Assembly: GCA_950097015.1 (NCBI GenBank)
Contig: CATNEN010000034.1
Coordinates: forward strand, 1,488,001 to 1,552,000
DNA: 64,000 nt
From: Macrostomum hystrix
Lineage: Eukaryota; Animalia; Platyhelminthes
Direction: 5' to 3'
Position numbers and translations under genes: made by a program. A model generated the notes under the pieces. The model was not told the DNA's origin, did not search any database, and worked only from the letters and a program-made list of their open reading frames with translations. Below are positions 1 to 64,000 of the stretch, in pieces (positions within the stretch are counted from its first letter, which is position 1; every line of letters begins with the position of its first letter).

Positions 1-957
1 TGGTTCGAATTTCGAACTCCAACACGCGGCTTTTCTCCCCGACTCGCAATATTCGGCGACATGGGCATGGAGAATGCTCAGTCACTGCCGCGCCTCATGC
101 AGGACACCAGCAACGGCATGTACGATGCCATCCTTCACGTTGGCGACTTCGCCTACGATATGCAAGAGCAGAACGGGACCACGGGCGATCAGTTTATGCA
201 GATGATCCAGCCGATTGCAGCCCGTCTGCCTTACATGACTTGCGTTGGCAATCACGAATTTATGTACAACTTCTCGCACTACAAGAACCGCTTCACAATG
301 CCTAAAGGTTTCGGTGGAGACGGCGAAAGTATGTTCTATTCATTCGATCTCGGCCCTGCTCACATAATTGGCATCAGTTCCGAGTTTTACTTCTACGTGG
401 AGTACGGCGTCGACCAGTTGAAATCGCAGTACAACTGGCTGGTGGCAGATCTGGAGCGCGCCAGCAAAAACCGAGCCGCCCGGCCGTGGATCATCCTCAT
501 GGGCCACAGGCCAATGTACTGCTCCAACGATGACGGCGACGACTGCACTTTTGGAGCGCTGTTCATGCGCGAAGGCTTCCTGGCGCATTGGTATCCGTTG
601 GAGCCGCTGTTGCAGAAATATGGCGTCGATGTTGCCCTGTGGGCGCATGAGCACACTTACGAGAGAATGTGGCCGGTGACTCGCCTCGAAATTCGCAACG
701 GAAGCTGGGTGGCGCCCTACACCGAGCCTCGCGGCACCGTGCACATTGTCACCGGGTCAGCCGGCTGCCGGGAGCGTCACGACACCTTCGGGTCGGCTAT
801 GTACTATTCAGCATTCCGCAGTACCGACTATGGCTACACTCGCATGCAGATCTTTAACGCTACGCACCTTAGCCTGGAACAGGTCAGCGACGATCAACAG
901 GGTCGTATTATTGACCGCGTCACCATTGTGCAGCACAACCATGGACCATTTCCCTAG
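1..957 (+). CDS. ACP7: Iron/zinc purple acid phosphatase-like protein (ACP7/PAPL family), 5'-truncated by window edge, intronless over the visible part
   Basis: Frame is open from base 1 (WFEFRTPTRGFSPRLAIFGDMG...). All five PAP metal-ligand motifs are present in order: GDMG, GDFAY, GNHE, MGHRP, AHEH. C-terminal YGYTRMQIFNATHL is typical. Stop TAG ends at 957. Confidence 0.93.
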   Translation, partial: WFEFRTPTRGFSPRLAIFGDMGMENAQSLPRLMQDTSNGMYDAILHVGDFAYDMQEQNGTTGDQFMQMIQPIAARLPYMTCVGNHEFMYNFSHYKNRFTMPKGFGGDGESMFYSFDLGPAHIIGISSEFYFYVEYGVDQLKSQYNWLVADLERASKNRAARPWIILMGHRPMYCSNDDGDDCTFGALFMREGFLAHWYPLEPLLQKYGVDVALWAHEHTYERMWPVTRLEIRNGSWVAPYTEPRGTVHIVTGSAGCRERHDTFGSAMYYSAFRSTDYGYTRMQIFNATHLSLEQVSDDQQGRIIDRVTIVQHNHGPFP

Positions 958-1491
958 GTTCCGGTTGAAAAATAGAAAAATTTTATCAGTCCATACGAGT
1001 TAGCTGACCGAGTTTAATCTCGAATTTAAAATATCCTATTCAATCTCGTATTCTATTTGAATATTTTTTCCGTTGAGTCAATTCAAGTTCCAAAGAGTTT
1101 TCATGAAATTTCAAGTCAAAACTGCATGATACAAAACCAGAGATTCACAACCTTTCTCTGTTCTATTTTCTTTTTAACAAACATTAGGTAGTCCATATCT
1201 TCTTAATCGAACTATAAATTATCGATAGAGTTGATTGTCTGACACTTCCAGCTTCTAGTATTTGATAGTTTCGTACAGTCCTATATATAGGATGAATCGC
1301 TTAATAACTGTTTAGTGATTTGCGATTTCTCTTGCTTTTAATTGATTTGGCGTACTAGTTACGCGAATAAATTCTCATCTAATTGAATCGATTTTATTGG
1401 CTAAGATTTTTTGTATTTTTCACATCATTTTCAGTTCTCAAAGTAAACCTTGTCTTGACATTGTTGGTGCCATTGAACTGTCTAAATTAAT

Positions 1492-1690
1492 CTTAGTGGT
1501 TACCTTAGTGGTTAGAACCTCTTACATAAAGGTCGTAGGTTAGATTCCCCACCCCTCTGTATCAGTTTGTGTCCTTAAGGAAGACACTTCACTCTACATT
1601 GTTTTATTCATGCAGTTGCTAAATGGGTACCAGCACTAGCTAGTATACGGTCCGAGGTTGAGCACTGTTTGTCCATGGACTGGGGGAACA
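1492..1690 (+). mobile_element. tRNA-derived SINE with CORE-like central domain (degenerate copy)
   Basis: A-box-like TAGTGGTTAG and B-box-like GGTTAGATTCC, then GTGTCCTTAAGGAAGACACTT...TAAATGGGTACCAGC, which resembles the MIR CORE consensus as I recall it. The same block recurs at 1700-1875(-) and 60173-60310(+). Confidence 0.55.
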
Positions 1691-1699
1691 CCACACCCA

Positions 1700-1875
1700 C
1701 CCTGAATTACCCCAACTGATGCTGGAACCCATTTAACAGCTGGGTGAACTGAAGCAAAGCAGAGTCAAGTGTCTTACTAAAGGACAAAAATGTTTCCAGT
1801 ACTGTTGAGAATCGAGCGCCTGACCTTCAAGTCGTTAATTCGACGCTCAAACCACTAGCTAGGCTACAACCCCGC
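1700..1875 (-). mobile_element. Second copy of the CORE-like tRNA-SINE, inverted relative to the neighbouring copy
   Basis: Reverse complement reads ...TAGTGGTTTGAGCG...CTCGATTCTCAAC...GTCCTTTAGTAAGACACTT...AGTTCACCCAGCTGTTAAATGGGTTCCAGCATCAGTTGGGGTAATTC, closely matching the copy at 60173-60310. Confidence 0.6.
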
Positions 1876-3784
1876 ACTGCAGTGAAGTAGCTGATTGACC
1901 CAATCCAGCCAAAGTCGTCGAAATGAAATTGTCCTTGCTTGTTTGTTAAACTGCATCTACTAGATAGTGACTACTGGTGTGATTACTGAATAGCAAGCGA
2001 ACAGCAAAATTTTTATGTCTAACACAATGGGAGCGGCGGCCCGCTCCCCAGTCAACGGACTTTGGAAGCGCCGTGCATACGCTGCGGTTGTGTTGCGTAT
2101 GGCTAGATGTAATTTCTTCTATCCATCTAATTTCCTATATAATTTATCTCGCATACGTGTCTGTCAAAGGAGACAGGAGTTGGACAAGGATAAGCTCGTA
2201 AATCCTTTTTTACCCCACCTGCTGTTCTGGTTCTCAAACATCTTCACAACTGGCCAAGAAGCAGAGAGCGCTGGGGAAATGTGTACTGATTGCATCGTGT
2301 AATGTACATCATTGCCTATGGGATTGAGATTGATGCGTTGGTTACAGGGAAGAATTTCCTCAAGTGGCTTGTGAACCGTTCTGCACTGCAGATCCCCTTC
2401 CTGTACTGGAAGGCGCGGCTCCTTCTGGATTCCCACCCCCCCAGAAATCAATGGTGTGAAATAGCAGCTCAAAGTTGAGGCTAGGCAGACCTCCTGCAGC
2501 TGTTGTGTGCGTGAGGGACTGCTCAGTAAATAATGCATTGTGGGAATGGCAATGGGGCCGTACGTGCCCGCATGTGCCCCGCGCTCTATCTAAAGTTATC
2601 GATCCAAAGTCGTTGTCCCTCAAAAATCCCATTTTCTCATCCGAGCCTTAATCAAATTAAAATTAATGAAATACCGATTTCTCATCAGATTCTTTATCGG
2701 ATTCTTGAAAAAATAATTTTATAGTACACACTGACCAACCATTGGAACATATTTTCTTACAATTTTCTAAGCTTTAAAAGTTCCTAACAGTTAAAAGTAT
2801 CAAGTAGGTAGTCACTGGCGGCGTGGCTCAGGCGAAACGAAAACATTGCAGGTTGAAAATCCCACCTCCTACTGAAACGGTATATTTTGCCTCATGAACT
2901 ATGCATGAGCTTAAATTGGAATTTGGAAAGGCACTTCAGCTTAGTTGGAGTCCAGACTCGAGCTCCATGTCCAAGCTTTATTTACTCAGCTTGTGTGGGT
3001 TCCTCACTTTAGTCTGCTTTTCAAACTCAGCTAATATTAGGTGCAAACTGGCTGGCCAAGAATAATAGTGCGCACAGACTGTACACTGTACTCATTTGCC
3101 CTCCAATTTCGTCGAATGGGTTGTTGGTTTTGGGGGTGGAGTTGGGGGACTATACTCAGGCTGAAACTTCATGCAATAGCAAACCCGCCAACCCACTGCC
3201 CTTCATCCCAGAGAAGAGTCCCGATGTGTGGGTTGGGTTGGCTCTGAGCGCACATTCTGATACACACACACACACGCACACACACACGCACACATGCAGT
3301 TTTTATTCCATTCCACTTAAACGCCCTCCTCTCAAAATTGAGGCAAGGAGGCAGGGGCACAGATAATATATAACTATTAGTTATATATTATATACACAGT
3401 TATATAGTTATATATTATCTATTTTTACACAGTTATATATTATCTGTGGGCAGGGGTCATTATATAAAAAGCCCTCAAAAAAGCTCACGAGGTCGACCGC
3501 CAGCCCAGCCCAGCCTCGCCACCCCACAAAAATCTGCCAACCCACCCCCTCCGCGCTTGATTGGCTAAAGCCAGTTTCAGCGCGCTATTTTTTCAACCGC
3601 AAGTCTCAAAACCAAATGGGGACATTTTAAGGCACGTAGAATATGCTCCCAATGTAGTCCCAAAACTGTAAATTATTAGAAAAATTACGCAGAGAAGCAG
3701 ACGACTTACCATAGAAACTAAAGTTTGAAAAGAACTTGAAAGCTAGCGACGGACGGCCAGCAACGCATCGCCGTGGGGGGCATC

Positions 3785-6700
3785 ATGATGCAACAGCGGG
3801 CCCACTCGTGGGCGGCATCCACATCGTTCTACGTCGGCGCCGCTAACGACGACGAGACTAGTTCGTCGACTAATTTCCGCTGTCCGCAGGCTGGGCGATG
3901 GCAGCTGCACAGGGCAGCCCTGCTCCTGCTGAGCTTGCTGTTGCTGGGCGGTGGCGCTGTGGGCAGCAGCTTTCTACTGCGCAGCCTGAGGTCCTGGCCC
4001 GACCAGGCCGTCAGTGTGGCGCACAGGCAGGGGACAGGAACGAAGGCTTCCAGTTCTAGTGCTACAAACGATCCGACTGACAGGACAAATGATGATAGAC
4101 GAAATTATCTGACCTCTAATCTGAGTCTGCTGATTGCTGGTCGCTGGTCAACTGAGGCCAGGTTTCACCGTAAGTTTGCATGAAGTTTGCACTTCCGGTA
4201 TTGTGCCTTTGCGCACCCTGCTGTGCATGCTTTGGTGGCTTGAGCAGCCACCGATTCACCAGTTCTCTGGTAGGGATTCTTTGATGAAGTCAGACACTGA
4301 TTCACCTGTTCTCTGGTTGGGATTCTGTGATGAACTCAGCCACCGTTTCACCTGTTCTCTGATTGGTGTTCCGGAATTTTCCGGAAGTCAAGTTGAATTT
4401 TCCATAGAAATAATATGTACAGTCGTCAATCACCCGTTTTTTCAGCCGTGTCATTTCAATCCCCGCTGGCCATTCTAAACGACACTGTCTATTGCGACAG
4501 GCCCTCACCTGGAGATGTCAGTCTGGTTTACACTGATCCCACATGGCTCTGTAAGAACATTCGGTGAGTGGCTAAGCCTAAAAATTGTGATAATTCAATT
4601 CTAAAAGTCAGTCAAGGCATTACGAGCTCCGCCGTACCTTGTTTATCAATCAACACAAAATTTTATAACATTGAAAAACGTTTATCGTATTTTTGGCGCT
4701 AATTCAAACAGTGCGTGACGTAATCTCCATTTCAAATTGAAATTTTCCGGTATTATTCAAATTGACTAGACAGCATTGGGAGTGCCTAGACAGCATTGGG
4801 AGTGCCTAGACAGCATTGGGAGTGACTAGACAGCATTGGGAGTGACTAGACAGCATTGGGAGTGACTAGACAGCATTGGGAGTGACTAGACAGCATTGGG
4901 AGTGACTTTTATGCTTGTAAAATAAAAGTTTCTGAATTTTTTTGCTTGAAAGCGGGTAATTTTTTTCACTAAGAGAATAGCGAAAAGTTCAACTGAAAAA
5001 GAATAAATTAAGAATCAAACAGAAATTACTTTCATTATTGCATTCGCTTTGGCCTCTCCCTCTCTCTTTCGCCTCGTTGCCATTGTTCCATGGATTAATT
5101 TCCGTTTATTTCGCGCTTCATTATTCTCTTCCGTTCCCCTTTTCTCCTCCAATCCAACTTTTCTATATGCCAGTTGGTCCCCAACGGCCACCCCAGGCTG
5201 TCCACAGGCTGATCCAGTTTCATTAGGGCATCCCTGGGTTTCCTGGATCGAAGAATGAGCTCTGAGTCCTATTGACTTTGGCCCGCGGGCTGTTGAGCAT
5301 GTGCTCAGAGCTCGTACCATCGCTTCCTTTTTGTGCCACCCTCCAACCGCATTTTCCTCTTCTCGCCCTTCGCTGCGGCTCGCCAACGAACAGTTTTTTT
5401 TGCGAAGGGCATCGGATAGCCCAGCAGATAAACTCTGCATTGGCTGGGGGGCGGCTTGCCGAATCGGACTTTGATGTCTCGATTTTATTGAATTCCTAAA
5501 TCTCACAGTGGCCTGAATCGTGGGTGCGGCCACAGATTTTTTTGTATTGCATCGAGCTGAGCTCCTTTCTCTAAAACTTGTTTGCTGCGGTTTGATTTAG
5601 TTCAAAGATTCAAGGTTGAGACAGCGGTTTTCTTAATCGCACTTAGTCTCCATATTACTCTCCCTCTCTTTCTCCTTCTCTTCTTCACCATCTCTTCCTC
5701 ACCCTCTCTTCCTCACCCTCTCTTTCTCACCATCTCTTTCTCACCCTCTCTTCCTCACCCTCTCTTTCTCCTTCTCTTCTTCACCATCTCTTCCTCACCC
5801 TCTCTTCCTCACCCTCTCTTTCTCACCATCTCTTTCTCACCCTCTCTTCCTCACCCTCTCTTTCTCACCATCTCTTTCTCACCCTCTCTTCCTCCTTCTC
5901 TTTCTCACCCTCTCTTCCTCACCCTCACTTTCTCACCCTCTCTTTCTCACCCTCTCTTCCTCACCCTCTCTTTCTCACCATCTCTTTCTCACCCTCTCTT
6001 CCTCCTTCTCTTTCTCACCCTCTCTTCCTCACCCTCACTTTCTCACCCTCTCTTTCTCACACTCTCTTCCTCACCCTCTCTTCCTCACCCTCTCTTTCTC
6101 TCCCTCTCTTTCTCCTTCTCTTCCTCACCCTCTCTTCCTCACACTCTCTTCCTCACCCTCTCTTCCTCACCCTCTCTTCCTCACCCTCTCTTTCTCACCC
6201 TCTTTCTCATTATCTCTTTCTCTCCCTCTCTTTCTCCTTCTCTTTCTTACCCTCTCTTCCTCACCCTCTCTTTCTCACCCTCTCTTTCTCCTTCTCTTCC
6301 TCACCCTCTCTTCCTCACCCTCTCTTTCTCACCCTCTCTTTCCTACCCTCTCTTTCTCCTTCTCCTCCTCACCCTCTCTTTCTCACCCTCTTTCTCATCA
6401 TCTCTTTCTCTCACTCTCTCTTCCTCCTCCTCTTTCTCACCCTCTCTTTCTCACCCTCTTTCTCATCATCTCTTTCTCTCCCTCTCTTTCTCACCCTCTC
6501 TTCCTCACCCTCTCTTTCTCACCCTCTCTTTCTCACCCTCTTTCTCATCATCTCTTTCTCTCCATCTCTTTCTCCTTCTCTTCCTCACCCTCTCTTCCTC
6601 ACCCTCTCTTTCTCACACTCTCTTCCTCACCCTCTCTTTCTCACCCTCTCTTCCTCACCCTCTCTTTCTCACCCTCTCTTTCTCACCCTCTTTCTCATCA

Positions 6701-9700
6701 TCTCTTTCTCTCCATCTCTTTCTCCTTCTCTTCCTCACCCTCTCTTCCTCATACTCTCTTCCTCACCCTCTCTTCCTCACCCTCTCTTCCTCACCCTCTC
6801 TTTCTCACCCTCTCTTTCTCACCCTCTTTCTCATCATCTCTTTCTCTCCCTCTCTTTCTCTTTCTCTTTCTTAGCCTCTCTTCTTCACCTTCTCTTCCTC
6901 ACCCTCTCTTCCTCACCCTCTCTTTCTCACCCTCTCTTTCTCCTTCTCCTCCTCACCCTCTCTTTCTCACCCTCTCTTTCTCCTTCTCCTCCTCACCCTC
7001 TCTTTCTCACCCTCTTTCTAATCATCTCTTTCTCTCCCTCTCTTCCTCCTTCTCTTTCTCACCCTCTCTTCCTCACACTCTCTTTCTCACCCTCTTTGTC
7101 ATCATCTCTTTCTCTCACTCTCTCTTCCTCCTCCCCTTTCTCACCCTCTCTTCCTCACCCTCTCTTTCTCACACTCTCTTCCTCACCCTCTCTTTCTCAC
7201 CCTCTCTTCCTCACCCTCTCTTTCTCACCCTCTCTTTCTCCTTCTCCTCCTCACCCTCTCTTTCTCACCCTCTCTTTCTCCTTCTCCTCCTCACCCTCTC
7301 TTTCTCACCCTCTTTCTAATCATCTCTTTCTCTCCCTCTCTTCCTCCTTCTCTTTCTCACCCTCTCTTCCTCACACTCTCTTTCTCACCCTCTTTGTCAT
7401 CATCTCTTTCTCTCACTCTCTCTTCCTCCTCCCCTTTCTCACCCTCTCTTCCTCACCCTCTCTTTCTCACCCTCTCTTTCTCACCCTCTTTCTCATCATC
7501 TCTTTCTCTCCATCTCTTTCTCCTTCTCTTCCTCACCCTCTCTTCCTCACACTCTCTTCCTCACCCTCTCTTCCTCACCCTCTCTTCCTCACCCTCTCTT
7601 CCTCACCCTCTCTTCCTCACCCTCTCTTTCTCACCCTCTTTCTCATCATCTCTTTCTCTCCCTCTCTTCCTTCTTCTCTTTCTCACCCTCTCTTCCTCAC
7701 CCTCTCTTTCTCACCCTCTCTTCCTCCTTCTCTTTCTCACCCTCTCTTCCTCACCCTCTCTTTCTCACCCTCTCTTTCTCCTTCTCTTCCTCACCCTCTC
7801 TTCCTCACCCTCTCTTTCTCACCCTCTTTCTCATCATCTCTTTCTCTCCCTCTCTTCCTTCTTCTCTTTCTCACCCTCTCTTCCTCACCCTCTCTTTCTC
7901 ACCCTCTCTTCCTCCTTCTCTTTCTCACCCTCTCTTCCTCACCCTCTCTTTCTCACCCTCTCTTTCTCCTTCTCTTCCTCACCCTCTCTTCCTCACCCTC
8001 TCTTTCTCACCCTCTTTCTCATCATCTCTTTCTCTCCCTCTCTTTCTCCTTCTCTTTCTTACCCTCTCTTCCTCACCCTCTCTTTCTCATTATCTCTTTC
8101 TCTCCCTTCTCTATCTGACCATCTCTTTCTCTCCCTTCTCTTTCTCTCCCTATCTTTTTTCCTCTATTTTCACCCTAAATTTCTACCTCTCTGTCTTTTA
8201 GCAATCATTTCGGACTTTCACAATGTCTAACTTGTCTCGCATTTTCTCCGTCGCTTCTCTTTAGATTTTCTTAAACAGATCAACCAGCGAGTCAAATGTT
8301 GCACGCACTTTAATCTATAGCCGAGCGGAAAAGAAATACTGAAATTAAGGGTATTTAAGGTTCATTATGATTACGCTCCAGTTTTTGCCCTTTGCCAGCA
8401 GGACTAATGCTGTAATCAGCTATAGCGGATTGCACAGCAGTTGCTATGCCAAGCTGGCCTAGTGTTTATTGATAGGAACACAGTGGTTGATTTGCTAGTC
8501 AGATACTAAGTGCGCAATTAGATAAGGCCGGTGAAAGTTGGTAGAAATTTATTTTCTACTAACTTTAGATACCAAGGTATAAAACTGACAGATACCAAGG
8601 TTTAACACTGACAGATACCAAGGTACAACACTGACAGATACCAAGGTACAACACTGACAGATACCAAGGTACAACACTGACAGATACCAAGGTACAACAC
8701 TGACAGATACCAAGGTACAACACTGACAGATACCAAGGTGTAACACTGACAGATACCAAGGTATAACAATGGCAGATCCCAAGGTACAACACTGACAGAT
8801 ACCAAGGTACAACACTGACAGATACCAAGATACAACACTGACAGATACCAAGGTACAAAACTGACAGATACCAAGGTATAACACTGACAGATACCAAGGT
8901 ACAACACTGACAGATACCAAGGTATAACACTGACAGATACCAAGGTACAAAACTGACAGATACCAAGGTATAACACTGACAGATACCAAGGTACAACAAT
9001 ACCCTTCCTTACTTATTCTCCTCAATATTTTCCTTTGCCGCAGAGTCGGCGAATCCCACCGGCTGCCATTCAGCGACGCCACCAGCAGCCCGCTGGAGGA
9101 GCTGCTGCTTAGCCGGCACGAAGAGATGCACGGCGTCTGGCCCACCGTGGGCGACTCCTGCGGCCGACTGCCCGACAGGCGGAACAATGTGCTGCTGCTG
9201 TGCGAGCTGATGCTGGCTCAAGAGGCGCGACTGTCTGGAGGCCCGCGACACTGGCGGGGCGACTTTCGCACTTCGTCTGTTCACGTGAGGGACAGGACAG
9301 GTTTTGGTGTACTTTTAATGCAATCAGTGTACAAATTGTGTGTGTGTGTGTGTGTGTGCATTAGATACACTCAGTGCATTACCAATTGTACAGTGTGTGT
9401 GCATTAGATTCACTCAGTGCATTACCAATTGTACAGTGTGTGCATTAGATACACTCAGTGCATTACCAATTGTACAGTGTGTGTGCATTGGATACACTCA
9501 GTGCATTACCAATTGTACAGTGTGTGTGCATTAGATACACTCAGTGCATTACCAATTGTACAGTGTGTGTGCATTAGATACACTCAGTGCATTACCAATT
9601 GTACAGTGTGTGTGCATTAGATACACTCAGTGCATTACCAATTGTACAGTGTGTGTGCATTAGATACACTCAGTGCATTACCAATTGTACAGTGTGTGTG

Positions 9701-10424
9701 CATTAGATACACTCAGTGCATTACCAATTGTACAGTGTGTGTGCATTAGATACACTCAGTGCATTACCAATTGTACAGTGTGTGTGCATTAGATACACTC
9801 AGTGCATTACCAATTGTACAGTGTGTGTGCATTAGATACACTCAGTGCATTACCAATTGTACAGTGTGTGTGCATTAGATACACTCAGTGCATTACCAAT
9901 TGTACAGTGTGTGTGCATTAGATACACTCAGTGCATTACCAATTGTACAGTGTGTGTGCATTAGATACACTCAGTGCATTACCAATTGTACAGTGTGTGT
10001 GCATTAGATACACTCAGTGCATTAACAATTGTACAGTGTGTGTGCATTAGATACACTCAGTGCATTACCAATTGTACAGTGTGTGTGCATTAGATACACT
10101 CAGTGCATTACCAATTGTACAGTGTGTGTGCATTAGATACACTCAGTGCATTAACAATTGTACAGTGTGTGTGCATTAGATACACTCAGTGCATTACCAA
10201 TTGTACAGTGTGTGTGCATTAGATACACTCAGTGCATTAACAATTGTACAGTGTGTACAAATTAGCCATTTCTATATCTCCAGATTCCCTATGGAAACTG
10301 TTCCCTGCCGCAGCGGAAGCGCATGATCTTGGTGGGCATGACAACGCGCGACGCCGTTTGGTACACGGAGAAGTTGTTGAAACCAGGCTTTGTCACAGAT
10401 ATTTACTGCTCGTTCACTGGCTGA
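3785..10424 (+). CDS. Orphan type II single-pass membrane protein, ~228 aa, 4 exons (3785-4026, 4501-4563, 9044-9284, 10284-10424)
   Basis: Hydrophobic segment AALLLLSLLLLGGGAVGSSFLL follows a short N-terminus. Exon phases 2/2/0 join into one open frame ending ...FVTDIYCSFTG*. Acceptors are gacag, ccgcag and ctccag; donors are gtgagt and gtgagg. The first donor must be GC (CAG/gcaggg at 4027) or the weaker AG/gtttca at 4162. No family recognised. Confidence 0.55.
4764..4906. repeat. 20-bp minisatellite GACTAGACAGCATTGGGAGT, ~7 copies
   Basis: Direct tandem copies read from the sequence. Confidence 0.95.
5655..8165. repeat. ~2.5-kb polypyrimidine (CT-rich) compound satellite of 14-16-bp units (TCTCTTCCTCACCC / TCTCTTTCTCACCC)
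   Basis: Almost G-free plus strand. Internal ~298-bp duplication (identical ORF starts at 7096 and 7394). Confidence 0.95.
8567..8997. repeat. 23-bp minisatellite ACTGACAGATACCAAGGTACAAC, ~18 copies
   Basis: Direct tandem copies ending just upstream of the acceptor at 9043. Confidence 0.95.
9358..10256. repeat. 43-bp minisatellite GCATTAGATACACTCAGTGCATTACCAATTGTACAGTGTGTGT, ~21 copies
   Basis: Near-perfect tandem array filling most of intron 9285-10283. Confidence 0.95.
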
Positions 10425-10783
10425 CCCTGAATTTGAGACAGACCTCGTTCATCTTCTAGAGCTTATGTACATTCAGAAAGATAGTACAATAGTGCTGATA
10501 GTACGTCAGATAGTGCTGACGTTAGTACAATGTCCCTATCTCTATAGCCTTGTACACTTGTACACAGCAACAGAACTGATTTCGCATTCCCCCTGCAGCT
10601 AAAAAATATGAGGAATTTAAACCAGAACCTAAAAATTATTAGGAAATGCAATAATGTCCAAGCTTCTATTTATTGATGTCTTTCTGTTTCTTCTGTCTAT
10701 TGGCAAACTTCGGTATTTCGCTATGTTGCCTAATGACTGTTATTACATTAGAATTCCGAATAATGATTTTAGTGAAAAAAATT

Positions 10784-10926
10784 CATGATTCGCCCATTTC
10801 CCCGAATCTCAGAATTCCATGATTCGCCCATTTCCCCGAATCTCAGAATTCCATGATTCGCCCATTTCCCCGAATCTCAGAATTCCATGATTCGCCCATT
10901 TCCCCGAATCTCAGAATTCCATGATT
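10784..10926. repeat. 34-bp minisatellite CATGATTCGCCCATTTCCCCGAATCTCAGAATTC, ~4 copies
   Basis: Period of 34 (10784, 10818, ...). Confidence 0.9.
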
Positions 10927-11186
10927 CTTCGATTTCCAGACTAGTAGAATTTCATGACTTGTCGATGTCGATGTATACCGCGAGCATATAGAAGGTTATT
11001 GTTAAATTTTCCACACAGATGGTCATTTTATAGGCTACAAGCCAATACCTTTGTGATTTGAGCAAACGTGACTTTGTTTTTCTGTCGTCAAATGTTTCTG
11101 TTCAAGCAGTTTTACTGGCACAGCAGGCAAGCATTTTCCTATTGAAATCAGTTCCACAATATAAATTTGTTTTATCGATGAGCGCC

Positions 11187-11638
11187 GATGAGGGCTGTGG
11201 CTGATCTAGATGAGGGCTGTGGCTGTTCTAGATGAGGGCTGTGGCTGATCTAGATGAGGGCTGTGGCTGATCTAGATGAGGGCTGTGGCTGTTCTAGATG
11301 AGGGCTGTGGCTGATCTAGATGAGGGCTGTGGCTGATCTAGATGAGGGCTGTGGCTGATCTAGATGAGGGCTGTGGCTGATCTAGATGAGGGCTGTGGCT
11401 GATCTAGATGAGGGCTGTGGCTGATCTAGATGAGGGCTGTGGCTGATCTAGATGAGGGCTGTGGCTGATCTAGATGAGGGCTGTGGCTGATCTAGATGAG
11501 GGCTGTGGCTGATCTAGATGAGGGCTGTGGCTGATCTAGATGAGGGCTGTGGCTGATCTAGATGAGGGCTGTGGCTGATCTAGATGAGGGCTGTGGCTGA
11601 TCTAGATGAGGGCTGTGGCTGTTCTAGATGAGGGCTGT
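11187..11638. repeat. 22-bp minisatellite GATGAGGGCTGTGGCTGATCTA, ~20 copies
   Basis: Direct tandem copies. Confidence 0.95.
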
Positions 11639-12559
11639 AGAGATGTGGGGCCAATCATGATATATAGAATTCACAACAGAAGTGGCATTATAGGGAACTT
11701 CACTCTAGATGAGCTGCTGTATACCTCTTGGCAAACAAAAGGCAGGCCAAACGGAGAAACTTGAGAGGGCCGTGAGCCTCCCTATTTGGAAGTTGTCTGG
11801 AAGAAAGCGGATTAGGCAAGGCTTGAGTCCCTTCTCAGCATTTGTTGGGTTAGGGGACAGGGGACAGACGAGAAGGAAGCAAGTGGAAGGTAAGGATAAG
11901 AAAATGCTGCATTGGGGACTGGCAGCTTCAATTCTGCTGGAGGAGAAGCGAGACAAGGAAAATCGATTTGCCAGTGCAAACAAAGCCTTGTGTGTGTGTT
12001 TGTGTGAGTGTGAGTGTGAGTGTGTTGGCGGATAAGGGAGAAATGGGACCCGTGAGAGGATAGTGCAGCTCCCGGGCTGTCAGCCTAATCCCATGCGCAT
12101 GCTGGAGAAGATGTATCAGCAAATAAGGCCGCTTCTGCATCCTTACCTGTCAACAGCTGGCAACGCCTAGCAACTTCTTACTTAGCATGCTTAAAGCTAG
12201 ACTAGCAGCTCATCTGGTTCAGCTCAGCTGAGCACTGCCTGTTGGTGGTGTTCCGTGCATCTTTCACTAGGGAGGTTTTCATCGACATTCACTACTGGCA
12301 AGTAGGCCTCTAAGCATTTTTGGCAAACAAATGAAAATATTTTTGTTAGACTTTACGCGCTACTACATTATAGTAGTAATATGCGCAGTACTAGAGAAAT
12401 GCAATGGTAAAACAAAAATAATTAAAGTTTTTTTTAAAACTCCGCTCGCAGTTCTTTAAATAATGCTATTTTTTCCACAAATTTCGCATTTGTCAATGTC
12501 CATCAATCGGATTTGATAAACGTTATCGATCTTCTGACTCACTGCCCGTCACGGTCACT

Positions 12560-12982
12560 CACCCCCCCTCACCTTCCTTCACCCTCCTTCACCCTCCATC
12601 ACCCTCTTTGACCCTCCCTCACACTATTTCACCATCCTTACCCTCCGTCACACTCCCTCACCCTCCTTCACCCTCCTTAACCCTCCTTCACCCTCTTCAC
12701 CCTCCTTCACCCTCCATCACCATCTTTGACCCTCCCTCACCCTATTTCACCCTCCTTCACCCTCCTTCACCCTCCTTCACCCTCCTTCACCCTCCTTTAC
12801 CCTTCTTCACCCTCCTTCACCTTCCCTCACCCTCCCTCACCTTCATTCACACTTCTTCACCCTCCCTCACCCGCAATCACCCTCCCTCACCCGCAATCAC
12901 CCTCCCTCACCCGCAATTACCCTCCCTCACCCGCAATCACCCTCCCTCACCCGCAATCACCCTCCCTCACCCGCAATCACTC
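12560..12982. repeat. C-rich low-complexity array (CCCTCCTTCAC-type units grading into 20-bp CCTCCCTCACCCGCAATCAC)
   Basis: Degenerate tandem units, G-poor plus strand. Confidence 0.85.
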
Positions 12983-14690
12983 CCGCTGATTTCCTCCCAC
13001 GCTAAAGTCAGTCTAGCCCATCTGTCAGTCATTCTCGCAGCCGAGTCCCGCACTGAAGTCCCGCTCGATCTATCCGAAGCAGAGGACTGGATGGGATAGC
13101 GATATCTGGAGCTCGCAGGCCGCACTCCCACACCGATGGGGTGCTCAGAGCTCGCTGTCACATGAGTCGCTAATTAGCCCAGGACTCTTTCGAAATCCAA
13201 TCCCGGGAATAATCCGAATCCCACAGTGCTAGGGCTTACCAAATTACAGACCCAGCACCTGTCCTGTCCTGCACTTCTCGCCGCGTCCCGCGTCGCGCGG
13301 TTCTTTTGGCTTCCTCGACTGCCTTTCTCATCTAATAAGAATTTTGTAACTTGGAGATAATCACATTTTTTCGTATGTGAATTTCAATTTGCATCAATTT
13401 TTTTACCTCAGAATGCTTCGACTGCAACCTTGTAATTATCCCGTATCAAGTAATTCTTAGAATTCTAGAGCACCAGTTTAATTCGCAGTTTGAGATGGCC
13501 TTGAGCACATCGCAGCATGGCCAAATAGTATCCGTCTCTAAGCCCGACTCGCCTTATCGGAATCCTGCATCTGCGATCACCCTCCCTCTCCAAGCATCTC
13601 CACGGTTCGTCTGCTCCATCAGCGCGGCGGGCTCGGGCAGGCGGGATGGGATAAGCGAATGCAGCAGGGCAGCTTGAGCAGACAGGCTGGGAAGGTAGCG
13701 GGGATGCCAGCCGCTGTCCTGTCCTTCTCAGATCGCTTCCAGAAGAGCCGGGAAGCCCAGGAGGTGAGATTGGTGGATAGGGTGGAGCATCCGTTATCCA
13801 GCCTCCCGTTCCCCCATCTCCCCTGCATAGCAATCGGGGGGAGAAAGTCGCGAGAGCTCAGGGAGTGAGGGGAGAGCCGGGCAGCGGGTGGAGACGGCAA
13901 CTGAGCGCGAAGCTAAATTTTTCTTCCTTTTGGCCGGGATTAGCGAGGCCGAGGCTTTTCGGGGTGGTGGCGGCTGCATGGATGCGGGCTGTCCCAGGGC
14001 CACGCATAACGGCAGTGATGGAGCGGAGAGGCTGAGAAGGCTGGTGGGGAGGTCAGGAGCAGAGTGAGTTGAGCGCGCACTAGGAAGGGAGAAGAGGAGG
14101 TTCGGGTATGGTGGGCGCCAGAATGGTTTTCCCATGGGCCTCGGCAATTCTCCCTGAGCCCCATGCGGAGTCCGCGGACCAGCCAACCGGGCGCGCCCGC
14201 GAGACGGGGGCGGGGAACAAGACATCTTCCGCTCAGCTCCCGTCCTCCGCCCCAGTTTCTGTCTGTCTCTTGTCTCTTCCCCCTCCCCATCGGCCGTTTT
14301 CTTTCCAGTCCCAGCCAGTCTCTCATCCCTCATCACCTCGCGTCCCCGCTCAGCCTTGTTCAGCCAGCCATTCGAACTTCAGCTGCTGCAGACGGGCGCA
14401 CAACAGAGACAGATAGAGAGAGAGAGAAAGTGAGCGAGAGGGAAAGGGGACGCAGATTTTAAGGCGAGGGAAAAACAAAGTTTCCCCTTGCCCCATCGCA
14501 GACTGCCTGGCACTGGCAAGGTTGAGTCCCTGCATCCAGAGCTGCCAACTCACGCCCGACCAACTGTAAACTCACTCACCAACTGAAGACTCTGGCTATT
14601 GAGACTGCTGCATCCTAGCCGAACAAATTTGCTTCTGATCTGAACTGCCACACACGGGCTTACTGACTCCCCAGTCTTCAGCAGCAGCAA

Positions 14691-16957
14691 ATGTCCGCTG
14701 ACAAAGCCAAGTCCGGCCCGGAGGACGGCCTGACCGAGGAGCAGATCGAGGAGTACCGGGAGGCTTTCTCGCTGTTCGACAAGGACGGCGATGGCACCAT
14801 CACCAACAAGGAGCTGGCCTCGGTGATGCGGGCTCTGGGACAGAATCCCAGTCAGGACGAACTTAAAGTGAATACCGGAATGCTGGGTCATTGGGACAGT
14901 GGGTCATTGGGACAGTGGGTCATTGGGACAGTGGGTCATTGGGACAGTGGGTCATTGGGGCAGTGGGTCATTGGGACAGTGGGTCATTGGGACAGTGGGT
15001 GATTGGGGCAGTGGGTCATTGGGACAGTGGGTCATTGGGACAGTGGGTCATTGGGACAGTGGGTCATTGGGACAGTGGGTCATTGGGACAGTGGGTCATT
15101 GGGACAGTGGGTCATTGGGACAGTGGGTCATTGGGACAGTGGGTCATTGGGGCAGTGGGTCATTGGGGCAGTGGGTCATTGGGGCAGTGGGTCATTGGGA
15201 CAGTGGGTCATTGGGACAGTGGGTCATTGGGACAGTGGGTCATTGGGACAGTGGGTCATTGGGGCAGTGGGTCATTGGGGCAGTGGGTCATTGGGGCAGT
15301 GGGTCATTGGGGCAGTGGGTCATTGGGGCAGTGGGTCATTGGGGCAGTGGGTCATTGGGACAGTGGGTCATTGGGACAGTGGGTCATTTGGTCAGTGGGT
15401 CATTGGGACAGTGGGTCATTGGGGCAGTGGGTCATTGGGACAGTGGGTCATTGGGACAGTGGGTGATTGGGGCAGTGGGTCATTGGGACAGTGGGTCATT
15501 GGGACAGTGGGTCATTGGGACAGTGGGTCATTGGGACAGTGGGTCATTGGGGCAGTGGGTCATTGGGACAGTGGGTCATTGGGGCAGTGGGTCATTGGGG
15601 CAGTGGGTCATTGGGGCAGTGGGTCATTGGGACAGTGGGTCATTGGGACAGTGGGTCATTGGGACAGTGGGTCATTGGGACAGTGGGTCATTGGGACAGT
15701 GGGTCATTGGGACAGTGGGTCATTGGGACAGTGGGTCATTGGGACAGTGGGTCATTGGGGCAGTGGGTCATTGGGGCAGTGGGTCATTGGGGCAGTGGGT
15801 CATTGGGACAGTAGGTTCATTCGGAAAGTGGGGTCATTAGAGAGTTGCTTCATTTGGAAGCGGATCATTGCAAAGTGTTTTTTGGGAAGAATGAAATTTA
15901 AGAGATCGGCTAATTGGGAAGTGGGTCATCTTGGGATCAGGTCATTGTGGAAGTGGGTCTTTGCTGGAGAATCGGGTAAGTTAGGAAGTGAGTCATGGTT
16001 GGGTTAGCAGGTTTTCATGGAAGTTGGGAAAAAATCGTGCAGTGAGAAGCAGGTTGCCATCTAAGTTTGGGATTGATTATTTATATGGGAAGTTGGTCAT
16101 TGTGTAAAGTGGATCACTGGAGGGTCAGTTTTTCAGTGGGGAAGTGGGTCATTATGAGGACTGAATCGTTGGCCACTGATGAATGCCTCCCAGGGTCTGC
16201 TTAGAAATCCTCACTCCCGGCTCTCCTCTCTTCCTTCAAATATAATTTCTTCATTTGGGCGCTTCCTATTTGGCCACATGAGCACACCCAGCCCCAGGTC
16301 CCTCATCTCACGCGGTCCCACTTCACGTATTTCATTGTGGCGTGTTCGCTCAATTTCCTAGTCATTTCCAACCGCCTCTCTGGTCTCGCTGCCCCCACTA
16401 GGATCCGCGGGAAGCGAGAGGACAAAATATGATAGCGGATGGGCTGTGCCGGAATGGAAATGCTGCTGTCAGTCGCTCATAAAACATTCATCTTACTCGA
16501 CACTTCCGACCTTCAGTTGAATTCCATCCCGGCCTGACGGCTCCGCAGCCGCCCCCACCGCCCGACACCTCTCCCCACTACTCCCTAACCCTTGCCTTCC
16601 CAGGAGATGATCAAGGAGGTGGACCAGGACGGCTCCGGCAGCATTGAATTCGATGAATTCCTGGAAATGATGAAGAAGCAGATGAATAGCGCAGACTCCG
16701 AAGAGGAGGTCCGGCGCGCCTTCCGCTTATTCGACGCCGACGGCGACGGCTTCTTGAGCGCCAGCGAGCTGCACCAGGTGATGCAGAACCTTGGCGAGCG
16801 GCTCACCATGGAGGAGGTGGAGGCGATGATTGGCGAGGCCGACACTGACAGGGACGGGCAGGTCAGCTTCAGCGAATTCGCCAAGATCATGGGCGTTGGC
16901 GGCGGCGGCGGCAGCGGCGGCGGAGGCAGCGTCGTCGGGGACGAACCCGACAGCTGA
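14691..16957 (+). CDS. Calmodulin-like 4-EF-hand protein, 176 aa, 2 exons (14691-14867, 16604-16957), with Gly-rich acidic C-terminal tail
   Basis: EF loops are [36 protein letters not shown] and [12 protein letters not shown]. The phase-0 intron (AAA/gtgaat...ctaac...cag/GAG) lies at ELK/EMI, equivalent to the ELQ/DMI intron of animal calmodulins. Too divergent to be canonical CaM. Confidence 0.93.
14885..15812. repeat. 16-bp G-rich minisatellite GGGTCATTGGG(A/G)CAGT, ~58 copies, in the calmodulin-like intron
   Basis: Direct tandem copies starting 17 nt after the donor. Confidence 0.95.
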
Positions 16958-17563
16958 GGATCCGCTGTGGTGGCTTGGAGGCCAGGCGAAGAGCTAGAAA
17001 CCATAGTGCGGTTGCGTTCTGTTCTCGCTCTCTCTGTCTCTTACAATCGCATGCGGGAAAGTAGTCAGGTAATGTGCTTCGACCGTCTTTTGTGAAGCAA
17101 TAAGTCATTGCCAGATGTGGAAGAGCCCCAGATCTTGTTTTGTTCTTTTATCGTGTGTTATCGCTCGCAAACTTTGCCATTTGACTCGTATTATATATAG
17201 CCACTATTTTACTAATCCGCTAGTAAAATATGCGTGACCAACCAGCTTTTTAATAATGTTTAATCTCGCTTTTAAACAATGCGATGTTTTTTCTTTTGCC
17301 GGCGCACTTTTAATCCTTTTATTTTTTGTTCCTACAAACAATGACACCATTAAACATGGCGTCCCTAATGTGTATCAAGTGGCAGGACTGGCTCTTTACA
17401 CAGTAAATTAAAAATTAATAATTATATTTGATTATTGCTTTATGTTTCGTTTAAAGACTAATTAGCCAGTCAATTATATTTTTTTCCTGCAAGTTAGGCG
17501 CGACAAAAACTTTATTTCATCATGTTTGTTATGTAAATAAGTTAATTATTCCCTCAGTAAGTA

Positions 17564-17700
17564 TGTGTTGGGCAGTGAGTCTCCCATGTGTTGGGCAGTG
17601 AGTCTCCCATGTGTTGGGCAGTGAGTCTCCCATGTGTTGGGCAGTGAGTCTCCCATGTGTTGGGCAGTGAGTCTCCCATGTGTTGGTCAGTGTGTTGGGG
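17564..17700. repeat. 23-bp minisatellite TGTGTTGGGCAGTGAGTCTCCCA, ~5-6 copies
   Basis: Direct tandem copies. Confidence 0.9.
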
Positions 17701-17760
17701 AGTGAATCTCGCATCTATTGGGGATTGAATAGGAAATCTTACCGCCAGCCAAGTGAATAT

Positions 17761-19595
17761 CATGGTCATAGCAGAGACTGAGTCTCATGGTCATAGCGGA
17801 GAATAAATATTATGGTCACTGCAGAGACTGAATATCATGGTCATAGCAGAGACTGAATCTCATGGTCATAGCAGAGACTGAATCTCATGGTCATAGCAGA
17901 GACTGAATCTCATGGTCATAGCAGAGACTGAATCTCATGGTCATTGCGGAGACTGAATCTCATGGTCATAGCAGAGACTGAATCTCATGGTCATAGCAGA
18001 GACTGAATCTCATGGTCATAGCAGAGACTGAATCTCATGGTCATAGCAGAGACTGAATCTCATGGTCATAGCAGAGACTGAATCTCATGGTCATAGCAGA
18101 GACTGAATCTCATGGTCATAGCAGAGACTGAATCTCATGGTCATAGCAGAGAATGAATCTCATGGTCATAGCGGAGACTGAATCTCATGGCTCATGGTCA
18201 TAGCAGAGACTGAATCTCATGGTCATAGCGGAGACTGAATCTCATGGCTCATGGTCATAGCAGAGACTGAATCTCATGGTCATAGCAGAGACTGAATCTC
18301 ATGGTCATAGCAGAGACTGAATCTCATGGCTCATGGTCATAGCAGAGACTGAATCTCATGGTCATAGCAGAGACTGAATCTCATGGTCATAGCAGAGACT
18401 GAATCTCATGGTCATAGCAGAGACTGAATCTCATGGTCATAGCAGAGACTGAATCTCATGGTCATAGCAGAGACTGAATCTCATGGTCATAGCAGAGACT
18501 GAATCTCATGGTCATAGCGGAGACTGAATCTCATGGCTCATGGTCATAGCGGAGACTGAATCTCATGGCTCATGGTCATAGCAGAGACTGAATCTCATGG
18601 TCATAGCAGAGACTGAATCTCATGGTCATAGCAGAGACTGAATCTCATGGCTCATGGTCATAGCAGAGACTGAATCTCATGGTCATAGCGGAGACTGAAT
18701 CTCATGGCTCATGGTCATAGCAGAGACTGAATCTCATGGTCATAGCAGAGACTGAATCTCATGGTCATAGCAGAGACTGAATCTCATGGTCATAGCGGAG
18801 ACTGAATCTCATGGCTCATGGTCATAGCAGAGACTGAATCTCATGGCTCATGGTCATAGCAGAGACTGAATCTCATGGTCATAGCAGAGACTGAATCTCA
18901 TGGTCATAGCAGAGACTGAATCTCATGGTCATAGCGGAGACTGAATCTCATGGCTCATGGTCATAGCAGAGACTGAATCTCATGGCTCATGGTCATAGCA
19001 GAGACTGAATCTCATGGTCATAGCAGAGACTGAATCTCATGGTCATAGCGGAGACTGAATCTCATGGCTCATGGTCATAGCAGAGACTGAATCTCATGGT
19101 CATAGCAGAGACTGAATCTCATGGTCATAGCAGAGACTGAATCTCATGGTCATAGCGGAGACTGAATCTCATGGCTCATGGTCATAGCAGAGACTGAATC
19201 TCATGGTCATAGCAGAGACTGAATCTCATGGTCATAGCAGAGACTGAATCTCATGGTCATAGCGGAGACTGAATCTCATGGCTCATGGTCATAGCAGAGA
19301 CTGAATCTCATGGTCATAGCAGAGACTGAATCTCATGGTCATAGCGGAGACTGAATCTCATGGCTCATGGTCATAGCAGAGACTGAATCTCATGGCTCAT
19401 GGTCATAGCAGAGACTGAATCTCATGGTCATAGCAGAGACTGAATCTCATGGTCATAGCGGAGACTGAATCTCATGGCTCATGGTCATAGCAGAGACTGA
19501 ATCTCATGGTCATAGCAGAGACTGAATCTCATGGTCATAGCAGAGACTGAATCTCATGGTCATAGCAGAGACTGAATCTCATGGTCATAGCAGAG
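17761..19595. repeat. 25-bp minisatellite CATGGTCATAGCAGAGACTGAATCT with 32-bp (+CATGGCT) variants, ~70 copies
   Basis: Direct tandem copies; the insertion variant first appears near 18185. Confidence 0.95.
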
Positions 19596-20189
19596 TGATT
19601 TTCAGTTTATCATTCATAAAAGACAAAGGCAAAATGAGATTAAGAGAATTTAAGATCTTACTAAAATTTAGTCCAAACAATGTTTTGCTAGAATAGTCTC
19701 TAAAAGGATAAAAAGTGACAGTGAAATCAAAGTGTACAACCATTAATCTGGTGTATTTCAGTCCAAAATTGTCATACAATCTTACGAAAGCGATGTCACG
19801 GTTAAAGCACGTAGCAGACAAAAATATTGCACAGAGCCAAGTATAGGGTCAAAAAAGTAGAAAAAATTGACCAAAATGGGTCACAAAAAATTGGGAATGA
19901 ATAAATAATTGTCAACGTAGCAATAGCTAAAGGCAATCAACTTTTTTTAAAATCGAATCCGCTTCAAAATAGCGTTCATTGGTAATGATTGGCCAACTGA
20001 AAAAACAGTTATGGAAGCAAAGCAAAAATCATATTAAAATGAGTAGGGCAAAAAATACAAGCTTTTAGGGTAATCTTCCGCAGAATCAGCAGCGGCAAAT
20101 GTACGAGTCCACTGAAGAGTCCAGACCGAAGGTGCTTTGCCTTAGTCCCTTTGGGGAGTTAGTTATTATGGGACTTGGGGGATGACTTC

Positions 20190-20665
20190 AGTCATTGGGG
20201 GATTTGGTCATTGGGGAACTTGTTTTTGTAGAACTTGGTTATTGGGGGACTTGGTCATTGGGGGATTTGGTCATTGGGGGATTTGGTCATTGGAGGACTT
20301 GGTCATTGGGTGATTTGGTCATTGGAGGACTTGGTCATTGGGGGATTTGGTCATTAGGGAACTTGACCATTGGGTGATTTGGTCATTGGGGGATTTGGTC
20401 ATTGGAGGACTTGGTCATTGGGTGATTTGGTCATTGGAGGACTTGGTCATTGGGGGATTTGGTCATTGGGAGACTTAATACGAGGTAATTAAGGAATTTG
20501 TTCATTGGGGACTTGGTCATTGGGGGGTTTGGTCATTAGGGGACTTGGTCATTGGGGGATTTGGTCATTGGGGGTTTGGTCATTGGGGGTTTGGTCATTG
20601 GCGGAGTGGGTCATTCGCGGATCGGGTCATTGTGGGGTAAGGTCATTGGGGGTAAGGTCATTGTG
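20190..20665. repeat. Degenerate 16-bp G-rich minisatellite GGTCATTGG(G/A)GGA(T/C)TT
   Basis: Tandem GGTCATTGG units, related in sequence to the calmodulin-intron array. Confidence 0.85.
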
Positions 20666-20922
20666 TGGCTGGGTCATTGGTATATTAAACAATTGGTAGA
20701 TTGAGTCGTTGGTAGAGTGGGTCATTGTGTCATAGCGGTTTGTGGGGCGTTGCATGGACAGGGCAGAAATCAATGATATTACAATTATCAATATACACTG
20801 TTCAATCCTGAACTGATTGTGTCGATTAAAAAGCACGGAAAACGATTAGAAAGATACACTTGTATTAATTAAGCACTGATTGAAGCTTTGAATTGCGATT
20901 GTCCGAACTCGGACAGTCAAAT

Positions 20923-23900
20923 TTAGAATTGTGCGGTGGGTGCGGCCGCCCAGCGCACAAAAATAGCCATGACCAGAGCTGCGAGCTGCGTTAGTCGGCT
21001 GGGCAGCAGATTCGAACCCGCGCCCTCGCGGCATTTCAGCATGCGATAGCTGAATCGGATTAAGGAGTTTGAAATGTTAAAATAGTCTGGATAGAGTATT
21101 TCAGAATAAATATATAGAGAATAGAGATAATTTATATCTTTGAAATAGGAGAGTGAATCTCCAAGAGTGAATTTCTGAGAGTGAATTTCTGAGAGTGAAT
21201 CTCCGAGAATATATTTTTAGAGTAAATTTCTAAGAGTGAATCTCCGAGAGTGAATCTTCGATAGTGAATCTCCGAGAGTGAATCTCCGAGAGTGAATCTC
21301 CGAGAGTGAATCTCCGAGAGTGAATCTTCGAGAGTGAATCTTCGAGAGTGAATTTCTGAGAGTGAATTTCTGAGAGTGAATCTCAGAGAATATTCAAGAG
21401 TGAATATTCTGAGTAAATCTCCGAGAATATATTTTTAGAGTAAATTTCTAAGAGTGAATCTCTGAGAGTGAATCTTCGATAGTGAATCTCCGAGAGTGAA
21501 TCTCCGAGAGTGAATCTTCGATAGTGAATCTCCGAGAGTGAATCTCCGAGAGTGAATCTCCGAGAGTGAATCTTCGAGAGTGAATTTCCGAGAGTGAATT
21601 TCTGAGAGTGAATCTCAGAGAATGAATCGTTTGTAAAAAGTTATACGATTATATGCAATCATCAGTCTGGTAGTTAATTATAATTAAAGATTAGACCAAA
21701 AATTGATAAGCATTGATTGAAGATTATAAAGTCCCAATAATTACAATTCGTGTTTCTTTAGGAATTTTCTCGAAAGAATGAAAAAGCTCACTAGTTGCTT
21801 TGGTTGCGTTGGGCCATATCATAGTGCTTGGACACAGTGCCGCCATCGAAGAACCAAATGCTGATGTCATTGTACGGATACTCGTAGCCCTGCCTGCACT
21901 CGCACTTGTAGTTGTCCAGCTCGAATTTGTTGTGCAAGGTTGGCACGCACTGTTAAATATAGTAACACATTTTGCAAATGCTCAGCTAAGCAGCACCATA
22001 GCCTACTCACACTGGAAGTTAGTAGAGTCGTGCGAATCAAAAGAGAAGATTCCTATCTAGCCTGACTCAGAGATGGCTAAGATCAATTGACACCGCCTTA
22101 TTAAGTTGCTAAAGATCAGTTTCCGCTCCCATTCTCAGTTCGCTAAAGATCAGTTTCCGCCCCCATTCTCAGTTCGCTAAAGATCAGTTTCCGCCCCCAT
22201 TCTCAGTTCGCTAAAGATCAGTTTCCGCTCCCATTCTCAGTTCGCTAAAGATCAGTTTCCGCCCCAATTCTCAGTTCGCTAAAGATCAGTTTCCGCCCCA
22301 ATTCTCAGTTCGCTAAAGATCAGTTTCCGCCCCCATTCTCAGTTCGCTAAAGATCAGTTTCCGCTCCCATTCTCAGTTCGCTAAAGATCAGTTTCCGCCC
22401 CAATTCTCAGTTCGCTAAAGATCAGTTTCCGCCCCCATTCTCAGTTCGCTAAAGATCAGTTTCCGCCCCAATTCTCAGTTCGCTAAAGATCAGTTTCCGC
22501 CCCAATTCTCAGTTCGCTAAAGATCAGTTTCCGCCCCCATTCTCAGTTCGCTAAAGATCAGTTTCCGCTCCCATTCTCAGTTCGCTAAAGATCAGTTTCC
22601 GCCCCCATTCTCAGTTCGCTAAAGATCAGTTTCCGCCCCAATTCTCAGTTCGCTAAAGATCAGTTTCCGCTCCCATTCTCAGTTCGCTAAAGATCAGTTT
22701 CCGCCCCAATTCTCAGTTCGCTAAAGATCAGTTTCCGCCCCAATTCTCAGTTCGCTAAAGATCAGTTTCCGCTCCCATTCTCAGTTCGCTAAAGATCAGT
22801 TTCCGCCCCAATTCTCAGTTCGCTAAAGATCAGTTTCCGCCCCCATTCTCAGTTCGCTAAAGATCAGTTTCCGCCCCAATTCTCAGTTCGCTAAAGATCA
22901 GTTTCCGCCCCCATTCTCAGTTCGCTAAAGATCAGTTTCCGCCCCAATTCTCAGTTCGCTAAAGATCAGTTTCCGCTCCCATTCTCAGTTCGCTAAAGAT
23001 CAGTTTCCGCCCCCATTCTCAGTTCGCTAAAGATCAGTTTCCGCCCCCATTCTCAGTTCGCTAAAGATCAGTTTCCGCTCCCATTCTCAGTTCGCTAAAG
23101 ATCAGTTTCCGCCCCAATTCTCAGTTCGCTAAAGATCAGTTTCCGCCCCCATTCTCAGTTCGCTAAAGATCAGTTTCCGCCCCAATTCTCAGTTCGCTAA
23201 AGATCAGTTTCCGCCCCCATTCTCAGTTCGCTAAAGATCAGTTTCCTCCCCCATTCTCAGTTCGCTAAAGATCAGTTTCCGCCCCAATTCTCAGTTCGCT
23301 AAAGATCAGTTTCCGCTCCCATTCTCAGTTCGCTAAAGATCAGTTTCCGCCCCAATTCTCAGTTCGCTAAAGATCAGTTTCCGCCCCAATTCTCAGTTCG
23401 CTAAAGATCAGTTTCCGCCCCAATTCTCAGTTCGCTAAAGATCAGTTTCCGCCCCCATTCTCAGTTCGCTAAAGATCAGTTTCCGCTCCCATTCTCAGTT
23501 CGCTAAAGATCAGTTTCCGCCCCCATTCTCAGTTCGCTAAAGATCAGTTTCCGCCCCCATTCTCAGTTCGCTAAAGATCAGTTTCCGCTCCCATTCTCAG
23601 TTCGCTAAAGATCAGTTTCCGCCCCAATTCTCAGTTCGCTAAAGATCAGTTTCCGCCCCAATTCTCAGTTCGCTAAAGATCAGTTTCCGCCCCATTCTCA
23701 GTTCGCTAAAGATCAGTTTCCGCTCCCATTCTCAGTTCGCTAAAGATCAGTTTCCGCCCCCATTCTCAGTTCGCTAAAGATCAGTTTCCGCCCCCATTCT
23801 CAGTTCGCTAAAGATCAGTTTCCGCTCCCATTCTCAGTTCGCTAAAGATCAGTTTCCGCCCCAATTCTCAGTTCGCTAAAGATCAGTTTCCGCCCCAATT

Positions 23901-26900
23901 CTCAGTTCGCTAAAGATCAGTTTCCGCCCCCATTCTCAGTTCGCTAAAGATCAGTTTCCGCTCCCATTCTCAGTTCGCTAAAGATCAGTTTCCGCCCCAA
24001 TTCTCAGTTCGCTAAAGATCAGTTTCCGCCCCCATTCTCAGTTCGCTAAAGATCAGTTTCCGCCCCAATTCTCAGTTCGCTAAAGATCAGTTTCCGCCCC
24101 AATTCTCAGTTCGCTAAAGATCAGTTTCCGCCCCCATTCTCAGTTCGCTAAAGATCAGTTTCCGCTCCCATTCTCAGTTCGCTAAAGATCAGTTTCCGCC
24201 CCCATTCTCAGTTCGCTAAAGATCAGTTTCCGCCCCAATTCTCAGTTCGCTAAAGATCAGTTTCCGCTCCCATTCTCAGTTCGCTAAAGATCAGTTTCCG
24301 CCCCAATTCTCAGTTCGCTAAAGATCAGTTTCCGCCCCAATTCTCAGTTCGCTAAAGATCAGTTTTCCGCTCCCATTCTCAGTTCGCTAAAGATCAGTTT
24401 CCGCCCCAATTCTCAGTTCGCTAAAGATCAGTTTCCGCCCCCATTCTCAGTTCGCTAAAGATCAGTTTCCGCCCCAATTCTCAGTTCGCTAAAGATCAGT
24501 TTCCGCCCCCATTCTCAGTTCGCTAAAGATCAGTTTCCGCCCCAATTCTCAGTTCGCTAAAGATCAGTTTCCGCTCCCATTCTCAGTTCGCTAAAGATCA
24601 GTTTCCGCCCCAATTCTCAGTTCGCTAAAGATCAGTTTCCGCCCCCATTCTCAGTTCGCTAAAGATCAGTTTCCGCTCCCATTCTCAGTTCGCTAAAGAT
24701 CAGTTTCCGCCCCAATTCTCAGTTCGCTAAAGATCAGTTTCCGCCCCCATTCTCAGTTCGCTAAAGATCAGTTTCCGCCCCCATTCTCAGTTCGCTAAAG
24801 ATCAGTTTCCGCCCCCATTCTCAGTTCGCTAAAGATCAGTTTCCGCCCCCATTCTCAGTTCGCTAAAGATCAGTTTCCGGCCCAATTCTCAGTTCGCTAA
24901 AGATCAGTTTCGCCACTTTCTCAGTTCGCTAAAGATCAGTTTCCGCCCCCATTCTCAGTTCGCTAAAGATCAATTTCCGCCCCCATTCTCAGTTCGCTAA
25001 AGATCAGTTTCCGCCCCCATTCTCAGTTCGCTAAAGATCAGTTTCCGCCCCCATTCTCAGTTCGCTAAAGATCAGTTTCCGCCCCCATTCTCAGTTCGCT
25101 AAAGATCTGTTTCCGCCCCCATTCTCAGTTCGCTAAAGATCAGTTTCCGCCCCCATTCTCAGTTCGCTAAAGATCAGTTTCCGCCCCCATTCTCAGTTCG
25201 CTAAAGATCAGTTTCCGCCCCCATTCTCAGTTCGCTAAAGATCAGTTTCCGCCACTTTCTCAGTTCGCGAAGACACAACACAAAAGGGCAGGGCAAGTCG
25301 AGCCTCGGAGGGCCACCTTTGGCGCCGAACAGAACCGTCGCGGTGGCCAACGCGCTGTCCTCCCTCCTTCATCGCGAGATGAGCAGGAGGAAGTGACGGA
25401 CCCGGGCTAAGTATATTAGCGACGATTCCATCAGTGCCAAGAGTGGGACTGTCAGCTCCGCGTGTCAGGGGGCAGGGTCAGGGGGCAGCAACTGGGACTC
25501 ACGTAGCTGCTCTCAAAGTGACAGGGCGCCGAGTTCTTGAAGTAGTTGGCCTCGTAGAAGTTGGCCGGGCACTGGTTGATGTCCATCTTGTCTAGCAGCA
25601 CGGTGACGGTGGTGACGCCTAGAAATTGCAGGCTTCTCTGCTCAGAGTAGCCAAAGAAGGGCGCTGCCACGGTGATGACCCAGCTATTCACGTGGCGACT
25701 ATTGGGGTCGCGGTTCCTATTGCAGTCAAAGTACGGCTTGGACCAGTACATATCGGCTAGCCTGGGCGCTTTGTAATACAATGGGAAGCGTTGAAACGGC
25801 TTCGAGTCGGTGCCGTTCAGATCCGAGCGCACGTAGGGCTTGTTGACGAAGGTCTCAAGGCCGTAGGTGTTGGAGGCCCAGCGCTGTTTGAGCACTCGAA
25901 ACCAGTCGCGCTCAAAGTACGCCCGTTCCAGCGACCAGCCGGCCGCGTCTTCGGCGATGAAGCTCAGCTGGCGCTGTTTCTGATCGCCGGCATCGTCCGC
26001 GGACACCTTGAACGCCGTGGGGCCGAAGTATTCAATGCGGCGCTTGAGCAGTGGATCCCAGAAGGCCTCCCGATCGAAGTAGATGCCGGCTGACCGGATC
26101 CAGCCGTCCGACATCACGGTGGAGTACACCTCGCCTAGCAGCTGGTCGCGGTTCAGATGCTTGTCGCTGTAAAACGGGCCGTAGACTTCGTCCGGGTTGA
26201 CGTTCTGCGAGAAGGCGCTGAGAAAGTGCGACAGGCGGAGAGCGCTGCGGGCTTGCACCTGCGGGATGGGCGGAGGCGGCTCCGGGTTCGAATCGAAGTC
26301 CTGATTCGAATCCTATTCAGGTTATACTGATCCTAAAACGCAACCCAAGACACACCTGAATCACTACCCAAGCCCACCTATATCTCCACTTTAGGTCCAC
26401 CTGAAGCTCCCCCACCCAAGCCACCTGAAGCCGGACCCAAGCCCAACCCAAGCCACACCTGAAGCTCCACCTGAAGCCCTACTCAAGCCCATCTGAAGCC
26501 CACCAAAGCCCACTCAAGTCACACCTGAAAGCTTGTCTCAGCGCCATAGCCGACCTCGCCAGGCAGCTCCAGCTCCTGGGGCGTCCTGGCGCCGCAGTTT
26601 TCAGGCGTAACTCCGGCCTTGAAACTCATGAGCTGCTTTGCCGCCTCGTACCGGCCCGAATCAAAGGTCGCCAGCCGGCCCAGGTAATGAATGTTCTGAT
26701 CGCCCAGATCGGCAGGTGTGGACACACTCCGTGTGGCCCTACTCAGCAGGCTGCTCACCAGACCGCCCAGCCGGCCTACAGGGCTCTTCTGCTGCCTGCC
26801 CAGTTCGCGGTCTCGCCGGTCGTGCTCGGATACTTTGTGCCGTAGGTCGGCAAGACCGCTGGCATTGTACAGGTTCATCAGGTGTACAATCTCGCGGGTC

Positions 26901-29900
26901 TCGTCAACCGATCGCTTTTTTCGCCGGCTATTAGGCGTGATGCCCCGCTCCGTCAGGCGCTGCAGCTTCCAATCGATTGGGATGCACTCAAATTTATCGG
27001 CCTCGGCCTCGGAGGCCTGCTCGATGTCCTGGCCGAGAAACGGCCCGTTCTGCCAGTAGGGATAACGATAGCCCGGCCGGCAGTGGCACAGGTAGCCGCC
27101 GCGTTGAAAGCCATAGCCGGGCAGAGGCTCGCACTGGCAGTTGGCAGTGAGATATATTACAATTTTTGCGCGATTTATTCTCCCTTCTCTACTTGTAAGT
27201 AGTGTGCTTAGAATTCATTATTTTATAAGTGGAAAAAATCTACGTCAATTTTACAACACAGAAACAAAATCTGCGAAAAGCAGCTTACAATCTCATTGAG
27301 AGATAAAAAAGAGAGGGGAGAAACTAGAGATTAGTAGAGGGGAGAGATCAGACAGGGGAGACAAGACAGGGGGAGATAAGACACTGCAGAGATGAGACAC
27401 GGAAGAGATGAGACACGGAAGAGATGAGACACGGAAGAGATGAGAGACGGCAGAGATGAGACACGGAAGAGATGAGACACGGCAGAGATGAGACACGGCA
27501 GAGATGAGACACGGGAGAGATGAGACACGGCAGAGATGAGACACGGCAGATATGAGACACGGGGGAGATGAGATTCGAGAAAATTGGTGCGGGGTGAGGC
27601 GAGCAAGCCGAATCTGGGCCGTGGGCCGGGGGCACCCGACCCAGCAACGGGGCTGGCACACAACTTACCGCAATACTCTAGTGAGCAGAGCAAACCGCCT
27701 CAGTGGAGCAGGCGGTTTGGGAAGCAGCGGCGGCCAAGCGGGGGCTCCCCTCAGGGCCAGCCCTTCAACTTTATATCCCCCTGCCAGGCACAGCCGACCG
27801 CCTCATCCTCCGCCGATTCTCCCACCCAGACTCCCACATGGAGAACTGGCGGCAAGGCCGGCGGACTGTCTGGGAGGGTGAGGGAGGGGGCGCGAGGCTG
27901 GACTAGGCCAGGGTGCCGCGGGAAGGGACGGGAGTGAGGAGAGGGCCAGTGAGAGGGGATCGGGCATCGATCGATCCGAATATCCCCTGCGATTTCCAGC
28001 TTCCACCGCAGCAGCAGCAGCAGATTCGCCTTGCTCTCAACCAAATCCCTCTGCAAGTCAATGTCTGGTCGGTCTATCGTCATCGCTAATCCCAAACTCC
28101 CCTTTCCAAATCCCACGATGGGATCTCGCGAGAAACAGCCCAGAGATGAGGGAAGGGAGAAACAGGCTGGCGAATGAGACGTGTACAATGCTGTATAAGA
28201 CAGAAAAGGCTTAGGAGAATATGAGAGAGGGAGTGGGTGCATGTGTGTGCCTGCCTGTCTGTGTCAGATAGTCCAGAAAGCCAAACTAAGTAAAAAACTT
28301 GTTAGTTGGTTAGCCCTTGCAAGCAAAAACGGGGAAAAAAACTGGCAGTCTAGGAGAAAAACAGACAGGCTGGGAGAGAAACAGACAGGCTGGGAGAGAA
28401 ACAGATAGGCTGGGAGAGAAACAGATAGGCTGGGAGAGAAACAGACAGGCTGGGAGAGAAACAGACAGGCTGGGAGAGAAACAGACAGGCTGGGAGAGAA
28501 ACAGACAGGCTGGGAAAGAAACAGACAGGTTGGGAGACAAACTCACCAGGGTGGTACTGCGGCAGCGGGCCACGCCGCTGAAGTAGGTCCTGTCCTGCGA
28601 GTCAGGCGACCTGTCGCACGGATCGAAGTCGATGCGTAGAAAGTCAAGGTCCGTGACGGTGATGGCCACATATCTGCGCGCATTCAGAGTTGAATGGGAA
28701 TTATTAAGATGGGAATACGTAGTCGGATGGGATCCATTGTGGATGAAGCTTACAGAGATAATTGGGTTAGGACTGAAGCATTCGCTCTCGGCGGTCACTC
28801 GCTGCCCCCCCTCACCCCAAGGGAAATTTTCTGTAGAAAAATGGGTCGCTTCGCACGTTCATCTTTCCTACCATTCCACTCTCCCTCTCTATCAAGCAGT
28901 CTCTTTCCGATTGTCCCTATTTCTCTTTCATTTTATCTTCCTTTTCAAGACCGTCACTTGGCCCTTGGCCAGTTTCACACCACCCAGAGACTGTCTGACT
29001 GAATGAAAGAAGGGATTTTAACCAATCGATAAACCCTAACCTAGCCTTTCACGGAAGAGACAGAAAATTGCGCACGGTCGCTTCTAAAACTGCCCGAACT
29101 GTGGAAAATCCCATGGGATAGCTGCCCCAGCTGCATATGAGCCAAACTGTGTGATCAGGATTGGGTTTGGATTCTAGGAAATTAAATTGAGATGCGCACG
29201 ACAGATAAACGGGAATGAGTCAGATAGGGCTAGATTATCCAGCAATGCAGTTTCACAGGCTGCGGGTAGACTCTGCAGCTATTTTTTTAATAGATCTCAG
29301 ACATTCGGGACTAGATCTCTATGAGATTCGAGACTAGATCTCTATGAGATTAGAGACTAGATCTCTATGAGATTCGAGACTAGATCTCTATGAGATTAGA
29401 GACTCGATCTCTATGAGATTAAAGACTAGATCTCTATGAGATTAAAGACTAGATCTCTATGAGATTCGAGACTAGATCTCTATGAGATTCGAGACTAGAT
29501 CTCTATGAGATTAGAGACTAGATCTCTATAAGATTCGAGACTAGATCTCTATAAGATTCGAGAAAAGATCTCTATGAGATTCGAGACTAGATCTCTATGA
29601 GATTCGAGACTAGATCTCTATGAGATTCGAGACTAGATCTCTATGAGATTAGAGACTCGATCTCTATGAGATTCGAGACTAGATCTCTATGAGATTCGAG
29701 ACTAGATCTCTATGAGATTCGAGACTAGATCTCTATGAGATTAGAGTCCAGATCTCTATGAGATTCGAGAGTAGATCTCTATGAGATTAGAGACCAGATC
29801 TCTATGAGATTCGAGACCAGATCTCTATGAGATTCGAGAAAAGATCTCTATGAGATTCGGGACTAGATCTCTATGAGATTCGAGACAAGATCTCTATGAG

Positions 29901-32819
29901 ATTCGAGACTAGATCTCTATGAGATTAGAGACTAGATCTCTATGAGATTCGAGACTAGATCTCTATGAGATTAGAGACTAGATCTCTATGAGATTCGAGA
30001 CTAGATCTCTATGAGATTAGAGACTCGATCTCTATGAGATTAAAGACTAGATCTCTATGAGATTAAAGACTAGATCTCTATGAGATTCGAGACTAGATCT
30101 CTATGAGATTAGAGACTCGATCTCTATGAGATTAAAGACTAGATCTCTATGAGATTCGAGAAAAGATCTCTATGAGATTCGAGACTAGATCTCTATGAGA
30201 TTAGAGTCCAGATCTCTATGAGATTCGAGACTAGATCTCTATGAGATTAGAGACTAGATCTCTATAAGATTCGAGAAAAGATCTCTATGAGATTCGAGAC
30301 TAGATCTCTATGAGATTAGAGACTAGATCTCTATGAGATTCGAGAAAAGATCTCTATGAGATTCGAGAAAAGATCTCTATGAGATTAGAGTCCAGATCTC
30401 TATGAGATTCGAGACTAGATCTCTATGAGATTCGAGAAAAGATCTCTATGAGATTCGAGAAAAGATCTCTATGAGATTCGAGACTAGATCTCTATGAGAT
30501 TAGAGACCAGATCTCTATGAGATTAGAGACTAGATCTCTATGAGATTAGAGACTAGATCTATATGAGATTCGAGAATAGATCTTAATAAGATTCGAGAGA
30601 TCTCTATGAAAAATAGTATTATATTGTTTGTTGACGCGGCTTGAAGCAGCGATCTACTGATATTCGCGTCCTAATACCAGGTCATGCAAAATGGTTGCTG
30701 GGCTTACTGTGGCCTACGTAGCTTTAGCTCCGGACTGTAGCGAAACATGAAGTCGATGACTGGCGCCACCGCGCTAATGATCCACTTATTGGACCTGCCG
30801 CAGTCAAAGTAGGGCCTTGAAAAGTACACGGGCTGGTAGTTTTCGGAGATACCTGGCGAAGGCGGCCCGAAAAACTGCTTCTTGTGCAAAGGTATTGGAT
30901 CCATCTGGCCAATCTTGGTGGCGTTGTAGATTATGTAATCGTACTGATGCTTGCCCCTGTAGTCTGTCTTCGAATCCGGTATAAAATCGATGTCGTTGGA
31001 CACATCGCGAACCACCATGGAGTTTAGCGGGTGCCAAGGCGCAACGTAGTCATGGTCCGGACCAGAGCCGAGGTCGTTAACCTGTTCGTGATTGACATGT
31101 GTTAGCGTTGTTACCTGCTGAATTCCATCTCTAATCTTCTCTGCAATCTATTTTTTCTTTCGACTGCAAATTTAGTCTCCCATTCTACTCCACACTATGT
31201 CTCGTCTCCACTCCACTGTCTGTCCTCCTCTCTACTCCACACTATGTCTCTTCTCCACTCCACTGTCTGTCCTCCTCTCTACTCCACACTATGTCTCTTC
31301 TCCACTCCACTGTCTGTCCTCCTCTCTACTCCACACTATGTCTCTTCTCCACTCCACTGTCTGTCCCCCTCTCTACTCCACACTATGTCTCTTCTCCACT
31401 CCACTGTCTGTCCTCCTCTCTACTCCACACTATGTCTCTTCTCCACTCCACTGTCTGTCCTCCTCTCTACTCCACACTATGTCTCTTCTCCACTCCACTG
31501 TCTGTCCTCCTCTCTACTCCACACTATGTCTCTTCTCCACTCCACTGTCTGTCCTCCTCTCTACTCCACACTATGTCTCTTCTCCACTCCACTGTCTGTC
31601 CTCCTCTCTACTCCACACTATGTCTCTTCTCCACTCCACTGTCTGTCCTCCTCTCTACTCCACACTATGTCTCTTCTCCACTCCACTGTCTGTCCTCCTC
31701 TCTACTCCACACTATGTCTCTTCTCCACTCCACTGTCTGTCCCCCTCTCTACTCCACACTATGTCTCTTCTCCACTCCACTGTCTGTCCTCCTCTCTACT
31801 CCACACTATGTCTCTTCTCCACTCCACTGTCTGTCCCCCTCTCTACTCCACACTATGTCTCTTCTCCACTCCACTGTCTGTCCTCCTCTCTACTCCACAC
31901 TATGTCTCTTCTCCACTCCACTGTCTGTCCTCCTCTCTACTCCACACTATGTCTCTTCTCCACTCCACTGTCTGTCCTCCTCTCTACTCCACACTATGTC
32001 TCTTCTCCACTCCACTGTCTGTCCCCCTCTCTACTCCACACTATGTCTCTTCTCCACTCCACTGTCTGTCTCCCATTCTACTCCAGTCATTGTCCCTTTT
32101 ACTCCAGTCATTGTCCCTTTTACTCCAGTCATTGTCCCTTTTACTCCAGTCATTGTCCCTTTTACTCCAGTCATTGTCCCTCTACTCCAGTCATTGTCCC
32201 TCTACTCCAGTCATTGTCCCTCTCCGCCCACCTGAATAGTGTTGTTAGTGGGCTCCCTCAGCCAGTTAACAGGATCTTGATAATCATCAACAAGGAAGGC
32301 CTTGGGTCCAAACAGCGGGAGGGTGTTGTTGAACAGCAGAATGGTTGGATACCAGTTCGCGTACTGGGTGTGCGTGTCGAAGAGAACGCCTGAGCCGTTC
32401 ATCAGGCCGACGCTTGAGGAAACATCGGCGCTGGCGCCCAGATAATAATACAGCAGGCCCGGCAGCATGGGAAAATCCGTGACCTTGGACTCGTTGAGTC
32501 GCTGAAGGATGTACGAGTAAAAATAGGCCCTGTTCAAAGCTATGTTGTGCATGTGGATTAAGTTGGTCCGGTTAGGAAAGATCACAATCTGTGGCAGCAC
32601 GTTGAACTTTGGTCGTTGGCCAACCGCATTAGCTGGCAGCCTGAGTGACTCGATACTCTTTGATTTGCAATTGAATTCGTTCACCGTGTCCATCTTCTCC
32701 ATGATCTCGTCAAAGTTGTCCCGACCCATCCAGCGGTAGGGGCCAATGGCAATGCTGCCATGACCCAACAAGGCAACAATCGCAATTAGTGTTACTATGG
32801 CGATGCGCCCAAGTCCCAT
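20923..32819 (-). CDS. Secreted/GPI-type 912-aa protein with two tandem GPR158/GPR179-like Cache+EGF modules and no 7TM domain; 7 coding exons (32819-32232, 31081-30708, 28673-28547, 27133-26525, 26258-25503, 21949-21792, 21049-20923)
   Basis: All junctions are GT-AG, with phases 0,2,0,0,0,2 and a 2739-nt open frame. Signal peptide MGLGRIAIVTLIAIVALLGHGSIA. Module 1 has FSRPYFDCG..WIIS..P, DLDFLRIDFDPC and CEPLPGYGFQRGGYLCHCRPGY. Module 2 has WSKPYFDC..WVIT..PFFG..FLGV..LLDKMDINQC and CVPT..YKCECRQGY. These match the GPR158 ectodomain pattern (PYLEC..W.VT...FRGVMKVDINLQKVDIDQC...CMP..GAYECICKAGF). The protein ends MLKCREGAGSNLLPSRLTQLAALVMAIFVRWAAAPTAQF*. Confidence 0.88.
21150..21622. repeat. 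14-bp minisatellite GAGAGTGAATCTCC (degenerate), intron 6 of the twin-Cache gene
   Basis: Tandem units with TCTCC/TTTCT/TCTTC variants. Confidence 0.9.
22112..25268. repeat. 34-bp minisatellite AAGATCAGTTTCCGC(CCCC/TCCC/CCCA)ATTCTCAGTTCGCTA, ~93 copies, intron 5 of the twin-Cache gene
   Basis: Period of 34 with three interspersed single-base variants. Confidence 0.97.
26350..26520. repeat. Degenerate ACCTGAAGCCC-type repeat in intron 4 of the twin-Cache gene
   Basis: Recurrent CCTGAAGC/CCCAAGCC units running up to the donor at 26524. Confidence 0.6.
27388..27570. repeat. 16-bp minisatellite GAGATGAGACACGG(C/A)A, ~11 copies
   Basis: Direct tandem copies. Confidence 0.9.
28353..28537. repeat. 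20-bp minisatellite GGGAGAGAAACAGACAGGCT, ~9 copies
   Basis: Direct tandem copies abutting the minus-strand donor at 28546. Confidence 0.9.
29311..30607. repeat. 23-bp minisatellite CTAGATCTCTATGAGATT(C/A)GAGA, ~56 copies
   Basis: Period of 23 with several variant units. Confidence 0.95.
31185..32221. repeat. Compound array: 47-bp unit (CTACTCCACACTATGTCTCTTCTCCACTCCACTGTCTGTCCTCCTCT, ~19x) followed by a 21-bp unit (TACTCCAGTCATTGTCCCTTT, ~7x)
   Basis: Fills nearly all of intron 31082-32231. Confidence 0.95.
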
Positions 32820-34969
32820 GGCTGAAAGAAACAACAGTAATGCGAAAAATCAGTCCTTACATATACATCCTTAAATTGGCATAGAATAGCTACTTTGTAA
32901 GGACTTTTAAAGCATTTAAACTATACAAACATGTAGCCAATTTTTAGACAAATTTAGGCAAACAAAAAGTATATTAGTGAAAGAATTTGTGATGAAAACA
33001 CATTTATTTTAGCTAAAAAACAAAACTGTGTAAAACTGTTATTAAAAAGATCACACAGCCAACTTAGGTCAGTTAAAAATATTAAAAATATTTTAATCTA
33101 ATATACAATATTCTAATTAACTAAGGTATTTAACAATCTTACAAGCAGAAGTAATTTTGCATTAGCAATTGTAAAATCTGATTTAAACAAAAATAAGACA
33201 GCAAAAAATGGATTACAAAAATACACTGCCAATTTAATTGGGAGAAAATATTTTTTTGCCCATATTTCTATAATACACTATTACTATATAGTGTATATAG
33301 TGTAATTTAGTTCTTATTAGAGATGTAATCAGATCTTGTTTGGACAAGATCTAGGCATTTTGGTGATTTTAGGAGTTTTCATTTTTCAAAAAAGTAGACA
33401 CAAGATTTTAAAAAGTTGAATTTCAGACTTTCAATAATTCTGTATGAAGAAGCAGTAATTGATATAGTTGATTCATTTCATAGCTTTCTAAAGTTTTTAT
33501 CTATCCTCTTTCAATTTCAGAAGACAACTTTAATGATTTGTTAATTATGATATATACCATGTAAAGACTGAATTATGACCCAAGTGTGAAATGTTCCCAT
33601 CACACTAACGAAAAATGTATCTAACAAATGGCGTTATTAGCTTCATAGCCTTACCTTTCTGAAGAAGTGGAAATGTATGCTGATTGCTGAAAAATTTCAA
33701 TTTTACCTTACTTATGACCTCATTGACTCACTGACACATTAAAGCAATCAAGTTTAAAAATGTCATTTATTATTAAAAACATAGTCTGTTTTGTTAAATA
33801 GTTATTTTATTTATTATTATTCAAACTGGTGCATTTATCAGGATATAGTATATGAATATATTAGCTGATAGCAAGTATAAAAGCAAACAATTTTATGCTA
33901 AACATAAAACAATCCATCCAAACTTAATTATGTGTCTTGCTGTTTTGTTTTCTCTCACATTTCTGAACTTAAGGTTCTTGCATTTTATTGAATTGCATCT
34001 CAACCAAACTCAGATTTTTACACCTCTAGTTATTATCATTGTGCAGCTATTCTCCATGTTATGCATAATTCCTTTGTGGTATACTTTCTGATATTTTTAT
34101 AAATTTTGTTAAGATTCATGTCAATAATAAATATATTTTGTTGACTCCAAATAAGTTTCTTTGGAGGCAGACTTGACTGCTATTAGTGTTTTAAATGAAA
34201 TTATTTATTGGAAATACAAGAGTGTCATCTAAAGCATAAGATATTCAACTCCAGATTAAAAAATCAACACAGGGTTTCCATTTTCCAATAGCTAGCTATG
34301 TAGCTATGATAAGCTACAATTTTCTTTAATAAAAAAAGTTTTATAACACTTTCAAATGGTAATATATGAGCAGTAAAAACTATATATAAATATATATTCC
34401 TAGCTAAGTAGTTCGGGTAAAATTTGTGAGAAGCAGTTGTCACTTAGCATAGCAGTAGGCCTAACATAGTTTATAGTAGTGTACTGTAAGTTAAAGGTTC
34501 TTATATATTATAAAAGACAGCAGAAATAAAAACAATTTTCATATCATCTTAGTAATTCATCTTACTCTACATACCAAACTCGCAAATACAACAAATTCTT
34601 GAATCACGATACATAAGGAAATATAATAAGTCCTAGGCGGAAGGCTCGCATATTGAAAAAAGCGGATACAACTTTCAAGTCAAAAGGAGACAGTTATGCT
34701 TCTTTGGAATGGTTTAGTGTTGGAGCTTTCGCTGATAAAAAATCAAGTCATTTCAAGCAGCAAAGTTTTTCCTAAGGGCTAAAGTTAGCTGAAGGGCAAA
34801 ATTATTATTTGTTAATGTTAATGAAAATGCGATAACCAAAGAAGTATAGTTTCAAAGTATTCAAAGTTTTAATATTATCTGTAACTTAAGTTAAACCTCA
34901 TAAGCGCTAAATCTGTAAAGTCTCATAATTTTATTTTAAGTTCTATTGTGTAGTTGTGAGAAAATTAGT

Positions 34970-37313
34970 ATGGATTTTAGAAGTACTACCTATTTTCTCG
35001 TGATCCTTCTTCTTTGCAACAGGACATGTAAGTTTGATTATCGTATCTTAGTGAAACGGTCCGAAAATGCTGCCTCTGGGCATATTTTACTAATAATTCT
35101 GGCACTTTAGAATTTTTTATAAAACCCTGCGTCTAATTCCAGGCCCTTCTCCAATCCCTGAATCTTAGTTGAAGTTGTCGCATAATATGAAAAATCTGGG
35201 CTATTCAGAGTCGTGTTCCTTTTTAAACTATTGTCTTATTTTGCACTGTATTGCCGCTAAATACTATATAGCAGTGGTTGGCATGGTTTTTTATATTCAT
35301 TTCGCCGTAGTATGGGAAGTATATATGCTGTCAGGAGGAAATAATGTACTCCACAGTCAACAGTAGAAAGTAGCTACTTCATATTTTACCCACATTTATA
35401 GTGAAAAAAGACTAAACCAATCTCCATGAAAATCCAGAAAACAGCCCATATTTTTCCGTTCTGTCTGATGAAACTACTTCCAGAATCACAAAACAACGAC
35501 ATCGCCGAGAAATTTCGTCTGGGTCTCTGATGGCAAAGACCACAAAAATGGGCAACAATTTTCTGCTCACAAAATTGTATTATTTAATCATGTTGGCTAC
35601 TACAACTTGTATATTTTTATATTTTAATAATTATTTAGTTAATTTATGCAATTTTGAACCGATGCGGATTCGCTAAAGAGGTTTATACAGAGCAATGTTT
35701 CTTGCCCTTGTCACCAGGGTCTTTGACAAGAATTGCCAAATATCTCAACGATGCTGGATCGTACGGCTTTGAAAGTCAGTTCATCGTAAAGAACGGAAAA
35801 TTTAAAGAAAAAAAACGGAGGCAAAATTTTAAATACCCACGTGGTCTTTCCACAGGGGGAATAATGTGGTCTTTCTATTGTATTACTGCGGTTTAATAAA
35901 AAACACTAACGCCACGGAGAACTGCCACTGCATCAGCTTGCAATAGCTTTATAAAGAGAGTTAAAACCAAATATGCCCTATTTTCATCCAGCTGACATTG
36001 TGAGCTGAAGACTTTCGTGAAGCCTTTAGTTTACGTTCTTTGTGATAGGCCTGTTATGACCGTGAAAAATTAGTAGCAAAATACACAAATTTAATAGCTC
36101 ACCTACAATGCGTTTACGTACAGCTGTATTTTCATTGTGGAATCAATGAAATTTGTTATAATACATTTTTAGTTAGCAGGGGTGTTAGAAATAAATATGA
36201 AATGAACAGAGCAAACATAGCTTATACATTTTGAAACAGATATACTCGAAATGACTAAATAAAAATGATGCATCGCTTTTTGGTTACAACTATGAGGGCG
36301 CCGTTTGGACTAATTACGGTGTTAATGTAGGTGCTGAAGCATAGCTGGTATCTATTAGATAAAATCTGTCTTCAGCGCAGCCAACTTTTTGCCATGATGT
36401 CTTTAGCTTAACTTTACAACGGAAAAGCAAGTCACGATTTGTAAGTAACACTTGGCAGCCGACAATTTTCGCGAAAGGCGAGCAGCGAAAAAGGCGATAG
36501 TTTGTTAAATGCACAGTGGCATTAGATTTTATAGATATTAGCTCTTTAGCAGAGTCTGCTTGTTTTATGGAGGATGGAGGATGAGTGGGAGTGCGGATGA
36601 CAAGTAAAGATTTGTCGCTGGAGAGAAGAGAAAATAAACTAGATTGGATTAACGCGTTTGAATTTCATTTACGTCAGGTTGGACGATATTTAATAGAATA
36701 TAGTTAGCATCACATTGTAAACACAATTTTAGACGTGGCCCAAGGCGTTGACAATAAAGCTGAAGAGGGCTTCATGAAGGTCACCGAGGAGGGCGGAAAC
36801 TTCACCACCACCGAGGAGGGCGGAAACTTCACCACCACCGAGGAGGGCGGAAACTTCACCACCACCGAGGAGGGCGGAAACTTCACCACCACCGAGGAGG
36901 GCGGAAACTTCACCACCACCGGGGAGGGCGGAAACTTCACCACCACCGGGGAGGGCGGAAACTTCACCACCACCGAGGAGGGCGGAAACTTCACCACCAC
37001 CGAGGAGGGCGGAAACTTCACCACCACCGAGGAGGGCGGAAACTTCACCACCACCGGGGAGGGCGGAAACTTCACCAGTACCAAAGCGCCAACAATAACA
37101 AGCACGACCGCAAAGCCGGTGGTAACAACAACGCCTGGCAAGTTCCCGGGCAAAAATTTCAATGTCGGCTCATTCTTCGGCGGAGCAGCGTTGGGTGCCG
37201 GGCTGGCCATTGCTGTGTACCTGGTGCTCGCCTGTACGAAATGCAGAAGCCGTCCTAGACAAGATGTGCTGGGCTCCATGGGCTATAGGCATCTCGGCAG
37301 CGACAGCGCTTGA
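34970..37313 (+). CDS. CD164/porimin-like sialomucin paralog 1 (exons 34970-35027 and 36733-37313) with 11 coding 27-bp repeats
   Basis: Signal-peptide exon MDFRSTTYFLVILLLCNRT with phase-1 gtaagt donor joins ttttag/AC. Then (T[E/G]EGGNFTT)x11, a Thr-rich stalk, and FNVGSFFGGAALG plus a TM segment (CD164/porimin family FDxxSFxGG motif). The tail contains GYRHL. Exon 1 assignment is less certain than exon 2. Confidence 0.78.
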
Positions 37314-38300
37314 CAAGACTTGGTGCTAAGATAAAAGCGCTGTGCCCTACAAGACTGGAAGCATCATGTCGTCAAGAAGCCTTGTGAAGTGATTGTGCAG
37401 AAATTTCAATGGATGCAATCAAAACAGCTAATTTCGTATCTAATATGAAACAAAGTTGCTGAAACTATCAAGTGTTTTATAATTTTGCCAAAGTCAACAA
37501 TAAATTTATAAATACTGCATGCGGCCAATTGAACGCTGAGTGGACTTTAGTTAGAAGACGGCACTCCAGGTCATGATTGCATTATTACAGACGTTCAAAG
37601 TACAAGTAATGACTGAACTTCACAATTGACCTACCCTTCAAGTGTGTCTTCCTCCCATGCCACTAGCCAAATGCACATACGCATATTACATATAAGTTGA
37701 CAAAACGATTGCAAATACCATAAAAAATAAACAGCATGCAGCCTCTCTGTGATTGCTTTACGCAGTTCGTACTACCATTACAGACATCTAAAATATAAAA
37801 AAAACTAAGCCCATAGTTTGCACGCAGCTTAACCGTGGCTTCAACCCACGCAATGCACACAGAAGTTTGCCAAATTTGCCCCGAAATACCTTCATTACTG
37901 ATAAGTAGTATGCTGCGAATTAACTTAAATGGCTTGCTTTTTAATGATGTGGTGTTCGAGATTGCATACACTAGCCAAAATTTTTCTGCCGAAATGTAAT
38001 GTTTTTTATTACTGTGAGCGACTCTGCACACTTGTTTCGTATCGATGATTATTTGAATTTAGTTTTTTAATTGCTTTTTAAGAAATAAATCACGTAAGGC
38101 TTAAGGCAACGAAAAACGCATTTTTTGTTTTGATTAACCAGAGTGATGGCACGAAATTAAAATATAAAATTTAAATTCTATTTCTGAGAAATCAAACTTT
38201 AAAATCTTATCAGGCTACTCAAACAGCAAATCATAAGAAGCAAAATCGCGCTGTTTCATAAAAGAAGACAATTATTAAAGCTGAACGTCAATTTGCCAGC

Positions 38301-39304
38301 ATGAAAGCCTACAGCAACAAGCTTACTGTACTGCTGATTGCTTCGCTATTCGTTGCCTTCGCTGTTCGTCACTGTAAGTGGCGAAATGCTGCATATTGAG
38401 CTAATTATTTGTTGTTATTCACGTACAATAGTAGGTAAAACAACCAGGTTCAAAATAATGAACTGGGCGGAGGCGCTGTAGAGTTTGCGGCAGAGCGGGG
38501 TGAGGTGGTTAGTATCGATCGAATATTCCAGTGAATGGTGTGTGTTCCCAGTGGCGGGGAGAGAGAGTTTGCGGCAGAGCGGGGTGAGGTGGTTAGTATC
38601 GATCGATAATTCCAGTGAATGGGGTGTGTTCCCAGTGGCGGGGAGAGAGAGTTTGCGGCAGAGCGGACTGAGGTGGTTAGTATCAATCGATAATTCCAGT
38701 GAATGGTGTGTGTTCCCAGTGGCGGGGAGAGAGAGTTTGCGGCAGAGCGGACTGAGGTGGTTAGTATCGATCGATAATTCCAGATAATTGCATGGGTGCG
38801 AGATTAAGGTTAAGGCTAAGGCAGTGAATGGAGGGTGTTCTGTATAACTATCGATTGATAATGACTAACAAAGAGCTAGTCAGCTTCAGTCGAGAAAGCC
38901 AGCAAAAGTGAGGTCAGTGAGAAAGAAAAGAGCTGTCTGAAAATATATTCTTAAAATGGACAGGCGCCAGTCTACCGCATGACATCGAGTACTATGAAAC
39001 GGTCTATTTGGACGCCGACAATGACACCACAACAGACGCTGGCAGCAGCACGTCACTGGCGCCAGGCAACACTACTGAGCCCCGTACCGACAGCACATTG
39101 ATGAGCACGGCTAGCACTGCCGCGCCGACACCAGGAGGCAGCACAAAGGCGCCGCCGCCGCCGCCGCCACCACAGCCGTCGGGGAGCTTCGATGTCGGCT
39201 CTTTCTTCGGCGGCATCGCCCTAGGCGCCGGAGTCGTGGTGCTTGGCTATTGTGCCTACATATTCTATAAGCGACGCGTGGGTCGCAACTATCAGCGCAT
39301 GTGA
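38301..39304 (+). CDS. CD164/porimin-like sialomucin paralog 2 (exons 38301-38373 and 38964-39304)
   Basis: Signal peptide MKAYSNKLTVLLIASLFVAFAVRH, phase-1 gtaagt...gacag intron, and Ser/Thr/Pro mucin region. Then FDVGSFFGGIALG, a TM segment and terminal RNYQRM (compare CD164 NYHTL sorting motif). Confidence 0.85.
38481..38783. repeat. 84-bp tandem repeat, ~3.6 copies, in the intron of sialomucin paralog 2
   Basis: GAGTTTGCGG recurs at 38481, 38565, 38649 and 38733. Confidence 0.9.
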
Positions 39305-39944
39305 TCGGGGCCAAATTGGCATTGAACAACTGAATTTCAAATTCTCGCCAACCGATTTTTTATAAATAGACCGAGTGACAGACAACATCGCTAGGGACTG
39401 ATTGGCTCAATTTTTAATTTTATCGCTCTGTAATTAATGACGATGATGAATTTCAAGAAGCAATACCCGTGTAAGTTCTACACTAAGTGAGCTGCTCAAC
39501 TTTCACAGTTTATATTTAAGAACTATTTTATTCAGAACTGCTCATTACCAAAATTAATGGAATCATAACTTTTGTAACTCAGAATTACTCAGTATACTCA
39601 GAGTTGAAGTCACAAACTTTATAAACTGTTATGTTGCTATTCACGCTCGTATATGACCACTGTCATTGTTTCAACCGGCCAATTTATATTACGAGCTATT
39701 AAAAAAACGCTCAAAATACTAATTTTAACCACCCAAAGTTATTCATTTATCAAGTCGCTATTTGAACCGTCAACAGTAGCTAATTTATCAAATGCTTAAA
39801 CTCAGTGTCGCGAAGAGTTAAGTGGTAGAGTAGAAAGCACTTTAATTCATTAAAGTGCTCATTATTTATTCATTATTTAATACATTAGACTGAAATTTAC
39901 GAGTAGAACGGGAATCAGTCTAATGACAAATAAATACAATTCTA

Positions 39945-42480
39945 CTCAGTCGCATCCCTCAAGATTCCCATCCTACTCGATCTCATCCCTCAAGAATCCC
40001 ATCCTACTCAGTCTCATCCCTCAAGATTCCCATCCTACTCAATCTCATCCCTCAAGATTCCCATCCTACTCAATCTCATCCCTCAAGATTCCCATCCTAC
40101 TCAGTCTCATCCCTCAAGATTCCCATCCTACTCAATCTCATCCCTCAAGAATCCCATCCTACTCAATCTCATCCCTCAAGAATCCCATCCTACTCAGTCT
40201 CATCCCTCAAGATTCCCATCCTACTCAGTCTCATCCCTCAAGAATCCCATCCTACTCAGTCTCACCCCTCAAGAATCCCATCCTACTCAGTCTCATCCCT
40301 CAAGATTCCCATCCTACTAAATCTCATCCCTCAAGAATCCCATCCTACTCAATCTCATCCCTCAAGAATCCCATCCTACTCAGTCTCATCCCTCAAGATT
40401 CCCATCCTACTCAGTCTCACCCCTCAAGAATCCCATCCTACTCAGTCTCATCCCTCAATAATCTCATCGCCAAATTATCCCATCCAACTTAATCTCATTC
40501 TTGAAGAATCCCGTCCTACTCAATTCCATTCCTAAAGACTCCAAACCTACTCAATATAATTCCTGAAGAATCCCTTCCTACTTGATCTCATCCCTCAAGA
40601 ATCCCATCCTACTCAGTCTCATCCCTCAAGAATCTCATCCTACTCGATCTCATCCCTCAAGAATCCCATCCTACTCGATCTCATCCCTCAAGATTACCAT
40701 CCTACTCAATCTCATTCCTGAAGAATCCCGTCCTACTCAATCTCATCCCTCAAGAATCCCATCCAACTCAATCTCATTTCTGAAGAATCCCGTCCTACTC
40801 AATCTCAATCTCATTTCTGAAGAATCCCATCCTACTCAATCTCAATCTCATTTCTGAAGAATCCCATCCTACTCAATCTCATTTCTGAAGAATTCCATCC
40901 TACTCAATCTCATTTCTGAAGAATTCCATCCTACTCAATCTCATTTCTGAAGAATTCCATCCTACTCAATCTCATTTCTGAAGAATTCCATCCTACTCAA
41001 TCTCATTTCTGAAGAATTCCATCCTACTCAATCTCATTTCTGAAGAATTCCATCCTACTCAATCTCATTTCTGAAGAATTCCATCCTACTCTATTCCATT
41101 CAAAAGGACACCAAACCTACTCAATCTCATTCTTGAAGAATCTCGTCCTACTCAATCTCATCCCTCAAGAATTCCGTCCTACTCAATCTCATTCTTGAAG
41201 AATCTCGTCCTACTCGATCTCATCCCTCAAGAATCCCATCCTACTCAGTCTCATCCCTCAAGATTCCCATCCTACTCAATCTCATCCCTCAAGATTCCCA
41301 TCCTACTCAATCTCATCCCTCAAGATTCCCATCCTACTCAGTCTCATCCCTCAAGATTCCCATCCTACTCAATCTCATCCCTCAAGAATCCCATCCTACT
41401 CAATCTCATCCCTCAAGAATCCCATCCTACTCAGTCTCATCCCTCAAGATTCCCATCCTACTCAGTCTCATCCCTCAAGAATCCCATCCTACTCAGTCTC
41501 ATCCCTCAAGATTCCCATCCTACTCAGTCTCACCCCTCAAGAATCCCATCCTACTCAGTCTCATCCCTCAAGATTCCCATCCTACTAAATCTCATCCCTC
41601 AAGAATCCCATCCTACTCAATCTCATCCCTCAAGAATCCCATCCTACTCAGTCTCATCCCTCAAGATTCCCATCCTACTCAGTCTCACCCCTCAAGAATC
41701 CCATCCTACTCAGTCTCATCCCTCAATAATCTCATCGCCAAATTATCCCATCCAACTTAATCTCATTCTTGAAGAATCCCGTCCTACTCAATTCCATTCC
41801 TAAAGACTCCAAACCTACTCAATATAATTCCTGAAGAATCCTTTCCTACTTGATCTCATCCCTCAAGAATCCCATCCTACTCAGTCTCATCCCTCAAGAA
41901 TCTCATCCTACTCGATCTCATCCCTCAAGAATCCCATCCTACTCGATCTCATCCCTCAAGATTACCATCCTACTCAATCTCATTCCTGAAGAATCCCGTC
42001 CTACTCAATCTCATCCCTCAAGAATCCCATCCAACTCAATCTCATTTCTGAAGAATCCCGTCCTACTCAATCTCAATCTCATTTCTGAAGAATCCCATCC
42101 TACTCAATCTCAATCTCATTTCTGAAGAATCCCATCCTACTCAATCTCATTTCTGAAGAATTCCATCCTACTCAATCTCATTTCTGAAGAATTCCATCCT
42201 ACTCAATCTCATTTCTGAAGAATTCCATCCTACTCAATCTCATTTCTGAAGAATTCCATCCTACTCAATCTCATTTCTGAAGAATTCCATCCTACTCAAT
42301 CTCATTTCTGAAGAATCCCGTCCTACTCAATCTCATTTCTGAAAAATTCCATCCTACTCTATCCCATTCAAAAAGACACCAAACCTACTCAATCTCGTTC
42401 TTGAAGAATCTCGTCCTACTCAATCTCATCCCTCAAGAATTCCGTCCTACTCAATCCCATTTCTAAAGACTCCAAACCTA
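39945..42480. repeat. G-poor compound satellite (31-bp CTCA(G/A)TCTCATCCCTCAAGA(T/A)TCCCATCCTA and CTCAATCTCATTTCTGAAGAATTCCATCCTA units), present as two ~1.27-kb tandem blocks
   Basis: Unique marker ATCTCATCGCCAAATTATCC at 40461 and 41729 (offset 1268). Confidence 0.95.
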
Positions 42481-43577
42481 CTCTATACAATATGAAAAGA
42501 TATTATTGTAATCAATGTCACGCATGAAAAGTCCAATAACCCCTTAACCCATACCTAAATAATCCCATCTAACGCAGCTATAACTGATTGTGAATATGAC
42601 AAAACGTAAATTTCATTTGACCTCGTTGTTTTTGATATCCTGAACGCCAAGCCACACTCCATATTTAGCATTTCACATTGCCTACATCGAATATCATTTA
42701 GCTCTAATGTGCACGGCGAATCGAGTACTAAACTGCAGCAACAGCTAACTGTGTAATTTATAAAGTTTTAGAATACCCTGGCAGTAGGTCAGGTGAGGCA
42801 GTAGTCGAAGCAGTGCGCTGAGACAAGCTGTATCTTATCTATTTGGCGCACTGAGGCAGTATACAGTATGGCAGTGCCCACAGGTTTAAATCTAATCAGT
42901 GCTAGCTTAATTCTTGCCACAGTGAAGCCGCGACGCTTCTAAGAAACTAAACAAGAGTTTTGCTGAATTTCATAGCTTTTTTATTGACAAAAAAGTGAAT
43001 TTTAGTTGAACAAAACAGAATTGAAAATAATGTAAAAGCGAACACACTATATGATTCATAAACAGGTAAACAGTGAACTGTGTAAACAGTGAAAGCAGAG
43101 ATAATCTTTTTATATTGTTTTTTTCTTCAGTGAAAGAACGAACGTACAATGTTAATTTTTAAGCCTAGAATTTATGAAAATCTAACAAGAAACAAAAAAA
43201 ATCTAATCCACAAAGACTGTGGAAAGTACCAACTAAGTTTCTTTGCAACAATAACACGAAAAAAGTCTAGTTATTAAGCAAAACAATTAGTTGAACATAT
43301 GAGGAACACAGGAGAAACTTCGGAACAGTTATATTATAATTTAATCCAACTCAATCTAATTAGAAAGTGCCATGTCACTCGATAGTTAAATTACACTCGG
43401 TCAAACTGCAAGAGACACGACAATCCAGCAGATAACAGTACTTGCTTGTACGTATTAGGTAGCTCGCGTGTCTCTTTCACTCATGACTTCACAGATTTCC
43501 AAGCAGCTTTCTTTAAGACTGTTTTAAAGTTACAACTGACTACTGCTCCTCAGTAGCTAGATTAGGTGCTGCCCGTC

Positions 43578-45270
43578 CTACTGGGCGCTCAAACCCTCGT
43601 CCTCGGCCTCTGGCTGCTGCTCCTCTGAAAGCTGCACCTGCTGCTGCTGAATAATATGCGGATAAGCGTAGAAGAACTGCTGCTGCTGTTGCTGCTGCAG
43701 TAGATGGTGATGCTGCTGCAGACTATCCAGTGGCACATGGTAGGCCTCATTTAACGGCATGTAGAGGCGCGGATCAATAACCGAACTGTCAACATAGTAG
43801 ATTGGCTGCTGCTGCTGCTCTTGCTCAATCTCGTCTGCGGCGGCGCCCCTCAGATGGTAGAGCCCCTGAATGCACTGCAATTCGTTACTGGACACCAGGC
43901 GCAGAGATTCGGACGCCTCAAATAGTGACTGCGACTGGTGCTGACCGGCCTCCGTGCCGATGCTGTGGGCCCCGTGCTGACAGTGAAATGTCATGTGCTC
44001 TGTCAGCGCCGACAGACTAGTGAAACAGTAGTGACAGTTCTGGCACTGAAGAATTGTATCTGCAAGTGGGGGAAAGATAAAAAACAGTACAGACGGGTTA
44101 AAACTCGATTAAACATTCTCCCACACCCGAGCAGTTCTCAGTTACTCACTATACTGCTCAGCGAATGCTGCGCCTGCTAGAGGAGCCTCCAGGTGCGGAT
44201 GGAAAGTCTGAGCTGTAATTTGAAGTCAGTGGAACAAATTAAACAGTAGTACGAGTGTAGAATTACTAGCATGAGTTCAGCTGAAACTATTTAGTTATTT
44301 AATACTATCGAGGATTCGAATCGATCGTACTGATTTGTATTTTTTGTATTCGGATTCTGAATTACGTAACTGCCTTTACATCATGATATTCAGATAAACA
44401 TGTGATACATGCTAAAGAGTTTCTGTAAATACAGTATTATCGAGATCCAATCTTGGGTTACTAGTAGGCTTCAGAGTCAGCGCTACAGTTCGCGCACATG
44501 GATCTCTCTCACTCTCACCGGGTACAGTCGCAGCAGCGGCGGCGGCGGCTGTGGTGCCTAAACTTTCAGCAGCGCTGTCGGCCTTAACCTTGGCCGCTTT
44601 GGACATGCGGCGGGCTTTAACTGCCTTGCGAATGTCCTCCTTGTGCTGGCGCCGCTCATGAGCAAGCTTGGCGTCCACTGTGACACAGTCCAGGCCGCAG
44701 AAGTTGCAGCGGGCGGACAGGGAGTGCTGCTTGGCGTGCTCAATGGCGGCTCGCTTCAAACCGAATTGCAGGTGGCAGAGGCGGCACTCGTAGGCTCGCC
44801 TGTGAGTGCAAGATTATTGATGCGCAAGATTTTAAAATAATTTTTCATAGAATATTGAAGAGTTTAGAATTCTAAAATCACCTGCGCGGCCAGACGCTTA
44901 GCGACTTGTCGCCAACCAGCAGGAGCACATCTAGCTTGTCGTTGAAACGCTCCCGACCACGAATCCGCGCCTGGCTGAGCGACAGCGGCTCGGTGGAGGT
45001 CAGCAATTTCAGCGACACGGAGGCTGTGTCTATGCTCAGTGTGCAGACTACTCTATCGCCGGACAAGCGCCTTGACAATGATCGGCGCAGGAAGGGCAGC
45101 AGGTGGGCCCGCTGATGCTGCAGCATCCGCCATTCGAACAGGAACGGCTTGTCGCAGGTGGCGCACTGCAGCGCCGGTCCGACGAAGCACTCTGCAGATC
45201 TGTCCATGTCGGCGAAGTCTTGCGGATGGCAAGTTACAAGTTCGTGGTATGTGTTATCTTTAGTTGACAT
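43578..45270 (-). CDS. C2H2 zinc-finger protein, ~383 aa, four fingers and a Gln-rich C-terminus (exons 45270-44882, 44799-44519, 44059-43578)
   Basis: Fingers are CATCDKPFLFEWRMLQHQRAH, CRLCHLQFGLKRAAIEHAKQH, CNFCGLDCVTVDAKLAHERRQH and CQNCHYCFTSLSALTEHMTFH. GT-AG junctions with phases 2 and 1 join in frame. The start Met is inferred. Confidence 0.85.
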
Positions 45271-48200
45271 TTTTATGCCAGTTGATTGTTGTGATTTAGA
45301 CAATTGGCTGAAATATAAAAAATAGTTTTTTAGCTTAAATATTATTATAAAAGGTGCAAATTTACTTGTCATTGCATTCATTCAGTCTATAGGTATAAAT
45401 ATGCTTAGCCAAAGTTAAGCATTGCCCCTGGCATCTGTAATGAAAAATGAGGAAATTTTATGAAAATGGGCTACATAATGTGCTTTTCAATGGCTATAAA
45501 TAATAATAGCATGGTATTCTTTAGGAATGAGTTTGAAATAAAATGCTGCGATTTAAATAGCATAATTTCATTAACACAATTAAAATCCTTCGTTTTACTA
45601 CTATGTTATTGTAAAAAATGTCAAGATGCTTTACTGTACAGTAAAATTTCAATGTTCTGCATACACTGGATAGATATTTTACAGTTAATTCTATAAACTA
45701 TATATATAAATTCAATTGTAAGATACTAAAATGCATTCACTTTATGCTTATATAAACATAAATCAATCAAAGGAGGTGAAAAGTTCCAACCTCTATTCTT
45801 TTATATGCAATGTTATGCAGTAATGATAGTGATAATGCACTATATTCATTTAGTTATTATGTCACTTAACTATATGCAGGAGCATCAATAAGCAGCAAAA
45901 CTAATAGCTCAATCAGGGTACTCTACATAGTAACTGTTGTCAAAAAGGCATTCAGGGGGAGCATATATTTTTTAGTATAATATATAAACATAATATTATA
46001 TAAAAAGTACAAATTTCCTATCAAAGTAGACAATAAAGAGAGAGATAAGTCAACAATAATGTTCAACAACGTACATTATATTTCATAACAGAAAAACTTA
46101 AAATATGAAAAAACACTGAGTTTTACAACTATAGATGAAAGTTTAAAGTGCAAGATACAAAATAAATGTAAATTAATTATTAATATAGAAAATTTTAACT
46201 AAATGCTGTTAATAAATGCTGCTATATATTCTCTGAAATATAATTAACCTACCACATAAACTTCCTTAAAATATTTTGACAGTTAAAGAGCGAAAAGTGA
46301 AACTCGTCTTTTGAAAACCAAATTTTAATCCATAGACGATATAAGTAGCACTTGAACTATTCTTATTAATTTTTATTAAAAGTAGTTTCTTACAATTAAT
46401 GTTTTGAATTACAAACAAGGTTGCCTAAAGTCAACCATTGAATATTTTATATGTGAATGGAAACAAAGAAAACATTATCCATGTGGGATGATTAACTAAA
46501 AACTAAAAATATAAAGAACTACCTAAAATATGTTTAATTCTCTAAAGTTATATACCTGAATAGCAATTGACCACTTTTTGTAACTTGCGTTGTTCAAGCA
46601 CAGTAAATCGAAGAATTTTAAAGAAAGATTCACTGTACTGCTTTATCGACATAAAATTTTTTTTCATCAGAAACCAGATGTATCAACAGTGGAAAAGCAA
46701 GCTTTTGGTTTATATTTGCAAATATAATTACAAGCTTTAAATTAAAAGAGCTACTTTTGTTATAAAGTGTTATAAGCGGATCAGCCTATCCGTAAATGTA
46801 ATATATATTATAAATTTAATATATAATTTTCGTACTCTTGCCGCCACACAATCGATGTTGAAATTGCTAAATGGTATTCTACAATGAGATATATTATTTT
46901 TTCTTTGTAAGTTTTTGTACTGCGTACTAAAATGTCCTGCCCTTGCTATAGCTTTCGCATATTGTCTTCCCTAGTATTAAAAACCAGACGTACCCCTTGA
47001 TTTAAGACATTCCATACATTATTAATATCTAGTATTTCCCATTCGTGTCTTCATGGACAATATTTCCTGAACCCAAAACCTACATCGATAAGGTGCAAGG
47101 GTTAAATTAGTTAACTGCACAGAGAATATATGCAGCAGTAGGGTAGGTATAAGAGGGAATACGGGGATACATCCCCCATTTTGCTAACTTATCAAGAATG
47201 CGAAGAATGGAAAAATTATATATATTATAAATATGGCTCTATCATAGATAACCTCCATAAATCTTCAGTAAAATACGTGAGTATTTGTTTAAGCAAATCA
47301 GCGAATCAGCGATAATTATATATGATGACGAATGACGATTGATCAGAGACAGATGTATGGATGGATTTGCAATTGTAATTGTAAGGTATAATTTCACTTC
47401 ATAATAATTGTCTAGCCTGCTGCGTTATGGCGTCCAGACTTTTTTTTTAACTTTGATTTAATTACCTGACCAAAGCTAGCTTGCTTTTTTACAGACACAA
47501 AAAAATTTGTTTTACTTATTGCCTCTTTTTGATCCACCCCTTTCAAAATCCTTGCTACGCCACTGATAAGCAGGAATGCAGTATAGGAATTAATATCCAA
47601 ATACAGTTTATAAGAATGCAAATTTTTAATTTCCTTAATATAAAAATACATGTACTTATAGTTAATAACTCTACGATAGCAGTCCATTTCGGAATGGATT
47701 TCGTGTGAACTAAAACTGAAGAAAAAAGCAGTTAAACACACAAGCAATCTTGAAAAAATGAACAGATCTGCATTTGTTTCCCTTTCCCACCGTAGAAATA
47801 GAGTACAGATAAAGAGTAAACTTCGAAATGTTATATTTAATTTTCCAATTTACAAGACATGCAAGAATTGAAAACAATTCGGGTGCGGTTTCTACTTTTT
47901 TCGCAGTAGTCCTGCAGGTGCACATAATAAGAAATAAAACAGGCATACTAGCGAACTGGTACGATCAGCTGTGATGGAAAAATCGAAACAAAAAAAGCGA
48001 ATATAAAACAAAAGCAGAAAAAAAACAGATTGCTGAGCGATTGCAAATAGAAGAAGAACAGAGTGCGCCAAGCTGACAACGAAATCGGAAAAGGTAATAG
48101 TATGAGGTTCATTTCATTAGGAGAAAATGTTAGGACAGAAAATAATAGGATAAAAAAGAAGAAGTGCCAACTAAACGATTTTGTAGCTGGCTGACTCTCA

Positions 48201-48758
48201 AAACTTGGACACCAATTTAAAAGCAAGAATAAAAAATTAATTTTACTCACAATGTCGAGTAACTACTGATTAAACTAAGAACTGCAAGCAGAAATACAAG
48301 AATGTTAATCTACAGCATATTAGATAAAATGCAATACAGTGCTGGGTAAGATGCGCGAGAAATCATTCGCTGCAATGATAAAACTGCTAGGGCTAGGTGA
48401 AGCTCACACGCCCGCCTGACAAAAATTTGTTAGATTGCTACTATTAGTAGCAATATAAGCTAAAGGTGTAGAGAATAATGCGAAAAATGATTAACAAGAA
48501 ACAAGCGTCAGAAGAGAATCGGAGAAAGGAAAAATGTTATTCATACAAAAACAATTAAGAACCGGTAGTCCCAGAGCTCCGTATAGAAAAAAATTGCACA
48601 ATTGCTGCGGCCACTACAAATCGACTGAGTAGCAAGATTGAAAAATGTCTAGAAACATAATTATAACAAACAAATGAGCGGCATTCGTTTAAGAAATATA
48701 AAAATAATACCAGCCAATCAAGAACAGTCTAAAATGAGTCAGCACCTTTGCGGTTGGC

Positions 48759-51700
48759 TCAGCACTCAAACTCCCTTGTCGCCAGGCCTTTTAGGTCTTG
48801 AATTAGGCCGTCCAGTGTCTTAGTCATGTCGATGTCTTCAGAGGACAGCGCAAACTGAAACACCAAGTGGATGTTTGCAAGCTGAGGTGTTTGGGTGTCA
48901 CATAAGGTAATTGGATGTCAGCTGAAGTGGTTGGGTGTCAGCTGAAGTAGTTGGATGTCAGCTGAAGTGGTTGGATGTCAGCTGAAGTGGTTGGATGTCA
49001 GCTGAAGTGGTTGGGTGTCAGCTGAAGTGGTTGGGTGTCAGCTGAAGTAGTTGGATGTCAGCTGAAGTGGTTGGGTGTCAGCTGAAGTGGTTGGGTGTCA
49101 GCTGAAGTGGTTGGGTGTCAGCTGAAGTGGTTGGGTGTCAGCTGAAGTGGTTGGATGTCAGCTGAAGTGGTTGGGTGTCAGCTGAAGTGGTTGGATGTCA
49201 GCTGAAGTGGTTGGATGTCAGCTGAAGTGGTTGGGTGTCAGCTGAAGTGGTTAGGTGTCAGCTGAGGGGGTTTGGTGGCAGGTATTAATGGAGGCAAGTT
49301 TAGTTTCAGTGGGTTTATAGGTACAGGTGGTGGTAATGGTACAGGTGTCAAGTGTTGGGTGTCAGGAAATCAGGAAATAAAAGTACACAATATATTTTAA
49401 GAATTTTCTTACGCTTCGAGAATTTTGACTTTCCAACGTGAGACTCCCGATTGTAGCGTGACTATTCCTCAGCTGCAGCTGGTTGGGGTGCTGCTGCTGC
49501 TGCTGCTGCTGGTGGTCATGAAGCGGGAGCTGCCTGTGTCCCAAAGCCGGGTTGAGAATATCAGGTGCAGGGTAGGGCCGCGAATGCGCCGACGTGGACA
49601 TTACAGAAACGCCGGCTGTGGCAGCGGCATGTCGCTGCTTAGAAGCTGAGCCAATCGACGAGCTGAGGCTCGAGTGCGGGCTGGACAGCTTGCCGGCTGC
49701 AAGATTCAGTGCAGGTTTAGAACTCAAACTGTAGGACCTGTCACTCAAACTGTAGGCACTGTCACTCAAACTGTAGGTACTGTCACTCAAACTGTAGGCA
49801 CTGTCACTCAAACTGTAGGCACTGTCACTCAAACTGTAGGTACTGTCACTCAAACTGTAGGTACTGTAATTGAAACTGTAGGTACTGTTGTGGACTAAGG
49901 CAGAGAGACTGCGACTAAGAGTTGACGAAGATTTACAGCGATTTATTTATTGACTCACGAGTTAAATAGCAATCAGTGCCAAGGTGTAAAAGTGAGAGAG
50001 AAAGGCATGCACGCGGTTGATGTACATTAGACACCCAGAGAAGTGAACGCATATGTACGATGCATTGCCACACACTACAATCCTCCCACGCAAAGAAAAG
50101 AGAAGACTCGAAGGAAATAAATAAATTCAAAAAGAATAAAAACGCAGCAAGTGATTGGTGCAACTTAAGCAATATTAAGACAGTCCATGAATGAGTTCAG
50201 CGCAGCCATTCAATCAAAAGTTCAACCCGGCACATATCGATCAACCGGCATCCGCCTCCGCACCGGGTAGCGCCTCTGGGGCAGCTCGTCCGCAGCGTCT
50301 CCGCCGCCGTGCAGCTCGTGCGCGAAGGGCGGCTGCTCGAAACGCTCGACGTCGGGTGCCGGCAGGAACAGCGGCCGAAGGCGGTTTACGTTCACTCTGC
50401 GCGTCTTGCCATTCTTGCCGATCTCGACCACCAGATTGCGCTGGGACAGCACCCGCCAGCCGGTGTCCCAGTACGGCGCCAGCTTGGAGCCCCTCAGCTC
50501 GATGCGCAGCAGCACCTTGTCGCCCTGGCCGAATCTGCGCAGCTGCCCGGCTGACCTGTTGTAGTCGCTCTGCTGCTCGCCAGCCGCCTGCACCAGGTGC
50601 TCCTCGACAAACTCTCGAATGCGCAGCAGGTCGGCCTCCAGCTTGTATGCGTAGGTCCGCACGTCGTAGAACCGCCTGGGCTGCTGGCTGAGGACTGGCA
50701 GACAAGGGTCACGCCCGGTGAAGACCTTCAGCGGTGGCAGTCGCGTTGAGCAGTGCACTCGCGAGTTGTAGGACAGCAGGATCAGCGGCAGCTTGTCCTC
50801 CCACTCGCTCTCTCGCTCGGTGAAGCACCTGAGTAGTTGCAGCACGGACTTGTTTCCCGACTCGGCCAGTCCGTTTCCTTTCGGATTGTACGCTGTGGTT
50901 CTTGTCTTGGTGACTCCCAGGCCGCACAGAGTGTCTTGAAAGAGCTGGCTCTCGAAATTCGGGCCTTGATCCGAGTGGATGACTCGAGGCAGTCCAGCCT
51001 GGGAGCAGATTGAAAGGAAGACGCGAGCCGTAGTCTGGGCCGTCTGGTCTGGTAACGCCACAGCCGTCAGGTACTTGGAAAATTGGTCCTGAGCTACCAG
51101 CAGGTAATGGTTGCCGCGTGATGATGGTGCCACCTTGACGATGTCGATGGCCACCGAGTCCCATGACGATCCGATAGGCAGCTCTCCGAGTAGCGCCTTG
51201 GGCTGCGAGCCTGCCTTCTTCTCCTGGCAGACGGCGCAGCTCTGGCAGTGCTGCAGGACATCCTCAGCCATGCCCGGCCAGTAGGCAGTCAGCTTGAGCG
51301 TGCGGTAGCATTTCTCGGCACCGAAGTGGCCTCCCAGACCTTCGTGAGCGTCTGCTAGGAACTGGTGTCGTAGAAATGCCGGCACCACTGGAACTTCCCT
51401 CAGTCCGTCCAGGTCGTTGAACTTGCGGGAGAGAACTCCGTCATCATTCAATTTCAGCTTCCTCCAGATTCTGCTCAGCTGCTGCAGCGGTCCTGACCGC
51501 CATCTTGGAGGCACGTCTGGCTCGTTGACGATCGCTTGAATCACCTGACTAAGCTCTGGATCTTGCCGCTGAGCAGTTTTGAGCTCTTCCGAGCCGATTT
51601 CTGCTGTCAGTTGAGTCGCTGCAATTTCCGGGGCGTGCAGCCTGGACAGCGCGTCGGCATCAGAATTCTCCACACCTCTGCGGTACTTGACGGTGAAGTC

Positions 51701-54700
51701 GAACTCTTGGAGCAGCAGCCGCCAGCGACCCAGCCTACCATAGCTATCGATTCTCTGGGAATCGATGTAGGTGAGCGGGCAGTGATCCGTGTGCACCGTG
51801 AAATGCTTGCCAAGCAAGTAATGCCGGAAGACTTTGAGTAATGCCAAGCAAGTAGTGCAGGATGGCCAGACACTCCTTCTCTGTTGCCGAGTACTTTTTC
51901 TCCGCCGAGTTGAACGCCCTGCTCGAAAACTCGATCACTGCATCGCCTTGCTTCAGGATTGCACCGACCCCACTGCCGCTGGCATCCGTGAAGACAGCGA
52001 ACTCCTTGGAAAAGTCCGGGTTCACCAGGATCGGAGGACTCATCAGGCAGATCTTGAGCTCGTCGAAGGCAGCTTGGCACTCTGCAGTCCACTCAAACGC
52101 CACGCCCTTGCCAGTCAGGTGGTGAAGTGGTGCAGCGATGGCAGCGAAGTTGGCGACATGGCGGCGGTACTGGTTGCACAGGCCGATAAACTGGCGGATC
52201 TCCTTGACTGACCTCGGCTCCTTCCACTGCTGAATCGCCTCCAGCTTCTCTTTGCTTGGCTGAGCTCCCTCCTTTGAATAGCGCATGCCGAGGAAAGTCA
52301 CTTCAGGCACCGCGATCTTGCACTTGGAGCCTCTCAGTGTCAGTCCGGCTGCTCGGACACGCTGAAGTGCCTCTCGCAGTTGCAGCAGATGCTCCTTCCT
52401 GGTCTTTGAGAAGCACAGGCTGTCATCGAAAAACGTGAAGACGAAGTCACAGCCATTGAAAACTTTGGACATAAGCATGCAGAACGTGCTGGGGCCACCT
52501 GACAGGCCTTGAGGCATTCTCTTAAATTGGTATAGCGGCATCCCTGGTCCAGGGCTAAAGGCCGTCTTCTGTCTGTCTTCTTCAGCCAGAGGGATCTGGA
52601 AGTAACCTCCATTGAGATCCAGCACTGAGAACACCGTGCTGCCCGCGATTCGATCTCGTGCCTCCTCCATTAGCGGAATTCCTTGCGCCGACCGAATCGT
52701 CTTCTTGTTGAGCTCTCTGTAGTTGATGGTCAGCCGCAGACTGCCGTCCTTCTTGGTCACGTACACCGGTGGAGCCACGTACGGACTCTCGCTCAGTTCG
52801 ATCACGTCGTTCTCCAGCAGCTCCTGAATCAGCAGCTCCGTCTTCTCCCGGTAGTGCACGGGCATTCGGCGCGGTGGGACACGAACTGGCACCTCATCAG
52901 CGAGAACAATTCGATGCTGCTGGAGATGCGTAAGTCCCGGCTTCTTCTTGAACACGTCCTTGAACTCCATCAGCAGTCGCTGAACTTCGGGGTCATCGGT
53001 GGTTGGCGGCTCAAAATCCACGCAGCTGAACTCGGGCACGAGAGCATCCTCGATGTCAACTTGGTCGTCCGTCTCACTCTGGAACCTTGCACTGCAGATA
53101 CGACCAGCAGCTGCAGGGTTGGCCTTGAAGTCCAGCTGCAAACGGTGCTTGCCGATGAAGTCGATCCCGACGATGACAGGACAAACCAAATCGGACACCA
53201 CGTAGAACAAATGCAGCGCTGTCACTTTCCCGACTGTGAGCGGCAACTCGATCTGCCACTCGATGCTGATTGGCTGCTTGTTCACCGAGTGCAGCTGCAC
53301 TCCGGCTGAAGTTGCGCGGCTGAGCTGCGATTTCGTCAGAATGCTGGAGTCGACCAGTGAGCACTGGCTGCCGGTGTCTAAAAGCGCCTTCACACTTCTG
53401 CCATCAAGCTTGCACTCAAACTGCGAAAGTCGGTCGGGCGTAACGCTGCATCCACTGAAGACCCCGCCGACTGCGAGCGCTGGCCCCGGAACCTGCGCTG
53501 GTGAACCCGCAGTTACTGCTGGCCGAGGTGGCGGGCCCGCCCACCCCAGCCTCTGGCGTTTCCCGACTGCTGCCGCCGGCTGTAGCAGTCCTTGGCGATG
53601 TGGCCGGTTTTGTGGCAGTAGTTGTAGCAGACGATATCGGATCTCGGTCGGTGTGGCCTTGCTGTACTGCTGCTTCTCACTCCACAGGCTGCCAGCTGCT
53701 CCAGCTGGGTGCTCAATGTACTCACTGAGGCCTGCAGACTCTGCACTGTGTCCCGCAGCTCCTGAACTTCGCTGGACTGGCTCTGCCGAGGCTGTACCGC
53801 AGCTGCTTGCGTTGCTGCTGGATTGTGCTGCATCAGTAGCTGAGCCTTTTCAAGCGCTTGCACTGAGGTCTTGATGTTGGTGTCTGCTCGAATCTGCCAG
53901 CCCACGGAGTCTGGCAGGCCACAGATGAACTGATGAAACAGCAGGGCTTCTCGAGCATCCACATTGACCACGGCAGAGCTCTGCAGCAGTTTCTTCAACT
54001 CGTACAGGTACATGCGTGGAGTCTCACTTGCCAAAATTCTCCTCGCCTTGAACGCCTCCATGACGGCGAAGTGCTCTCGGTCCGGGTGGAAAGCATTCTC
54101 CAGTGCTCCAGTAACTTTGCCGAATTCTGCCTGATCGGCTGCAGACAGTTCCAAATAGACGACAAGGGCCTCGCCGTCTAGAAAAGTTGCCAGTCGCTCC
54201 GCCTTGCAAGCGTCCCACTTGTTCACTTTGGCACAAACTTCAAAACGCTGCAGCCATTCTTTAAAGTAGCCTGCACTGAATACTCTGGGCAGCGCTGCAC
54301 TAGCTTTCTCAGCCATTGTGGAAACCACGCTCTGCTACCACTTGTGGACTAAGGCAGAGAGACTGCGACTTAGAGTTGACGAAGATTTACAGCGATTTAT
54401 TTATTGACTCACGAGTTAAATAGCAATCAGTGCCAAGGTGTAAAAGTGAGAGAGAAAGGCATGCACGCGGTTGATGTACATTAGACACCCAGAGAAGTGA
54501 ACGCATATGTACGATGCATTGCCACACACTACACTGTAATTGAAACTGTAGGTACTGTCACTCAAAACGCAGTCTGGAGGTAAGGCTTCACTTACGCGAC
54601 GAAAAATCAGGCGCATCCACCCTCGGAGGCGAAACGATTGAGCCGAGTCGTTGTCCGCCTGCCTGCAGTGGCAGCTGATGTTGCTGCTGGTAGCCGCCCC

Positions 54701-56567
54701 CGCCTGTATTGGACAGATTTCTGAAGTGACCGGTTAGCGGCTGATTAGGCACCGGGCCAGAATCCAACAGGAGTGGCGGCGGAGGCTGGATGAGCATCAT
54801 CGGGTGGACGCCGCCTAAGCTGCCGCTATTGCCGGCACCGATGCGACCGGCGTTGAAGTCCATTGCCCGCAGTTCGAAATCAGCGTGACGACAAAGATCC
54901 GGAGTTCGCTGCTGCTGCTGCTGCTGATGCTGAAGCTGAAGCTGCTGGTGCTGAAGCTGATGTTGAAGCTGATGAGTCGCTAGAATAGCGGTGGATGTTG
55001 GCGGTGCAGACAGTGCAGAAGCCGAAACTAGCTTGCCCGGTGGTCCAGTCGGTGGCTGTAGTGACTGCTGCTGCTGTTGTTGCTGCTGCTGCTCCAGACC
55101 ACCAATCAGGCTGGCGCTCTCCTTCGCCGCTCTGGCCCGCTCGGAGTGTCTTGGCCGACGCTGCTGGCAGGCGCAGACGACGCCAGTGGAAATGGCCAGC
55201 AGTAGGAGGGCCAGGCCGAACACGCCACCAATGAGGAGCCACCAGCGGCGGCTGGACAGGCCATCGGAGTCGGCTCCGTCGGCTGAGTCTTGATTTTGGT
55301 TTTAACAGGAAATCAAATAGCTGCTCGCAATAATTGCTATGCAAAAATGTCTTACTAATTTTAATTTACCTCTCTGCAGGACGGAATCCGTGTTGTACAC
55401 CATGCCGCCACCGTTACCAGATGCTGGAAAAATTTTTGCGACAGGGATAAAACAGTCGGGTAGAGTTGCTTGGTAGGCTCATTTGCTAACAGCTAATGGC
55501 CAACAGAGTCATTACCCCCGCATCTAACAGGGTCACCACCCCTACATCTAACAGGGTCGCTACCCCTGTATCTAACAGGGTCATTAACCATACATCTAAC
55601 AGGGTCATTAACCATGGATCTAACAGGGTCATTAACCACGCATCTAACAGGGTCATTAACCACGCATCTAACAGGGTCATTAACCATGGATCTAACAGGG
55701 TCATTAACCATGCATCTAACAGGGTCATTAACCATTCATCTAACAGGGTCATTAACCATGCATCTAACAGGGTCATTAACCATGGATCTAACAGAGTAAT
55801 TAACCATACATCTAACAGGGCAGCATCAGGCTCCAGACTCACAGTCGGGCATCATGAACATGGTGACATTGCAGTCCGGCCCGAAGCCTTCGCTGTTCTC
55901 AGCCCGCACTCGGAAATAGTAGAGCGTGGCGGGCTTCAATCCGGCGATGACCACCTGGTTCTCGGCCGTGGTTGTGGTGTGCTCCTCGCCGCTACCTCTG
56001 ACTGGATCGTGTGGCCGATAGAGCACGGTGTACTTGGAAACTTTGCCGTTTGGCTCCAGAGGCGGCAGCCAGGAGAGCATAACGGCCGACATCGAAGACA
56101 TCGACAGGGCCGACCGACTGACTTTAAGGTCGCGCGGCGGACTACCAGGCGCCTCGGCCAGGGTGGCGAACACGGCCCGCATGCTGAACTCGGATGGGGC
56201 CGGAGTCAACTCGGCGTGGCAGCGTACCCGCACAGAGTAGGCCGTGCTCGGCCGCAGCTTGGCGAGGCGCACGCTCAGCTCGCTGGTGTTCCGATGCCAG
56301 GTCGACTGCGTCAGGGTCTGTCCCAGCTGAGGCTGATCGGCCGTGTCGAACGACCATTCAACTTCGTAGATTCGACGCTCCGGCTCCACGCCAGGCAGGC
56401 CGAGCTGCGGATCGGTCCACGAGACCACAACACTGCGGCTGGCCAGCTGCGTCACCTTCACTGCCATGGGCACCTGCGGCGGCTGGCGCGAGTCTGCGGA
56501 GAAGGGGCGGTCTAGACCGTCTGTCTACTTGTCTGTCTACCTGTCCACCTACCTGCCTACGTGTCTA

Positions 56568-56624
<57 letters not shown>

Positions 56625-59600
56625 TTGTCTGCCTGTCTATCTGTCTATATGTCTGTCTGTTTGTTTGTCTGCTTGTCTATCTGTCTATATGTCTGTCTGT
56701 GCTGGGTGTCCGGGTGTCTGTCTGCCTAGCTGTCTGGCGTGTCACAATGAAGCAAAGCGGAACAGCAGTGTATCGGGCTGCAACTTACACAGCTGGTCGT
56801 CTGAAATAGCGGAACGAAGCAGGGCGGTTGAATTGCAGATTAGCGGAGGCCAGTACAGTTGGTAAGGCCAAGGTATTTCAACTGAATATTATTACTCTTT
56901 GTATGGAGCTATAGACAACTTTACTATATTCTAGTCAGCAACAATAGCTAACAAAGGGAGATCATATAAAGTTACTTAAATATTTTCTAATTACCTTTCA
57001 AACCAAGCGTATTAGCGACAATAGTCGACACAAATTGAAAATCCTGCTTAACAGCCATTATGGCGATGAAGTAGCGCTGGTCCGGCCCTAGAATAGAAAT
57101 ACAGGTCATTTGTGCTGTATGTACTACTTGAAATGGCAATTCAGTAGTGCTAGGCAGAAAAAACTGAGAATTGTGCCAATCGCAGTGATTTAAGCAAACA
57201 TTAAAAGCTGAATTATTCAGATTAAGCACAACCCCAAGGTTTAGTGCGGCCGGTGGCAGAAACAGCTGACAAGCAACTTCTACTACATTTGCAGTTTGAT
57301 GCGCAAAGAAGAACCAAGAAAAAAAAGAATAAGATGCAATCTTTCGCAAGCAGCTGTCCAGTCTGTTCTGTTCTGTTGGTTTTCGGGGGAGTGGTCCCTA
57401 ACTATGACTGCTGCTGCAGCTGTTGCTGCAGACCTTTCATATTCTTTACGTAAAGCAAGCAAACATGGATTCGGGTATTGCTACTTTGCAGTGGCAGCAC
57501 CACACGATTCGCTTTATCGTGCAAATTGATTGCAAAGCTGCTGAATACTGCTCTCTTGCTGGCTTACTGTGTATTTAACTTCAGCCTGACTGAATCAAAG
57601 AGAAAAGTGAAATAATACTATTACAGTTTGACCCCTAATTACATCTGCTTACAGGCAATCATGTTGGAGGAAGGTATTCGCCAAGCACAACTCTAGGGTC
57701 TTAGATGGCGGCTGTCAGATAAGCTTGATGGCGCGAATAAAGAAACCATCAGTTGGACTTATCGCGATGAAGGTAGAAATAGTGGGATACAGAAGGGTGG
57801 AGAAATTAGGAACGATAATCCGCTTCTTCATTCGATATCGAATGAGCCCACAGAGCTACAGAGCCATAGAGAAGGCGGGTCATGCCATTGACTCTGACCC
57901 AATGTGTTGGGAGGTGGGTCATGCCCTGACTCTGACCCAATGTGTTGGGAGGTGGGTCATGCCATTGACTCTGACCCAATGTGTTGGGAGGTGGGTCATG
58001 CCATGACTCTGACCCAATGTGTTGGGAGGTGGGTCATGCCACTGACTCAGACCAAGTGTGTTGGGAGGTGGGTCATGCCATTGACTCTGACCCAATGTGT
58101 TGGGAGGTGGGTCATGCCCTGACTCTGACCCAATGTGTTGGGAGGTGGGTCATGCCATTGACTCTGACCCAATGTGTTGGGAGGTGGGTCATGCCCTGAC
58201 TCTGACCCAATGTGTTGGGAGGTGGGTCATGCCATGACTCTGACCCAATGTGTTGGGAGGTGGGTCATGCCATTGACTCTGACCCAATGTGTTGGGAGGT
58301 GGGTCATGCCCTGACTCTGACCCAATGTGTTGGGAGGTGGGTCATGCCATTGACTCTGACCCAATGTGTTGGGAGGTGGGTCATGCCCTGACTCTGACCC
58401 AATGTGTTGGGATGTGGGTCATGCCATGACTCTGACCCAATGTGTTGGGAGGTGGGTCATGCCACTGACTCAGACCAAGTGTGTTGGGAGGTGGGTCATG
58501 CCATTGACTCTGACCCAATGTGTTGGGAGGTGGGTCATGCCCTGACTCTGACCCAATGTGTTGGGAGGTGGGTCATGCCCTGACTCTGACCCAATGTGTT
58601 GGGAGGTGGGTCATGCCATTGACTCTGATCCAATGTGTTGGGAGGTGGGTCATGCCCTGACTCTGACCCAATGTGTTGGGAGGTGGGTCATGCCACTGAC
58701 TCAGACGTGGTGGGTCATGCCATGACTCAGACCCAGTGTGTTGGGAGGTGGGTCATGCCCTGACTCTGACCCAATGTGTTGGGAGGTGGGTCATGCCATT
58801 GACTCAGACCCAATGTGTTGGGAGATGGGTCATGCCACTGACTCAGACACAATGTGTTGGGAGGTGGGTCATGCCCTGACTCTGACCCAATGTGTTGGGA
58901 GGTGGTGGGTCATGCCACTGACTCAGACCCAATGTGTTGGGAGGTGGGTCATGCCACTGACTCAGACCCAGTGTGTTGGGAGGTGGGTCATGCCACTGAC
59001 TCAGACCCAGTGTGTTGGGAGGTGGGTCATGCCATTGACTCAGACCCACACGGCTTTATGATCCGTAAAAATCAAGAAAATTCTAAATAGAGCTACATAG
59101 CAAACACAGGCGTCAGGCCTAATACTAGGGCACATTTTTAATCCAGTAGGAAAATCGTGTAATAGAATTAGCGACAGAATGCAGGCATGAAAATGTAGAG
59201 ATTAAAATCTCAGTCCTGGCTAACTCTCCCCTATCCAGTGTTCAGCCAGCCGCAACATGCAGTGAGTGGCCGCATGCGACCCTACACAGTTCTGTCTCAG
59301 GTAGGCGCGGTGAAAGCCGGAGATGGAGCGAGAGGGGCGTGAGTGGAGCGGGTGCAGCAGCAGCAGTACGGTCTTGACCACGCAATCAGTAATTATTGCT
59401 AGCTGGCTGCCAACTGGCTGTAAAAGCCGTACTTAAAAACAACCTAATAGTTAAGAGACCAGTTTTGAGAGGCCGAAAGGCAGATGGTATTCCCAAGGCT
59501 ATAAAATAGGTTGTATGTGTACTGGTCAATGCTATTAAAAAAGGCATTAGCTCATAAAGAGTGGTATTTTAGCTGATGCATAGTCCAGTCTCGCTTAACA

Positions 59601-61711
59601 ACCAAGTAAAGGAAAAAGTTGATTTTAGGTACTAGTGGAAAGCTTAGGTAAAATTGTGTTAAAACTAATGCAAAAATCAATGTGTATGAGATTTAGTATT
59701 TAGACATTTTTATTTCTACAATTCAGTGCGTTTTTGGTTAAGTTTGAGAATAGGATTAAAGAGGTCTAGAAAGGCTGGATGATACAGATGTCGCACACAC
59801 ACACTACCCAAAAGTTGGACGAGATAGTCAGAGAATAGACAAAGAGAGGAGAGAGAGAGAGCAATAGCAATTAGTTACGGCTGTTCTAAAACACACACAC
59901 AAAAGCATAACTTGACTCCTATTTCCCAGCGTGTTTCGCTAGGCTAGAAAAAAAACTGGCCAAGTCCGCAGTGTGGCGGCTTATCTTTATCTTATATCAG
60001 GCTGATCTAGCTGGCTCTCCCTAACGGGTGAGTCATAGGCGGCTGCCAGCAGCATCTGCATCCGCTCATATACAATAGACATGGGGCCCGTTGGCGCGTA
60101 TATGATTTAATACGGATGCCGCAGAGACAGACAGACTGGAAGCAGTCTGATTTATGCATTTATTCTAGTCTAGAGCGGGTTGTGGTAATGGACGCCTAGC
60201 GGTTAGAGCGACTTAATAGTCTGGGGTTCGATTCTCAACTCCACTGGAGTCGCTTGAGTTCACCCAGCTATTAAATGGGTACCAGCATTAGTTGGGATAA
60301 TTCATGTTGGGTTTCAAAATCCCAGTTTAATTAGTATTTCTAAAAAAGCGAATGGCACATCAAGCCCGAGCTCACTCAGATCCCTGATGTGAAAGCTGTC
60401 CTGATCTCCTGGAATCTCTCCGGCCTTGTGCTCCTTCGGCTGCTGGTCGCCATAGGATATGACGTATTTGTCGGGCAGAACATTCGACGGACGCGTCCAG
60501 GACAGCAATATGGAGTCCCGCTTTTTAAGCACCACAATGTCCGATTCTTTAATGCGGAGCTTGTCGGCCATCGCGTCTGTGGAGCGCTCGTCCGGGTGCA
60601 ATTGAAGGGCTGGAATGTGATTGGTTAGACTTCAGGTAGCAACAAATAATGAAATAAGGTGACTTATTTTGGCCGAAGGTCGGGAGTTCGATTCTTGTCC
60701 TATCGTAAAATAAATCACGCTGTTCTACGAGTATAACGAGTACCGGCATCAGTTGGCATTGGCTTATATTCTATTATTTCTCGCATCTTAAAAATATATG
60801 TCTATAACACGATTGTAAAGATCTAATAAAAGCCCTTGCCATTTCGCCAACCCCCACTGAAAGGTTACTGAAATCACAATAAACTTTTATGCCCCCCGGC
60901 ATTGCCATGTCTCGGACTCGATGTTAGCTATTGTATCCGGGGACAATAAATATCTGATCAGTGAGGCTGACCAGTTTTGTAGCTTGTCCACACAGATAAG
61001 ACAGCAACAGTTGCCCTATAAAACTGACCAGAATCCTGTTGCACGCAGCCAATGCTAAGTCACAACTCGCAATATTGCATTTAACAACCAAAGCGCGTTA
61101 TTAATCAAGAAGGACAACTGTACGTACAGGAACAATAGGAATAGAATGACAGAGAGGGGGCGAGTGTCCGGTCTAACGCGTTTGCTTCTCGCGCCAAGGT
61201 CCCCGAGCTCGATTCCGCGGCGAGGCCAAAATTTACGAGGGCCAACCTCGAAGGCACAGTAAAATTGTACACTGACTCAGGGTAAGTCAGGGCAAGTCAG
61301 GGCAGATGTACACACCTGTGTGAGCGTGTGCCTACGTACGGTATCTGTCTGCGTGTGTACTCAGGAGTCAGCGAAATGGGCAGAATTGCCTCCTCGCTGG
61401 CTGCGGGTCTAGTGTCAATAATAATAATAATAATAACTGCAGGAGGGCTGCGGGCAATGGCACATCATTTCGGTGACTCTTAGTGGCCCTCATTCAGTGG
61501 CCCTCAAGGGCCGTAAATTGCACGACAAGCCCCCAAGCCTTCTCTCCGCGGCTGCGCCCCAAATAAATGTGGCCTCGACCGTGGAATCGAACTTAGGGAC
61601 TGTGGTGCGAGAGGCAAACGCGATAACCGCTCTGCCACCGGCCCCCCGGGTCTAGTGTCACCAAATGATGTGCCATTGCCCGCAGCCCTTCTGCGGGCAA
61701 TTATTATTATC

Positions 61712-61749
<38 letters not shown>

Positions 61750-63573
61750 TGTGTGTGTGGCGAATCCACTTCAGAGATATCAAATGTCCTGCATTCATAA
61801 ACCTTAGTATGCTTATCGTCGGCAATCTCCAAAGGACACAAAATCTCTTCAGCACTGTGACACCCCCTGCGACTGAAGCTTACGGGCGTCCAAGCGGGCC
61901 GCGCCAGTGTCGAATGGCAGCCAGGCTGTGTAGGGCCCCATTCCGTTAGCTGCGGAGCGGGCGGCAACGCGAACGGCGAATCGACGCCTCGCCGGCAGAT
62001 GACGAAGCTCGCACACGACGCCAGCCACAGTCAGCAGTCGCTCGCTGTCTGTACTAGCTCCGTTCTCCAATAGAGGCCGGTAGGCAACCGTGTAGTCGAC
62101 AATATCGGCGACGCCAGACGGCGGTTGCCAGGCAACGCGAACGACGCCGCCACGCGCCCATGCGGACAGACCGGAGGGTGACAACAGGCGGCCACCCAGC
62201 CTGATGCTGACTGTCGAGAAATTCAAAACAGCCGGCCTAGAAGCCCGACCATTCAAGCCAATGATCAAGGCGGACAGGCGATAGGCCACGCCGGGACGAA
62301 TGGAGAAATCGAAGAATTCAGCGTCGCAACTCGCCGTGGAAGCGGAGCCGCTAGCGTCATTGACGACTGCCGCAGCCTGCAGCAGCAGCCTGGAGATTAG
62401 AAGATAAACAAAATTTGAAGCTCTTTAAGATGATTTCATTAAATGATTAGCCAATAATTTGGTTGGGAACTTATCTGAAGTTTCAGGTGAACTTTAATGA
62501 CATTTCTAGTTGGGAATTCAAGAGAAAAAAATGCAATCGGCCTGTTGCTGACCCTTTCATTTTCGCCCAGCCTACCATTTCTATTCCTCCATTACACTTC
62601 CTGCTGCTTGGCTATCACTTCGGCAGTCTTGCGGAGCCTCCATTTCCATACCAACAAATAAGTTGGCTAAAATTTGACCCAAGGGGACAACCCGACGCCA
62701 ATCTGGCTGGGAATTTTATCCCGCCCTACCCCATTGCCTTAGCAGGTCCCCGGCGCTTCTCGTCCAAGACCCGGTCCCTGTCCCGCAGAGCGCACACTCA
62801 AAATAATGCTGCCTATGCCACTAGAAAAATGCCCAATCCTGTTGGGCTGGGATTGGGGCGCACTTCATCATATGCTACTCTATTATAATAGCGCCGAAGC
62901 CAAGGCGTAGGCAAATCTAGGGAAATCGGAGAGCAAAGAAAATTAGACTCTAGGGGCGCCCCGTTCGAGGCCACAGCCTGTCTACACTCCAAAGCAGCGA
63001 ATTTGGGAGGCCGGCAATATCAATTTCTTCCTCTAGGGGATTTGGCGACATCTGTCCAGCGCCGAGCAGGGATTCGATGAAATAGATATTTTCAGAGAGT
63101 GCAGCGGCTCCGGGCAGGCCCTATGGTGACGGGTCAGTTAAGGGCAACAAAAGAACGAAGGAAAAAAGCAGAAGAGAAAGAATAACAGAAACAGACCAGT
63201 TGGTTTATGCAGATAGCGAATGGCGAATGGCGAATGATAGGATCGACTACGATAATATGCCAAAACTAATTTGTGCAGAAAATTTACTCGAATATCGGAT
63301 TATCGGCTAGGGATTATAGAGCTATCCTCATTGATTGGCTACAGCAAGGCATCGATGCGAGACGAATAGAAATCGATCAATTGATTTCCCCCCAGTAGCC
63401 TTTCAAAGGCCAATTGTAGATCCCACAAAACAGAGATGAGTGCAATGAAGCAGAGCTGGCTTACTCGATCCTGGAGCAGCTGGCAGTCGCCAGCCGGTCC
63501 CAGATGATGCGGACCGTCCAGGCCGTCAGAGAGGCGACACGCAGGTTGGCTAGTTGGACAGGCAACAATGAGT
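48759..63573 (-). CDS. fra: Frazzled/DCC/neogenin (UNC-40) netrin receptor, 3' part; exons 63573-63465, 62389-61884, 60609-60376, 57087-56995, 56493-55843, 55423-55370, 55288-54596, 49696-49413, 48854-48759; 5' exons lie beyond the window
   Basis: Five FN3 repeats and TM WWLLIGGVFGLALLLLAISTGVVCAC. P1-like motif RTPDLCRHADFELRAMD (compare DCC PPDLWIHHEEMEMK). P3-like terminus MTKTLDGLIQDLKGLATREFEC* (compare LEGLMKDL..IT; Frazzled-type EFEC end). All phases (2,1,1,1,1,1,1,0) are compatible. Confidence 0.88.
48911..49265. repeat. 20-bp minisatellite GTCAGCTGAAGTGGTTGG(A/G)T, ~17 copies, last intron of frazzled
   Basis: Direct tandem copies. Confidence 0.95.
49737..49888. repeat. 21-bp minisatellite GTCACTCAAACTGTAGG(C/T)ACT, interrupted by the LTR element (continues 54534-54565)
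   Basis: The same units occur on both sides of the insertion. Confidence 0.9.
50222..51847 (-). CDS. Pol C-terminal part: end of RNase H plus integrase
   Basis: FTVHTDHCPL; HHCC zinc finger (AHEGLGGH...CQSCAVC); D,D(35)E (VAIDIV, IHSDQG, LAESGN); terminal RRYPVRRRMPVDRY. Separated from upstream pol by a frameshift. Confidence 0.93.
   Translation of the reverse strand: MALLKVFRHYLLGKHFTVHTDHCPLTYIDSQRIDSYGRLGRWRLLLQEFDFTVKYRRGVENSDADALSRLHAPEIAATQLTAEIGSEELKTAQRQDPELSQVIQAIVNEPDVPPRWRSGPLQQLSRIWRKLKLNDDGVLSRKFNDLDGLREVPVVPAFLRHQFLADAHEGLGGHFGAEKCYRTLKLTAYWPGMAEDVLQHCQSCAVCQEKKAGSQPKALLGELPIGSSWDSVAIDIVKVAPSSRGNHYLLVAQDQFSKYLTAVALPDQTAQTTARVFLSICSQAGLPRVIHSDQGPNFESQLFQDTLCGLGVTKTRTTAYNPKGNGLAESGNKSVLQLLRCFTERESEWEDKLPLILLSYNSRVHCSTRLPPLKVFTGRDPCLPVLSQQPRRFYDVRTYAYKLEADLLRIREFVEEHLVQAAGEQQSDYNRSAGQLRRFGQGDKVLLRIELRGSKLAPYWDTGWRVLSQRNLVVEIGKNGKTRRVNVNRLRPLFLPAPDVERFEQPPFAHELHGGGDAADELPQRRYPVRRRMPVDRYVPG
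51744..53564 (-). CDS. Pol N-terminal part: aspartic protease, reverse transcriptase, start of RNase H (entered by -1 frameshift from gag)
   Basis: ALLDTGS protease; RT motifs LRLTINYRELN, FSVLDLNGGYFQI, YQFKRMPQGL, FFDD; RH VFTDASGSGVGAIL and ATEKECLAIL. The frame is open upstream to the GGGAAAC site at 53558-53564. Confidence 0.92.
   Translation of the reverse strand, partial: GKRQRLGWAGPPPRPAVTAGSPAQVPGPALAVGGVFSGCSVTPDRLSQFECKLDGRSVKALLDTGSQCSLVDSSILTKSQLSRATSAGVQLHSVNKQPISIEWQIELPLTVGKVTALHLFYVVSDLVCPVIVGIDFIGKHRLQLDFKANPAAAGRICSARFQSETDDQVDIEDALVPEFSCVDFEPPTTDDPEVQRLLMEFKDVFKKKPGLTHLQQHRIVLADEVPVRVPPRRMPVHYREKTELLIQELLENDVIELSESPYVAPPVYVTKKDGSLRLTINYRELNKKTIRSAQGIPLMEEARDRIAGSTVFSVLDLNGGYFQIPLAEEDRQKTAFSPGPGMPLYQFKRMPQGLSGGPSTFCMLMSKVFNGCDFVFTFFDDSLCFSKTRKEHLLQLREALQRVRAAGLTLRGSKCKIAVPEVTFLGMRYSKEGAQPSKEKLEAIQQWKEPRSVKEIRQFIGLCNQYRRHVANFAAIAAPLHHLTGKGVAFEWTAECQAAFDELKICLMSPPILVNPDFSKEFAVFTDASGSGVGAILKQGDAVIEFSSRAFNSAEKKYSATEKECLAILHYLLGITQSLPALLAWQAFHGAHGSLPAHLHRFPENR
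53503..53564 (-). promoter_or_regulatory. -1 programmed ribosomal frameshift signal (G GGA AAC + 6-nt spacer + H-type pseudoknot)
   Basis: The heptamer is in the gag frame and a -1 shift enters the pol frame. 11-bp stem GGCUGGGGUGG/CCACCUCGGCC; loop GGGCCCG can pair with downstream CGGGUUC. Confidence 0.8.
53513..54316 (-). CDS. Gag with zinc knuckle
   Basis: ATG at 54316 just after the PBS; WLQRFE...W...L...LDGEAL capsid-type motif; knuckle CYNYCHKTGHIAKDC; stop TAA at 53513. Confidence 0.9.
   Translation of the reverse strand: MAEKASAALPRVFSAGYFKEWLQRFEVCAKVNKWDACKAERLATFLDGEALVVYLELSAADQAEFGKVTGALENAFHPDREHFAVMEAFKARRILASETPRMYLYELKKLLQSSAVVNVDAREALLFHQFICGLPDSVGWQIRADTNIKTSVQALEKAQLLMQHNPAATQAAAVQPRQSQSSEVQELRDTVQSLQASVSTLSTQLEQLAACGVRSSSTARPHRPRSDIVCYNYCHKTGHIAKDCYSRRQQSGNARGWGGRARHLGQQ
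54322..54340 (-). promoter_or_regulatory. Primer-binding site complementary to the 3' end of initiator tRNA-Met
   Basis: TGGTAGCAGAGCGTGGTTT, 2 nt from the 5' LTR; eukaryotic tRNAi-Met ends ...AAACCnnnCTCTGCTACCA. Confidence 0.85.
55503..55822. repeat. 21-bp minisatellite CATCTAACAGGGTCATTAACC, ~15 copies
   Basis: Direct tandem copies starting ~20 nt from the minus-strand donor at 55842. Confidence 0.92.
56515..56730. repeat. (CTGT)n tetranucleotide microsatellite, degenerate
   Basis: Lies just upstream (minus strand) of the acceptor at 56494. Confidence 0.9.
57877..59047. repeat. 38/39-bp minisatellite TGACTCTGACCCAATGTGTTGGGAGGTGGGTCATGCC(C/AT), ~30 copies
   Basis: Direct tandem copies with variants. 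Confidence 0.95.
60173..60310 (+). mobile_element. Third copy of the CORE-like tRNA-SINE family
   Basis: TAGCGGTTAGAGCG...GGGGTTCGATTCTCAAC...GAGTTCACCCAGCTATTAAATGGGTACCAGCATTAGTTGGGATAATTC matches the 1700-1875 copy. Confidence 0.65.
61157..61710 (+). mobile_element. tRNA-derived SINE (host copy, 61157-61417 plus 61661-61710), split by a nested SINE
   Basis: Head CGCGTTTGCTTCTCGCGCCAAGGTCCCCGAGCTCGATTCCGCGGCGAGGCCA; 3' tail AAATGATGTGCCATTGCCCGCAGCCCTTCTGCGGGC followed by (ATT)n. Confidence 0.7.
61418..61646 (-). mobile_element. Complete 229-bp tRNA-derived SINE with 14-bp TSD and (TTA)n tail
   Basis: A box TGGCAGAGCGG, B box AGTTCGATTCC, (TTA)6 tail; TSD CGGGTCTAGTGTCA at 61404-61417 and 61647-61660. 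Confidence 0.85.
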
Positions 63574-64000
63574 CTGAAAATAATCACGCTGCAATAGTCT
63601 GCTCTGACAAGAAGAAATAATAAAACTGCGATTGTCGAACGCAAATTAATCTTCTAGGAATAAGCACAGCCGACAAGTCACTTCCGCCCTTCAAATTTGG
63701 TTTTATGATCTAGAATGGCTAGCATAGCGTCGCAATGAATTATTGATTTTCAAATTTCAGTGCCACTCAGTCAGGCCTCAGATTTGTCCAACAATGGGAT
63801 CAACAGAGAGGAAATTCGGGAATAGAGGCTTAGGCAAATATTAGTTGCGTAGCTTCAAGGCATTCCAGGAACTAGGCAATTTCAGATGAAGATGGGATCG
63901 CAAAGGTACCCTAATGGGATCTTAAGGTATTCTTGATGGGATCTTAAGTGAGTGTTAATGGGATCTTAGGACAGTCTTGGTGGGACTTCTAGGTTCTTAA

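What the first reader, a model, noticed from the sequence alone, without database searches (positions are those of the whole stretch)
20923..32819. Twin-Cache/EGF GPR158-like ectodomain protein without the GPCR: candidate GPI-anchored small-molecule sensor, decoy or co-receptor
Seen: a 7-exon, phase-consistent 912-aa ORF with a signal peptide and two homologous modules. Each module starts V..NC.....L.LP and contains PYFDC-W-P, a DID/INxC-type motif and an EGF-like C..C..GY repeat. A terminal exon encodes KCREGAGS plus a single short hydrophobic tail, with no 7TM. Established: in GPR158/GPR179 one such Cache+EGF ectodomain sits on a class C 7TM, and the GPR158 Cache domain binds glycine. Inference: a stand-alone duplicated ligand-binding ectodomain could buffer, present or relay amino-acid-like ligands to a separate receptor. 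I know of no characterised protein with this architecture.
Basis: partly seen in the sequence, partly recalled or inferred. Interest (0 to 1): 0.8.

Follow-up and report, generated by a model that had tools for sequence, protein, structure and literature searches.

The report
Lipid-anchored double glycine-receptor-like ectodomain protein
This flatworm gene really encodes two tandem copies of the sensor ectodomain of the GPR158/GPR179 brain receptors with no membrane-spanning receptor part, and it belongs to a strongly conserved family, present from flatworms to Drosophila, for which I found no study.

Summary
Spliced contigs of about 3.1 kb in three public runs join exon 6 to exon 7 at the predicted bases. 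They carry the end of exon 5 and stop in a 3'UTR, with no 7TM exon.

Both halves match Pfam GPR158_179_EC and are homologous to each other over their full length (hhalign E 6e-38). For the 84%-identical Macrostomum lignano orthologue, both halves give confident models (pLDDT 82 and 90). The best structural matches are GPR179 and GPR158 ectodomains, then bacterial Cache sensors.

The gene is not unique. Twin-module, 7TM-less orthologues of about 800-980 aa occur in flatworms, molluscs, annelids, brachiopods, nemerteans, tardigrades, nematomorphs, crustaceans and insects, including Drosophila. Databases call them "uncharacterized" or "GPR158/179 extracellular domain-containing", and I found no paper on them.

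All share 16 cysteines and a C-terminal "CR + small residues + short hydrophobic end", which is a GPI-signal pattern. Most non-arthropod members have a furin-type site between the modules.

GPI anchoring and action through a partner are inferred, and the ligand is unknown. I class it as a new variant of a known kind. This scan had not noted it before.

The parts
32232..32844 (-). Exon 1: about 25 nt of 5'UTR (inferred), ATG at 32819, signal-peptide-like N-terminus (aa 1 to about 24, 32819-32748), and the first part of module 1 including the VNEFNC..LRLP start
   Evidence: Model rebuilt. The N-terminal hydrophobic segment spans aa 1-27. Contigs carry 2479 letters upstream of exon 6, equal to exons 1-5 plus 25. 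Orthologue P0001 starts in the same way.
30708..31081 (-). Exon 2: middle of module 1, ending in PYFDC..W..AP (start of the PF22572 match)
28547..28673 (-). Exon 3: module 1 RIDFDPC segment up to the Cys-rich stalk. It enters in phase 2 and leaves in phase 0.
26525..27133 (-). Exon 4: EGF-like Cys-rich end of module 1 (CHCRPGY), the inter-module linker, and the start of module 2 (VTPENC..LELP)
   Evidence: The intron position before the Cys is shared with the exon 5|6 boundary.
26909..26923 (-). RRKKR (aa 434-438): furin-type R-x-[KR]-R site in the linker
   Evidence: The motif occurs in the linker of 91 of 135 family members and is about 150-fold enriched over the rest of the protein. Cleavage itself is inferred.
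25503..26258 (-). Exon 5: bulk of the module 2 Cache domain (PF22572 E 6e-15; PYFDC, MDINQC)
   Evidence: Its last letters are seen joined to exon 6 in the contigs.
21792..21949 (-). Exon 6: EGF-like Cys-rich part of module 2 (CECRQGY) and the stalk
   Evidence: Both of its junctions are seen in contigs of runs X3, X4 and X5.
20545..21049 (-). Exon 7: last 41 codons, stop codon at 20923-20925, then about 290-380 nt of 3'UTR (contigs end at 20545 or 20634)
   Evidence: The joint 21792->21049 appears in three runs, and the contigs end at 20545 or 20634.
20926..21033 (-). C-terminal GPI-signal-like tail (aa 877-912): the invariant Cys-Arg, small residues (EGAGS), a spacer, a hydrophobic stretch of about 10 residues, then the end of the protein
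   Evidence: The pattern is conserved in all 10 aligned phyla-spanning members. Family statistics: a median of 29 aa after CR, a small-residue triplet in 131 of 135 members, and no internal TM-like segment in 134 of 135.
26957..32744 (-). Module 1 (aa 26-422; Cache plus Cys-rich EGF-like part; 8 invariant Cys), spread over exons 1-4
   Evidence: HMM envelope. Model of the orthologous module has pLDDT 81.6. Best folds are GPR179 and GPR158. Profile against GPR158 gives E 2.4e-12.
21013..26671 (-). Module 2 (aa 518-883; Cache plus Cys-rich EGF-like part plus stalk; 8 invariant Cys), spread over exons 4-7
   Evidence: HMM envelope. Model has pLDDT 89.7. GPR179 scores Z 14.8 over 258 residues and GPR158 Z 12.7 over 222. 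Profile against GPR158 gives E 1.6e-19.

Best explanation
Shown. The locus is an expressed 7-exon gene for a secretory-pathway glycoprotein of 912 aa. The protein has a signal peptide, two tandem homologous copies of the mGlyR(GPR158)/GPR179-type ectodomain (each a Cache sensor fold followed by a Cys-rich EGF-like stalk), a variable linker, and a short C-terminal hydrophobic tail. It has no transmembrane receptor domain. It is the orthologue (84% identity) of a Macrostomum lignano protein. It belongs to an old family whose two modules were already distinct before spiralians and ecdysozoans split.

Inferred. The tail is a GPI-attachment signal, so the mature protein is tethered by lipid to the outer face of the cell, with module 2 next to the membrane. 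Module 2 is the one closest to the receptor ectodomain. With no cytoplasmic part, the protein must act through a partner. It would bind an extracellular ligand with its Cache modules and present or relay it to a transmembrane protein, or hold a matrix or adhesion partner in place. The ligand could be a small polar molecule or a matrix protein or proteoglycan, as for GPR158/179.

Because GPR158/179 ectodomains work as Cache-Cache homodimers, the two modules in one chain may form a built-in pseudo-dimer. In non-arthropod members, including this one (RRKKR), a furin-type site suggests the two modules are cut apart during maturation.
For: - Gene model and transcript.
- Two PF22572 modules.
- Module-to-module homology.
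- Cache plus Cys-rich fold for both modules of the orthologue.
- Sequence-profile matches to solved GPR158 and GPR179 ectodomains.
- Family across the protostome phyla sampled, with no 7tm_3 domain, while the true GPR158-like GPCRs tested, some from the same species or groups (Gordionus, Tubulanus, Mytilus, a mayfly), have it.
- Tree: M1 clan 100/100 and M2 clan 99/98, each holding flatworms, molluscs, annelids and ecdysozoans; the GPCR ectodomains sit on the M2 side.
- Receptor ectodomains score higher against the module 2 HMM than against the module 1 HMM.
- Conserved GPI-like tail and no internal TM segments.
- Furin-motif enrichment in the linker.
- All 16 Cys of the window protein are the family-invariant ones.
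- GPR158/179 ectodomains dimerise through their Cache helices and bind glycine or pikachurin: PMC11437087 and PMC12834959.
- The ESM Atlas whole-chain model of the orthologue has pTM 0.75 and superposes on the family representative at TM 0.77 over 779 residues. This hints at a fixed module-module arrangement.
Against: - No GPI predictor or experiment was available. The window protein's hydrophobic run is short (about 10 residues, then Arg, then WAAAPTAQF), so it is weaker than in most relatives.
- Ligand binding, partner use, furin cleavage and the pseudo-dimer are all untested.
- The runs are of unrecorded type. I call them RNA only because their contigs are spliced.
Confidence: 0.8

Rival explanations
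1. The model is only the N-terminal part of an ordinary GPR158-like class C GPCR whose 7TM exons lie further downstream, or it is a decaying GPCR pseudogene.
For: GPR158/179-type ectodomains were previously known only on 7TM receptors. Databases label some relatives 'G-protein coupled receptor 158'. Introns here are long and full of repeats.
Against: Spliced contigs in three runs end in a 3'UTR after exon 7. No 7TM-like ORF lies in the 21 kb downstream, and a plus-strand EF-hand gene intervenes. About 240 listed relatives of 800-980 aa carry no 7tm_3 domain, and 134 of 135 have no internal TM-like segment. The terminal exon is conserved across phyla. The reading frame is intact with all 16 invariant Cys.
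Confidence: 0.02
2. The C-terminal hydrophobic stretch is not removed for a GPI anchor. It stays as a short membrane anchor, or the protein is released as a soluble secreted or matrix factor. Release could follow cleavage at the dibasic site, with module 1 acting as a diffusible ligand or decoy.
For: The window protein's hydrophobic run is short and interrupted by Arg. The linker has a furin-type site that could free module 1. No GPI predictor was run.
Against: The tail follows the classic GPI pattern in 131 of 135 members: small residues, then a spacer of about 8 aa, then about 14 uncharged residues at the very end with no cytoplasmic residues. The pattern is conserved while the sequence is not. 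A run of 10-14 residues is too short for a stable helix across the membrane.
Confidence: 0.12
3. The modules have lost small-molecule sensing and serve purely as protein- or proteoglycan-binding adhesion and organiser domains, in the way GPR179 binds pikachurin and GPR158 binds heparan-sulfate proteoglycans. On this view the 'sensor' reading is wrong even though the architecture is right.
For: GPR179 does not respond to glycine and binds pikachurin through its Cache domain (PMC11437087; PDB 8D1B is among the top fold matches). GPI-anchored neuronal proteins are commonly adhesion or co-receptor subunits (general knowledge). Insect orthologues are 65-80% identical along their whole length, which fits large protein interfaces.
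Against: Polar residues are shared by both modules and by receptor ectodomains: D199/D670, Y208/Y680, the acidic residue of PYFDC (which aligns with E271 of human GPR158), W296/W759 and D336/D792. That is what a retained Cache pocket would look like. Their place in the pocket was not tested.
Confidence: 0.4

Closest known systems
GPR158 (mGlyR) and GPR179, class C orphan/glycine GPCRs (PDB 7EWL, 7SHE, 7EWP, 8IRJ, 8D1B)
   Same: Each module equals their whole ectodomain: a Cache domain plus a Cys-rich EGF-like stalk. Profile E-values are 1.6e-19 for module 2 and 2.4e-12 for module 1. They are the top Foldseek matches. VIA-align gives Z 14.8 and 12.7 over 258 and 222 residues. The PY(F/L)(D/E)C, D-x-x-C and C-x-C-x-x-G motifs are shared.
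   Different: The protein has no 7tm_3 domain and no cytoplasmic RGS7-binding tail. It has two ectodomains in one chain instead of one, and a GPI-like C-terminus. The modules form their own clans, separate from receptor ectodomains, in the tree.
Database-only family 'GPR158/179 extracellular domain-containing protein' (e.g. M. lignano PAA76402/A0A267FTW9, Octopus XP_014776491, D. simulans GD20036/B4R1S4, Anopheles AGAP001418)
   Same: Same architecture, the same 16 Cys, the same tail, and the same module order. Identity is 84% to the M. lignano protein, 43% to Octopus and 38% to Drosophila.
   Different: Nothing of note. The window gene is an orthologue in another Macrostomum-like genome. M. 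lignano also has a 963-aa paralogue at 64% identity. Arthropod members have a short 38-42-aa linker without the furin-type site.
Bacterial dCache/PDC sensor domains of chemoreceptors and histidine kinases (e.g. 3LI9, 3LIC, 6D8V, CqsR, Tlp3, PctA-C)
   Same: The core of each module superposes on the ligand-binding distal PDC domain, with Z 15-16 and rmsd 2.3-2.8 over about 140 residues. There is a weak Pfam PF22673 match.
   Different: Sequence identity is 10-23%. The modules carry large insertions and a eukaryotic Cys-rich stalk. The ligand-binding motif was not tested.
GPI-anchored ligand-binding co-receptors (GFR-alpha, CNTFR-alpha, glypicans): a functional analogy only
   Same: A ligand-binding ectodomain on a lipid anchor that must signal through a separate transmembrane partner. 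This is an inference from the architecture.
   Different: There is no sequence or fold relationship, and no partner is known here.

Membership tests
GPR158/GPR179 (mGlyR-type) class C GPCRs | Extracellular Cache domain of the GPR158_179_EC type | tested here: met
   PF22572 hits both modules. Supported by the PDB profile and fold matches.
GPR158/GPR179 (mGlyR-type) class C GPCRs | Cys-rich EGF-like stalk after the Cache domain | tested here: met
   The C-x-C-x-x-G-Y part aligns with the GPR158 stalk. The VIA alignment runs through model residues 6-366.
GPR158/GPR179 (mGlyR-type) class C GPCRs | Class C seven-transmembrane domain (Pfam 7tm_3) | tested here: not met
   Orthologues P0001 and P0395 have no 7tm_3 domain, whereas true receptors have it. 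There are no internal TM-like segments. The transcript ends after exon 7.
GPR158/GPR179 (mGlyR-type) class C GPCRs | Cytoplasmic tail that recruits RGS7-Gbeta5 | tested here: not met
   The protein ends 36 residues after the last ectodomain Cys.
Twin GPR158/179-ectodomain, 7TM-less protostome family | Two modules in the order M1 then M2, each clustering with its own kind | tested here: met
   In the tree the window's M1 lies in the M1 clan (100/100) and its M2 in the M2 clan (99/98), each next to M. lignano.
Twin GPR158/179-ectodomain, 7TM-less protostome family | 8 + 8 invariant cysteines | tested here: met
   The window's Cys positions 51, 290, 340, 358, 364, 379, 381, 413 and 543, 745, 796, 812, 819, 834, 836, 877 are the invariant columns.
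Twin GPR158/179-ectodomain, 7TM-less protostome family | C-terminal 'L-x-C-R, small residues, short hydrophobic end' | tested here: met
GPI-anchored proteins | N-terminal signal peptide | tested here: inconclusive
   A hydrophobic N-terminus (aa 1-27) is present in the window protein and in relatives. No SignalP-type tool was available.
GPI-anchored proteins | C-terminal signal: small omega-site residues, polar spacer, hydrophobic tail, nothing after it | tested here: met
   Rule-based check: the window has EGAGS + NLLPSRLTQ + LAALVMAIFV.. then the end. The family pattern holds in 131 of 135 members.
GPI-anchored proteins | Release by PI-PLC or a chemically identified anchor | not testable with these tools
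   Experiment needed
Cache/PDC sensor superfamily | PDC fold | tested here: met
   Z 15-16 to bacterial distal PDC domains, with Foldseek probability 1.00.
Cache/PDC sensor superfamily | Occupied small-ligand pocket with conserved binding residues | not tested
   Model coordinates are not readable in the sandbox. The paper that defines the glycine pocket is not held. Only shared polar columns could be listed.

The most novel reading that the evidence does not exclude
The protein is a single-chain pseudo-dimer of the metabotropic-glycine-receptor ectodomain on a GPI anchor. It would serve as the ligand-binding subunit of a two-component receptor found across protostomes, in the manner of GFR-alpha. 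It would sense an amino-acid-like or other small extracellular signal and pass it to a separate transmembrane transducer, for instance a smog/CG31760-type GPR158-like GPCR contacted through the Cache dimer interface. On this reading Cache-based chemical sensing in animals is not confined to GPCRs and calcium-channel alpha2-delta subunits.
Probability: 0.2. Interest if true: 0.85.

Novelty: new variant of a known kind. Interest (0 to 1): 0.62.

Why it matters
The Cache/EGF ectodomain of GPR158 (mGlyR) and GPR179 is treated in the literature as a metazoan invention tied to a class C 7TM (PMC12716839). Here it exists as a stand-alone, duplicated and probably lipid-anchored protein. That protein is single- or low-copy, predates the spiralian-ecdysozoan split, and is unusually conserved: insect orthologues are 65-80% identical across orders.

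Such conservation without any published function marks a blind spot in invertebrate cell-surface biology. Because Drosophila, Anopheles, Schistosoma and Macrostomum all carry it, the function is directly testable by genetics and RNAi. It could also shed light on how GPR158/179 ectodomains dimerise and which ligands they ancestrally bound.

For annotation, many family members are wrongly named as GPCRs.

Tried and rejected
1. I suspected exon 7 was a chance ORF in a tRNA-derived repeat, because it contains GGTTCGAATC and sits beside tandem arrays. ARAGORN, Rfam and a window-wide pattern search found nothing. Homologues and spliced contigs then showed the exon is real.

2. I looked for 7TM exons downstream using minus-strand open segments, tblastn of the model and ORF lists. 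None was found.

3. P0046 has two EC modules plus 7tm_3 and is a UniParc-only record. It looked like a possible ancestor. Its two modules are nearly identical (branch lengths 0 and 0.007), so it is a recent duplication or a model artefact and is unrelated to the M1/M2 split.

4. Paper searches under gene identifiers, and under GPR158 combined with Drosophila, GPI or Cache, found nothing on this family. The Drosophila hits concern smog, which is a true GPCR.

5. The Science 2023 mGlyR paper (PMC10751545) is not held. I therefore could not cite the glycine-pocket residues. Only S172 is named in a paper that is held.

6. Pocket mapping on my models was not possible because coordinates are not exposed.

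7. The full spliced window protein has no reference, so it was not sent to any search or fold tool. I used exon pieces and the orthologue P0001 instead.

Full report
**Observation**

On the minus strand, seven open segments join through GT..AG introns into one 2739-nt reading frame of 912 codons plus a stop. The exons are:

| Exon | Coordinates |
|---|---|
| 1 | 32819-32232 |
| 2 | 31081-30708 |
| 3 | 28673-28547 |
| 4 | 27133-26525 |
| 5 | 26258-25503 |
| 6 | 21949-21792 |
| 7 | 21049-20923 |

The introns are filled with tandem arrays, so the exons stand out clearly.

The two halves carry the quoted motifs. They align to each other with a score of 173 against 36.6 +/- 5.1 for shuffled sequence. 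The intron that precedes the first Cys of the EGF-like part is at the same position and phase in both halves. Pfam PF22572 (GPR158_179_EC) hits pieces of both halves, at E 6e-15 for exon 5 alone.

**The 3' end, which was the weak point**

I first doubted exon 7. It contains a tRNA-B-box-like GGTTCGAATC and lies next to arrays. ARAGORN, Rfam and a pattern search gave nothing. Two independent lines then settled the matter.

- Every full-length relative ends in the same way: R-[YF]-D-x-L-x-C-R, a few small residues, then a 12-20-residue hydrophobic stretch and the stop.
- Public contigs match the prediction. Runs X3-X6 hold 0.77-0.82 of the sampled words of exon 4-intron-exon 5, which is the exonic fraction of 0.84. 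Laid on 19596-22103, one contig of about 3.1 kb in each of X3, X4 and X5 is 100% identical. Each skips 21792->21049 exactly (GT..AG on the minus strand) and continues at 21949 with the last 30 letters of exon 5. Each runs on to 20545 or 20634, roughly 290-380 nt past the stop. Each has 2479 letters upstream of exon 6, equal to exons 1-5 (2454) plus 25.

The three runs belong to one study, so this counts as one source. Their type is not on record, and I call them RNA because the contigs are spliced. No transcript leaves 21792 for another exon. Downstream there is no 7TM-like ORF, and a plus-strand EF-hand gene lies at 14691-16957.

**Relatives**

The claim rested on an absence of relatives, and an exon-sized query cannot find full-length kin in the word search. 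I therefore ran the exhaustive representative search with exon 5. It returned 151 hits.

- The best hit is a 911-aa Macrostomum lignano protein matched in two stretches.
- Proteins of about 800-980 aa, most of them matched in two stretches, follow at 33-42% identity.
- Cluster look-ups place these in Schistosoma, Octopus, scallops, Biomphalaria, shrimps, a nematomorph and a tardigrade.
- A profile search and an insect-seeded search added annelids, a brachiopod, a nemertean, cestodes and trematodes, Collembola and every major insect order. These include Drosophila (D. simulans GD20036, 807 aa) and Anopheles (AGAP001418).
- All are named 'uncharacterized', 'GPR158/179 extracellular domain-containing protein' or, wrongly, 'G-protein coupled receptor 158'.
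- None of the roughly 240 listed carries 7tm_3. True GPR158-like receptors from a nematomorph, a nemertean and a mussel, among others, do carry it.
- The ESM Atlas holds a cluster of 1026 such proteins.

The window protein is 83.7% identical to the M. lignano protein over 908 residues. It is 64% identical to a second M. lignano paralogue, 43% to Octopus and 38% to Drosophila.

**Fold**

The spliced window protein has no reference, so I folded the two modules of the M. lignano orthologue using 46-sequence alignments.

| | Module 1 | Module 2 |
|---|---|---|
| pLDDT / pTM | 81.6 / 0.81 | 89.7 / 0.85 |
| Foldseek top matches | GPR179 (8IRJ, 8D1B), GPR158 (7EWL, 7EWP), then bacterial double-Cache sensors | Same order |
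| PDB sequence profile vs GPR158 | E 2.4e-12 | E 1.6e-19 |

VIA-align was run on module 2. It gives GPR179 Z 14.8 over 258 residues and GPR158 Z 12.7 over 222, covering Cache plus stalk. Bacterial distal PDC domains score Z 15-16 over about 140 residues. The two module profiles match each other at E 6e-38 over 313 columns. Each half is therefore a complete GPR158/179-type ectodomain.

**History**

I built a tree of 16 M1 modules, 16 M2 modules and 11 receptor ectodomain sequences.

- M1 forms one clan (100/100) and M2 another (99/98). Each contains flatworms, lophotrochozoans and ecdysozoans in roughly species order.
- The duplication therefore predates the spiralian-ecdysozoan split.
- Receptor ectodomains sit on the M2 side of the M1 branch. 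They also score higher against the M2 HMM than the M1 HMM, for example 159 against 96.
- The membrane-proximal module is thus the more receptor-like one, and M1 is the more diverged copy.
- P0046 has two EC modules plus 7tm_3. Its modules are nearly identical, so it is a recent duplication or an artefact and not an ancestor.

**Anchor and processing**

Among 135 full-length members, 134 have no internal TM-like segment. The tail after the invariant Cys-Arg has a median length of 29 residues. A small-residue triplet lies within 10 residues in 131 of 135 members, followed by an uncharged run of about 14 residues at the very end. This is the textbook GPI-signal pattern, conserved in form but not in sequence. 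The window tail (CREGAGS-NLLPSRLTQ-LAALVMAIFV-RWAAAPTAQF) fits, though its hydrophobic run is short.

An R-x-[KR]-R motif occurs in the linker of 91 of 135 members. It usually lies 1-8 residues before module 2 and is about 150 times denser there than elsewhere. It is absent from arthropods, whose linkers are 38-42 aa. The window protein has RRKKR at residues 434-438. The protein has nine N-glycosylation sequons, and its 16 Cys are exactly the family-invariant set.

GPI attachment and cleavage are inferences.

**Mechanism**

The shown parts are the architecture, the expression, the folds and the conservation.

The inferred part is a lipid-tethered surface protein that binds something with its Cache modules and works through a partner, because it has no cytoplasmic part. 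The literature held here supports the following:

- GPR158 uses its Cache domain for glycine and taurine (PMC12834959).
- GPR179 does not respond to glycine and binds the matrix protein pikachurin.
- Both ectodomains are homodimers through the Cache helices alpha-I and alpha-II (PMC11437087).

Two modules in one chain could therefore be a built-in pseudo-dimer. A long helix early in each module carries a dense run of conserved residues (HNMALNRAFFYSY in M1, ARTALRLAHFLS in M2). The Atlas whole-chain model of the orthologue has pTM 0.75 and superposes on the family representative at TM 0.77 over 779 residues. These are hints and not a test.

Polar columns shared by M1, M2 and the receptors could mark a retained pocket. 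They are D199/D670, Y208/Y680, the acidic residue of PYFDC (aligned with E271 of human GPR158), W296/W759 and D336/D792. I could not place them in three dimensions.

I put a protein or proteoglycan ligand at about 0.4, a small-molecule ligand at about 0.3, and leave the rest open.

**Novelty**

The gene is not a member of the GPR158/179 receptor family, because the 7TM and the tail were tested and are absent. It is a member of a database-catalogued but apparently unstudied family. No paper on it turned up. A recent survey treats the Cache/EGF module only as part of GPCRs. I rate it a new variant of a known kind. It is of real interest because of its breadth, its conservation and its testability in Drosophila, but it is not peculiar to this genome.

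**Limits**

- No GPI or signal-peptide predictor was available.
- I made no full-length model of my own.
- The hit lists were capped, so absence outside protostomes is not shown.
- The RNA evidence comes from assembled contigs of one study.

Noticed in passing
window 22104-25268, 29291-30609, 31184-32085, 21149-21628, 27326-27573, 28353-28542: Every larger intron of the gene is dominated by its own tandem array. Examples are 34 bp x 93 copies at 96% match in intron 5, 23 bp x 58 copies in intron 2, and 47 bp x 19 copies in intron 1. Different units occupy different introns, and the intergenic DNA downstream (5658-8156, 9350-10256, 14884-15838, 17754-19595) looks the same.
   Followed up: partly
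window 14691-16957 (+): Two-exon EF-hand (calmodulin/troponin-C-like) gene on the opposite strand, convergent with the twin-ectodomain gene. Its intron holds a 16-bp x 60 array. It is Pfam EF-hand positive.
   Followed up: partly
window 61-957 (+): Terminal exon of a purple-acid-phosphatase-like metallophosphoesterase (Metallophos + Metallophos_C).
   Followed up: partly
window 50222-54328 (-): Ty3/gypsy-type retrotransposon with long open frames: a gag-like ORF, then RT-RNaseH, then integrase. The frames are split at about 51750-51850. It was only described.
   Followed up: partly
window 55826-56473 and 61849-62289 (-): Fibronectin type III exons of another minus-strand gene, upstream of the retrotransposon.
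   Followed up: no
protein P0046 (UniParc UPI00078A07BE; kin of Lingula XP_013395484): A GPR158-like GPCR model with two nearly identical EC modules before its 7tm_3 domain. It is probably a very recent tandem duplication or a gene-model or assembly artefact.
   Followed up: partly
family linker, e.g. window protein aa 434-438 (window 26909-26923): Furin-type R-x-[KR]-R sites are about 150-fold enriched in the inter-module linker of non-arthropod members. They are missing from arthropods, whose linker has shrunk to 38-42 aa. This suggests a lineage difference in whether the two modules are cut apart.
   Followed up: partly
database names of relatives: Several 7TM-less family members are named 'G-protein coupled receptor 158', 'Putative g-protein coupled receptor' or, in Schistosoma japonicum and Biomphalaria, 'fras1 related extracellular matrix protein'. 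These names are misleading annotation.
   Followed up: no
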